Positions 1 to 39,671 of a stretch of 39,671 nt of DNA are shown in pieces. The notes under the pieces are model-generated. The model was given only the letters and a program-made list of their open reading frames with translations. It was not told where the DNA came from and made no database searches. This DNA comes from Gemmatimonadota bacterium. Its GTDB lineage: Bacteria > Gemmatimonadota > Gemmatimonadetes > Longimicrobiales > RSA9. The stretch spans positions 1 through 39,671 of the forward strand of contig JAGTUV010000426.1 of the NCBI GenBank assembly GCA_018224305.1, read 5' to 3'. The position numbers and the translations under genes are program-made. Position 1 is the first letter of the stretch. Each line of letters opens with the position of its first letter.

Positions 1-51
1 CGAGGTTGCCGGTGAGCGGGGAGACGGTGACGGCTCGCGTGGGGCTCTGAC

Positions 52-1215
52 GTGGCAGGCGTGCTGGCACCCGAGGCTGCCGCCGCGCCTGCCGACCCGG
101 TCGCAGGGCCGGCGGCGGGCCGCCTGTTGTCGCTCGACGCGTTCCGCGGCGTCACCATTGCCGGCATGCTGCTCGTCAACAACCCCGGGACCTGGTCCGC
201 CATCCACCCCCCGCTGGCGCACGCGGCGTGGCACGGTTGGACGCCGACGGACCTGATCTTCCCGTTCTTCCTGTTCATCGTCGGCGTCTCAATGACGTTC
301 TCGTTCGCGGCCCGCACAGGGCGCGGCGCTGATCGGCGGGCACTGATGCTGAACGTCGTGAGACGCTCGGCCATCCTCTTCGCACTCGGCCTCGTGCTGC
401 ATGGGTTCCCCAACTACCTGGACCTCTCCGAGCTGCGCATCCCCGGCGTGCTCCAGCGCATCGCACTCGCGTACCTCGCCGCGTCCGTGATCGTGCTCCA
501 TCTCGGCCGCAACGGACAGGTCATCGCGACCGCCATCCTGCTGCTCGGTTACTGGGCGGTGATGATGCTCGTGCCCGTTCCGGGCGGCAGCCCCGGCGTG
601 CTGCAACCGGGGATGGACATCGGCGCGTTCATCGACCGTGCGGTGTTCGGAGAGGCACACCTGTGGAGGGCGGCGCGGACATGGGATCCCGAAGGCCTGC
701 TCAGCACGCTACCCGCGGTCGGTACCGTGCTGCTCGGCGTGTTCACGGGTGACTGGCTACGCTCGGACCGCGATCCCGCCACAAAGACCGTCGGCCTCTT
801 TCTCGCCGGCAACGTGGCCGTGGTTCTGGGCGTCATGTGGCACCCGCTCTTCCCCATCAACAAGAACCTGTGGACGAGCAGCTACGTGGTGTTCACCGCC
901 GGCATGGCGTGCCACTTCCTGGCCGTGTGCTACTGGCTGATCGATGTGAAGGGATACCGGGCCTGGGCGAAGCCGTTCGTCATCTTCGGCGTAAACGCGA
1001 TCACCGCCTTCTTCCTGTCCGGCATCTTCGCCAGACTGCTCACGATGATTCCCGGTCCGGGCGGACGCACGCTCAAGGGATTCCTGTACAATACGATCTT
1101 TACCCCATTCCTGACGCCGGTGAACGCATCACTCGCGTACGCGACCGCGTTCGTGCTGCTCTGGCTCGGTATCATGACGGTCTTCCATCGACGCCGGATC
1201 TTCATCAGGATCTGA
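52..1215 (+). CDS. Acyltransferase-family integral membrane protein (DUF5009 / heparan-alpha-glucosaminide N-acetyltransferase-like)
   Basis: 387-aa ORF with a GTG start. The N-terminal block RLLSLDAFRGVTIAGMLLVNNPG...HAAWHGWTPTDLIFPFFLFIVGVS is the characteristic opening of this family. The rest is a run of hydrophobic helices with G/C-rich third codon positions. Confidence 0.8.
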   Translation: MAGVLAPEAAAAPADPVAGPAAGRLLSLDAFRGVTIAGMLLVNNPGTWSAIHPPLAHAAWHGWTPTDLIFPFFLFIVGVSMTFSFAARTGRGADRRALMLNVVRRSAILFALGLVLHGFPNYLDLSELRIPGVLQRIALAYLAASVIVLHLGRNGQVIATAILLLGYWAVMMLVPVPGGSPGVLQPGMDIGAFIDRAVFGEAHLWRAARTWDPEGLLSTLPAVGTVLLGVFTGDWLRSDRDPATKTVGLFLAGNVAVVLGVMWHPLFPINKNLWTSSYVVFTAGMACHFLAVCYWLIDVKGYRAWAKPFVIFGVNAITAFFLSGIFARLLTMIPGPGGRTLKGFLYNTIFTPFLTPVNASLAYATAFVLLWLGIMTVFHRRRIFIRI

Positions 1216-1283
1216 CGATGAAACGACTGAGCATGAAGCGACGTCATGTCGGCGAGCATCACATCTGGTGCGGGATAGGGCAG

Positions 1284-1314
1284 CAAAAGAAAGAGGGGGT
1301 CCCGAAGGACCCCC
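1284..1314 (-). terminator. Intrinsic terminator downstream of the small lipoprotein gene
   Basis: Stem GGGGGTCC (1295-1302) / GGACCCCC (1307-1314) with 4-nt loop CGAA. On the minus strand the hairpin is followed by TCTTTCTTTTG (1284-1294). It lies between convergent genes. Confidence 0.6.
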
Positions 1315-1338
1315 GCTCACCCCTGCCTGCGACCGCGC

Positions 1339-1587
1339 CTAGTTCGACGGCGTGGTGTCAGGCCGCATGGTGTCAGGCCGCGTGTTGATGTCGATGGACG
1401 GGGTCCGGACCGTGGTCGTGTCCCAGCCGATATCCACATCGGCCGGCTGTACGTCATACTCGGGCATCTGGCCCGCATCGACATCTATGTCAGGGGCCTC
1501 GCCCTCTTCCGTCTGCTCGACTGAACAGGCCGCAAGGCCGAACGCCAGCACTGGTGCGAGAATGGCACCGAGAATTCGTGACTTCAT
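1339..1587 (-). CDS. Small secreted lipoprotein, hypothetical
   Basis: 82-aa product from the internal ATG at 1587; the track ORF runs on to 1722. GGAGGG lies 5 nt upstream of that ATG. MKSRILGAILAPVLAFGLAAC is a signal peptide with lipobox L-A-A-C, and the mature part is acidic. Confidence 0.65.
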   Translation of the reverse strand: MKSRILGAILAPVLAFGLAACSVEQTEEGEAPDIDVDAGQMPEYDVQPADVDIGWDTTTVRTPSIDINTRPDTMRPDTTPSN

Positions 1588-1742
1588 ATGTTCCCTCCAG
1601 GGACTACGATAACGGGTTAACAGCACTCCAGAGCCGCTAATGAGCAAGGTGCGGGCCACAAAGGCCATGAGGTGGGGCTGTCGCCGAGGATCGGGACCAT
1701 GGATAATGCACGCTGAAGGCACCCTGCGGAATCGGAGATCAT

Positions 1743-2453
1743 GTGCGCACGCGAGGCAGTGTCGGAACGCTCCATGAAGTGACGGGCCTCATTCCGCGTA
1801 ATCGCCGTCACGGCGCCGCACCGCGCGCGCGCGGTGTCATTGTGGCGCTGGCCCTCGTCGTTGGGGGCGGGGGTTGCGGGCAGGAGCGGGACCCGACGCC
1901 CGCCACGGCGGCAGACGCAGCGATTGACCGGGCGGATGGCGTCAATCCGCAGCAGGTCACACGGGACACCGCGCGGAGCGCTGATGCGGACGCCAACGCG
2001 GAGCTGATGGGGGCGGAGTGGACGGTGGGCGACACCCGTGTCGACCGACCGGTCACCGGCGCTGCCATGTTGCGTGAGATGAGGACAGCGCGTCACGATG
2101 ATTTCGACCGTGTGGTGCTGGACTTCGGCGGTGATCCGGTGCCCGGCTACCGTATCGCGTACATCGACCGGCCGGTGCGGCAGTGTGGCTCGGGAAACGT
2201 GGTGCCGCTGGCGGGCGATGCGTGGCTGTCGATCATCGTCGAGCCTGCCAATGCGCACACGGAGGCAGGAGAACCGACGGTACGCGAGAGGGAGCGCACC
2301 CCCGCGCTGCCATCGCTGCTCGAGCTGAAGCTGATCTGCGACTTCGAGGCCATCGTCGAGGTGGTGGGCGGACTCGGGTCGCCGGAGCGGTATCGTGCGT
2401 TCGTGCTGGAGAATCCGGGCCGGCTGGTGATCGACATCATGCATCCGTCGTGA
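1743..2453 (+). CDS. Probable lipoprotein with AMIN-like C-terminal domain, hypothetical
   Basis: 236-aa ORF starting at GTG 1743, with an in-frame GTG at 1779 as an alternative. It has an Arg-rich n-region followed by VIVALALVVGGGGC. The C-terminal FDRVVLDFGG..PGYRIAYID...RLVIDIMH resembles AMIN-like-domain lipoproteins. The family call is from memory of the motif, not a search. Confidence 0.55.
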   Translation: MRTRGSVGTLHEVTGLIPRNRRHGAAPRARGVIVALALVVGGGGCGQERDPTPATAADAAIDRADGVNPQQVTRDTARSADADANAELMGAEWTVGDTRVDRPVTGAAMLREMRTARHDDFDRVVLDFGGDPVPGYRIAYIDRPVRQCGSGNVVPLAGDAWLSIIVEPANAHTEAGEPTVRERERTPALPSLLELKLICDFEAIVEVVGGLGSPERYRAFVLENPGRLVIDIMHPS

Positions 2454-2477
2454 GCGCGACCGCACAGCTTTACGGAG

Positions 2478-2921
2478 GTGTCGTGTTCCTGTGGAAGGAC
2501 GGCGAGGCAACTGACCGTGCTGGCAGCGCACCGTAGTACGTTCCGCGCGTTCGCGCAGACCGTCGTGCCGGAGATGACAGAGCTCGATGAGGCGGGCTGG
2601 GCCGGTGTGGAGCGCACGGTCGAGCACGCGCTCGCGCAGCGTCCCCCGCGCGTGAGACGACAGGTCGGGCTGTTCCTGGCGATCCTGAACAACCTTCCCC
2701 GTCTCCGTTACGGCCGCAGCTTCAGTGCTCTCGATGCCGCACGGAGGGCCGCAGTAATCGACGCACTCCAGCACGGGCCGGTCCTGCTCCTTCGACGCGG
2801 GGTCTGGGGCCTGCGCACGCTCGTCCTCATGGGGTTCTACACGCTCGACGAGACCATGACGGCCATCGGCTACCGTGCGCATGTACACGGTTGGGGAATG
2901 CACCGCCCGATACAGTCATGA
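2478..2921 (+). CDS. Small accessory subunit preceding the GMC oxidoreductase (gluconate 2-dehydrogenase subunit 3-like)
   Basis: 147-aa ORF whose TGA overlaps the ATG of the downstream flavoprotein (ATGA at 2918-2921). Position and size fit the small subunit usually paired with GMC enzymes. The start codon is uncertain. Confidence 0.55.
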   Translation: MSCSCGRTARQLTVLAAHRSTFRAFAQTVVPEMTELDEAGWAGVERTVEHALAQRPPRVRRQVGLFLAILNNLPRLRYGRSFSALDAARRAAVIDALQHGPVLLLRRGVWGLRTLVLMGFYTLDETMTAIGYRAHVHGWGMHRPIQS

Positions 2922-4444
2922 CCGATCGATACTATGACGTGGTGATCATCGGGTCCGGTGCGGGCGGGGGCACCGTTGCCCAGGCGATGATCCCGCTCGT
3001 GCAGGACGGCCGGCGTGTGCTGGTCCTCGAACAGGGCCCGCGCCTGGGTGTCGATGAGTTCACCGGTCGCGAGCTCGACATGGCGGAGTCGCTCTACGAA
3101 GATGGCGGCGGTTTCCTCACGGCCGACGGAACGATGACACTGGCGTTCGGCCGCGTGTACGGCGGCTCGACGGTGGTGTATACGGGCACCTCGCTGATCG
3201 CGCCGGAGCGTGTCATCCGCCGCTGGAACGTGCCCGGTCTCGATGCAGGCGACCTCGAGCGTCGCTCCCGCTCGTTCATGCGGCAGAACCACGTCCATTA
3301 TCTCGCCGAGGACCGGCTCAACGACAACAACCGGCTGTTCCGCGATGGTGCCCGCGCGGCCGGCTTCCGCTGCGAACAGTTCCCGCTCAATCTCGATGGC
3401 TGCGTGGGGTCGAGCCTGTGCAATCTCGGCTGCCCGAATGCGGCGAAGCAGGGCACGCATCGCGTGCAGTTGCCGAATGCGGAGCGCCATGGTGTCGAGG
3501 TGGTCACGCGTGCGGAAGCCCTGCGCGTCGAGGAGCGCGCGGTCATCGCCCGTGTCCATGCGAAGGCGCCTGGCAGCAAGGGCGCGGAGAGTGAATGGGC
3601 GCCGGGTGACTACCGGATCCGCGCGGGCATCATCGTGGCTGCCGGCGGCGCGATCGGCTCGACATCACTGCTGCTGAGGTCAGGCTTCGGGAGCGGCCTG
3701 CCGTGTCTCGGCGAGGGGTTCACGTGCCATCCCGCCTTCATTCTGGTGGCAGAGCACAGTCAGGACATCACGAACGATGTCGGCCATCCGAAGAGCTTCT
3801 TCGTCGACCGGGCGGAGGCGGAGGGCTACGTGCTGGAGACGTGCATGTACTTTCCGTTCACGACCGCGAAGAACCTGACCGGCGCAGGTGCTGACCACAG
3901 TGCGATGATGCGCGCGTTTCCGCGCCTGCAGATGATCCTGGTACTTGCGTGCGACTCGGCGGTGAAAGGGAATCGCATCACGATCGATCGCACTGGCCGG
4001 CCCGTCGTGCACTACCGGTTCACGAATGACGTGGTGCGTTCCATGGTCGCGGCTACACGCGCTGCCGCGCGCATCTTCTTCGCCGCGGGCGCGGTGCGCG
4101 TGCACGCGCCGACCGCGCGGCCGCACATCATCGAGCGGGGCGAAGCGGACCGGATCGACCAGCGCATCAGCGAACGCTTCTTCCTTCCGGGCACCACCAC
4201 GGTGTCGGCGGCGCACCTGATGGGCGGCTGCGCAATGGGCCGGACTTTAGCGGATTCGGTGACGGACGGATTCGGCCGCGTGCACGACACGCCATGGCTT
4301 CGCGTCGCTGACTCCGCACTGTTCCCCGACGCGCTCGAGATCAATCCCTATCTCACCATCATGTCTCTGGCGGATCGGGTGGGGGAAGGGGTTCTGTCGG
4401 GTGCGGGAGAGCTGCTGGATTCACCATTGGTTGGGCACGGGTAG
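2918..4444 (+). CDS. GMC family FAD-dependent oxidoreductase
   Basis: Start moved to ATG 2918, giving 508 aa. MTDRYYDVVIIGSGAGGG is the Rossmann GxGxxG FAD fold. The C-terminal AHLMGGCAMG and SALFPDALEINPYLTIMSLADR blocks are typical of GMC C-terminal domains. Confidence 0.9.
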   Translation: MTDRYYDVVIIGSGAGGGTVAQAMIPLVQDGRRVLVLEQGPRLGVDEFTGRELDMAESLYEDGGGFLTADGTMTLAFGRVYGGSTVVYTGTSLIAPERVIRRWNVPGLDAGDLERRSRSFMRQNHVHYLAEDRLNDNNRLFRDGARAAGFRCEQFPLNLDGCVGSSLCNLGCPNAAKQGTHRVQLPNAERHGVEVVTRAEALRVEERAVIARVHAKAPGSKGAESEWAPGDYRIRAGIIVAAGGAIGSTSLLLRSGFGSGLPCLGEGFTCHPAFILVAEHSQDITNDVGHPKSFFVDRAEAEGYVLETCMYFPFTTAKNLTGAGADHSAMMRAFPRLQMILVLACDSAVKGNRITIDRTGRPVVHYRFTNDVVRSMVAATRAAARIFFAAGAVRVHAPTARPHIIERGEADRIDQRISERFFLPGTTTVSAAHLMGGCAMGRTLADSVTDGFGRVHDTPWLRVADSALFPDALEINPYLTIMSLADRVGEGVLSGAGELLDSPLVGHG

Positions 4445-4470
4445 CCCGGGTGCGGCACGGGACTTACGGC

Positions 4471-4809
4471 GGTGTCAGGTTGTAATGGGCAATGGGCAGA
4501 GGCAGGTGCATGTGGAAGGCGCACGCACACGTTTATGGGCACGGGCAGGGGCACCCAGCGTTCCTCGTGCCGTCCTTCCTTCCCGATTGGGTCAGGCGGA
4601 GGGTCGCTGCGCGGAGGCAGGTTGCAGGGGCAGAGCGGGAGGCACCTGACAACCTGTCTCCGCGCAGCGACCCTCCGCCTGACCCGCATCAGAACACGAT
4701 ACACGAGAGAAGTACCGAGAGCCGGTCTGCCTCTGCCCATGCCCGTAAACGTGTGCGTGCGCCTTCCACATGCCCGTGCACGTGCCCACGCCCATGACAA
4801 CCTGACACC
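4471..4809. repeat. 339-bp nested imperfect palindrome (long hairpin-forming element)
   Basis: Outer arms are 4471-4549 versus 4731-4809, about 79 nt. They have 13-bp perfect termini GGTGTCAGGTTGT / ACAACCTGACACC and a 28-bp perfect core GCATGTGGAAGGCGCACGCACACGTTTA at 4508-4535. Inner arms are 4589-4624 versus 4650-4685, 36 nt with one mismatch. Segments 4550-4588 and 4686-4730 pair poorly. Confidence 0.85.
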
Positions 4810-4855
4810 ATCCGTTCAGGCCATCGCCAGGCGCCGCGACCGCAGCCGTATCCCG

Positions 4856-5272
4856 TCATAGTTCGCGCGAGCCCTGCCGACCCGCGCCCGTGTCCCGCTG
4901 CTCGATGAGCCGGTCCATCTTCCCGTTCAGGCGGCCGAGCAGGATGCGCGTGGCGCGGAGATCGTGATTGGATTCCACGAGCATGACGGCCAGGTCGCCG
5001 CCGGCCCAGAGGAAGCCGGCGAAGACAATGAGCCGGGTCGCCTCGATCAGGAGCACGCCGAGAGCGGCGGTGCCGTCCTGCTGAAGACCGATGATCATCT
5101 CTGCGATGAGCATGAAGATCAGCAGCAGTGCGAGCGCCTTGAAGAGCTTCGCGATGTAGTGGAGGCCCTCATGGGGCTCGAGGTCCTCGTCGCGCACCTG
5201 CGCGCTCGGTGGACCGACCGCGGCATCGGACTCGGTGCGCCGCATGTTTTTCTCCTGCCGGGGCTCTGCCAT
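4856..5272 (-). CDS. Small membrane protein, hypothetical
   Basis: 138-aa ORF; ATG 5272 is preceded by AAGGAGAG. It has two hydrophobic helices (LALLLIFMLIAEMIIGL, LIVFAGFLWAGG). It starts 22 nt after the stop of the upstream M15 peptidase gene, so likely the same operon. No family recognised. Confidence 0.55.
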   Translation of the reverse strand: MAEPRQEKNMRRTESDAAVGPPSAQVRDEDLEPHEGLHYIAKLFKALALLLIFMLIAEMIIGLQQDGTAALGVLLIEATRLIVFAGFLWAGGDLAVMLVESNHDLRATRILLGRLNGKMDRLIEQRDTGAGRQGSREL

Positions 5273-5294
5273 TGACTCTCCTTGTAAGAGTGGA

Positions 5295-6437
5295 CTACCA
5301 GCGCGCGCGGTAGCCGCGCGTATCGGTGTGTACGAAGCCGGCGTGCGCGCCGGTAGGCGCGTAGAGGCCGAGTCCGCCGATCAGTTCCGGGTACATCGCT
5401 TCAACACGTTCACCTGCCTGGATCAAGACCCTGCCGTCCTCCCTGTCGATGCGGCCATCGCCATTGAGGTCGTCCATGCGTCCATCACCGTCATTGTCGA
5501 CGAACCAGTCCATCGCATCGCCGTACATGTGGCGTGACAGTGCGCCGCGCCCGCTGGTGTCGCCGCCGCCGGTATTGTAGCTCGGCGTGCGGAACCCGCT
5601 GATGACACCGACGCGTTCCACCGGCGTGCCGCTGCGGTTCAACTCGTCGATCGTCAATTCGAGCTTGTCGAGCAGTCGCGGCGAGATGAGCACGTACTTC
5701 GGCCACACGTCGTCCTGTCCCTTCGTCACGAAGTGGCGCAGCCTGAAGTGGCGCGAGACGGGGAGGTCGAGATTCTCGGGCGTGACACGCACCATTCCCC
5801 GCGGCGGTCGATACGCCTCGGAGCGCGGAGTGCCGCCCGTCTCGTTCGGCCACGACCCGACCAGGTACTGGCCGATCCGTCCGCTGCGCTTCTCCGATAG
5901 CGGCACCATCGACAGAACGGTCAGGTTCGGTACGCGCCGGACACCGGCCCGGCTGCGCAGGAGCACGTTCCAGATGCCAGGCGGGGGTGCGCTGTCGCCG
6001 GGCACTACGCTGTCGCCTTCGGCGGAGACGTACTCGACTGTAACATCGTCGCCGAGAGTGTCAGGCAGTGGAGGCAGCGCAGGCGGCTCGCCCGGCTCCA
6101 CCACCAGCACCTGCACCTCGCCACTCGTGCCGCCGAACCCGGTTGCGTCCACCATCTGACGCAGCGCGGCATCCAGCAGGTAGGGCGCGGGCGGTGCTGC
6201 GTCCGACGAAAGCGGGTTGGATGTGACGCGCGCCAGGCCCGGCCGGGGTGCGCCCGTCGAAATACTGTGCACCACGGCCACCACCCAGCCGGCGGCGAAC
6301 AGCAGCAGCACGGCATACATGCCCGCGTCGAACCCGGGCCGGCGCCTCGCGGCCCGGCCCGGGCCATCGCCGCCATTCTGTCTCCGTCCCGTCGGGAGCG
6401 TCGTCGAATGATCCACGGTCAGGTGGTGATTCATCAT
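5295..6437 (-). CDS. Peptidase M15A / DUF882 (YcbK-like) cell-wall peptidase with N-terminal membrane anchor
   Basis: The C-terminal domain carries the Zn ligands SRHMYGDAMD (H-x6-D) and GFVHTDTRGYRARW. The N-terminal helix MYAVLLLFAAGWVVAVV is a membrane anchor. The start is uncertain: ATG 6437 or 6434, or GTG 6461. Confidence 0.8.
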   Translation of the reverse strand: MMNHHLTVDHSTTLPTGRRQNGGDGPGRAARRRPGFDAGMYAVLLLFAAGWVVAVVHSISTGAPRPGLARVTSNPLSSDAAPPAPYLLDAALRQMVDATGFGGTSGEVQVLVVEPGEPPALPPLPDTLGDDVTVEYVSAEGDSVVPGDSAPPPGIWNVLLRSRAGVRRVPNLTVLSMVPLSEKRSGRIGQYLVGSWPNETGGTPRSEAYRPPRGMVRVTPENLDLPVSRHFRLRHFVTKGQDDVWPKYVLISPRLLDKLELTIDELNRSGTPVERVGVISGFRTPSYNTGGGDTSGRGALSRHMYGDAMDWFVDNDGDGRMDDLNGDGRIDREDGRVLIQAGERVEAMYPELIGGLGLYAPTGAHAGFVHTDTRGYRARW

Positions 6438-6636
6438 CCGTGCCGCCCCGCCCGCTGTCACGGGCGGTGCAACCGCGCCGCCGCGTCCCGCCCGGGCGGC
6501 CGGCGACGATTCAGGCCTGGCGGGGAACGCGCCGGCGGATGCTCACATCAACGGGGATGGGCGCAATGCGGGGACTGCTGAGAACATTTCGCGGCGGGCT
6601 GGAGCGCGAAGACGATGGGTAGAGGGTGCATCGCCA

Positions 6637-7938
6637 TCAGTTGAAGCCGGCTTCCGCCAGCACGATCAGCAGGGCGCGCTGGACGGCGCGAAACGATTCG
6701 CGGTCCAGCCACCACTCGCCCGGTGCATGGGTCTCGCCGCCCACGCCGCCGCGGCCGATGGTGATGGCCGGGATACCGAGCGAGATCGGAATGTTCGAGT
6801 CGGTCGAGGACGAGCCGAGCCGCGGCTCCACACCCGTCCACAGCGTCACCGCCATCGCGCGGTCCAGGAGCGGTGTGCCCGGCGACGTGATCCCCGACGG
6901 CCGGTCACCGACGAGATCCATCGAAACCGCGAGCGGCTGGCCTGTGCGCAGCGCGGCATTCTGTTCGTCGAGGGCATTGCGCATCGTGGCGCGGAAGATC
7001 GAGTCGATGGCCAGCAGACGGTTCTGGTCCTGCGAGCGCATGTCGACCTCCGCCCACGCCTCGAACGGGATCGAGTTCACGGACGTGCCGCCGCCGATGC
7101 GACCGACGCTGTAACTCGTACGCGGGCCCGGCTCCGCGGTGAACCGCGCGGCCACGGTGTCGAACATCAGGATTGCGCGACCGAGGGCATGGACCGGGTT
7201 GCCGGTACCGAACGCACCCCATGAATGGCCGCCGGGGCCGCTGAACGTCACGCGGTAGCGCCGTGAGCCGAGCGCCTCGTTCGTGATGCCGTCATCGGAC
7301 CCGCCGTCGATGGCAATGAAGGCGGCGATGTGCGGCGCGCCCGCGCGGAACAGATGCTTCACGCCCCGCAGGTCGCCCAGCCCCTCCTCGCCGACCGTGC
7401 CTATGAACAGTACATCGCTGTCCGTCCGGATATCCGCTTCGACCAGCGCCCGCAGGACGTGGAGTATGACAATGAGGCCGCGCGTGTCATCACCGATGCC
7501 CGGCGCGAACAGCGTATCGCCGCTCACGCGCACGGTCACATCCGTGCCTTCAGGGAATACCGTGTCGAGATGGCCAGCCAGCGCCACGGTGCCGGGGATG
7601 CCCTTGCCGCGGCGCAGGGCAATCACGTTGCCGATTGAATCGATGTGCACCGAGTCAGCGCCGGCAGCGCGGAGCAGTTCCGCATAGGCCGCCGCGCGTG
7701 CTTCCTCACCGAACGGCGGTGCGGGGATCTGCGTGAGCGCGATGAGCTCGCTTCTGGCCGTGTCGTTCTGCCGCTGGATGAAGCGCAGCGCGCGCACCAC
7801 CTGCGGCGCCTGGGCGATGCGTGCGATCTCGGTGCAGCGCGCGTTGACGCGGTCATCGCAGCGCACGGCCTGGCCGGACGCCGATGCCCCGGCCAGTGCG
7901 TGGAACGCGGCAGCGAACAGGAGGGCGGCCGCGCGCAT
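6637..7938 (-). CDS. M20 family metallopeptidase (secreted)
   Basis: Signal peptide MRAAALLFAAAFHALAGASASGQA. M20 metal and catalytic blocks are present: GHLDTVFPEG, GIGDDTRG, GTVGEEGLGDLRG, HAPGEW. The ATG at 7938 shares one base with the greA stop; a GTG at 7941 is an alternative. Confidence 0.85.
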   Translation of the reverse strand: MRAAALLFAAAFHALAGASASGQAVRCDDRVNARCTEIARIAQAPQVVRALRFIQRQNDTARSELIALTQIPAPPFGEEARAAAYAELLRAAGADSVHIDSIGNVIALRRGKGIPGTVALAGHLDTVFPEGTDVTVRVSGDTLFAPGIGDDTRGLIVILHVLRALVEADIRTDSDVLFIGTVGEEGLGDLRGVKHLFRAGAPHIAAFIAIDGGSDDGITNEALGSRRYRVTFSGPGGHSWGAFGTGNPVHALGRAILMFDTVAARFTAEPGPRTSYSVGRIGGGTSVNSIPFEAWAEVDMRSQDQNRLLAIDSIFRATMRNALDEQNAALRTGQPLAVSMDLVGDRPSGITSPGTPLLDRAMAVTLWTGVEPRLGSSSTDSNIPISLGIPAITIGRGGVGGETHAPGEWWLDRESFRAVQRALLIVLAEAGFN

Positions 7939-8411
7939 CACGATACCATCTGGGGCAGCGTGACGAGTTCGGTGATCGTGTACGTGCGATCGCCCCGCGG
8001 CAGCTTCACGACCACTTCATCGCCGATCTGCTTGCCGAGCAACGCGCTGCCGATGGGCGACGCCATCGAGATCTGGTTCGAGTCGAGATCGATGTAATCG
8101 CCGAACACGATGTTGTATTCGACCGTCTCCTTCGCATCGACGCGCTTCAACTTCACCTTCGAGCCGAAGCCGACGCGGTCGGATGCGATTGCGCTCGGAT
8201 CGATGCGCGACAACTCGCCCGCGCGTTGCGTGAGATGGTTGAGCCGCGCCTGCACGAACTGCTGGCGCTCGAGCGCGGACTTGTACTCCGCGTTCTCGCT
8301 CAGATCACCAAGTTCTACCGCCTTCTGAATCGCCTGTGGCAGAGTGACCGTCAGTTCATGCATAAGACGGTCGATCTCATCGGCGATCTTCTGCTTCATT
8401 ACCTCGAGCAT
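7938..8411 (-). CDS. greA: Transcription elongation factor GreA
   Basis: 157 aa. The coiled-coil N-domain has the acidic tip LGDLSENAEYKSA. The C-terminal domain ISMASPIGSALLGKQIGDEVVVKLP matches the GreA/GreB family. GGAG lies 5 nt upstream of ATG 8411. Confidence 0.9.
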   Translation of the reverse strand: MLEVMKQKIADEIDRLMHELTVTLPQAIQKAVELGDLSENAEYKSALERQQFVQARLNHLTQRAGELSRIDPSAIASDRVGFGSKVKLKRVDAKETVEYNIVFGDYIDLDSNQISMASPIGSALLGKQIGDEVVVKLPRGDRTYTITELVTLPQMVS

Positions 8412-8452
8412 AAAGACTCCGGAGAAACGGACGACCCGCGATCGGGTCTATG

Positions 8453-8887
8453 TCAGTGAATGCTTATGTCGCCGCCCACCGGCGGCTGGAACGCTGCTGT
8501 GTCCAGTTCGACGCCGAGCGGCACCTCGGATTTCAAGTCGTTGTTGACCAGCACCACGAATGTGTAGCCGCCCGATTTGCTGAGCTGGAGATTGTTCAGT
8601 GTGAGGATCTGGTTCGTCGCGATCGTCTGGCCCACGCCCCCCTGCGGGACGACGTCGCCCTTCACTTCGAACACGGTCTGGCCGTCGGGATCATACAGCC
8701 GGATCTCGACGTTGTGCGAGCGGTCACGCTCCGCCGGATGCGCTTCCAGCCGCAGGATGAGATGCATCTGCGGATGAACGGCCGGGATCTCGTTGACGCT
8801 GATCCGGTCGAAAATGCCGAGGATATTCAGCTTACCCTCGGCCGTGACGTTGGCGTAGTCCGCCAGCAACGCGAGCTTTACCTGCAT
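8453..8887 (-). CDS. Conserved hypothetical protein
   Basis: 144-aa ORF with an ATG start, G/C-rich third positions and a balanced, beta-rich composition (MQVKLALLADYANVTAEGKLNILGIFD...). No family confidently recognised. Confidence 0.6.
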   Translation of the reverse strand: MQVKLALLADYANVTAEGKLNILGIFDRISVNEIPAVHPQMHLILRLEAHPAERDRSHNVEIRLYDPDGQTVFEVKGDVVPQGGVGQTIATNQILTLNNLQLSKSGGYTFVVLVNNDLKSEVPLGVELDTAAFQPPVGGDISIH

Positions 8888-8930
8888 CCGATAGTATAAT
8901 GCGCCATGTTCGAGTTGTGAACGGAACGGC

Positions 8931-9536
8931 TCACGCGGCGCGGACGCGCTGGTCGAGCAGCAGGTCCCGAATGAGGCGCAGCGTGGCGCCGTGCCTCAGC
9001 ATGCGCGGGTGCGTCGGCAGGCGCACCGTATGACATGGAGCGCCAGCCAGCACCGCACTGCGGCCGGGGACAATGCGCGTATCGATCGGAGAGCGGAGGC
9101 ATACGGCGCGGACGGACTCCGGCAGCGGCGCCGCGTTCAGGCGCTCGAGAAACTCGCTGCCCGGCCGCATCTCCGCGCCGCCGCGTCCCCACGCCAGCCA
9201 TGCCAGCCAGGTGCCGCGGTGCGGCGTGCCGGCGAAGATCGCGGTGTGCACATCCACCTCCCCGCCCTCCACCAGGTAGTGCCGCAGTGCCAGCCCGCCC
9301 ATGGAATGAGCCACGACGGCGATGCGCGCCGCACCGGCCCGCTCCTTCAACTGACGGATCGCGTGGCCGATCTCCTCCGCATGCTCGACATTGCTGCCGT
9401 AGCGATCCCGGAACGAGAGGCTCTGCACGCCTTCGTCGGACCAGCCCTCCGCGAGCAGGAACCGGCGACATGGCTCGAGCACCCGAGCCGTGTCGCTCCA
9501 GCCGGGAACGAGCAGAACGGGTGGACGCCCGCTCAT
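8931..9536 (-). CDS. Alpha/beta hydrolase (lipase/esterase-like)
   Basis: 201-aa product from the internal ATG at 9536; the track ORF extends to 9860. It begins MSGRPPVLLVPGWSD and has the nucleophile elbow VAHSMGG. Its ATG overlaps the yggX stop by 1 nt (TGATG). Confidence 0.8.
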   Translation of the reverse strand: MSGRPPVLLVPGWSDTARVLEPCRRFLLAEGWSDEGVQSLSFRDRYGSNVEHAEEIGHAIRQLKERAGAARIAVVAHSMGGLALRHYLVEGGEVDVHTAIFAGTPHRGTWLAWLAWGRGGAEMRPGSEFLERLNAAPLPESVRAVCLRSPIDTRIVPGRSAVLAGAPCHTVRLPTHPRMLRHGATLRLIRDLLLDQRVRAA

Positions 9537-9814
9537 CACCAGTTGATCTTCCCCTGCTGCGACGTGTCGATCTCTTCCGTCTGGCCGGACTTGAACAGGA
9601 ACGCGTCCATGTTCGACATCAGGAACTCCTTCGCGGGCTGATCGCGCACGTCGAGTCCATGATGGTTGATCAGAGCAGTCTGAAACTTCAGCCACGCGTC
9701 CCAGCACTCGCGACAGATCAACTCGTGCACCCGCGTGCCCAGCTCGTTGCGCAGCGGCGCCTTCGCCAGCTGCTCGCCGTCCCTGCCACACCGGACACAG
9801 GTTATCTCCGACAT
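9536..9814 (-). CDS. yggX: Fe(II)-trafficking / oxidative-damage protection protein YggX-like
   Basis: 92 aa. MSEITCVRCGRDGEQL...CRECWDAWLKFQTALINHHGLD..PAKEFLMSNMDAFLF parallels E. coli YggX in length and motif order. AAGGAG lies upstream of ATG 9814. Confidence 0.85.
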   Translation of the reverse strand: MSEITCVRCGRDGEQLAKAPLRNELGTRVHELICRECWDAWLKFQTALINHHGLDVRDQPAKEFLMSNMDAFLFKSGQTEEIDTSQQGKINW

Positions 9815-9869
9815 TCGGCTCCTTTACCAATGAATTCGAGGTCACTTCCATACCCCGCATGAATGCGAA

Positions 9870-9894
9870 GGGCCCCGGTACTGAACCGGGGCCC
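9870..9894 (-). terminator. GC-rich hairpin terminator downstream of the csp gene
   Basis: Stem GGGCCCCGG (9870-9878) / CCGGGGCCC (9886-9894) with a 7-nt loop, 18 nt after the csp stop. On the minus strand it is followed by TTCGCATTC, a partial U tract. Confidence 0.6.
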
Positions 9895-9911
9895 CCTGCG
9901 CAGGCAGCCTG

Positions 9912-10430
9912 TCAGTGCCGGTCCCGCCCGCCGCCGCCACCGTGGTCGCCGCTGCCGCCGCGCCCGCCGCCACTGCTGCCGTAATCGCCGCTGCCGCCAC
10001 TGCTGCCGTAGTCGCCGCTGCCGCCGCGCCCGCCGCCACTGCCACCGTAGTCGCCGCTGCCGCCACGGCCGCCGCCACTGCCACTACTGCCGCCACGCCC
10101 GCCGCCACCACCACTGCCGCCACGCCCGCCGCCGCCACCGCCGTAGCCACCGCCGCCGCCACCACCGCCGTAACCGCCGCCGCCTGCACTACCGCCCTGG
10201 CGGCGCGGTGCCTCGGCAGGCGGATTGAGGCGCACGACACTGGCCGCCTTCGGGCCCTTCGGTTCCTCGATGATTTCGAACTCGACTTCCTCGCCCTCGT
10301 AGAGCACCTTGAAGCCGCCGCCGTCAATGGCGCTGTAGTGCACGAAGACGTCGGGGCCACCCTCGCGCTGCAGGAAGCCGTAGCCCTTTTCCTGCGAGAA
10401 CCACTTGACGGTACCGTTGGTACGAGCCAT
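9912..10430 (-). CDS. Cold-shock domain protein with long C-terminal Gly/Arg-rich tail
   Basis: 172-aa product from ATG 10430; the track ORF extends to 10697. It begins [35 protein letters not shown], with RNP1 KGYGF and RNP2 VFVHY. Residues ~70-172 are GGSGDYG / RGGSGGG repeats. AGGAG lies upstream of the ATG. Confidence 0.9.
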
Positions 10431-10540
10431 CGCTGTGAACTCCTGATGTGAATGGTAGCGACTGACGGGGTGCGGTGCGATGTGCCGTACCCGCGGTGGA
10501 GCACCGCGCTGTGGTTGGCGCCTGCGCGGTGAGGCGCATG

Positions 10541-10569
10541 AAAAAAGGACCTGCATTCGCCGCAGGTCC
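10541..10569 (-). terminator. Intrinsic terminator / attenuator in the csp upstream region
   Basis: On the minus strand: stem GGACCTGC / GCAGGTCC (10562-10569 and 10547-10554), 7-nt loop, then TTTTTT (10541-10546). The U tract ends 110 nt upstream of the csp ATG. Confidence 0.55.
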
Positions 10570-10726
10570 AGCTCCGGAGCGTGGGGCGCGAGGTGCGGGC
10601 AACGGCCACATTGCCTGCACCTGCCAAGATGGAGTGCGTGCGTGCGGCCGTCAAGCCGCGCGTCGTTGACGCTGCGGCGCAGGAGCGCTAGCCTCATCGC
10701 CGCTGACCGATCGCAGACTACGAAAG

Positions 10727-11074
10727 GTGTTCATGCCGGGTCTCAGGCGCAATAAAGAGGCGGATGGCGGGGCGTACACGTTCCGCGTGTCGGATGTATT
10801 GGATGTGCCGCTGCGCGGGACGGTGCTCCGTCTGCGGCTGGTCGAGGGCACGCCGTCGATGGGCGATCTCGGTGCCGGTTCGACACTGCTGCTGCGGTCC
10901 GGGAGCGGGGAGGAACGGACGGTCACCATCACCGGGCACGCGACCTCGAGCGGCAGGGCGACGCAGCAGCGGCTCGACCGAACCCGCGAGCTCGATGTCG
11001 TGATCTCCGATCATGAGGCCGGTGACGGCGGGCTGGTCGGGATCGGCTGGCTGGCGAGCGGTCCGACGGCGTGA
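10727..11074 (+). CDS. Small hypothetical protein (possible EF-Tu domain-II-like beta-barrel)
   Basis: 115-aa ORF with GTG 10727 or ATG 10733. Third positions are G/C-rich. Its stop is 1 nt before the GTG of the next gene, suggesting operon coupling. [25 protein letters not shown] loosely resembles translation-factor domain II. Confidence 0.5.
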
Positions 11075-11075
11075 T

Positions 11076-12080
11076 GTGAGCGGCACCGGGACGGACGGTG
11101 CGCTGGTCTACATGACCGGCGCGACCGGGTTCATTGGCGGCCGTCTGGCCCGTGCACTGATCGCGCGGGGCTACCGCCTGCGGTGCCTCGTGCGGACGCC
11201 GGAGAAGGCTGCGGACCTGGCGGCGCTGGGCGCGGAACTGATCACGGGCGACGCGGCGGATGAAGCGGCGGTGCGGAAAGGTCTCGCGGGCGCCCGCTTC
11301 GCATGCCACCTCGCAGGCTCGTACGAACTCGGTAACGTGGACGAGCCGGCGATGACGCGCGTGAACGTGGAGGGGACACGCACGTTCATTGCCGCGCTGC
11401 GCGATGCCGATGTCGAGCGGGCGATCTACACGTCCAGCACCGCCGCACTCGGCCCCGCGGCGGACGTGGGCGCTGACGACGACATATATCATGGTCCGTA
11501 TCCCTCCATCTATCACCGCACGAAGACCGAGGCCCATCATTTGGCTGTGGCGGCGCAGAAGGATGGTCTGCCGCTCGTGATCATCTGCCCCGCACTCGTG
11601 TACGGCCCCGGCGACAGCGGGCCGAGCGGACGTTACGTGCAGGATGTGCTGCGACACCGGGTGCCCGGTCTGTCGACGCGGCCGGCGTGGTTCTCGTACG
11701 CGCACGTCGATGATGTCGCCGCCGGGATGGTAGCCGCCCTCGAGCGAGGGCGGGCGGGAGCGACATACGTGCTCTCGGGCGAGCACGAGTCCGTGAACGA
11801 TTTCACGCAGCGCATCGCGCATCTGGGCGGCACGTGGGCTCCGCCGCTGCGCGTGCCGCCCTTCATGATCCGTCTGACGGGCACGCTGATGGACGCCGCC
11901 GGCCGGCTGCTCGGCAAGCGGCTTCCGGTGAGTCGCGAACTGGCCGATACGGCGGCCACGGGCGACCGCTGGCTGCACTCCCATGCTCGCGCGAGCGCCG
12001 AACTCGGCTATGCGCCGCGACCACTCGACGAAGGTCTGCCGGAAGTCGTGCGCGACGCACAGGCCCGGATCGCGCGCTGA
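11076..12080 (+). CDS. NAD-dependent epimerase/dehydratase (extended SDR)
   Basis: Rossmann motif MTGATGFIGGRLARAL near the N-terminus, plus YHRTK (the YxxxK catalytic pair). The start is taken at GTG 11076, right after the upstream stop; ATG 11112 is an alternative. Confidence 0.85.
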   Translation: MSGTGTDGALVYMTGATGFIGGRLARALIARGYRLRCLVRTPEKAADLAALGAELITGDAADEAAVRKGLAGARFACHLAGSYELGNVDEPAMTRVNVEGTRTFIAALRDADVERAIYTSSTAALGPAADVGADDDIYHGPYPSIYHRTKTEAHHLAVAAQKDGLPLVIICPALVYGPGDSGPSGRYVQDVLRHRVPGLSTRPAWFSYAHVDDVAAGMVAALERGRAGATYVLSGEHESVNDFTQRIAHLGGTWAPPLRVPPFMIRLTGTLMDAAGRLLGKRLPVSRELADTAATGDRWLHSHARASAELGYAPRPLDEGLPEVVRDAQARIAR

Positions 12081-12083
12081 ACC

Positions 12084-14540
12084 ATGGACGAACAACCGCC
12101 GCCACCGCGATTGCTGCGCCGCCGCCGCGACTGGATACTCGGCGGCCTCGTCGTCTTCATCGTCCTGCTCGGCCTGCTCTGGGAGCGGTGCGGGGTCAGC
12201 GGCTGCCCGAACGTCGAGCGGCTGACGTCCTACCAGCCGGGCGGGGCCACCGTTCTGCTGGATGCGAACGGCGAGCAGTTCGCGGACCTTGCCCCGATCG
12301 ATCACGCGGTGATCTCCCTCGACTCGCTGCCCGAACACGTACCTGCGGCGTTCATCGCGGTCGAGGACCACAGATTCTACGAGCACGGCGGCGTCGACTA
12401 TCGACGCGTGGTCGGTGCCGTCATCGCCGACATCAAGGCGCGCGGCTTCGTGCAGGGGTTCAGCACCATCACGATGCAGCTCGCGCGCAACGTGTGGCCG
12501 GACCGGCTGCCCGGTCAGCAGCGCACGCTGCGACGCAAGTTCCTCGAGATCCGGGTCGCGCGTGATATCGAGGACCAGTACGCGAAGGATGAGATCCTCG
12601 AGCTCTACCTGAACCACATCTACTTCGGCGGTGGCTCCTATGGCATCGAAGCAGCCAGTCGCAACTACTTCGACAAGCCCGCGGCGAGTCTGACGCTCGC
12701 GGAGGCCGCGCTCCTCGCCGCGATGCCGAAGTCGCCGACACTCCACAATCCGCGACGGTTCATCGACCGCGCGCGCACCCGTCGCAATCTCGTGTTGTCG
12801 CTGATGGCGCAGCAGGGTGCCGCGGATGCGGACGCGGTCGAGAGAGCACGCGAGATGCCGCTGGGCGTGCGCAGCGAGCCGCCGGTGCGTCGCGGTACCG
12901 TAGTCGTTGCGCCGTATTTCGTCGAGGCCACGCGCCGCATCCTGGAGGACCGATACGGCGAGGGCGTGTACACGTCGCCGCTGCGCGTGCACACGACGCT
13001 CGTGCGGGCTGCGCAGCACACGGCCGAGCAGCAGCTCGAGCAGCAGCTGAAGCGCATCGAGCAGGGCGTGTTCGGTGCCTACGACGGCGGACGCTACAGC
13101 GCCGGCTCTCCGCCGGTGGACGGCATCGACTATGTGCAGGGGGCGTTCGTGCTGATGGATGCGGCGACGGGCGATGTACAGGCGCTGGTTGGCGGCCGGG
13201 ATTTCAGGCATTCACGCTTCGACCGCGCGACGCAGGCCCGCCGGCAGGCCGGCAGTGCGTTCAAGCCGTTCGTGTTCGCGGCCGCGATTGCGGACGGCTA
13301 CGCTCCGAGCCAGCTCGTCTCCGACAGCGTGCTGCGCCTGGAACTCGCGGGCGGCGAGGTGTGGGAGCCACGCAATATCGGCGGTGAGTTCGAGGGCACG
13401 GTCACGTTGCGTGAGGCCCTCGTACGGTCGAAGAACCTGCCGGCGATCCGGCTGGCGGCGGACGTCGGCCTGAATAGTGTCACGCGGCTGGCCAGGCGTG
13501 CAGGCATTCGCAGCGAGATGCCGAACGTGCCGTCCATTGCGATCGGCACCGCCGGTGTCACGGCACTGGAGCTTACTGCGTCCTACACGCCGTTCGCGCG
13601 ACTCGGCACGGCCGTGTCCCCGCGTTTCGTGACGCGCGTGGAGGATGCCGGCGGTCGCGTGCTACGGGAGCAGGACGTCGATCCGCGCGAGGTGATGGAC
13701 AGCACGGCCGCGTTCCTGGTCACGGACATGCTGTCGGAAGCCGTCGAGAGCGGCACCGCGCGCGATGTCAGACGCGCAGGGTTCAGCGGTCCTGCGGCGG
13801 GGAAGACGGGAACCACCGATGACGGGGCCGATGCCTGGTTCGTCGGCTACACGACATCGCATGTGGCGACTGTGTGGATCGGCTTCGACCTGCCGCGCCC
13901 GATCGTCGAGGACGCGACGGGCGGCGCGCTGGCGGCGCCGGTATGGGCCCGTGTGATGCGCGAACATGCGACGACCCGTGCGTGGGCGACGCCATCCGGG
14001 ATCGTGGAGCAGCGCGTTGATCCCTCGACCGGGCTGCTGCTCACGCCCGGTTGCGAGCCGGAGCAGGGCCGTGCGGTTACGGAGCTGTTCGTGCGCGGCG
14101 ATGAGCCGGCGAGCGCGTGTCCGGTGGGCGAGCCGAAGGTCGAGGAGCGCGGTTTCTTCGCGCGCGTCGGTGGGTGGTTCGGCGCGCAGTGGCGGGGATT
14201 CAGCCGCTGGGTCACCCGTCACTTCGGATCGGAGCAGCCGCAGCGCGCGCCGCGCGAGGGCGACTACCTCGGTGTCCCGCGCCTGCCACGCGCCAGCGAC
14301 GTGAACGCCGAACCCGTCGATCCGGACTCCGTCCGGCAGCCGCTCGGCGTGCCCATCGAGGATGCGCCGCTGCCGGACACGGTCGGTGATACGGTCCGGG
14401 TGGATACGCTGCCGACGGAGCCGATACGTCTGGACACGCTGCTGCGGCAGGACACGCTGCGGCCACCGGTCACCGATACCGTAGTGCCGGTGCGCCCCGT
14501 GCCGCCGCCGCCTGACACGATCAGCTACATGACACGCTGA
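12084..14540 (+). CDS. Class A penicillin-binding protein (PBP1A family), paralog 1
   Basis: 818 aa with an N-terminal TM anchor. GT51 motifs are AVEDHRFYEHGGVD and TITMQLARN. Transpeptidase motifs are GSAFKPF (SxxK), SKN and KTGTT. The tail is Pro/Asp/Thr-rich. Confidence 0.95.
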   Translation: MDEQPPPPRLLRRRRDWILGGLVVFIVLLGLLWERCGVSGCPNVERLTSYQPGGATVLLDANGEQFADLAPIDHAVISLDSLPEHVPAAFIAVEDHRFYEHGGVDYRRVVGAVIADIKARGFVQGFSTITMQLARNVWPDRLPGQQRTLRRKFLEIRVARDIEDQYAKDEILELYLNHIYFGGGSYGIEAASRNYFDKPAASLTLAEAALLAAMPKSPTLHNPRRFIDRARTRRNLVLSLMAQQGAADADAVERAREMPLGVRSEPPVRRGTVVVAPYFVEATRRILEDRYGEGVYTSPLRVHTTLVRAAQHTAEQQLEQQLKRIEQGVFGAYDGGRYSAGSPPVDGIDYVQGAFVLMDAATGDVQALVGGRDFRHSRFDRATQARRQAGSAFKPFVFAAAIADGYAPSQLVSDSVLRLELAGGEVWEPRNIGGEFEGTVTLREALVRSKNLPAIRLAADVGLNSVTRLARRAGIRSEMPNVPSIAIGTAGVTALELTASYTPFARLGTAVSPRFVTRVEDAGGRVLREQDVDPREVMDSTAAFLVTDMLSEAVESGTARDVRRAGFSGPAAGKTGTTDDGADAWFVGYTTSHVATVWIGFDLPRPIVEDATGGALAAPVWARVMREHATTRAWATPSGIVEQRVDPSTGLLLTPGCEPEQGRAVTELFVRGDEPASACPVGEPKVEERGFFARVGGWFGAQWRGFSRWVTRHFGSEQPQRAPREGDYLGVPRLPRASDVNAEPVDPDSVRQPLGVPIEDAPLPDTVGDTVRVDTLPTEPIRLDTLLRQDTLRPPVTDTVVPVRPVPPPPDTISYMTR

Positions 14541-14572
14541 AGCTTTCGCGTCCAGTGTTGTGATTCAGGTAC

Positions 14573-14752
14573 TCAGCCCGTCCACTTCACGAATTCGAAC
14601 GCGGTGTGGCAGTCCATGCACCAGTACGTGGCGACGGAAAGCTGCGGGCCGAATGGCGAGTGGAGCTCGGTATTGCGGCGGTCGCAGAACGGGCAGGGGA
14701 CGTGCTCGGGAAGGCCGTACTGCGCAGCGTCAGGGACCGTGCGGGACCGCAT
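14573..14752 (-). CDS. PaaD-like zinc-ribbon protein (59 aa; not in the supplied ORF track)
   Basis: Hand translation of the minus strand gives MRSRTVPDAAQYGLPEHVPCPFCDRRNTELHSPFGPQLSVATYWCMDCHTAFEFVKWTG. The pattern CPxC-x21-CxxC plus TEL..S.FG and F.F.K matches the C-terminal Zn ribbon of PaaD. The ATG lies 2 nt after the paaC stop. Confidence 0.75.
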   Translation of the reverse strand: MRSRTVPDAAQYGLPEHVPCPFCDRRNTELHSPFGPQLSVATYWCMDCHTAFEFVKWTG

Positions 14753-14754
14753 CG

Positions 14755-15570
14755 TCAGTCCATCAGGAATTCGCGGTTGCGGTCCCCGCGAATCTGGGTG
14801 ATCGTGCGTTCGTCGGGTGATGTACCGGGTGTGCGCCGCGTGGCCTCATCGAACGTCGAGAAGTCGGGCTCGAGATCGCCAAATGCACCGGCGCCCCCGA
14901 TGTCGCGCAGCAGCGCAGCCGCTCTCTCCACATAGCGTGAACGCATGTCGCTGCCGACGGCGTCGATCAGACTGGCGTCATGGATCGCGTTGGCGCGATT
15001 GGAATCGGGTCCGAACCAGCGCAGCACGATGGGTGTGATGGCGGCGATGGCCGTCTTCATGGCCTCATGGCCCTCGTCACCCGATGCGGCAATGCGACGC
15101 AGCCACGCGGCACCGTGCGCTGCGTGGAACCGCTCTTCCTCGATCACCTTCTGCACACGCTGACGCAGCGGCAGGTAGTTCGACTCGGCGAGCGCTTCGA
15201 ACTGGAGCGTGAGAGCGAGATCCACGAACGCGTTCACAGCCACCAGTTCCGGCCATGAGCCGGGCTCCGCATCGAGTGCCTCGATGCTCCGGTATTCGGC
15301 CGCGGTACGCCCGTGCTCCAGTGCGTCGACGTCCTCGCCGAAATCCTTCAGCAATGCATAGAGCAGGCGCGCGTGGCCCCACTCATCCTGCGCCATCGAC
15401 GCACACGCGATCCCCGCCTCCAGCTCCGGTGCGCCCAGCATCCAGTTGCCGTAGCGCATCCCCAGCAGCCTCTTCGAGTCCGCCAGCACGAGGATCAGGT
15501 CACGTACCGCTTCCCGCTGCTCTGCCGTCAGTTCACCCGCTTTCGCGGCCTCGCGCAGCGCCGTACTCAC
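14755..15570 (-). CDS. paaC: 1,2-phenylacetyl-CoA epoxidase subunit C-like (PaaC)
   Basis: 271 aa, ferritin-like. LGMRYGNWMLGAPELEAGIACASMAQDEWGHARLLY and EERFHAAHG are typical of PaaC-type subunits. The GTG start overlaps the paaB stop (GTGA). Confidence 0.85.
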   Translation of the reverse strand: MSTALREAAKAGELTAEQREAVRDLILVLADSKRLLGMRYGNWMLGAPELEAGIACASMAQDEWGHARLLYALLKDFGEDVDALEHGRTAAEYRSIEALDAEPGSWPELVAVNAFVDLALTLQFEALAESNYLPLRQRVQKVIEEERFHAAHGAAWLRRIAASGDEGHEAMKTAIAAITPIVLRWFGPDSNRANAIHDASLIDAVGSDMRSRYVERAAALLRDIGGAGAFGDLEPDFSTFDEATRRTPGTSPDERTITQIRGDRNREFLMD

Positions 15571-15812
15571 GTGTGCACCGTCGCGCTTTCACCGGCAGGC
15601 TCACCGGCTGCGGGCTCGAACTCCGCCGCATCGAGTCGGTTGAACACCTCGATGAAGCGCTCACGCTGCACGATAAACATGTCGAACCACTTCTCCTCGT
15701 CGTACGTGCTGAACGCATACACCTTCGCCAGGTCGTCATCGGGCGCGTTCAGGCTGCCGATGTGACGGAGCGGCTCACCACGCGACTTGCGTGCGAATAT
15801 CTCGTATATCAT
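15567..15812 (-). CDS. paaB: 1,2-phenylacetyl-CoA epoxidase subunit B-like (PaaB)
   Basis: 81 aa. MIYEIFARKSRGEPLRHIGSLNAPDDDLA..A...Y fits the small PaaB family. GAGGAG lies upstream of ATG 15812. Confidence 0.85.
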   Translation of the reverse strand: MIYEIFARKSRGEPLRHIGSLNAPDDDLAKVYAFSTYDEEKWFDMFIVQRERFIEVFNRLDAAEFEPAAGEPAGESATVHT

Positions 15813-15862
15813 GCAGCCCTCATCTCCTCAGCGGACAGCTTCGCGGTGACGGCGGCAACCGG

Positions 15863-16297
15863 TCAGGCCGCCACGCCGAAGCTCTTGAGCAGCGCGCGTG
15901 CGTGCGCGGTCATGTCATCGTTGTGCCACGGTGGATCCCATACGTCGAGTACAGTGACGCTGCCGACTCCGTCCTCCTGCATCAGCCGCTCGCGGATGTC
16001 GAGGATGATGAACTCCATGCACGGGCAGGCGCTGGCCGTGAACGTCACATCGACATGCACCGCGTCACCGTCGCGTCGCATGGCGCGGATCAGGCCGAGA
16101 TCGACGAGGCTGACCGGCAGCTCGGGATCGGCGACTTCGCAGAGTGCGCGCCACAGAACATCGACGTCCGGATCGTCAGAGCGGTAGCGCTCATCACGCG
16201 GCGAGTCCGAAGCACGCAGCTCGTGCGTGGTGCGCGTGGATGCATCCAGGACCGCTTTGTTGCGATGCTTCGCGCGAGCATCCTGCTCATGGTCCAT
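15863..16297 (-). CDS. DUF59 (metal-sulfur cluster assembly / PaaD N-terminal-domain-like) protein
   Basis: 144-aa product from ATG 16297, which lies after the paaA stop at 16327; the track ORF overextends to 16441. VADPELPVSLVDLGLI...V.VDVTFTASACPCMEFI is the DUF59 signature. There is no Zn ribbon at its C-terminus. Confidence 0.8.
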   Translation of the reverse strand: MDHEQDARAKHRNKAVLDASTRTTHELRASDSPRDERYRSDDPDVDVLWRALCEVADPELPVSLVDLGLIRAMRRDGDAVHVDVTFTASACPCMEFIILDIRERLMQEDGVGSVTVLDVWDPPWHNDDMTAHARALLKSFGVAA

Positions 16298-16326
16298 GGT
16301 GACCCCGTTGCCGGCCGGCTCGTGCT

Positions 16327-17274
16327 TCACGCTGCCTGGCCCATCAGCCGGTTCAGCGGGCCGTGACTGCGGCGCACGCTCTCGACATACTGCTCGTTCA
16401 TGGGGCCGCGCTTCTTCCAGCGCGCGAAGACCTGTTCCCACGGGATCTCGCCGCCCGTGAAGTCCCAGTGCTTGGCCTCGGCGTCGTACTCGCAGGGGAA
16501 CGGATAGTCGAGCACGTACTCGCCGCGCTGCTCGTCGAAGTGGGCGGGCACCTTCAGCCCCAGCGTCTCGCAGAGCGGTACGGTCGCCGACATCCAGGTC
16601 TGCCGCAGCTCGTCGTTCGTCATCCCCTTCAGCCGGTAATCGAGCTGGCCGCTGTGCCGCTTCATGGTGTCAGGCAGGCCGAACCATTCGATCGTCATCG
16701 GGAACATCCAGTCCACCGCGCGTTGCAGCTTCGCGCGCGCCGTGCCGCCCGCGCCGGCCAGCCGCTTCATCCACACTTCGCCGTGGCGCAGGTGGAACGT
16801 CTCCTCCAGGTCCACCTTGATCAGTGCGCGCTTGAGCGGTCCATAGGACGTGTTGCGGAAGACATCGCCCAGCAGCGTGATGCCCGCGCGGTCGAAGAAC
16901 CCGTTCGCGGTGACGAGCTCCGCCCACGACTCGAGCGGCTGATCGAAGCCGTACGGATGCTTGAACTCGTGGGGCTCGCGGCCGTAGACGAGCTGTTCCT
17001 TGTCCAACCCCATGTCCTCGAGGATGCGGTACGCGATGTTCGCGTGGGCCAGCTCATCCTGGATGATCGCGACGGCAGAGACCATTGTGTTCGTCGAGGG
17101 CGCGTCCTGCGCCGCCATCCAGTACGCCGGAGCGCTCATCAGCTCGGTGTCGGCCTGCACGAGAAGTTGAACGATGAGCGCCTTGCGATAGCCCTCCGTC
17201 ATCTCCTCCGGGGACTCGAGAAGGTAGCCTGCCTGGACCTTCTGCTTGATCTCGTCTTCGGTAAAACGGCTCAT
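16327..17274 (-). CDS. paaA: 1,2-phenylacetyl-CoA epoxidase catalytic subunit A-like (PaaA)
   Basis: 315-aa product from ATG 17274, with GGAG 6 nt upstream. Di-iron ligand blocks QDELAH and EETFHLRHG are present, as are TSYGPL and MTNDELRQ, which parallel E. coli PaaA. The 148-aa upstream extension in the track ORF is rejected. Confidence 0.9.
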   Translation of the reverse strand: MSRFTEDEIKQKVQAGYLLESPEEMTEGYRKALIVQLLVQADTELMSAPAYWMAAQDAPSTNTMVSAVAIIQDELAHANIAYRILEDMGLDKEQLVYGREPHEFKHPYGFDQPLESWAELVTANGFFDRAGITLLGDVFRNTSYGPLKRALIKVDLEETFHLRHGEVWMKRLAGAGGTARAKLQRAVDWMFPMTIEWFGLPDTMKRHSGQLDYRLKGMTNDELRQTWMSATVPLCETLGLKVPAHFDEQRGEYVLDYPFPCEYDAEAKHWDFTGGEIPWEQVFARWKKRGPMNEQYVESVRRSHGPLNRLMGQAA

Positions 17275-17368
17275 GTGAAGCTCCATTCGCGGGCTGTCGC
17301 CCGGTGATGACACCGGCAGACCCGTAAGGTGGCCGAACGGAGTGTGACCCGTCAAGGACCCGGCTGGT

Positions 17369-17384
17369 ACAGGGATTGCCCTGT
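17369..17384. promoter_or_regulatory. Candidate operator palindrome in the paaA / PBP divergent intergenic region
   Basis: ACAGGG-ATTG-CCCTGT, with perfect 6-bp arms and a 4-bp spacer. It lies 95 nt upstream of the paaA ATG and 75 nt upstream of ATG 17459. Confidence 0.3.
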
Positions 17385-17458
17385 TCATGCGCCGTAACAC
17401 GGGACTGTGGTGGAGGATCGGGGATCTGACGGTCCGGGGAACTTTCGAGGGATGAAGC

Positions 17459-20065
17459 ATGGATGAACACGAAGGCGGTCGAGGGCGCGGGCCGGGCGGA
17501 CGTGGCGACGACCACGTGCCGGACCAGCCCGGGGATGCGCGTGAACCCGGACCGGACCAGCCCGGGGATGCGCGTGCACCCGTACCTGACCAGCCGCGGG
17601 ATGCGCGTGCACCCGTACCTGACCAGCCTGCGGACGCGAGCGCTCGCGTGCCGAATGATCCGGCCGCTGGACGGCACCACAGTGGCGTGGTGAGTTCGGA
17701 GCCGGTCGAGCAACGCAAGCGGAAGCGCTATCCGAGAATCCGCCGGGCGGGGATCCTCGTGGGACTGGCCGCGCTGGTCATCATCCTCGGGATGGCCGTG
17801 CTGTGGGAGTTCTGCGGTGTGCGCGGCTGCCCGGATGTGGACATGCTGCGCGGGTATATGCCGGACCAGGCGTCTGTGGTGGTGGACCGCAACGGCGAGG
17901 AGATTTCGAAGCTGTTCGTAACGCGACGTGTCGTGGTGCCGGTCGACTCGATGCCGGAGCATCTGCTGAACGCGTTCGTTGCCATTGAGGACCGGCGGTT
18001 CTGGGATCATGGCGGAGTGGATTGGCGTCGCGTGCTCGGAGCGCTGGCGGCGAACGTGCGGGCGGGCGGGATCGAAGAGGGGTCGAGCACGATCACGATG
18101 CAGCTCGCGCGCAATGTCTTCCCGGAGCAGCTGCCGGCAAGCCAGCGCACGATCACGCGCAAGCTGGGCGAGTCGCGGGTGGCGCGGGAGATCGAGAAGC
18201 GATACAGCAAGCGCGACATCATGGAGCTGTACCTGAACCAGATCTACTTCGGCAGCGGCGCATACGGCATCGAGGCAGCGGCGGAAGAATACTTCGGCAA
18301 GAGTGCAGCGCAGCTGGATCTGGCGGAATCCGCGCTGCTCGCGGCGCTGCCGCGCGCGCCGTCGCGTCTGAATCCGCGGGCCAACGAGAGCGCGGCGCTC
18401 GAAGGTCGCTCGCTCGTGCTCCGGCGCATGGCCGCGCAGGGACACATCACGGAAGAAGAACGTGCGGCGGCAGCGGATGGTGAGCTGGAGCTGCGCGAGG
18501 GAAGCGTCGAGTCGGAAGACGAAGCGCCGTACTTCGTGGAGGCGGTGCGCCGTCAGCTGGAGGCAGACCTCGGCACGGCGATTTACACGCAGGGCTACAC
18601 CATTCACACCACGCTCGATCTCGAAGTGCAGCGCGCGGCGGAGGAGGAACTCGAGCAGGCGCTGCAGGGCATCGAGTCGGGGCGACATGGCGGGTTCCCG
18701 CACCGAACGTTTGCCAGCATACGCGGCGACACCACGCGGGACCGGGCAGAGAGCCCGGGGTACCTGCAGGGCGCGCTGGTGCTCATGGACCCGAATACCG
18801 GCGACGTGATCGCACTCATCGGCGGTCGCGACTTCGACGACTCGCAGTTCAACCGCGCCACGCAGGCCAAGCGGCAGCCGGGCAGCGCATTCAAGCCATT
18901 CGTCTACGCCGCCGCACTGAGCGCCGGCTACCCGGCATCACACCGGCTGCTCGACCAGCCGCTACGCTACATGCTCGACAACAACACCGCCTGGGAACCA
19001 CGCAACTATGACGGCACGTTTCGGGGCCCGGTCACGATGCGTCAGGCGCTGACCCAGTCGCGCAATGTGCCGACCGTGCGCCTTGCCAACGAGGTGGGAC
19101 TCAGCCGCGTGCTCGGCACTGCCGAGCAGTTCGGTCTGGGCCGAATGCAGTCCAATCCGGCGGTGGTGCTGGGCACGTCGGAGGTGACGCCGATCCAGCT
19201 GACGGCGGCGTACAGCGCGTTCGCGACGCTCGGTTCGCGGGCGGAGCCGCGCTTCGTCACGCGGGTGGAGGACACCGGCGGCGGGGTCGTATGGTCGCAA
19301 CAGCCGAACACGCGGCGGGTCATTGATCCGGGCGTCGCGTTCATTGCTACGAGCATGATGCAGGACGTCGTCAGTCGCGGCACCGGCACCGGCGTACGCG
19401 CGGCAGGATTCAGCGGACCAGCCGCGGGTAAGACGGGAACGACGCAGGACGCCGCGGACGTGTGGTTCGTCGGGTTCACGCCCACGATGGTGGGTACGAT
19501 CTGGGTCGGCTTCGATCGCCGTCAGCGCATCCTCCGCGGCGCGACGGGCGGCGAGATCGCCGCACCGATCTGGGGCCGCATCATGCGTCGGATCGGAGCC
19601 GAAAGCGGCGGCTGGTCACCACCGGCGGGCGTCGAGCAGCGCACGGTGGATGAGATGGGCAGTGTGGTATCGGCCGGGTGCGCACCGCAGGGTGCGACGT
19701 ATACCGAGTATTTCATCGGTGGCACGTCCGCGAGCGGCAACTGCTACCCGTCCGCCTACGCGTGGGACGACTCGCTCGGATACAGCGATGAGGACTGGCG
19801 CTACGAGCCGGCCGATTTTGACACGGCCGACGGCTGGTGGGAGCGCCTGCGTCAGCGTGTGCTCGGCGATGACGCCAACGTCCGCCGGGCGGGGGATCCA
19901 GCCGCGCGCGACAGCGTACCGCGGACCACCGACCCCGCGGTCGCACCTGTCCTTCCCGCAAGCCGGCCGGACACGGGCAGGCCGCCGCCGCTCGGCGAGC
20001 CCGTTCGTCGCGATCCGCCACCACCCCCGCCACCCGACACCACAGGGCTGACGGGCGACGGCTGA
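17459..20065 (+). CDS. Class A penicillin-binding protein (PBP1A family), paralog 2
   Basis: GT51 motifs AIEDRRFWDHGGVD and TITMQLARN; transpeptidase motifs GSAFKPF, SRN and KTGTT. ATG 17459 is preceded by GAGGGA, and the product begins MDE like paralog 1. GTG 17687 or 17690 are alternative starts that would exclude the repeat region. Confidence 0.9.
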   Translation: MDEHEGGRGRGPGGRGDDHVPDQPGDAREPGPDQPGDARAPVPDQPRDARAPVPDQPADASARVPNDPAAGRHHSGVVSSEPVEQRKRKRYPRIRRAGILVGLAALVIILGMAVLWEFCGVRGCPDVDMLRGYMPDQASVVVDRNGEEISKLFVTRRVVVPVDSMPEHLLNAFVAIEDRRFWDHGGVDWRRVLGALAANVRAGGIEEGSSTITMQLARNVFPEQLPASQRTITRKLGESRVAREIEKRYSKRDIMELYLNQIYFGSGAYGIEAAAEEYFGKSAAQLDLAESALLAALPRAPSRLNPRANESAALEGRSLVLRRMAAQGHITEEERAAAADGELELREGSVESEDEAPYFVEAVRRQLEADLGTAIYTQGYTIHTTLDLEVQRAAEEELEQALQGIESGRHGGFPHRTFASIRGDTTRDRAESPGYLQGALVLMDPNTGDVIALIGGRDFDDSQFNRATQAKRQPGSAFKPFVYAAALSAGYPASHRLLDQPLRYMLDNNTAWEPRNYDGTFRGPVTMRQALTQSRNVPTVRLANEVGLSRVLGTAEQFGLGRMQSNPAVVLGTSEVTPIQLTAAYSAFATLGSRAEPRFVTRVEDTGGGVVWSQQPNTRRVIDPGVAFIATSMMQDVVSRGTGTGVRAAGFSGPAAGKTGTTQDAADVWFVGFTPTMVGTIWVGFDRRQRILRGATGGEIAAPIWGRIMRRIGAESGGWSPPAGVEQRTVDEMGSVVSAGCAPQGATYTEYFIGGTSASGNCYPSAYAWDDSLGYSDEDWRYEPADFDTADGWWERLRQRVLGDDANVRRAGDPAARDSVPRTTDPAVAPVLPASRPDTGRPPPLGEPVRRDPPPPPPPDTTGLTGDG
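17519..17650 (+). repeat. Four tandem 33-bp repeats (plus a degenerate fifth)
   Basis: The units begin at 17519, 17552, 17585 and 17618. In the PBP frame they read PDQPGDAREPG / PDQPGDARAPV / PDQPRDARAPV / PDQPADASARV. Confidence 0.85.
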
Positions 20066-20236
20066 TCACGCCGGGAAGCGCATTCGAGGGTCGTCCCGCC
20101 GGGGCGGCCCTTCGCTTTCATTTGACATCGGCCGCTCCGAACGCCAGTCTCCGCGGCTGCCGCGCGCCGCGGTACGACGCGCGGACGGCCCGGAAACGGG
20201 CGCGAAGTTCGAATGAATGTGGAGACAGGAACTGAC

Positions 20237-21385
20237 ATGCGAATGCTGGTGATGGGCGCGGGACTGCAGGGTTCCGCGTGTGCATATGATCTGCTGCAGA
20301 ATTCTGAAATCGAACAGGTGGTTCTGGCAGACATGCGAACCGATTCGCTGCCGCCGTTCCTCGACCGCTACCGCAATGACCCGCGACTGCGCCTGGTGCG
20401 GGTGGATGCCCGTAACGAGGAACAGGTGCGCGGCGTGCTGGAAGGCGTCACGTCATGCATGAATGCGCTGCCCTACTACTTCAACCTCGACATCACGCGC
20501 CTGGCGGTCGAGGCTGGCGCGCATTACTGCGATCTCGGCGGTAACACGGCCATCGTATTCGATCAGATGAAGTTCGACGATGTCGCCCGGAAGAAGAACA
20601 TCAGCGTCGTCCCCGACTGCGGTCTCGCGCCGGGCATGGTCAACATCCTGTCCGCGGCGGGCATCGCTGAACTCGATGAGCCCGAGTCCGTCCGCATCCG
20701 CGTGGGTGGGCTGCCACAGGATCCGCAGCCGCCGCTGAACTACCAGATCGTCTACTCGCTCCACGGCGTGCTCGACTATTACACCACCGATTCATGGGTG
20801 CTGCGCGATGGCGAGCCGATGGAGGTCGATGCGCTGACCGAGATCGAGCCCGTCGAGTTCCCCGACCCCGTCGGCACACTCGAGGCGTTCCATACCGCGG
20901 GCGGCCTCTCGACCATGCCGTGGACGTACAAGGACCGGCTCCGCAACATGGAGTACAAGACGCTGCGCTACCCGGGCCATGCCGACGCCATGCGCGTCAT
21001 ACGCGAGCTCGGCCTGCTGAGCCTCGAACCCGTCGAGGTCAGCGGCGGCAGCGTAGTGCCGCGCGATGTATTCATCGCCTGCGCGGAGCCGCGCCTGCGC
21101 CGGCCGGAGTCACGCGACCTGGTCGCACTGCGCGTCGAAGCAGAGGGACGGAAGGATGGCAGGCCGCACCGCGTCGTGTTCGATCTCATCGACTACTACG
21201 ATGAGAAAACGGGCATCACCGCGATGGAGCGCGCGACAGGCTTCTCTCTCTCGATAACAGGCCAGATGCAGGCCGGGGGTCACATCGAGCCGGGCGTCCG
21301 CACGCCCGACCTCGCCGTCCCGGCCGCGAAGTACATCGGGGAACTGCGCAGACGCCACATCGACATCCGTCAGCGCGACGCCTGA
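20237..21385 (+). CDS. Saccharopine dehydrogenase family protein
   Basis: Start taken at ATG 20237, with GGAGACAGGA upstream. MRMLVMGAGLQGSACAYDL is the Rossmann fold. LRYPGHA and the overall ~380 aa fit the saccharopine dehydrogenase-like NADP-binding family. Confidence 0.8.
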   Translation: MRMLVMGAGLQGSACAYDLLQNSEIEQVVLADMRTDSLPPFLDRYRNDPRLRLVRVDARNEEQVRGVLEGVTSCMNALPYYFNLDITRLAVEAGAHYCDLGGNTAIVFDQMKFDDVARKKNISVVPDCGLAPGMVNILSAAGIAELDEPESVRIRVGGLPQDPQPPLNYQIVYSLHGVLDYYTTDSWVLRDGEPMEVDALTEIEPVEFPDPVGTLEAFHTAGGLSTMPWTYKDRLRNMEYKTLRYPGHADAMRVIRELGLLSLEPVEVSGGSVVPRDVFIACAEPRLRRPESRDLVALRVEAEGRKDGRPHRVVFDLIDYYDEKTGITAMERATGFSLSITGQMQAGGHIEPGVRTPDLAVPAAKYIGELRRRHIDIRQRDA

Positions 21386-21406
21386 GACGTCACGAACCTG
21401 GATGCC

Positions 21407-21440
21407 GAACGGCCGCGGGCTGAATCAGCCGCGGCCGTTC
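21407..21440 (+). terminator. Hairpin downstream of the saccharopine dehydrogenase gene
   Basis: 12-bp perfect stem GAACGGCCGCGG / CCGCGGCCGTTC with a 10-nt loop, 22 nt after the stop codon. There is no U tract, which is common in high-GC genomes. Confidence 0.5.
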
Positions 21441-21560
21441 GTGCATCCACCGGCCGGCACCACTCCCGGCCGGCCCGGCCACTGGACCTTACCGGCCCCT
21501 TTGCCGTACCATAACAGACACCCCACCCCGACCCGTCGCGTACGGGACAGGAGTTGAACC

Positions 21561-22460
21561 ATGAAGGCGTTCCTAGCCGCATTCGCCCTGGCCGTGGCTA
21601 TGCCCGCGGCGGCCGATGCGCAGCGCGATGTCACGCGTCGTTCCTATACGTTCCTCGAGGATCGGCTGGTCGTCGCCGTGCACGCCGAGGCGCCCGGAGA
21701 ACTCCACGTCGTGCGCGGCCAGCGCGGCCGGGTCGAGGTCGCCGCACGTTCCCGCGACGGCTTCGCCGGGTTCGGACTCGGCGGCGACTACACCCGTCAG
21801 CTGCGATTGACCGCCATCGGCTCCGAGGCCGTACAGTACCTCGTCGTCGTGCCCGAGCACGTCTCCGTCAGCGTCCAGCTACCCCGCGGTGGCTCCACCC
21901 TCGTGTCGGATCGCGACGGCGTCTCGACCTACCGCTGGGGCGACAGCCGGACGGCTGCGGGATACCGGGGCGGCAGCGACTTCCCTGCGCAGGACCGCGG
22001 CAGGTCGGACGACCGCCTTTCTGTCGAGGACGCCGACTGGCAGGCAGCATTCGACCGCGCTCCGATCGCCGCGACCACGGCCTCCGGACTCTACGTGGTC
22101 CACTCCGGCAGGGGCCGTATCCCGGCCCTCGTCGACGTGCCGGACCTGACCAGTATCCGTTCCCTCTCCATCCGCGTCGAGGGCGACGACTTCCGCATCG
22201 CCGCGACCCGGCCCCTCTCCCTCACGCCCGGGAGCGACGGACACATCGTGATCCGGGTCGACGGTCAGCCGCTGGATGTCGTGCTCTTCGTGCCGCGCGG
22301 CGGATCCGGCCTCCAGGTACAGTCCGGCGGCCGGCGCCTGGCGGACGTGATGGGTGGACGGCCGCGTTCCTATTGCGGAAGTACGGTAATCCAGCAGCCA
22401 ACCCCCCATCAGAACTGGCTGACGCTGTTCCCATCGCGCGGCGTGGAAGACTGCCGGTGA
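21561..22460 (+). CDS. Secreted hypothetical protein
   Basis: 299 aa; AGGAG lies 8 nt upstream of the ATG. The signal peptide is MKAFLAAFALAVAMPAAADA. The composition is beta-rich, and the competing frame (21554-22504) is Arg/Pro junk. Confidence 0.6.
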   Translation: MKAFLAAFALAVAMPAAADAQRDVTRRSYTFLEDRLVVAVHAEAPGELHVVRGQRGRVEVAARSRDGFAGFGLGGDYTRQLRLTAIGSEAVQYLVVVPEHVSVSVQLPRGGSTLVSDRDGVSTYRWGDSRTAAGYRGGSDFPAQDRGRSDDRLSVEDADWQAAFDRAPIAATTASGLYVVHSGRGRIPALVDVPDLTSIRSLSIRVEGDDFRIAATRPLSLTPGSDGHIVIRVDGQPLDVVLFVPRGGSGLQVQSGGRRLADVMGGRPRSYCGSTVIQQPTPHQNWLTLFPSRGVEDCR

Positions 22461-22578
22461 AGCGCGTGGTATGCGCCGATGAGCCGCGGGATAATCTTGC
22501 GTAAATCGTTGATATACATTAGTTTACAGAGTATTTAACGGCCATTGGAAAGCAGGAAAATCGGATCGTCCGAAACTC

Positions 22579-22607
22579 TTGAGAATGAGGCTCGAATGCC
22601 TTAGATT
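22579..22607 (+). promoter_or_regulatory. Candidate sigma70-type promoter upstream of the ECF sigma gene
   Basis: TTGAGA (22579-22584), a 17-nt spacer, then TAGATT (22602-22607), inside an AT-rich island. This is pattern matching only. Confidence 0.3.
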
Positions 22608-22740
22608 CAGGAGTGTGGTATACAATCGTGGGGAAACGGGTGTCGGCGGGGAATACTGCACGAAATTGTGTACATCAAGAGGACGGGGCGCCCACGGTTC
22701 TGCCGCGGACCCCGTCTTTCGCTTGCGGAAAGGAGCACCC

Positions 22741-23340
22741 TTGGCGATTGCGGTAAAGAGCATATCGGAACTGAGCGATAACGCGCTGGTCGCTGCGCAT
22801 CTGGAAGGACATCCGGGTGCATTCGCGGAGTTGTACGATCGCTACCACGACCGTCTGGTGCACTTCATCGCACGCAAGACGGGGGATCGCGACCGCGCTG
22901 AGGATCTGGTACAGGAGGCGTTCATCCGTGTGACGCGACACCTGCACCGTTTCGATGCGAACAAGAAGTTCTCGACGTGGATCTACACGATCTGCTCGAA
23001 TCTGTCGAAGAACGAGCTGCGCAACCGTTCGCGGAGTCCGCTGGTGCTGTTCCAGAAGCTGACGACGCACTGGGACCCGGAGCATCGCCCGCTGCAGTTC
23101 GAGGACGCGGGAGCGCGACCGGACGATCAGTACCGGAAGCGTTACCTGGAAGAGATAGTGGAGCAGACGGTGGAGGAGCTGCCGGCGCATCACAAGCTGG
23201 TGTTCCGTCTGCGCGAGCTGGAAGGCAAGAGCTACGAGGAGATCGCGGAGATTACCGGGGTGAACCTCGGAACGGTGAAGAGCCGGCTGCATCGTGCACG
23301 CACGAGTTTCGCGGAGCGGATCGAGCCACTGCTCAACTAA
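22741..23340 (+). CDS. ECF-type RNA polymerase sigma-70 family factor
   Basis: Start assigned to TTG 22741, with AAGGAG 5 nt upstream, giving 199 aa. Region 2 is DLVQEAFIRVTRHLHRFD..KFSTWIYTICSNL. Region 4 is LPAHHKLVFRLRELEGKSYEEIAEITGVNLGTVKSRLHRAR. Confidence 0.85.
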   Translation: MAIAVKSISELSDNALVAAHLEGHPGAFAELYDRYHDRLVHFIARKTGDRDRAEDLVQEAFIRVTRHLHRFDANKKFSTWIYTICSNLSKNELRNRSRSPLVLFQKLTTHWDPEHRPLQFEDAGARPDDQYRKRYLEEIVEQTVEELPAHHKLVFRLRELEGKSYEEIAEITGVNLGTVKSRLHRARTSFAERIEPLLN

Positions 23341-23479
23341 CTTGCCAGCGGCGCGCATCCGCTCTCTCGGTGCTCACGTTGCTTTGAAGACAGTCCACTA
23401 GTCGTCATCATTCGATGGTAGCGAAGGGCCGTTCCGCACTGAAGCGCGGGGCGGCCCTTCCGTCGTAGGGGTCCGCGGT

Positions 23480-25087
23480 TCACCATGCGTGCGAGGCGGT
23501 CGCCATGCCGACGGCGAGGGCGAACGTGGCGTAGCGGTGCAGTCCGGAGAATGGGAAGTCGGGGTGCCAGTGGTCGCCCGCCTGGTGGTAGCGATCCCAG
23601 CGGCGGCGCAGCGCATCGCGTTCGTCCGTCGTGGTGTTCTCCCAGCGGTCGCCGGGGATGATGAAGATGGACGGGACGCCGCGCTGGAGGAACGGCCAGT
23701 AGTCGGAGTTGGGCGATGCGGCGGACAGTGCTGCGCTCCAGCCGTGCTGCTCAGCGATGCTGGCGGCGAGCGTGCCCAGCGGGACGCCTTCGCCGCCGGC
23801 GATGCGCCAGTTGAGCGGCGGCGCGGGCGGAGCTCCGGCATCGAGATTGATGAGCGCGGCGATGCGATCGAGCGGCAGCGGTGATGCGGACGCCATGTAC
23901 GCCGAGCCCAGCAGGCCGCGCTCCTCGCCCGTGAAGAACAGGAACGCGACGGACCGCGCCGGCGGAGCTTCGCGCATCGCTTCGGCGATCGCGAGCAGCA
24001 TGGCAACGCCGGCCGCATTATCGGAGAAGCCGTTGTAGATCGAATCGCCGGCGGCGTCGGGTGTGCTGATGCCGAGGTGATCGTAATGAGCGGTATAGAC
24101 GACGAACTCATCGCGGAGCTCCGGATCGCTGCCGGGCAGCGCGGCTCCGATGTTGGCGGCGAATACGGTTGCGATGTCTGCGCGGATCGTGGCTGTGATG
24201 ACGCGCCCGAGATCCGCACCCGGCCCCTCTTCGCCCTGCCCAATGGCCGGCGGCACGTCGCCGTCCGCCAGCAGTGCTTCCGTCATGACAGGTCCGGCGA
24301 TCAGCACGGGCAGCGTCGGCTGCCATACCGGATCATCGACCGGTGCGTCGACGAAGTAGCGCGTGTCGCCGCGACTTCTCACGTACAGGTCGTACTGTGC
24401 AGTGTCCGGCACGAGCACCACGACGCCGGTAACGCCCGCTTCGACGAGAGCCGGGACCAGCTCGACGGCGCTGCCGCCGAGCGGACCGAGGAACACCGCT
24501 ACTCCCCCCGCCGGCACCGCCGGAGCGCGCGCCCCGGCATGCACCGCCTGGCCGAGGAAGAACGCGCGTCCCTCGAAGTCGCGAAACGCCCCCGCACCCC
24601 CGGTGTTCACGATGAAGTCGTGCGTGTTGCGGAAGGTGCGGGTGCCGGTGCGCGCGGCTATGGTGACCTGTGTGGCGTCATCGATGCGCGCGCGGCGGAG
24701 CGGCATCGGCAGCATGAACGAGCGGTCATCGCTCAGCGGCTCGAGACCCAGCCGCTCGAGCTGGCTCACGATGTACGCAGCGGCCAGCCGCTCGCCCTCG
24801 GTGCCCGTGCCGCGGCCGGCCAGCATGTCATCAGCGAGGAACCGCGTGTGTGCACGGATGGCGAGCGAATCGATTCCGGCCCCGTTCGCTCCGGCCCCTG
24901 CCGCACGCGCACGCTGCGGAGCCGTGACCTGTGCGCAGGCAGCGCGCGCTTCGGTCACGAGCAGCGAACCGGCGAGCAGCAGAGGTACGCACAGCGAGCG
25001 AACGCGCACCGGACGTCCGGCTGTACGTCGGCGCGGGCTCTCCGCACAACCGGCGACGAGAGTCAGGTGCAGGAGGTGCATCATCAC
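23480..25087 (-). CDS. M28 family aminopeptidase with protease-associated-like insert (secreted)
   Basis: Has a signal peptide. M28 blocks are AHYDHLG, FSDNAAGVAMLLAIAE, FLFFTGEERGLLGS and YHQAGDH. The exact start lies among GTG/ATG/ATG at 25087-25079. Confidence 0.85.
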   Translation of the reverse strand: MMMHLLHLTLVAGCAESPRRRTAGRPVRVRSLCVPLLLAGSLLVTEARAACAQVTAPQRARAAGAGANGAGIDSLAIRAHTRFLADDMLAGRGTGTEGERLAAAYIVSQLERLGLEPLSDDRSFMLPMPLRRARIDDATQVTIAARTGTRTFRNTHDFIVNTGGAGAFRDFEGRAFFLGQAVHAGARAPAVPAGGVAVFLGPLGGSAVELVPALVEAGVTGVVVLVPDTAQYDLYVRSRGDTRYFVDAPVDDPVWQPTLPVLIAGPVMTEALLADGDVPPAIGQGEEGPGADLGRVITATIRADIATVFAANIGAALPGSDPELRDEFVVYTAHYDHLGISTPDAAGDSIYNGFSDNAAGVAMLLAIAEAMREAPPARSVAFLFFTGEERGLLGSAYMASASPLPLDRIAALINLDAGAPPAPPLNWRIAGGEGVPLGTLAASIAEQHGWSAALSAASPNSDYWPFLQRGVPSIFIIPGDRWENTTTDERDALRRRWDRYHQAGDHWHPDFPFSGLHRYATFALAVGMATASHAW

Positions 25088-25117
25088 AGAATCCCCGTGC
25101 AGAAGTGAAGCCTGCGA

Positions 25118-25870
25118 TCAGCCTCGCAGTACCTTGTCGGCGTACCCGTTGTCCGGGTTGCCGCCGCGCTTCAGCACCTTGTCGACCGTGCCCGGTCCGC
25201 GGTTGTATGCCAGCAGCGCGAGTCGCACGTCGCCCTTGTACTTGTCGATCATCTGATCGAGGTACTGGAACCCGAGGCGCAGGTTCGTATGACGGTCGTA
25301 CAGATCCTCCGTGCTCGTGCCAGGCACCAGCCATGCGGCCGTCCGTGGCATCACCTGCGTGAGCCCGCGTGCGCCGACGTGACTCACCGCCTTCTCATTG
25401 AACGTACTCTCCGTCCTCACGAGACCGAACGCAAGCTTCGGCGCGATATTCTCCTCGCGCGCAATGTCGTAGATGTCCTCGGCGAGGTCGCGGCTGATAT
25501 CGTACTTCGACACCGCATCCTCCACCAGCGCGTTGCGTGCGGCGTCCTCGCGCGTCGACGCGATGCGGTTGACGAGGTTCTCCTCCACGTCACCACCAGC
25601 GGCCGCCGCCGTTTCCGGATCTGCGGCGTCCCTGTCGGACGTCGGCTCCGATGGCGCCTTTGTGGCCTGCACCATCGGCAGCGCCATTCCGGCCAGACCC
25701 AGACCGATCAGTGGCTGGCGGAATCGGCGGAACATGTCCTTTCGGCTCCCGGGCTCAGTCGCGGCAGCAGCCTCGCTGGCCGCGTCGTCTTCGCGACGGT
25801 GCGGGCTGTCAGGGCCGCCTTCTCCCTGTGTGTCGTCCTGACGACGGCTCCGTGTGTCGGGTGAGGCCAT
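25118..25870 (-). CDS. Lytic transglycosylase domain protein (GH23 / SLT)
   Basis: FGLVRTESTFNEKAVSHVGARGLTQVMP contains the catalytic E-S motif, and LLAYNRGPG is also present. GGAAGGAG lies upstream of ATG 25870. The N-terminal region is charged and low-complexity, followed by a hydrophobic segment. Confidence 0.85.
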   Translation of the reverse strand: MASPDTRSRRQDDTQGEGGPDSPHRREDDAASEAAAATEPGSRKDMFRRFRQPLIGLGLAGMALPMVQATKAPSEPTSDRDAADPETAAAAGGDVEENLVNRIASTREDAARNALVEDAVSKYDISRDLAEDIYDIAREENIAPKLAFGLVRTESTFNEKAVSHVGARGLTQVMPRTAAWLVPGTSTEDLYDRHTNLRLGFQYLDQMIDKYKGDVRLALLAYNRGPGTVDKVLKRGGNPDNGYADKVLRG

Positions 25871-26014
25871 GTCCGGTACTCCTTCCGGTACTGTAATTCA
25901 TTATGTGACAATGCCTTGGTACAATCTACAACAAGTGCACCATCCGTGCCGGCGAACGCACGGAAGGATCGTCATTTTCCGGCAATGTGACGCCATAATG
26001 TGTACATCAGGCGC

Positions 26015-26890
26015 TCAACGCACCAGGCAGTTGACTTCCGACAGGAACGGCTGTCCGCGGGCGGGTCCCGTCTCCGTTGCCAGCAGCAGGGTGTCCCCGC
26101 CAGCGATCGCAACAGCCTCGCCCTGCGGCTCGCCAAGGCTGGTGACGGGGAAGCCCGGGCCGAGGCCGACCAGCGTGTCACCGTCGAACCGATACATCGT
26201 GATACTGCTGTAGGTGCGGATAGCGATGCGCTGTCCGTCCGGCGCGGCGTCCGCTCCCGTCACCTGGTCGGGAATCTGCGCAACGCCATCGCGCAACTGC
26301 TGCACGCGCTCGAGCGTCACCCGCTCGTCGGGCCGGAGCGGCGGCGGGTAGCGGAACAGCGAGATGTCATGGCGGCGGCCCTTGGTGACGATGTAGAGCG
26401 TGGTATCCGGCATGACGAAGAGTGCTTCCGCATCGACGGGTCCGTCGGGGTACCGGATCGGGTAGCGGACGACGTCGACCGGTTGGCGTGCATCGATGCG
26501 GGGTTCCGTGATGCGCAGGATGGCGCGATCATCGCGGTCGTGCCGATTATCGCCGATGTCACCGATGTAGAGGCACTGGCCGGCAGGACACGGGCCAGCG
26601 GCGATGTCCTCCCAGTCGGATTGCGGACCGGCTTCCGGGAGCGCAATCTCGGCGAGCACGCTGCCCGCGCGGTCGATGGCGTACAGTGTGGCCGCACCTT
26701 CGGAATCGTTGTGTGCCCAGAGGACGGCGGGATCCTGGCGCGAGACTGCCAGTCCGCTGGCCTCGAGGAGCTGCGGCGGCAGGTCGGCGATGCGCCGGGC
26801 ATCGACGCATACGAATTGCGTGTGGGGCGCGGCGCACGATGTGAGCGTCAGCATGATGCAGGCGCCGTAAAGAGCGTAGTTCAAGATCAT
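26015..26890 (-). CDS. Hypothetical lipoprotein (probable beta-propeller)
   Basis: 291 aa. MILNYALYGACIMLTLTSC has a lipobox-like L-T-S-C. Repeated beta-strand-like blocks (EASGLAVS, WEDIAAG, YIGDIGDN) occur throughout. Third positions are G/C-rich, unlike the antisense frame. Confidence 0.65.
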   Translation of the reverse strand: MILNYALYGACIMLTLTSCAAPHTQFVCVDARRIADLPPQLLEASGLAVSRQDPAVLWAHNDSEGAATLYAIDRAGSVLAEIALPEAGPQSDWEDIAAGPCPAGQCLYIGDIGDNRHDRDDRAILRITEPRIDARQPVDVVRYPIRYPDGPVDAEALFVMPDTTLYIVTKGRRHDISLFRYPPPLRPDERVTLERVQQLRDGVAQIPDQVTGADAAPDGQRIAIRTYSSITMYRFDGDTLVGLGPGFPVTSLGEPQGEAVAIAGGDTLLLATETGPARGQPFLSEVNCLVR

Positions 26891-26908
26891 CCTGTAAACG
26901 TAGGCGAC

Positions 26909-27424
26909 ATGACGAGAGCTGCAACTGGAGATGCGAAGACGGACCGGATCGGCGTGCTGTTCGTATGTCTCGGCAACATCTGCCGGTCACCGCTGGCCGA
27001 GGGCGTGTTCCGTGACGTAGCGGATGCGGAAGGCCTCGCGGGTCGATTCGACATCGATTCGGCGGGCACGTCGGACTACCACACGGGTGATCCGCCCGAT
27101 CCGCGGACGGTGGGTGAAGCGAAACGCCGGGGTCTGGTGCTGGAGCATTCGGCCCGGCAGATCCGTGTAGAGGACTTCGCACGATTCGATTATGTAATCG
27201 CCATGGACGCGAGCAATCTCGGCAAGATCGAACGGCTGGCGAAATCGATGTCCCATGATGCGGAGCTGCATCTGTTGCGTGCGTTCGATGGCGATGCGGG
27301 CGATGACCTGGAGGTACCGGACCCGTACTTCGGCGGGCCGGACGGGTTTTCGGACGTACACGACATGGTGGAGCGGTCATGCAGGACGCTGCTGGAACAC
27401 ATCCGCTCGCACCACGCGCTGTGA
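26909..27424 (+). CDS. Low-molecular-weight protein-tyrosine phosphatase
   Basis: VLFVCLGNICRSPLAEG is the CX5R(S) P-loop, and the DPYFG Asp loop is present. ATG 26909 is used; GTG 26954 is an alternative. The long N-terminal extension of the track ORF (from 26000) is antisense to the lipoprotein gene and is rejected. Confidence 0.9.
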   Translation: MTRAATGDAKTDRIGVLFVCLGNICRSPLAEGVFRDVADAEGLAGRFDIDSAGTSDYHTGDPPDPRTVGEAKRRGLVLEHSARQIRVEDFARFDYVIAMDASNLGKIERLAKSMSHDAELHLLRAFDGDAGDDLEVPDPYFGGPDGFSDVHDMVERSCRTLLEHIRSHHAL

Positions 27425-28293
27425 CGCTCCCAGACGAGATTCGCACTGACATCGAGCACGACCTCGGTGTCCGGATCGAGAGGGTGGACGGAGTCGGCGG
27501 CGGCTGCATCAGCCCGGCGTACCGGCTACGGTGCGCTGATGGCGTGAGCATATTTCTGAAGACCGCGCCGCCAAGTGCACCGGATGACATGCTGGCGCAG
27601 GAGGCGGTGTCGCTCGAGCGTATCGCGGCAACGGATACGGTGCGGGTGCCGCGGGTGCTGGCACGACCGGGTACATGGCTGGCCCTGGAGTGGCTGGAGC
27701 CTGCGCGCGGCAGCGATGCGGGGTGGGCCGTGCTCGGCGCTGAACTGGCACGCATGCACCGAAGCAGTGCGGAACAGTACGGTTGGGAGTCGCCGAACTT
27801 TATCGGCCCCCTGCCGCAAGCGAACGAACGGTCGCACGACTGGCCGTCGTTCTGGGGCGCTCAGCGGCTGCGCCCTCAGCTGCGGCAGGCGCGTGATCGG
27901 TTGGGCGGCGAGGCCATTGAGCGTTTCGAGCAACTGCTCGAGGAACTGGACGAGAGGCTGTCAGCGGCCGTGCCGGACGGAGCCTCGCTGCTGCACGGCG
28001 ACCTGTGGGCGGGCAACGTTCATTTCACTGCAGGCGGCGTCGCGGTCATCGATCCATCCAGTTACTACGGCCATCGCGAAGTCGATCTCGCGATGGCCGC
28101 GTTGTTCGGTGGATTTCCGCCGGCGTTCTTCGACGCATACTCGGCGGAGTGGCCGCTGCACGAGGGTGCGGACGCGCGTCGCGGCATCTACCAGCTGTAT
28201 TACCTGCTCGTGCACGTCAATCTGTTCGGCGGCGGGTACGTCGCGCAGACAGGCGGCGTTCTCGCATCGGTGCTCTCCCGTCGTCCCGACTGA
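27421..28293 (+). CDS. Fructosamine/ketosamine-3-kinase family protein
   Basis: LLHGDLWAGNV and IDPSSYYGHREVDLAM are the family's catalytic blocks. GTG 27421 overlaps the PTP stop (GTGA). The track start at 27379 is an alternative. Confidence 0.85.
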   Translation: MTLPDEIRTDIEHDLGVRIERVDGVGGGCISPAYRLRCADGVSIFLKTAPPSAPDDMLAQEAVSLERIAATDTVRVPRVLARPGTWLALEWLEPARGSDAGWAVLGAELARMHRSSAEQYGWESPNFIGPLPQANERSHDWPSFWGAQRLRPQLRQARDRLGGEAIERFEQLLEELDERLSAAVPDGASLLHGDLWAGNVHFTAGGVAVIDPSSYYGHREVDLAMAALFGGFPPAFFDAYSAEWPLHEGADARRGIYQLYYLLVHVNLFGGGYVAQTGGVLASVLSRRPD

Positions 28294-28310
28294 GTGGCCT
28301 GCGGCGGCGC

Positions 28311-29039
28311 TCAGGTCGAGGGCGGGCCGAAGCCGAGGACGCCCATGATAATGCCAGGCACCGCGAAAATGATCCATACGACGGCCGCGATGACCGCTGC
28401 GCGCGCCATACTGACCTTGTAGATCACGCTGAGACCGATCGCCCACAGGGCCGCCTGCCAGATCGCGAAGATGTCGAGGCGCTGGAGGATGGCAACGAGC
28501 GTCTTGTCCATGTCGGGGCTGCCGATGAAGCGGAGCGGACCGAACGACATGCTCCGGATCATGTCGAAGCCGGCTTCACCGGCGACGATGACGAGTACGC
28601 TCGCGAGGATCTGCGAGAGCAGAAGCACGAAGGACGCGTACGTCGCGATGAGCATGGTGCGCGAGAAGTCAGTCCGGATATCGGCGATGCGGCCGCCGAG
28701 CCACAGCAGTGCTGCGGCCGCGGCGGTCATCAGCAGGTACATGATCGGGACACCGATGACACCGAAGTATGTCATCATGCTGACCATCCCCTCCGGCATC
28801 TGCGCCTGCTGCTCGGGCGGGATGGAGCCGCGAACGACGATGCGGTTGGCCGGGATCATGATCAGGTAGAACAGGATCCCGAGCGCGAGCAGCGTGAGCA
28901 GCGGCGGCGCGACTTTGTCGTGCGCGCGGCGGCGGAAAAGCTCGAACGGCGAGAAGTAGACGTCGATGTAATCTTCCCAGCGCGAAGCCGTTGCTGTCGG
29001 CTCCTGGCCGGCCTGCGTCGTCACGTCATCGTGATCCAT
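28311..29039 (-). CDS. Yip1-family integral membrane protein
   Basis: 242 aa. After a soluble N-terminus (WEDYIDVYFSPFELF) it has five or so hydrophobic helices, an architecture typical of YIP1-domain proteins. The family call has moderate confidence. Confidence 0.65.
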   Translation of the reverse strand: MDHDDVTTQAGQEPTATASRWEDYIDVYFSPFELFRRRAHDKVAPPLLTLLALGILFYLIMIPANRIVVRGSIPPEQQAQMPEGMVSMMTYFGVIGVPIMYLLMTAAAAALLWLGGRIADIRTDFSRTMLIATYASFVLLLSQILASVLVIVAGEAGFDMIRSMSFGPLRFIGSPDMDKTLVAILQRLDIFAIWQAALWAIGLSVIYKVSMARAAVIAAVVWIIFAVPGIIMGVLGFGPPST

Positions 29040-29062
29040 TGCGGACTCCGGGTCGGGGGTGC

Positions 29063-30268
29063 TCAGGTCGAAGCGGCGCCGGCTGCAATGCCGTGGAGCA
29101 GCTCTCCGGTGCGGCGGATTCCCTCGAGGATTTCCGCCTCGGGAGCGGCGAAGGAAAGCCGGACATAACGATCATCGCCGAACGCGGCGCCCGGAACCAG
29201 CGCGACGCCGGTGTGCTCGAGCAGGTAGTTGCAGAACTCGATGGAACCGGCCCGGCCCGGCTGGTAGTAGTCGTCCACGCGGACGAAGATGTAGAACGCG
29301 CCGTCCGGCTCCGGGAAGTCCGCTTTCGGTAGCAGCTCTCGCAGTGCGTTGGCGGCATGATCGCGCCGTCGCCGGAAGACGCGCACCATCGCGCGCAGCG
29401 CTTCGTGCACGCGCGGCTCATCCTGATACGCCGCGAGCGCGGCCGCCTGCGCGGGCGAGGACGCACCGGACGTGATATGGCTCTGGAGCGATGTGAGCTG
29501 TGCGGCTAGCGCCGGTGACGAGTAGCTGAAACCGACGCGCCAGCCGGTCATCGCAAAGCTCTTCGAAACGCCGTCGACCAGGACGACGCGCTCGAGTAGC
29601 GATGCGTCGGCATCGAGCACGCTCGGTGCGCGTTCAGCCGAGTAGCACATGCGGCCGTAGATCTCATCGCTCAACACCCAGATGCCGCGCTCGGCGGCCC
29701 AGAGCAGTATCGCATCCAGCTCGGCCTGTTCGTATACCGCGCCGGACGGGTTTCCGGGCGTGTTCAGGATCAGGCCGCGGGTGTTGTCGGTGACCGCGGC
29801 ATCGAGCGCGGCGACATCGACCTTGAGTGTGTCGGTGTTGCTCTGTACGAGGACGGTGCGCGCGCGGGCGAGCGACACGATCTCGGGGTAACTCGTCCAG
29901 TACGGGACGGGGACGAGCACGTCATCGCCGGGACCGAAGAGAGTGAAGCAGACATTGAAGACGGCCTGCTTGGCACCGTTGCTGACCACGACGCCGGCCG
30001 GGTCGGTCGACTTGCCGGTGCTCCGCGACAGGTGCGCCGCGATGCTGGCGCGCAGCGACTGCACACCGGGCACCGGGGTATACTGCGTGAAGCCCTGTTC
30101 AATGGCTGCGATTCCCGCCTGGGCGGCGAATTCAGGCGTGCGGAAGTCCGGCTCGCCGGCGCTCAGGTCCAGCACGTCTTTGCCGCTCGCGCGCAGTTGA
30201 CGGCACAGCGCGGTCACAGCCAGGGTCGCCGAGGGTTGCAGCTCGCGGACGTTATCGCTGATGTGCAT
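29063..30268 (-). CDS. Class I/II PLP-dependent aminotransferase (aspartate aminotransferase-like)
   Basis: 401 aa. Blocks DLSAGEPDF, NTPGNPSG and the PLP-lysine block SKSFAMTGWRVG are present. Confidence 0.9.
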   Translation of the reverse strand: MHISDNVRELQPSATLAVTALCRQLRASGKDVLDLSAGEPDFRTPEFAAQAGIAAIEQGFTQYTPVPGVQSLRASIAAHLSRSTGKSTDPAGVVVSNGAKQAVFNVCFTLFGPGDDVLVPVPYWTSYPEIVSLARARTVLVQSNTDTLKVDVAALDAAVTDNTRGLILNTPGNPSGAVYEQAELDAILLWAAERGIWVLSDEIYGRMCYSAERAPSVLDADASLLERVVLVDGVSKSFAMTGWRVGFSYSSPALAAQLTSLQSHITSGASSPAQAAALAAYQDEPRVHEALRAMVRVFRRRRDHAANALRELLPKADFPEPDGAFYIFVRVDDYYQPGRAGSIEFCNYLLEHTGVALVPGAAFGDDRYVRLSFAAPEAEILEGIRRTGELLHGIAAGAAST

Positions 30269-30293
30269 GAATTCCGGATTCGGGTAGGATCAC

Positions 30294-31010
30294 GTGAGGA
30301 ATATGTCGGCGGCGGGCGAGTCGGACAAGGAGCACGGCGCGCCTGTTGCACGCGGGCGTGCGCCCGGCGACATTGAGCGGGCCCGAACAGGAGTACTGGT
30401 GGAGGGAACGCGGCTGGTCCTCTTTGCCGATTATGTCTGCCCCTTCTGCTTTCTGGCAGAAGCCGTGACGTCCCGGCTGGATGACGGGGCGGTGGACGGG
30501 GCGGCGTTCGAGCTCCGGCCGGCGGGCACACCGCTGCCGGATCTCGATGCGGCGTGGCTGCGGGAGGCGTGGACACGCTCGGTCGAGCCGCTGGCGGCGG
30601 AGCTGGGTGTATCGATCACGCGGCCGGGACGTGCAACGCGTACGCGCAAGCCGCACGAAGCGGCCGCGTACGCGCGCAGCGTGGGCCTGCATGCGGCGAT
30701 GCGTTCGGCGATCTACGCCGCGTACTGGCAGCAGGGCCGCGACATCGGCCGTATCGACGTGCTCGTCGAGATCGGGCGGAGCGTCGGCCTGGACCCGGGG
30801 GGTCTCCGGGTCGCACTGGACATCGACCAGTGGACGGCGCGCGTGGACGAGGATGAAGCGTGGGCGGCAGAGTTGGGTCTGGGCGGCGTGCCCGCGTATG
30901 TGCTGACGACCGGTGACGAGTCTGGCACGCGTGTCGCAGCCGGTATCCGCGTCGGGTTGCAGCGGTACGAAGAACTCACAGCGTGGATGGAACGCAACAA
31001 TGACATATGA
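30294..31010 (+). CDS. DsbA-family thiol:disulfide oxidoreductase (FrnE-like)
   Basis: FADYVCPFCF carries the CPFC active site, and GVPAYVL is the cis-Pro loop region. The start is ambiguous between GTG 30294 and ATG 30302. Confidence 0.8.
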   Translation: MRNMSAAGESDKEHGAPVARGRAPGDIERARTGVLVEGTRLVLFADYVCPFCFLAEAVTSRLDDGAVDGAAFELRPAGTPLPDLDAAWLREAWTRSVEPLAAELGVSITRPGRATRTRKPHEAAAYARSVGLHAAMRSAIYAAYWQQGRDIGRIDVLVEIGRSVGLDPGGLRVALDIDQWTARVDEDEAWAAELGLGGVPAYVLTTGDESGTRVAAGIRVGLQRYEELTAWMERNNDI

Positions 31011-31314
31011 GCGGATGACGGCAGCGCCGTCGCGCGAGGTATTGCGCATGGCGGAAGAAATGCTGACGCAGCGGCTGCCGATCAGCAGGACGGGCGGCGA
31101 TCACCACAGCCTCACGCTCGAGGGCGGCGATGGCGCGGTGACCTTCACAGTGCACCGTCATGGTCTCGAGACGCAGGTGCACGCGGCGACCGATCAGCTG
31201 CGCACGTCGCGGCTCGATCAGGATGTGCAGTACTTCATGACGATGCTGCCGTACCAGCCCGGCGATGTGCGGGGCGCGGGCACGGCGCAGCCCGGCGCGC
31301 TGTCGAGGAGTTGA
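31000..31314 (+). CDS. Small hypothetical protein
   Basis: 104-aa product from ATG 31000, overlapping the DsbA-like stop by 11 nt. Third positions are strongly G/C-rich. Its stop lies 1 nt before the GTG of the helicase-like gene. No family recognised. Confidence 0.55.
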   Translation: MTYERMTAAPSREVLRMAEEMLTQRLPISRTGGDHHSLTLEGGDGAVTFTVHRHGLETQVHAATDQLRTSRLDQDVQYFMTMLPYQPGDVRGAGTAQPGALSRS

Positions 31315-31315
31315 G

Positions 31316-32998
31316 GTGGCTGAACGTTTCGAGGACCTCGGCCTGAGCGACGCGATCGTCGAGGCGGCGCGTGCGGCGGGTTACGAACGACCCACGCCGC
31401 TTCAGGCCGCATCTGCGAACGTGCTTCGGCGCGGAGGCAATGTGGTGCTGCACGCATCGTCGGGAGCAGGCGTGGTCGCGGCGGTCGCCATGCCGCTGCT
31501 CGACCGTCTCGTCGAAGGCGACGTTTCCGATGCCGGTCCGCGCGCGCTTGTGCTCGCGCCGACGCAGCAGCGGGCGGAAGCGCTCGCGGGCGGGTTCGGC
31601 GCGCTTGCGGGTGCGACCGGTCTCACGGTGCGTGCAATTGCCCCCGGCTGGCATGCGGCGGGAGGCGATGTGATCGTCACCACGCCGCAGCGCGCGCTGG
31701 AGGCAGTGGAAACGTCCGAACTCAAGCTTGGCGGTGTGGAAGCGCTGGTCATTATGGATGCCGCGGGCACGTTCGCGCTGAACGGTGAGAGTGCGCTCGA
31801 GACGCTCGCGCCGCTCGTGCCGAAGGAGGCGCAGCGCATCGTGACGAGTGCGGAACTGACGGGCGACATCGAGCGCTTTATCGAGGGGCACGCGAGGAAG
31901 GCGCTGACCGTGCCCGCGCGTCCGGCGGCACCGCCGCGCGTACCGCAGACTGCGGAGTCGGCCGGTCAGATCGGCTACATGATCGTGGAAGAGCAGGCCA
32001 AGGCGGAGGTGCTTGCACGGCTGCTCGAGTCGGTGGAGGGAGATGCCCTCGTCTTTACGCGTACCGCACTGCGTGCCGAGCGCGTGCTGCGGGATCTGTC
32101 GCGGCGCGGCATCGCGGATGGCGAGCGCGACATCCGCGTGCTCCCGTTCGACGCGGCGGGCGAGACCGCCAGCCGCGTAGTCAGCTACGACGTCCCGTTC
32201 TCGGCGGAGGATCTGCGGACCATACATTCCGCCGGCGGCACCGTGCTCGCAACGGCGGCGGAGCGCGCGCATTTCCGGCGCATCGCCGCCGAGGTGCCGT
32301 TCACCGCGAAACACCGCCGCGCGCGCCCGCTCGATGGCGGCGCGCTGGACGCGTTCCGCGGTACCGTGAGCGCGGCGCTCGAGGCGGAAGACCTGGATTC
32401 GCAACTGCTCGTGCTGGAGCCGCTGATAGACGAGTACTCGGCGGCGGAAGTCGCCGCCGCGCTCAGTGCACTGCTGCGCCGACGCGCACCCGCCGCGGGT
32501 GCCACCGCCGCTGCTGCTGCACCCGCAGCGGTCAGTGGTGCGCCTCCCGCCGATGCGACGGTCGGCGGGTTCACCCGCCTGTTCGTCAGTGTCGGACTGC
32601 GTGACAACATCCGGCCGGGCGATCTCGTGGGTGCGATCACGGGCGAGGCGAACATCAAGGGCGACCAGGTCGGGCGCGTCGATATCCGCGAGTCGTTCGC
32701 CGTCGTCGAAGTCGCATCCGCCGTCGCCGAGCGGGTGATTCGCGCGCTGAACGGCACCACGATGCGCGGCCGCAGCCTCCGCGTCGACTATGACCGCAAG
32801 GGCGCCGGTGGCAGCGGGGGCGGTCGCGAGAGCCGGGGTCCGGGCGGGTCGGGCGGTCCTCGTGGTTCCGGCGGTCCGCGTGGTTCGAGCGGTCCACGGG
32901 GTCCGGGCGGCGGTTCGGGTGACCGGTCGCGTCCGCCGCGCGGCGAGGATCCGCGTGCGCCGCGGAGCGACCGTCCGCGCAGCCCGCGCGGCCGGTAG
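31316..32998 (+). CDS. DeaD/CsdA-like DEAD-box-fold protein with degenerate ATPase motifs, DbpA-type RNA-binding domain and RGG tail
   Basis: GTG 31316 with GAGGAG 5 nt upstream, giving 560 aa. The Q motif YERPTPLQ is kept. Motif I reads ASSGAGVV (31454-31477) and motif II reads MDAA (31754-31765). The C-terminal FTRLFVSVGLRDNIRPGDLVGAI...RVIRALNGTTMRGRSLRV is a DbpA-like RBD, followed by GGSGGPRGSGGPRG repeats. Confidence 0.85.
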   Translation: MAERFEDLGLSDAIVEAARAAGYERPTPLQAASANVLRRGGNVVLHASSGAGVVAAVAMPLLDRLVEGDVSDAGPRALVLAPTQQRAEALAGGFGALAGATGLTVRAIAPGWHAAGGDVIVTTPQRALEAVETSELKLGGVEALVIMDAAGTFALNGESALETLAPLVPKEAQRIVTSAELTGDIERFIEGHARKALTVPARPAAPPRVPQTAESAGQIGYMIVEEQAKAEVLARLLESVEGDALVFTRTALRAERVLRDLSRRGIADGERDIRVLPFDAAGETASRVVSYDVPFSAEDLRTIHSAGGTVLATAAERAHFRRIAAEVPFTAKHRRARPLDGGALDAFRGTVSAALEAEDLDSQLLVLEPLIDEYSAAEVAAALSALLRRRAPAAGATAAAAAPAAVSGAPPADATVGGFTRLFVSVGLRDNIRPGDLVGAITGEANIKGDQVGRVDIRESFAVVEVASAVAERVIRALNGTTMRGRSLRVDYDRKGAGGSGGGRESRGPGGSGGPRGSGGPRGSSGPRGPGGGSGDRSRPPRGEDPRAPRSDRPRSPRGR

Positions 32999-33012
32999 GC
33001 GCACCGGGGTGC

Positions 33013-33057
33013 ATGAAAAAGGAGCCGCGAACCCTGAGGTTCGCGGCTCCTTTTCAT
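33013..33057. terminator. Bidirectional intrinsic terminator between the helicase-like gene and hup
   Basis: 13-bp stem GGAGCCGCGAACC (33021-33033) / GGTTCGCGGCTCC (33038-33050) with loop CTGA. It is flanked by AAAAA on the left and TTTT on the right. Confidence 0.85.
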
Positions 33058-33071
33058 CCGTGTGTGAAGGT

Positions 33072-33371
33072 CTACCGCTGACTGGCCGGCTTCACCGCGT
33101 CCTTGAGTGCCTTGCCCGGCCGGAACGACGCGCTGGTCGTTGGCCCGATGCGGATCTCGAGGCCCGTGCGCGGGTTGCGGCCCGTGCGGGCCTTGCGCTC
33201 CCGCGTCTCGAAGGTGCCGAAGCCGGTGATCTGTACGCGATCGCCTTGGCGCAGCGCGTCCGGGATGACTCCGTCTTCAGGGCTGAAAATCGCATCGACG
33301 GCCTTCTGAGCGTCCGCCTTGCTGATGTCCGCCTTGGTGGCCAGCGCCTGTGCCAGCTCCGACTTGTTCAT
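33072..33371 (-). CDS. hup: HU family DNA-binding protein
   Basis: 99 aa. MNKSELAQALATKADISKADAQKAVDAIF...GFGTFETRERKARTGRNPRTGLEI matches the HU/IHF fold and arm motif. GAGGAG lies upstream of the ATG. Confidence 0.9.
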   Translation of the reverse strand: MNKSELAQALATKADISKADAQKAVDAIFSPEDGVIPDALRQGDRVQITGFGTFETRERKARTGRNPRTGLEIRIGPTTSASFRPGKALKDAVKPASQR

Positions 33372-33633
33372 GTGCCGCTCCTCGCTCTCGAGATGATGGG
33401 GAGTCCCGCGATTCCGTGTGTTAATGAAATCCGCGCACGCTCCGACCCGTACAGCCCTCCGCTGCCCGTGGTCTCCGACAGCAACTCACACTTGCGCTGC
33501 GTTCGCCCGCGGAACAAGTTCCGCACGCCGGACGAAGCGGTACGCCGGGCGCTGGCGAGTGCCGAATAGAGTAGGGAGGCCCTCCGGCAACGTCAAGGGA
33601 ACGCCGCCCGCCACCTGCCTCCTGACATCATTC

Positions 33634-34950
33634 ATGGGACCAATGGACGCGACCCGCGGCTCGCTGCGCGACCGCGAGCTGGACGTCGCTCGCGAGATAG
33701 CGAATGCCTTCCTCACGGCGGGCTCGCCCGTCGAGGTCTATCGCCTCGCGCTCGCGCGCGTGACGCCCCTCGTGCGCGCCAGCTTCAGCTCCGTTTTCGA
33801 GCGCGATCCCGACGACCCCGCACTGCTCAAGCTGACCTGTGCAAACAACTGGCCGCAGGCGTCCGCACGCTACCTGGGTCAGCTGCGGCTGCGGGTCGGC
33901 CGTGGCCCCACCGGCGGAGCGGTCGCGCGGATGGAACCGGTCGAGGTGGAGGACGTGTTCGCCGATCCGCGGCTCCGGGAATGGCACGAGCCTGCCCGCG
34001 AGCTGGGGTTCGTATCCCTCATATCCCTGCCGCTCGCGACCGGCGACCGGGCGACGGGCGCGCTGACGTTCTACTTCGATGAGCCTCACCCGTTCGATGA
34101 GGACGAGCGTCACCTGCTGAAGCTGATCGCCGATCAGCTTGCGGTGGCGAGTGCCCGCGTGGCCGCGCTCCAGGCGGAACGCGGGGAGCTGGAGGTACTG
34201 CGCACCGAGAACGCGATCCTGCGCCAGCGACTCGGTGCGAACGCCGACGCGAAGCGACTGAGCGACGAGTTCCTGGCCAACATCAGTCACGAGCTGCGTA
34301 CGCCTCTCACATCGATCCTCGGCTACGCCAGCCTGCTGGCGGAAGGTCAGGCCGGCACGCTGCCGGACGCACAACGCAACACGGTGCTCCGGATCGAGCG
34401 ATCTGCCAATGTGCTGCTCCACCTCATCAACGACCTACTGGCGCTCTCGCAGGTCAAGCTCGGTCGCGCAGCGGTCACCATAGCGCCCGACGATGCCGTC
34501 CACCTCGCCCGCCTGGCACTCGACTCCGCGGGCACTGCGCAACCGGGCGTGCGTGTCACGCTCGAGGCCGATACCGATCGCATACCGATCATGACCGATG
34601 GCGAGAAGGTCGGGAAGATCCTCGAGAACCTTCTCAGCAACGCGTACAAGTTCACGGAGCGCGGAAGCGTGACGCTGACCGTTCGTGACACGACGGAGGA
34701 CGGCGTGCCCGCCGTGGAGTGGATCGTCGAGGACACGGGGATCGGCATCGCGAAGGGGCAGCTGGAAGCGATCTTCGATGAGTTCCGGCAGGTCGACGGT
34801 TCCTCGACGCGCCTGTACGGGGGCACCGGCCTCGGCCTGGCGCTGTGCCGCGCGCTCGCGCGACTGCTCGGCGGCCGGATCACGGTCCGAAGCGAGGAGG
34901 GGAAGGGTTCCCGGTTCCGGGTGGTGGTGCCGGGGACCGTTCAGGGCTGA
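33634..34950 (+). CDS. Cytoplasmic GAF-domain sensor histidine kinase
   Basis: Start at ATG 33634; the upstream part of the track ORF is Arg/Thr-rich noise. It has an N-terminal GAF-like domain. The H-box is NISHELRTPLTSILGY, the N-box LLSNAYKFT, G1 DTGIGI and G2 GTGLGLALCRAL. There is no TM segment and no adjacent response regulator. Confidence 0.85.
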   Translation: MGPMDATRGSLRDRELDVAREIANAFLTAGSPVEVYRLALARVTPLVRASFSSVFERDPDDPALLKLTCANNWPQASARYLGQLRLRVGRGPTGGAVARMEPVEVEDVFADPRLREWHEPARELGFVSLISLPLATGDRATGALTFYFDEPHPFDEDERHLLKLIADQLAVASARVAALQAERGELEVLRTENAILRQRLGANADAKRLSDEFLANISHELRTPLTSILGYASLLAEGQAGTLPDAQRNTVLRIERSANVLLHLINDLLALSQVKLGRAAVTIAPDDAVHLARLALDSAGTAQPGVRVTLEADTDRIPIMTDGEKVGKILENLLSNAYKFTERGSVTLTVRDTTEDGVPAVEWIVEDTGIGIAKGQLEAIFDEFRQVDGSSTRLYGGTGLGLALCRALARLLGGRITVRSEEGKGSRFRVVVPGTVQG

Positions 34951-36848
34951 GAAACGCCCGATCCGGGCGGCTCTCCGGTCCTCCCCCTCGGCATGATACG
35001 CGGCTTCGTCATCGCGGCGGGCGACAGGATCTCATCCAGTTCCGCTTTGCTCATCCACTCCTTCTCGAGCACCAGTTCGTAGACGCCGCGGTCGGTGTCG
35101 AGCGCCTCGCGTGCGACGGCGGTGGCGCGGTCATAGCCGATGTAGGGCACGAGTGCGGTGACGATGCCGATGCTGCGCTCGAGCATGGCGCGGATGTGGT
35201 CGCGGTCCGCGGTGATGCCGACGATGCAGCGCTCGCGCAGCACGATGACGGCCTGGGTGAGCATATCGACGGACTGGAAGATGTTGAACGCGATGACGGG
35301 CTCCATCACGTTCAGCTGCAACTGGCCGGCTTCGGCGGCCATCGTCACGACTACATCGTTGCCGATCACCTGGAAGCACACCTGGTTGACGACCTCCGGT
35401 ATGACCGGATTGACCTTGCCGGGCATGATGCTCGAGCCCGGCTGCATTGGGGGGAGCCGGAGCTCGGCAATGCCTGCGCGCGGTCCGCTCGAGAGCAGGC
35501 GCAGGTCATTGCAGATCTTCGAGAGCTTGACCGCGACGCGCTTGAGCAGGCCGGACAGCATGACGAATACGCCGGTGTCCTGGGTCGCTTCGACGAGGTC
35601 GGGCGAGGTGACGAGGTCCAGGCCGGTGATCTCGCTCAGGTGCGTGCGCACGAGGCCGGCATAGCGGGGATCGGCGTTGATGCCGGTGCCAATGGCGGTC
35701 GCGCCCATGTTGATCTCATGCAGGTGCACTACCATCTCGCGCAGCCGGTCGATGTCCTCGCCGATCGTCACGCCATAGGCATGGAACTCCTGACCGAGCG
35801 TCATCGGCACCGCATCCTGGAGCTGTGTGCGACCCATCTTCACGATGTCCGAGAACTCCTGGCCCTTGAGCAGGAACTCATCGCGGAGGGCGGCGAGTGC
35901 CTGGCTCAGGTCGCGCAGGCCCCAGCTCGCGGCGATGCGCAGCGACGTTGGATAGACATCGTTCGTGGACTGCGACAGGTTCACATGGTTGTTCGGATGC
36001 AGCACGTCGTACGAGCCGCGCGGCTGACCGAGCAGCTCGAGCGCACGGTTCGCGATGACCTCGTTCGCGTTCATGTTCGTCGATGTGCCGGCACCGCCCT
36101 GGATGACATCGACGACGAACTGGTTGTGCAGGTTGCCATCGCGGATCTCGCGGCACGCGCGAATGATCGCGTCCGCGTGGTCGTCCGCGAGCAGACCCAG
36201 GTCGCGGTTCGATTCCGCCGCCGCTTCCTTCACGGCGGCGAGCGCGCGGATGAGGTGCGCGAACTGCGCGATCGGGATACCCGTGATCGGGAAATTCTCA
36301 ACCGCCCGCTGCGTCTGGATGCCGTAGTAGTTGGCGGCCAGGACCTCGCGCTCGCCCAGCAGGTCCTTCTCGCGCCGGACCTCGCCCGAGATGTACGACT
36401 CACCGCGTCCGGTCGCGCGTCCCGATGGCGAACTGAGACGCTCCGCGATCATGCGCGCGGCTGCCGACAGCAGCCGACGGTACAGGTCCGGCCGTTCCTC
36501 CGCGATGTGCGCGAACGCATCGCGCGGTATCTCCAGTACCTCGGCTGATTCAGTGACGAGTGCGGACGTGGAGTGCGGGTAGTCGTCCAGCAGGCTGCCC
36601 TCGCCGAACGAATCGCCGGGACCCATCACGTGGATCACGAGCGGCCGGCCGCGCGGTCCCTTGAGCAGCGAGACGCGACCCTTCAGCAGCATGCCCCAGA
36701 ACCGGCGCGGCTGGCTCTCGTGGAAGATGTACGTGTCGCGCAGATAACCAATGGTGCGCGCGTGGCCGGCGAGATGGTCGAGGTCGTCGGCGGAGAGCTC
36801 GCGCGCGAGTGGATGTGCGCGCAGCATGCGGAGGATGCTGGTATCCAT
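34941..36848 (-). CDS. aspA: Aspartate ammonia-lyase fused to an N-terminal CAP-type cyclic-nucleotide-binding domain
   Basis: 635-aa product from ATG 36848. Residues ~158-635 align by eye along the whole of E. coli AspA: GGAGTSTNMNANEV, MGRTQLQDAVPMTLGQEF, GSSIMPGKVNPVIPE. Residues ~1-137 have the cNMP-binding barrel pattern (IFHESQP...GDSFGEGSLL...ALVTESAEVLEIPRDAF). In the 49 codons upstream of 36848, third positions are only ~59% G/C by hand count, so they are treated as non-coding. Confidence 0.9.
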   Translation of the reverse strand: MDTSILRMLRAHPLARELSADDLDHLAGHARTIGYLRDTYIFHESQPRRFWGMLLKGRVSLLKGPRGRPLVIHVMGPGDSFGEGSLLDDYPHSTSALVTESAEVLEIPRDAFAHIAEERPDLYRRLLSAAARMIAERLSSPSGRATGRGESYISGEVRREKDLLGEREVLAANYYGIQTQRAVENFPITGIPIAQFAHLIRALAAVKEAAAESNRDLGLLADDHADAIIRACREIRDGNLHNQFVVDVIQGGAGTSTNMNANEVIANRALELLGQPRGSYDVLHPNNHVNLSQSTNDVYPTSLRIAASWGLRDLSQALAALRDEFLLKGQEFSDIVKMGRTQLQDAVPMTLGQEFHAYGVTIGEDIDRLREMVVHLHEINMGATAIGTGINADPRYAGLVRTHLSEITGLDLVTSPDLVEATQDTGVFVMLSGLLKRVAVKLSKICNDLRLLSSGPRAGIAELRLPPMQPGSSIMPGKVNPVIPEVVNQVCFQVIGNDVVVTMAAEAGQLQLNVMEPVIAFNIFQSVDMLTQAVIVLRERCIVGITADRDHIRAMLERSIGIVTALVPYIGYDRATAVAREALDTDRGVYELVLEKEWMSKAELDEILSPAAMTKPRIMPRGRTGEPPGSGVSQP

Positions 36849-36933
36849 GTCGTCGGGACGAATGAGAGGAACGTCGGTGACGGCCGGAAGGTAAGCGGAC
36901 GATGCAGGCGAGGGAATGGACGTGCGAACCTTT

Positions 36934-36963
36934 TTGTGGCGTGCGGTAACCGAACGATATAAC
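36934..36963 (+). promoter_or_regulatory. Candidate sigma70-type promoter for the POT transporter gene
   Basis: TTGTGG (36934-36939), an 18-nt spacer, then TATAAC (36958-36963), about 70 nt upstream of ATG 37036 in a locally AT-richer gap. This is pattern matching only. Confidence 0.3.
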
Positions 36964-37035
36964 TTGGCCCGTCCCCGATCGTGACGCACAGGCACGCCGC
37001 GGCGTCAACCGGATACGACCACAGCACAGGCGGAT

Positions 37036-38793
37036 ATGGCGAACGACGACTCCCTGCCTCGTGACCCGCAGGCCGCAACCGTCGCGGCCGACGAGGCGCC
37101 TCCCGGCCTCGCCACCATGAAGGGTCAGCCCACGTTCCTCGGTCATCCACGAGGCCTCTCGACCCTGTTCTTCACCGAGATGTGGGAGCGCTTCAGTTAC
37201 TACGGGATGCGTGCACTGCTCATCCTCTTCATGACGGCAGCAGTGACGGGCGACAATCCCGGTCTCGGTTTCGGCGAGGCGACCGCGGGTGCGGTGTACG
37301 GCCTGTACACGTCGATGGTGTATCTCTTCACATTGCCCGGCGGCTGGATTGCCGACAATCTGTGGGGCCAGCGGCGGGCGGTGTTCGTCGGCGGCATCAT
37401 TATCGCCCTCGGCCACTTCACCATGGCCGGCCCGCTCGTCGGCCTGCCGGACCTGCCGACGTTCTATCTGGGCCTGCTGTTCATCGTGCTGGGTACGGGG
37501 CTGCTCAAGCCGAACGTCAGCACGATGGTCGGGGACCTCTACCCGGATCCGACCGCACTGTCCGACGAGCGCGAGCGCGAGGAGTGGGGCGCCAAGCGGG
37601 ATGCGGCGTTCTCGATCTTCTACATGGGCATCAACATCGGCGCGATGCTCGGCCCGTTCATCTGCAGCACGCTCGGCGAGAAGGTGAACTGGCACTGGGG
37701 CTTCTCGGCCGCCGGATTCGGCATGGTGCTGGGCCTCATCCAGTACAAGATGGGCGACCGCTATCTCGGTGAGGCGGGCTATCTCCAGACCACCGACACG
37801 CTGGATGTCGTCGCGCGGCGCAGCCGCAACTTCTTCATGGGCGCGGCCGGGGTAGGTGCCGTGTCGGCGCTGGTCGTTTTCCTGCTCGTGACCGGTGCGC
37901 TCGGGATGACGCTCGAAGCGTTCGCGACGTGGATCGGCTACGGCATTCTGCTGCTGTCGATCCTGTTCTTCACGTGGCTGATCTTCAATGCGCTGTGGGC
38001 GGCGGGGCTGTTCACGCTGTTCGCCATCATTGCCGGCGTGCTGACGCCGGACATGGGGACGACGGGAGGGCAGTGGGCGATTCTCGCGACACTCGGCGTG
38101 TTCATTCTGATGAACATCGGCCTGCTCGCGTCCCGCGGGGCGGCGGTCAGCGTCGAGAAGAAGCGCCTCATGGTGATCTTCTGGCTGTTCCTCCTGGCGG
38201 CGATCTTCTGGTCCGGCTTCGAGCAGGCGGGCTCGTCCATGAACCTGTTCGCGCAGGACCTGACGGACCGCACGGTGTTCGGCTGGGAGATGCCGGCGGG
38301 GTACCTGCAGAACGTGAATCCGTTCTTCATCATCGTGCTGGCACCGGTGTTCGGCGTGCTCTGGACGTGGCTTGCCAGCCGGGACAGGAACCCGTCGATC
38401 CCCATGAAGTTCGGGCTCGCGCTGCTCGGCCTGGCGGCCGGCATGTTCGTGCTGTCGTGGGGCGCGGCGTACGCGTCGGCAACCGACCGCGTGTCGATGG
38501 CGTGGCTGGTGGTCACCTACTTCCTGTTCACGGTCGGAGAACTTGCGCTGTCGCCCGTCGGTCTGTCTTCCATGACCAAGCTGGCACCTCCGGGACGTCT
38601 GGGTCAGATGATGGGCGTATGGTTCATCGCCGCGGCGCTGGGCAACCTGTTCGCCGGACTGGTGGCGGGGAGCCTGGAGACGCTGGCGCCCTCGGCGCTC
38701 TTCCGGATGGTCGCGCTGTTCACCGCGGCCGCGGGGATCGTCGCGCTGCTGGCGAGCCCGTGGGTGAAGCGGCTGACGCACGGCGTGAAGTAG
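37036..38793 (+). CDS. Proton-dependent oligopeptide transporter (POT/PTR2 family, DtpT-like)
   Basis: 585 aa. GHPRGLSTLFFTEMWERFSYYGMRALLILFM contains the ExxERFxYY signature, and FYMGINIGAMLGP is present. It has about 14 hydrophobic helices. Confidence 0.9.
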   Translation: MANDDSLPRDPQAATVAADEAPPGLATMKGQPTFLGHPRGLSTLFFTEMWERFSYYGMRALLILFMTAAVTGDNPGLGFGEATAGAVYGLYTSMVYLFTLPGGWIADNLWGQRRAVFVGGIIIALGHFTMAGPLVGLPDLPTFYLGLLFIVLGTGLLKPNVSTMVGDLYPDPTALSDEREREEWGAKRDAAFSIFYMGINIGAMLGPFICSTLGEKVNWHWGFSAAGFGMVLGLIQYKMGDRYLGEAGYLQTTDTLDVVARRSRNFFMGAAGVGAVSALVVFLLVTGALGMTLEAFATWIGYGILLLSILFFTWLIFNALWAAGLFTLFAIIAGVLTPDMGTTGGQWAILATLGVFILMNIGLLASRGAAVSVEKKRLMVIFWLFLLAAIFWSGFEQAGSSMNLFAQDLTDRTVFGWEMPAGYLQNVNPFFIIVLAPVFGVLWTWLASRDRNPSIPMKFGLALLGLAAGMFVLSWGAAYASATDRVSMAWLVVTYFLFTVGELALSPVGLSSMTKLAPPGRLGQMMGVWFIAAALGNLFAGLVAGSLETLAPSALFRMVALFTAAAGIVALLASPWVKRLTHGVK

Positions 38794-38830
38794 GTACCCC
38801 GGCCGCCTGCGAGGGCGAACGGAGGGCACG

Positions 38831-38871
38831 AAAAAGCGCCCCCGGCGGTGACAGCCGCCGGGGGCGCTTTT
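38831..38871. terminator. Bidirectional intrinsic terminator between the POT and OPT transporter genes
   Basis: Arms AAAAAGCGCCCCCGGCGG (38831-38848) / CCGCCGGGGGCGCTTTT (38855-38871) with a 6-nt loop. The A tract on the left and T tract on the right make it usable on either strand. Confidence 0.85.
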
Positions 38872-38872
38872 C

Positions 38873-38901
38873 TCATGCGTCGATCATGCGTCGATCATGC
38901 G
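38873..38901. repeat. 11-bp tandem duplication TCATGCGTCGA x2.6
   Basis: Copies lie at 38873-38883 and 38884-38894, with a partial copy at 38895-38901. The last copy contains the OPT gene stop codon (TCA at 38895-38897, read on the minus strand). Confidence 0.8.
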
Positions 38902-39671
38902 CGTACGGTCTCCTCGACCTCCTGGTGCGCGGCCCTGTCGGCCCGGCTGTAGAAGAACCAGATGATGAGCGGGAACACCAGCAGCCCGAGCAGACCCTGG
39001 AGCAGCGGGTTGTCGATGAGCGTGGGCAGCGTGAAGTTGGCCACGATCAGCGCGGCGATGAACACGCCCATGAGTGCCTCCCCCGCCACCAGTCCCGAGG
39101 CCACCAGAACGCCCGCGTTGTCCGCCCGCGTGCGCGCAGCGGCCTCGGCGTGGCGCCGCTGGATGCGACGGTCCACGATCCAGCGGAACACGCCCCCCAC
39201 GAAGATGGCGAAGGTGCTCCAGATCGGGAGGTACATGCCCACCGCGACGAGCATCACCGAGGGGGCCCGAACGAGGATCAGCATGACCGCGAACATCATC
39301 CCGCCGATGAAGAGCGGCCATGGCATCTCGCCGTTGATGATGCCCGTGCTGACCAGGGCCATGAGGCCCGCCTGTGGCGCCGGCAGCGCGGTGGCGGGGT
39401 CGGCGCCGGGGGCTCCGGCGAAGCCGTAGGCGGAGCTGAGGAGGGCCAGCACGCCGGCGAGGGCCGGTGCGGCGAGGACCACGGCGATGAGCTCGGCCTT
39501 CTCCATGCGGGCGGGCGTGCCGCCGAGGATGTGGCCGACCTTGAGGTCCTGCATCATGTCGCCGGCGATCCCCATGGCGCAGCAGACGACGGCTGCGACG
39601 CCGAGCACGGCGAGGACCCCCTGGTCGCCCTCCATCCCGATGGCCACCATGAGGAGCGCGGCGAGGATGAG
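38895..39671 (-). CDS. OPT-family oligopeptide transporter, C-terminal part (5' end beyond the window)
   Basis: The frame stays open to the window edge. GDMMQDLKVGHILGGTPARM matches the conserved OPT motif found in the last third of these ~600-aa proteins. Several hydrophobic helices follow. Confidence 0.8.
   Translation of the reverse strand, partial: LILAALLMVAIGMEGDQGVLAVLGVAAVVCCAMGIAGDMMQDLKVGHILGGTPARMEKAELIAVVLAAPALAGVLALLSSAYGFAGAPGADPATALPAPQAGLMALVSTGIINGEMPWPLFIGGMMFAVMLILVRAPSVMLVAVGMYLPIWSTFAIFVGGVFRWIVDRRIQRRHAEAAARTRADNAGVLVASGLVAGEALMGVFIAALIVANFTLPTLIDNPLLQGLLGLLVFPLIIWFFYSRADRAAHQEVEETVRA

Follow-up and report, generated by a model that had tools for sequence, protein, structure and literature searches.

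A conserved DeaD/Hera/CshA-type DEAD-box protein of Gemmatimonadota with degenerate helicase motifs

The gene at 31316..32998 (+) probably encodes a DeaD/Hera/CshA-type helicase that has become catalytically dead and is maintained by selection; the product most likely serves as a dimeric scaffold or chaperone that binds RNA independently of ATP. The protein still has its two-RecA fold, dimerisation helices, a DbpA-type RNA-binding domain (RBD) and a basic tail, and has lost the Walker A Lys, the Asp-Glu of the DEAD motif, SAT, motif V and the arginines of motif VI. It is called a pseudo-helicase here, i.e. the fold is kept, the catalytic motifs are lost and the gene is under selection. DEAD-box proteins serve as the textbook example of RNA remodelling driven by ATP, and to our knowledge validated catalytically dead versions are rare. 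In the literature on bacterial DEAD-box pseudoenzymes and on Gemmatimonadota helicases we found no description of this family and no bacterial equivalent.

The gene, its motifs and its domains

The coding sequence (560 aa, GTG start, TAG stop) lies in a window, i.e. the whole stretch of DNA analysed, of 39,671 nucleotides. The open frame has two possible left ends (31265/31316..32998, +). GTG 31316 is the likely start codon, since the sequence GAGGAG (31305-31310, +) lies 5 nt upstream of it, within the end of the upstream ORF, and homologs start at the same point. This is the good Shine-Dalgarno that an earlier note, made from the DNA letters, had read. The strong terminator that it assigned to the gene is also present, as an intrinsic-terminator hairpin that is bidirectional (33016..33054; A5-GGAGCCGCGAACC-ctga-GGTTCGCGGCTCC-T4) and common to the pseudo-helicase and a convergent HU gene. 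The hairpin is GC-rich with a 13-bp perfect stem and A5/T4 flanks, and folding gives -34.8 kcal/mol (z = -7.45). A scan for consensus terminators and promoters returned no terminator and no relevant promoter; with only four T after its stem, the hairpin escaped the scan. The HU (Bac_DNA_binding) gene (33072..33371, -; Pfam E = 3e-30) lies next to the pseudo-helicase, as noted earlier, on its downstream side, and has the same relative position in 66/79 loci. It is a conserved neighbour by synteny, on the opposite strand only, and no member of an operon. The cold-shock protein with a Gly-rich tail that had been placed in the same window is found at 9912-10430 (-).

The protein comprises, in order, a DEAD-box RecA1 domain, a shortened RecA2 domain, DeaD-type dimerisation helices, the DbpA-type RBD and an Arg/Gly/Pro tail. 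Pfam, alignments, AF2 and composition agree with the DeaD-like order (Q motif, RecA cores, DbpA RBD, Arg/Gly tail) originally proposed. The RecA1-like domain (aa 1-200; 31316..31915, +) is defined by Pfam DEAD, alignments, family conservation and an AF2 pLDDT >90. The Pfam DEAD match covers aa 27-185 at 40.8 bits (cutoff 26), compared with 163-174 bits in canonical control helicases. The register of the motifs agrees in three independent alignments, including HMMER against Hera/DbpA and hhalign against canonical Gemmatimonadota RhlE-like helicases (probability 99.9%, E = 3e-37, aa 4-333, two gaps).

The Q motif GYERPTPLQ (31379-31405, +) is intact; its G22 and Q30 are invariant in 117/117 homologs, and F, L or I is kept at the position upstream. 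Motif I reads ASSGAGVV (31451-31474, +) where the alignment has AQTGTGKT, with no Lys, and the Walker A Lys position is V, L or I in 116/117 close homologs. G50, G52, Q30 and Q173-R174 are invariant in the alignment of these 117 homologs. Motif Ia is PTQQRA and motif Ib is TPQR. Motif II is MDAA (31751-31762, +), aligned to DEAD; the Asp position varies, being D in 67/117 homologs, and DEAD was seen at this position in no family member aligned. Motif III is SAE (31847-31855, +), aligned to SAT. An 8-aa deletion in RecA1 has in addition put an invariant GW in place of its GG motif. These readings of motifs I to III are those of the earlier note, which had allowed that they might be mis-registered; HMMER and hhalign place them in the same register, and neither a Walker A Lys nor a DExD box occurs in any of the three alignments. 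Nor does the family alignment show a conserved acidic or basic pair that might stand in for them.

The RecA2-like domain (aa 217-333; 31964..32314, +) was located by hhalign and alignment. That it is shortened had been suspected, and this can now be put down to two defined deletions, which make it ~35-40 residues shorter than in canonical helicases. What is missing includes the QxxR region and motif V (TDVAARGLD), along with 8 residues of motif VI (HRIGRTGRAG), in keeping with the failure to find motifs V and VI by eye, and a motif IV-like LVFTRT is still present. Helicase_C (PF00271) gives no match, even at E<=10 on aa 200-340, compared with 113-120 bits in the canonical controls, and it is missing from every family member tested.

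The helical dimerisation domain of the DeaD/Hera/CshA type (aa 341-390; 32336..32485, +) is three helices in the AF2 model. Its PF25399 (DeaD_dimer) match at aa 345-392 is marginal (23.8 bits, cutoff 23), and homolog alignments reveal a conserved block, LLVLEPL...AEVAAALSALLRRR. The DbpA-type RBD (aa 419-492; 32570..32791, +) matches PF03880 at aa 421-490 (84 bits, E = 6e-24) as well as PDB entries, and is predicted to have an RRM-like fold (pLDDT ~96). No other part of the protein is as conserved (dN/dS 0.02-0.13). The tail (aa 495-560; 32798..32995, +) is disordered on the evidence of composition (G+R+P = 73% of the last 66 aa) and an AF2 pLDDT <50. Its length ranges over 11-89 aa across the family, and one basal clade is tail-less.

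A structure prediction, as the earlier note had proposed, gave an AF2 model with pLDDT 83.7 overall; the two RecA domains and the RBD each exceed 90. Foldseek matches it to two-domain DEAD-box structures, including DbpA, Hera, CshA and eIF4A (E = 1e-23 to 1e-20), the best being DbpA 7pli (E = 1e-23), Hera 4kbf and CshA 5ivl.

Conservation and graded loss across the family

Purifying selection acts on the pseudo-helicase, which is conserved in many Gemmatimonadota and above all in Longimicrobiales. We found 573 homologs, and none of the 120 listed is annotated with PF00271. Intact orthologs number in the hundreds, down to ~35% identity; the nearest database relatives are only ~81% identical. 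Among species-representative genomes the degenerate state is present in 78 of the best 80 loci, nearly all labelled Gemmatimonadota and mostly Longimicrobiales. Motifs V and VI are missing in ~145 of the top 150 cluster representatives (50% identity clusters). The ORF is intact in 78/79 relevant loci, the single exception being a frameshift in L065. Compared with L001, dN/dS is 0.10 overall (RecA1 0.13, RecA2 0.10, dimerisation domain 0.17, RBD 0.02), and compared with L003-L005 it is 0.23-0.28. The earlier view of a maintained gene is thus borne out, with dN/dS 0.10-0.28 and conserved substitutions.

The degeneration is graded. Some clades keep GxGKT, yet DEAD, SAT, V and VI are already gone. 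Remoter relatives have lost the Q motif and the P-loop with the rest of the protein kept. The Pfam DEAD score steps down from 163-174 bits in canonical helicases to 58-67 in the GKT-retaining proteins and 41 in the pseudo-helicase, and L081 and P0483 (the latter encoded in GCA_038228795.1) give no match. On a rough NJ tree, on which the order of losses rests, the ancestor of the family would have lost hydrolysis first (motifs II, III, V and VI). Some lineages may then have dropped the Walker A Lys, by now useless, and the remoter relatives the Q motif and P-loop. Neither this graded decay nor the gene upstream (see below) is mentioned in the earlier note.

Canonical RhlE-like helicases coexist in Gemmatimonadota, and in three related loci a canonical DEAD-box paralog lies ~4 kb away. 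Public records call members of the family 'ATP-dependent RNA helicase DeaD' or 'DEAD/DEAH box helicase', a systematic misannotation.

Relation to known helicases and probable function

Hera (Thermus thermophilus), CshA and DeaD/CsdA are dimeric helicases with a core, a dimerisation domain, a DbpA-type RBD and a basic tail. The pseudo-helicase has the same order of RecA1, RecA2, helical dimerisation domain, RRM-like RBD and basic tail, and Hera is its best PDB sequence match (4kbf, E = 6e-18). A canonical DeaD-like protein at locus L077 has the Pfam architecture of the pseudo-helicase plus Helicase_C. Unlike these helicases, the pseudo-helicase is without the motif I Lys and motifs II, III, V and VI, has a RecA2 that is shortened and has GW for GG. 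It falls far below the equivalog cutoffs for DeaD/CsdA (NF008642, 77 vs 989) and CshA (NF053631, 77.4 vs 646). DbpA and YxiN are specific for hairpin 92 of 23S rRNA, and are monomeric active ATPases without a dimerisation domain. Their RBD is homologous to that of the pseudo-helicase (PDB 7bbb/7pli, E = 4e-8 to 7e-8; YxiN RBD 2g0c, E = 8e-6). DbpA is the best NCBIfam match, yet at 124.4 bits it stays far short of the NF008744 equivalog cutoff of 524.

The closest precedent is conceptual. Utp25/Def is a 'pseudohelicase' of the eukaryotic SSU processome, with a DEAD-box fold in which the helicase motifs are dispensable or degenerate, and is a structural RNA-processing factor (PMC9539457). The shared concept is a DEAD-box scaffold without catalysis, and the dead DEAD-box versions that we found described are eukaryotic (Utp25, PMC9539457). 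Utp25 differs in having an N-terminal accessory region and neither a DbpA RBD nor a dimerisation domain. The pseudo-helicase family appears to have arisen independently of Utp25, in bacteria, from a DeaD/Hera-type ancestor.

From domain homology we infer that the pseudo-helicase would be a dimeric, ATP-independent RNA-binding protein. It should neither hydrolyse ATP nor separate strands by means of it. Structured RNA, most probably rRNA or another abundant species, could be tethered or bridged by the two RBDs and basic tails of the dimer, and the remodelled RecA core would be a static scaffold or a platform for protein interaction, for which the 104-aa protein encoded upstream is a plausible partner. 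The roles suggested in the earlier note (regulator, RNA clamp or ribosome-biogenesis factor) may be envisaged. The partial motif Ia (PT..RA) and motif IV (FTRT) would allow some contact of the core with RNA.

Since the Q-motif Gln and two P-loop glycines are invariant, the former nucleotide pocket remains constrained, perhaps because some ligand still binds there and its role is more than structural. Taken further, the protein might be a non-hydrolysing switch, in which the degenerate pocket (i.e. the Q motif and G-x-G loop) binds an adenine nucleotide or small molecule and so controls the binding of RNA or a partner. The invariance of Q30, G50 and G52 and the F, L or I upstream of the Q motif would fit this, and the sister clades that retain GxGKT without DEAD, SAT, V and VI suggest that nucleotide binding outlived hydrolysis. 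Against it, the Walker A Lys position is hydrophobic in all but one of the 117 members of the clade and the motif II Asp is variable; remoter relatives do without the Q motif and P-loop altogether, so that the pocket is not essential to the core function of the family. We regard such a switch as unlikely. Still less likely is a decoy or competitor that occupies the RNA site of a DbpA-type RBD without remodelling it, and thereby antagonises or times active helicases or RNases. In its favour, conservation is strongest in the RBD, and active DEAD-box helicases coexist in the lineage; however, the canonical Gemmatimonadota helicases found here are RhlE-like without a DbpA RBD, so that no same-site competitor was identified, and a mere RBD decoy would not need strong purifying selection on both RecA-like domains.

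That the protein is an active ATPase or helicase using non-canonical catalytic residues is very improbable. The preserved fold, modelled with high confidence (AF2, Foldseek), speaks for it, as does the general point that some so-called pseudoenzymes have proved active (PMC10211241), but here the Lys of Walker A, the Glu of motif II and motif III are missing together with the segments of motifs V and VI, including the arginine fingers, and no acidic or basic pair has been conserved in their place. We give practically no weight to a decaying pseudogene or to mis-registered motifs, which the tests run refute. The loss of motifs itself and the one frameshifted ortholog are what could be said for decay; the ORF is intact with its Shine-Dalgarno and terminator, dN/dS is 0.1-0.3, the many distant orthologs are intact and the three alignments concur. 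Random decay among orthologs, which had been named as evidence against a maintained gene, is likewise not seen, the replacement of the Lys by V, L or I being almost universal.

If the pseudo-helicase is an ATP-independent scaffold, a large bacterial lineage has shed first hydrolysis, next nucleotide-binding residues and finally the Q motif and P-loop of a DeaD/Hera-type helicase. Throughout those losses the RBD, the dimerisation helices and the two-RecA scaffold stayed under purifying selection. This natural series of stages bears on which helicase functions (tethering, chaperoning, scaffolding) need no ATP.

The upstream 104-aa gene

The locus also draws attention to a small gene, uncharacterised and strongly conserved, that may encode a partner. 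A conserved 104-aa gene (31000..31314, +) lies directly upstream, its TGA stop (31312-31314) ending 1 nt before the pseudo-helicase start. From this arrangement it is a candidate operon partner, apparently translationally coupled to the pseudo-helicase. It immediately precedes the pseudo-helicase in ~27 loci, at a gap of 0-30 nt, and 45 loci have it within 4 kb; it was not found beside the basal GKT-retaining clade. Gene adjacency makes its product a plausible partner of the pseudo-helicase.

For this protein 342 homologs were found, 70-92% identical, in which the motifs HRHG, TDQLRTSRLD and PYQP are invariant; Pfam, NCBIfam and PDB give no sequence match. Its AF2 model has pLDDT 86, and Foldseek gives weak matches only, to KA1, SRPBCC/Aha1-C and BamC-N folds (E >= 4e-3, TM ~0.5).

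We tentatively consider it possible that the two proteins form an unrecognised two-component module specific to Gemmatimonadota. The dead RecA core would be the docking or regulatory platform, possibly sensing a ligand through the preserved Q-motif/G-x-G pocket, and the 104-aa protein would be delivered to a specific structured RNA by way of the RBD and basic tail. Such a module would be a bacterial, ATP-independent counterpart of Utp25-like assembly factors.

HRHG and ATDQLRTSRLD of the 104-aa protein bear a superficial resemblance to motif VI (HRxGR) and motif V (ATDVAARGLD). A supply of the missing motifs in trans was rejected: hhalign against canonical helicases gives a probability of 0.65%, the motifs come in the opposite order and no RecA-like fold is predicted. 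In one clade (e.g. L025) the 104-aa gene and the pseudo-helicase are 1.5-1.9 kb apart, and the stretch between them is without a Pfam match.

Domains and motifs of the pseudo-helicase

The open reading frame of the pseudo-helicase ends at 32998 (+ strand) and most likely starts with the GTG at 31316, giving a product of 560 amino acids. A Shine-Dalgarno sequence (GAGGAG, 31305-31310, +) lies 5 nt 5′ of this GTG, the TGA that ends the preceding ORF (31312-31314) falls one base short of it, and the start position is common to the homologs. Pfam finds a DEAD domain (aa 27-185, 40.8 bits), DeaD_dimer (aa 345-392, 23.8 bits) and the DbpA-type RNA-binding domain (RBD; aa 421-490, 84 bits), and Gly, Arg and Pro make up 73% of the tail. 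Helicase_C gave no Pfam match in the protein, nor any at E ≤ 10 when aa 200-340 were scanned alone. Two canonical proteins served as controls, one an RhlE-like helicase encoded at a related locus, the other DeaD-like; they scored 163-174 bits for DEAD and 113-120 bits for Helicase_C. The scores against the NCBIfam helicase equivalogs are far under every cutoff (124 vs 524 for DbpA, 77 vs 989 for DeaD).

The motifs were registered by three independent alignments, using HMMER against Hera and DbpA, MAFFT with canonical helicases, and profile-profile comparison. The last aligned the family with canonical Gemmatimonadota RhlE-like helicases over aa 4-333 with a probability of 99.9% (E = 3e-37). 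All three give the register read by eye in the earlier note. The Q motif (GYERPTPLQ) is intact, while motif I reads ASSGAGVV, Ia PTQQRA, Ib TPQR, II MDAA and III SAE, and the GG motif has become GW through an 8-residue deletion. Some 35-40 residues are missing from RecA2, the second core domain; among them are those of the QxxR region and of motif V, and 8 from motif VI.

The AlphaFold2 model is confident, with a mean pLDDT of 83.7 and values exceeding 90 for the RBD and for each RecA-like domain. In it the RecA2-like domain (aa 217-333) is compact and is followed by three helices (aa 341-390) and an RBD with an RRM-like fold (aa 419-492), and the tail is disordered. The top PDB matches found by Foldseek are DbpA (7pli, E = 1e-23), Hera and CshA. 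Domain scans, motif register, predicted fold and tail composition all agree, and so confirm the original observation of a DEAD-box-type protein with degenerate motifs. The protein has the DEAD-box fold, from which every hydrolytic element has been removed.

Conservation of the family and loss of motifs

A homolog search returned 573 proteins. Among the best 120 the identity is 44-81%, the named proteins are labelled Longimicrobiales or Gemmatimonadota, and none carries a PF00271 annotation. V, L or I takes the place of the Walker A lysine in 116 of 117 near-full-length homologs, across which G50, G52, Q30 and Q173-R174 are invariant and none has DEAD at motif II. Scanning one genome per GTDB species gave 416 relatives; only two of the best 80 loci are canonical (both Capsulimonadaceae), and a single one (L065) is frameshifted. 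When 1.8 billion cluster representatives were searched with a profile, ~145 of the 150 top matches lacked motifs V and VI. The RBD, dimerisation helices and basic tail are conserved in the family.

Compared with its closest ortholog the gene has an overall Nei-Gojobori dN/dS of 0.10 (RecA1 0.13, RecA2 0.10, dimerisation domain 0.17, RBD 0.02), and 0.23-0.28 against more distant orthologs; dS is ~0.9-1.1, near saturation, so that the true ratios may be still lower. These substitution patterns indicate purifying selection on all domains. Judged from such comparisons the gene is maintained, as the earlier note had proposed, and belongs to a family; family conservation and dN/dS of 0.10-0.28 rule out a pseudogene.

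The motifs decayed step by step. GxGKT is kept in Longimicrobium/Longimicrobiaceae loci and in a tail-less basal clade. These relatives already have VDGA in place of DEAD, no SAT or TPGR, the same RecA2 deletions and intermediate Pfam DEAD scores (58-67 bits). In a rough neighbor-joining tree rooted on canonical proteins the GKT clades are basal or interspersed, and this placement dates the loss of the Walker A lysine, which possibly happened more than once, to a time when hydrolysis had already gone. In remoter relatives (P0475, P0483, P0486, P0487, P0494, P0497 and P0501; an example of these more degenerate proteins is L081 5001-6623) the Q motif and P-loop are wholly gone. They retain the RecA2 deletions, dimerisation helices, RBD and RG-rich tail, and Pfam recognizes DbpA alone. 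We note that a divergently oriented class I/II aminotransferase gene adjoins P0483, and likewise the pseudo-helicase gene of the window. A further tail-less degenerate subgroup (P0476, P0482 and P0489) has an equally shortened RecA2; motif I is G[EG]GSGKE or SEGAGLR, with the Lys kept and the Thr lost in two of the three.

Relation to known helicases and possible function

In architecture the pseudo-helicase comes closest to Hera, CshA and DeaD; in RBD sequence it comes closest to DbpA and YxiN. It should not be filed with any of these, because it has neither the catalytic motifs nor the equivalog scores that define such enzymes; in public records family members are named 'ATP-dependent RNA helicase DeaD' or 'DEAD/DEAH box helicase'. 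The conceptual match is Utp25, a eukaryotic pseudohelicase (PMC9539457), of which the family is independent in origin. No description of a bacterial counterpart was found in the literature searched.

The protein is probably incapable of ATP hydrolysis, and most likely serves, independently of ATP, as a dimeric RNA-binding scaffold or chaperone, with the RBDs and tails tethering or bridging structured RNA. In that case the RecA core would have taken on a new use, either as a static platform or as a surface on which proteins dock. The invariant Q-motif glutamine and P-loop glycines might instead reflect a residual ligand-binding role of the former nucleotide pocket, but remoter relatives have dispensed with the pocket and we consider this unlikely. 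That the protein is an active enzyme using non-canonical residues is very unlikely, since it physically lacks the segments bearing motifs V and VI.

Genomic neighborhood

The 104-aa gene (31000-31314, +) lies directly upstream of the pseudo-helicase gene on the same strand and is translationally coupled to it. The two abut (gap 0-30 nt) in ~27 loci and are ≤4 kb apart in 45. The 342 homologs of the 104-aa protein share 70-92% identity, with HRHG, TDQLRTSRLD and PYQP invariant. The pseudo-helicase thus has a conserved, operon-like pairing with this small uncharacterised protein. The latter has no sequence match in Pfam, NCBIfam or the PDB; its AlphaFold2 model is a confident (pLDDT 86) small alpha+beta fold with weak PDB matches (KA1, SRPBCC-like, BamC-N). 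The protein is not a split-off fragment of RecA2 with motifs V and VI on it (hhalign probability 0.65%). Two degenerate paralogs, L019 and L025, occur in one genome (assembly DASVDG01, SMAG_U2027); in their clade the 104-aa gene is 1.5-1.9 kb 5′ of the pseudo-helicase gene, and the open stretch between has no Pfam match.

At its 3′ end the pseudo-helicase gene shares a terminator hairpin (33016-33054) with the convergent HU gene (33072-33371); this is a perfect 13-bp, GC-rich stem flanked by A5 and T4 (-34.8 kcal/mol, z = -7.45). HU occupies the corresponding position in 66 of 79 loci, and is followed in 51 of the 79 by a cytoplasmic GAF-HisKA-HATPase histidine kinase (33418-34950, +, in the window). 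None of the Pfam-scanned ORFs neighboring the kinase was identified as a response regulator.

A fully canonical RhlE-like helicase (AQTGTGKT, PTREL, TPGR, DEAD, SAT, HRIGRTGR) is encoded ~4 kb from the pseudo-helicase in three family loci of one clade, upstream and on the opposite strand (L060 920-2206, L066 1807-3723 and L074 984-2582, all -). Its orthologs are widespread among Longimicrobiales and Gemmatimonadota records.

The window also encodes a 172-aa cold-shock-domain protein (9912-10430, -), whose ~100-aa C-terminal tail is rich in Gly, Arg, Ser and Tyr (GGYGGGG and RGGSGG repeats), resembling plant glycine-rich cold-shock-domain proteins. A fumarase/aspartase-type lyase (Lyase_1 + FumaraseC_C; 34941-36995, -) carries an N-terminal cyclic-nucleotide-binding domain, an unusual fusion conserved in ~34 related loci.

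Follow-up and report, generated by a model that had tools for sequence, protein, structure and literature searches.

Gene and domain organization of the CNB-aspartase fusion

The window, that is, the whole 39,671-nt stretch of DNA that was analysed, carries on its minus strand a gene in which a cyclic-nucleotide-binding (CNB) domain is joined to aspartate ammonia-lyase (AspA). The principal features of the locus are given below. Residue numbers refer to the 635-aa product and are obtained from those of the 684-aa open reading frame by subtracting 49.

34941..36848, minus strand: CNB-AspA fusion gene, 635 aa plus stop codon (34941-34943), with three Pfam domains in one frame
36435..36848, minus strand: CNB (CAP/CRP-type effector) domain, residues 1-138, comprising N-terminal helices, beta-barrel, alpha-B and alpha-C
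36381..36434, minus strand: inter-domain linker, residues 139-156, variable Ser/Gly/Arg followed by conserved Y152-x-S154-G155
34944..36380, minus strand: aspartate ammonia-lyase core, residues 157-635, with Lyase_1 (nt 35361-36356), FumaraseC_C (nt 35004-35165) and a variable C-terminal tail
35406..35438, minus strand: catalytic SS-loop GSSIMPGKVNP, residues 471-481, read from the translation and invariant in 49 family members
36849..37035, no strand assigned: divergent intergenic region of 187 bp, shared with the POT transporter gene
37036..38793, plus strand: POT/PTR2 peptide transporter, the divergent neighbour (PF00854, E=2.5e-57), outside the fusion protein

The open frame spans 34941..36995 on the minus strand (684 aa from a GTG) and contains no stop codon between the CNB and AspA parts. 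Translation from the ATG at 36848 gives the 635-aa product with the N-terminus MDTSILRM. An MD or ME start falls in the column of this ATG in 24 of 27 aligned homologues, the other three starting differently, and the 49 residues between the GTG at 36995 and the ATG are without counterpart in these 27 sequences. The NCBI call for the same contig (P0001) is a protein of 628 aa that starts seven codons further in, at MLRAHPL. The first-pass annotation had described 34941-36848 as a single CNB-AspA frame of 635 aa, which the reading frame and the Pfam matches bear out. The profile-HMM search it had proposed returned cNMP_binding, Lyase_1 and FumaraseC_C as expected, and the motifs it quoted were recovered by direct translation.

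The Pfam cNMP_binding profile (PF00027) matches residues 35-117 (nt 36498-36746) with E=7e-16 and 58.4 bits against a gathering score of 27.5, and the match spans profile positions 4-87 of 89. A family profile compared with structures matched PKG, PKA and Mtb CRP/GlxR at E 1e-26 to 1e-15. The AF2 model of the CNB domain alone (pLDDT 82.7) has the strand and helix order expected for a CNB, with an eight-stranded beta-barrel, the helix of the phosphate-binding cassette (PBC) and then the B and C helices; the helix at residues 120-138/139 is present in both AF2 models. When this model was used in a Foldseek search, the best matches were GlxR, Mtb CRP and the PKG CNB (probability 1.00), with TMq of 0.66-0.72 for 4byy, 3d0s, 4a2u and 4cyd, the superposed GlxR being the apo form. 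The Pfam gathering score, the family profile and the AF2 superposition (TM ~0.7) all confirm the earlier assignment of the N-terminal ~137 aa as a CNB/CAP-type effector domain. Its best sequence and fold matches (PKG, PKA, Mtb CRP, GlxR) indicate that the domain derives from true cNMP binders.

Within the core, Lyase_1 (PF00206) matches residues 165-496 (E=2.7e-96, 323 bits against a cut-off of 27) and FumaraseC_C (PF10415) residues 562-615 (E=4.5e-21, 75.5 bits against 32.5). With the AspA-specific NCBIfam model NF008909 (PRK12273) the protein reaches 745.5 bits (cut-off 510), and with TIGR00839 (aspA) 677.7 bits, slightly below its equivalog cut-off of 681.2; the class II fumarase model FumC (TIGR00979) reaches just 472 bits against 664.75. 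The motifs GGAGTSTNMNANEV, SQSTND, GRTQLQDAVPMT and GSSIMPGKVNP are all present, and TSTNMNANE, SQSTND and GRTQLQDAVPMT are invariant across 49 family members. Among solved structures, AspA 6wng was matched at E=4e-167 with 58% identity and E. coli 1jsw at E=2e-153, and Foldseek gave TMt of 0.89-0.93 to AspA structures. The AspA core is complete and, judged from its motifs and profile scores, is predicted to be catalytically competent. The proposal that a CNB domain and a complete, catalytically intact-looking AspA share one polypeptide thus holds, in one conserved frame.

The linker, RLSSPSGRATGRGESYISGE (translated from 36381-36440), is the least conserved of the three regions, with 52% mean pairwise identity. 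Because Y152, S154 and G155 and the RxExDLLG that follows them are conserved, the truly variable linker comprises only ~13-17 residues (139-155); a Ser/Gly/Arg linker had been correctly recognised, but its ~20-aa length was overestimated. In the full-length AF2 model (pTM 0.69), the linker of ~17 residues is disordered, with pLDDT below 50 over residues 139-155, and no confident CNB-AspA interface is seen.

The POT (PTR2) and OPT transporter genes reported near the fusion gene are both real. The POT neighbour also occurs in the relative L003 and is absent in L001 and in other phyla; comparison of loci across phyla identified no conserved gene neighbour. The 187-bp region between the fusion and POT genes gave neither a sigma-70-like promoter match nor an Rfam match.

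Distribution and conservation of the fusion

In the first two homolog searches, PF00027, PF00206 and PF10415 occur together in each of the 240 best clusters, and a third search added a further fused clade, from Gemmatimonadaceae. The fusion-specific N-terminal part was found in 75 species-level genomes, mostly of Gemmatimonadota; the other MAG labels are Ignavibacteria, Kapaibacterium, Vicinamibacterales, Fibrobacteraceae, Desulfobulbaceae and Hyphomicrobiales. By tblastn, the N-terminal part runs into AspA wherever the sequence suffices, in a single frame in most cases. In databases the fusion proteins are named plainly "aspartate ammonia-lyase". The literature searched for aspartase together with cyclic-nucleotide-binding or cNMP contained no description of the architecture. 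As to its novelty, which the first-pass annotation had marked for checking, the fusion is common, being kept in hundreds of bacterial lineages, yet uncharacterised in that literature.

Some database calls are shorter: a Kapabacteria protein (P0391) has 485 aa, and Gemmatimonadaceae calls of 549-574 aa begin inside the CNB domain. In relatives, in-frame CNB sequence lies upstream of such starts, and the short calls are therefore artefacts of start choice. Frameshifts occur at a few related loci (L028, L032, L038, L067, L079). Both observations could be taken to mean that the fusion itself is an artefact, with two separate genes joined through mis-assembly, an overlooked stop or frameshift or an incorrect start, or with translation beginning at the AspA core. 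However, assemblies made independently in many studies, and from many phyla, show the same continuous CNB-AspA frame, no stop codon separates the domains, and the N-terminus MDTxILR is conserved among the homologues. The sensor domain is, moreover, under purifying selection, with dN/dS of 0.06-0.35 versus 0.06-0.21 for the AspA core. The conserved continuous frame and the selection on CNB codons effectively refute an artefact, and we regard it as extremely improbable.

The predicted pocket and its candidate ligands

Four features of the CNB domain, all on the minus strand, bear on what it may bind.

36561..36608, minus strand: remodelled phosphate-binding cassette FGEGSLLDDYPHSTSA, residues 81-96, from the translation
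36573-36575, minus strand: His92 codon, placed on the canonical PBC Arg by HMMER alignment
36705..36707, minus strand: Arg48 codon in the beta2-beta3 loop (HESQPRRF), from the family alignment
36435..36491, minus strand: C-helix, residues 120-138, with the Arg137 codon at 36438-36440

In canonical CNB domains the PBC follows the pattern Gly-Glu ... Arg-[Ser/Thr]-Ala, in which the Arg neutralises the cyclic phosphate and the Glu, at the position of Glu83, binds the ribose 2'-OH. Gly82-Glu83 are retained here, and the Arg position is taken by His92. The PBC had been described as lacking the conserved Arg; the canonical residue is indeed absent, but it is not simply missing, as an invariant His stands in its place. 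This His is found in 339 of 340 aligned family members (Glu83 in 340/340) and persists in clades in which the surrounding PBC differs (PHT, PHG, SESAF...PHG). The residue after it is Ser in two clades and Gly, not Ser/Thr, in the Gemmatimonadaceae clade, and the PBC Ala position holds Ser, Ala, Leu or Ile, never Glu. Arg48, present in 308 of 308 aligned members from three clades, is aligned by HMMER to the beta2-beta3 loop Gly of PKG, at a site that we take to adjoin the position pairing with the PBC Arg in PKA RI-alpha. Arg137 (351/358) is in register with CRP Thr127 when counted ungapped from the conserved Pro, or with CRP Arg123 in the MAFFT alignment; the two lie on the same helix face, and either register puts Arg137 on the pocket-facing side of the C-helix. 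Two invariant arginines and one invariant histidine, a family-specific set, are predicted to line the pocket.

The change in the PBC could mean that the domain binds no ligand and acts as a structural module, either in oligomerisation (for instance CRP-like C-helix dimerisation that stabilises or bridges AspA tetramers) or in docking of a transporter or other partner. In favour of this stand the loss of the canonical Arg, a long C-helix like that of dimeric members of the CRP family and a faster evolution of the CNB part relative to the AspA core (58% versus 81% mean identity); an interaction of E. coli AspA with the transporters DcuA and DcuB has also been reported (10.1101/2021.03.01.433382). 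The residues kept across three deep clades are, however, those of the pocket (Glu83, His92, Arg48 and Arg137) rather than a surface patch, purifying selection is clear, and one would not look for an invariant His and Glu in a pocket that had degenerated. This invariance also argues against the pure protein-interaction module that had been suggested as a fallback, and a ligand-free role appears improbable.

Alternatively, the domain may be a canonical second-messenger sensor that binds 3',5'-cAMP or cGMP as in CRP and PKA, with His92 and/or Arg48 at the phosphate, cAMP activating the aspartase under carbon limitation. Its nearest relatives in sequence and structure are all true cNMP binders, the PBC Gly-Glu is kept, as is the Ser after the His in two clades, and Arg48 lies in the loop that, in PKA, abuts the PBC Arg. 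The control of E. coli aspA by CRP-cAMP offers a physiological parallel, and MtPat a precedent. Nonetheless, classical cAMP/cGMP binding is doubtful because the PBC Arg is absent, being His in all but one of the 340 members, and because the Gemmatimonadaceae clade also has Gly for Ser/Thr. Characterised CNB domains that lose this Arg either no longer bind or bind another ligand (PMC10959531). Furthermore, no nucleotide cyclase or other signalling partner was found within the window. A canonical cAMP or cGMP sensor is possible, though short of likely.

It is also possible, if short of likely, that the sensor has been retargeted to a non-cyclic ligand (AMP, IMP, GMP, a nucleoside, 2-oxoglutarate, fumarate or aspartate/amino acid) held by Arg48, His92 and Arg137. 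The two invariant Arg and the invariant His in the predicted pocket, from which the canonical Arg is gone, point in this direction. Effector domains of the CRP family can bind non-nucleotides, as in NtcA, which binds 2-oxoglutarate with the participation of a C-helix Arg. In trypanosome PKAR, replacement of precisely the PBC Arg and Ala turns the CNB into a nucleoside binder (PMC10959531), and in E. coli GlnB regulates AspA post-translationally and so links it to nitrogen status (10.1101/2021.03.01.433382). The invariant Glu83, on the other hand, favours a ribose-containing ligand over a dicarboxylate.

The reading that we prefer, and hold to be moderately probable, is that a CNB sensor is tethered to a competent aspartase, most likely as a ligand-gated allosteric regulator. 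The ligand of such a sensor, whether a nucleotide or not, is probably anionic. The pocket would accept a small anionic molecule, most likely of nucleotide type: either cAMP/cGMP held by the relocated Arg and the His, or a nucleotide or nucleoside that is not cyclic. The main alternative would be a dicarboxylate, 2-oxoglutarate being one example. Binding would shift the C-helix and linker and so alter aspartase activity, most probably by releasing the CNB from a docked, autoinhibitory position on the AspA tetramer, as happens in MtPat, a mycobacterial acetyltransferase with an N-terminal CNB; the geometry of such autoinhibition is unsupported, as AF2 shows no confident interface between the two parts. 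The fusion would then be a post-translational counterpart of CRP-cAMP control of E. coli aspA transcription, and aspartate deamination, fed by peptide and amino-acid uptake, could be coupled directly to a metabolic signal. More speculatively, the His-type CNB may represent a new ligand-specificity class that senses a purine nucleotide or nucleoside, or a dicarboxylate reporting C/N status (2-oxoglutarate), and directly gates the aspartase.

Aspartase, which reversibly deaminates L-aspartate to fumarate and ammonium, joins amino-acid catabolism to the TCA cycle and ammonium supply, and its control in model bacteria acts at the promoter, through CRP-cAMP and others, and in trans through PII. An enzyme-fused sensor would act as a fast and direct allosteric switch; the fusion is conserved throughout Gemmatimonadota and in several further environmental lineages, most of them uncultured. 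If the His-type CNB is indeed a new ligand-specificity class, Gemmatimonadota, Ignavibacteriota and related bacteria of soils and sediments would have an unrecognised, phylum-wide post-translational control of amino-acid catabolism, in which this CNB gates a central nitrogen/carbon enzyme. The invariant Arg-to-His change and the two family-specific Arg would also make a clean test case for CNB re-specification, after that of trypanosome PKA. Gene callers often clip the sensor domain and the proteins are named as an ordinary lyase, so that metabolic reconstructions of these MAGs miss the regulatory layer.

Comparison with known aspartases and CNB proteins

The AspA/AspB enzymes of E. coli (1JSW), Bacillus sp. 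YM55-1 (1J3U/3R6V) and Elizabethkingia (6WNG) resemble the fusion over the full core, residues 157-620, with 50-58% identity and TM of 0.89-0.93, and the start of free-standing AspA matches the RxExDLLG at the N-terminus of the fusion core. Aspartase matches from Foldseek/PDB cover only ~465 columns of the fusion protein; to our knowledge, all solved and characterised aspartases are of ~470 aa and without an N-terminal sensor domain. E. coli AspA is known to be regulated transcriptionally by CRP or in trans by GlnB, and not via a fused domain.

The effector domains of CRP/FNR proteins (E. coli CRP, M. tuberculosis CRP and C. glutamicum GlxR) share the beta-barrel and long C-helix. In these proteins the C-helix leads into a helix-turn-helix, whereas in the CNB-aspartase it is followed by the linker and AspA, and E. 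coli CRP aligns with the protein only as far as the C-helix. The NCBIfam CRP and FtrB models reach 23 bits against cut-offs of 211-266, over the effector part only, and the domain search found no helix-turn-helix family in the fusion protein. The equivalent of PBC Arg82 of E. coli CRP is the His of the CNB-aspartase.

A like loss of Arg is seen in the CNB of trypanosomatid PKA, where the PBC Arg is naturally replaced and specificity has moved off cyclic nucleotides. The replacements differ, being Arg to Thr/Asn and Ala to Glu in trypanosomatid PKA and Arg to His and Ala to Ser/Ala/Leu/Ile in the CNB-aspartase, and the proteins and lineages are unrelated. As a precedent, it shows that Arg substitution can mean a new ligand and not a dead domain.

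MtPat/MsPat (Rv0998/MSMEG_5458) have the same layout of N-terminal CNB, linker and C-terminal enzyme as the CNB-aspartase. In these proteins, cAMP at the N-terminal CNB relieves autoinhibition of the C-terminal enzyme, while in E. coli the pat gene is under CRP-cAMP control (PMC8556138). For both enzymes, E. coli thus uses CRP-cAMP at the promoter, whereas in another lineage the sensor has become part of the enzyme. The output of MtPat is a GNAT acetyltransferase and that of the CNB-aspartase a lyase; MtPat is reported to bind and to be activated by cAMP, whereas the CNB-aspartase family has His at the Arg position. Since AspA is obligately tetrameric and its subunits share active sites, the geometry of coupling must also differ from that in MtPat. 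With its ligand-induced relief of autoinhibition, MtPat is the best mechanistic analogue of the CNB-aspartase.

A CNB domain and an aspartase in one polypeptide

The gene under study lies within a single open frame that begins with a GTG and is 684 codons long (34941–36995, minus strand), in which the ATG at 36848 gives a product of 635 amino acids, hereafter CNB-AspA. The first-pass annotation had described a cyclic-nucleotide-binding (CNB) domain fused to the N-terminus of aspartate ammonia-lyase (AspA), and this was confirmed: profile search of the product returned the three expected Pfam domains in one frame, and the arrangement is conserved in clusters of homologues. The motifs that it quoted for the phosphate-binding cassette (PBC, residues 81–96), the SS-loop and the Ser/Gly/Arg linker were reproduced by direct translation. 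The features are as follows.

Residues 35–117: cNMP_binding (PF00027), Pfam E=7e-16, 58 bits against a gathering score of 27.5
Residues 165–496: Lyase_1 (PF00206), Pfam E=2.7e-96
Residues 562–615: FumaraseC_C (PF10415), Pfam
36561–36608, minus strand: PBC, FGEGSLLDDYPHSTSA, direct translation
35406–35438, minus strand: SS-loop, GSSIMPGKVNP, direct translation

Profile scores place the C-terminal part in the aspartase family, with 745 bits against the NCBIfam aspartate ammonia-lyase model PRK12273 (cut-off 510) and 472 bits against the class II fumarase model, well under that model's cut-off. The core shares 58% identity with Elizabethkingia AspA (6wng; E=4e-167) and 55% with the E. coli enzyme, and its active-site motifs are invariant across the family. 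The variable linker is followed by a conserved Y152-x-S154-G155 and then by RxExDLLG, which corresponds to the usual N-terminus of free-standing AspA. The N-terminal part belongs to the CNB fold family but lacks one defining feature of the PBC, the Arg. Unlike CRP/FNR transcription factors, CNB-AspA carries no HTH, and it is therefore not a member of that group.

The full-length AlphaFold2 model (49-sequence alignment; mean pLDDT 79.8, pTM 0.69) comprises a CNB domain folded over residues 1–138 with the C-helix at 120–138, a disordered linker at residues 139–155 (pLDDT <50) and a confident AspA core. Modelled alone, the CNB domain reached a pLDDT of 82.7, and its closest superpositions are with apo GlxR, M. 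tuberculosis CRP and PKG CNB domains (probability 1.00, TMq ~0.7). Aspartases and fumarases were the sole matches of the full-length model among solved structures, over ~465 columns; the CNB-AspA architecture is therefore absent from solved structures. The full-length model shows no confident docking surface between the CNB domain and AspA.

Of 27 aligned proteins, 24 begin with MD or ME where the ATG at 36848 falls; this favours that start above both the upstream GTG and the call made by NCBI on this contig (P0001, 628 aa), the latter beginning downstream of it. Public calls for the family often begin past the likely true start, and some drop all or part of the CNB domain. A Kapabacteria homologue (P0391) is called at 485 aa with the sensor domain clipped, and four Gemmatimonadaceae homologues (P0493, P0491, P0503 and P0473) are called at 549–574 aa, starting within the CNB beta-barrel (e.g. 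MAFLISGSVLIEK...). The fusion is consequently under-reported by database domain architectures.

Distribution of the fusion

The best 120 clusters of a first homologue search have 607–655 aa and 72–100% identity, and every one of them (120/120) contains PF00027, PF00206 and PF10415; where a name is given, it is Gemmatimonadetes, Gemmatimonadota or Longimicrobiales. A profile built on the first 163 residues was then run against a single genome of each GTDB species and found 75 loci with this part of the protein. In tblastn with the whole 635-aa query the match continues into AspA where sequence suffices, and most loci keep a single frame. The Gemmatimonadota label applies to about 66 of the 75, and a few have no taxon label; the others lie in MAGs that bear the label Hyphomicrobiales, Vicinamibacterales, Ignavibacteria, Kapaibacterium, Fibrobacteraceae or Desulfobulbaceae. 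When locus L071, from a MAG labelled outside Gemmatimonadota, was used as the seed of a second search, a further 120 best clusters likewise all carried the three domains, under names that include Kapabacteria, Ignavibacteriales and Bacteroidota, and a third search found a Gemmatimonadaceae clade. Carriers of the fusion include complete genomes such as OW818654, OY969570, OY970192 and OY970303. An assembly artefact or chance as the source of the fusion is excluded by the homologue clusters and the 75 loci.

Searching a representative library with the 163-aa N-terminal part gave 9416 CNB matches, of which the best of CNB-AspA type were all contig-end fragments; this search yields no count of fused clusters and is useful solely for further PBC variants.

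Several individual loci stand apart. The frame is interrupted by one or two frameshifts, or is fragmentary, in five of the 75 (L028, L032, L038, L067 and L079), several of which come from long-read MFD MAGs; the frameshifts represent either sequencing indels or genuine pseudogenes, and L079 appears heavily degraded. One MAG (DASVDG01, Longimicrobiales SMAG_U2027) holds two distinct full-length genes on separate contigs (L016 and L025), each product being ~73% identical to the window protein, which suggests fused paralogues within one genome or a mixed bin. A 217-aa homologue, P0318, has a His-type CNB domain (HEGSPREH...GEGLLLDDQPHTTSA) followed by a short non-AspA C-terminal region (…VYVFGDRFEGYSSGAAWEDTKLG…), and the His-type pocket may accordingly occur in at least one further architecture.

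Selection and pocket of the sensor domain

Mean pairwise identity is 58% in the CNB domain, 52% in the linker and 81% in AspA. Nei-Gojobori dN/dS values against 12 orthologues range over 0.06–0.35 for the CNB domain and 0.06–0.21 for AspA, indicating purifying selection on the former that is slightly weaker than on the AspA core. In the HMMER alignment the PBC (fGegslLddyPhstsa) is set against FGERALLYDEPRTASI of PKG, placing His92 on the canonical phosphate-binding Arg, which is absent as had been claimed. Residues were tallied over 361 fused proteins of three clades aligned to the family profile.

Conservation of pocket residues in the Longimicrobiales, Ignavibacteria and Gemmatimonadaceae types, in that order; for the last, sequences lacking a residue at the column are left out of the denominators
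His92: 119/120; 120/120; 100/100
Glu83: 120/120; 120/120; 100/100
Arg48: 120/120; 120/120; 68/68
Arg137: 113/120; 120/120; 118/118

His92 is followed by Ser in two clades and by Gly in the Gemmatimonadaceae clade. In fragments of other clades the variants PHT, PHG and, once, SESAF...PHG occur, with the His retained in all. Arg48 is matched to a Gly in the beta2-beta3 loop of PKG; in PKA RI-alpha the corresponding residue adjoins Asp170, the partner of PBC Arg209. This suggests that the phosphate-neutralising Arg may have been relocated out of the PBC and into the loop beside it. Arg137, on the C-helix, corresponds to CRP Thr127 by ungapped register from a conserved Pro and to CRP Arg123 by MAFFT, which inserts a 4-residue gap; the two lie one turn apart on the same helix face, and Arg137 probably faces the pocket in either register. 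The structural interpretation of the first-pass annotation is thus supported, and CNB-AspA is a single conserved polypeptide in which a flexible tether joins an intact enzyme to a selected, pocket-conserved CNB domain.

Neighbourhood, candidate ligands and known systems

A POT/PTR2 transporter gene runs divergently from the CNB-AspA gene, and a partial OPT transporter gene lies close by, both neighbours having been noted previously. The 3' end of the CNB-AspA gene (minus strand; stop 34941–34943) overlaps a convergent GAF-HisKA-HATPase histidine kinase gene (plus strand, ending at 34950) by 10 bp (34941–34950), and the same convergent pair overlaps by 38 bp (11862–11899) at L003, the locus of a relative. 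The window further encodes M28 and M20 peptidases and a class I/II aminotransferase, which with the transporters fits peptide and amino-acid catabolism. Synteny (POT, GAF-kinase, HU) is confined to close Longimicrobiales relatives, and three second-clade (Ignavibacteria/Kapabacteria-type) loci have unrelated neighbours, one an amino-acid permease. The use of conserved neighbours to infer a ligand or partner was therefore rejected, and the neighbours say little on the ligand. No nucleotide cyclase or phosphodiesterase was found in the window (~29 ORFs scanned). Around the gene there were no Rfam matches, tRNAs or sigma-70-like promoter, and the single terminator-like site lies within the ORF itself and is at chance level.

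The 39.7-kb contig (G+C 61–73% per kb) is recorded in the database as belonging to a Gemmatimonadetes MAG. Elsewhere on it, two neighbouring PaaA/PaaC-family (phenylacetate-CoA oxygenase-like) ORFs (14755–15588 and 16327–17727, within 14755–17727, minus strand) are flanked by class A penicillin-binding protein genes (12081–14540 and 17456–20065), the second, in a stop-to-stop reading, overlapping the start of a PBP ORF. Three segments (1215–4856, 22460–23480 and 26986–28311) have no ORF with the strong GC3 codon bias typical of the rest, a somewhat lower G+C (0.615–0.67) and no tRNA or Rfam matches; ORFs of 150–517 aa are present within 1200–4900.

The CNB domain would bind a small anionic ligand and, when bound, regulate the aspartase allosterically. 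A ribose-containing nucleotide is favoured as the candidate, given that the domain descends from genuine cNMP binders and has kept Glu83. That the ligand is cAMP or cGMP itself seems doubtful: the PBC Arg is replaced by His, and in trypanosomes Arg and Ala substitutions in the PBC retarget CNB domains to nucleosides (PMC10959531), so cAMP should not be assumed. Some other small ligand is comparably tentative, and a ligand-free, structural role for the domain is improbable.

The E. coli aspA gene is under CRP-cAMP control. The E. coli enzyme is stimulated by GlnB (10.1101/2021.03.01.433382). Literature searches for an aspartase together with a cyclic-nucleotide- or cNMP-binding domain returned nothing, and a looser search gave unrelated papers. 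Database queries found the architecture to be widespread and already public, but named solely "aspartate ammonia-lyase". CNB-AspA is thus a robust, widespread and uncharacterised predicted regulatory fusion, though not categorically new. The nearest worked example of an N-terminal CNB domain fused to an enzyme is mycobacterial MtPat/MsPat, in which cAMP binding relieves autoinhibition of the acetyltransferase, whereas E. coli reaches equivalent control via CRP-cAMP at the promoter (PMC8556138). By analogy, the most plausible coupling in CNB-AspA would be an inhibitory docking released upon ligand binding. CNB-regulated enzymes are already known; what is unusual here is the output, a central metabolic lyase, together with the invariant pocket.
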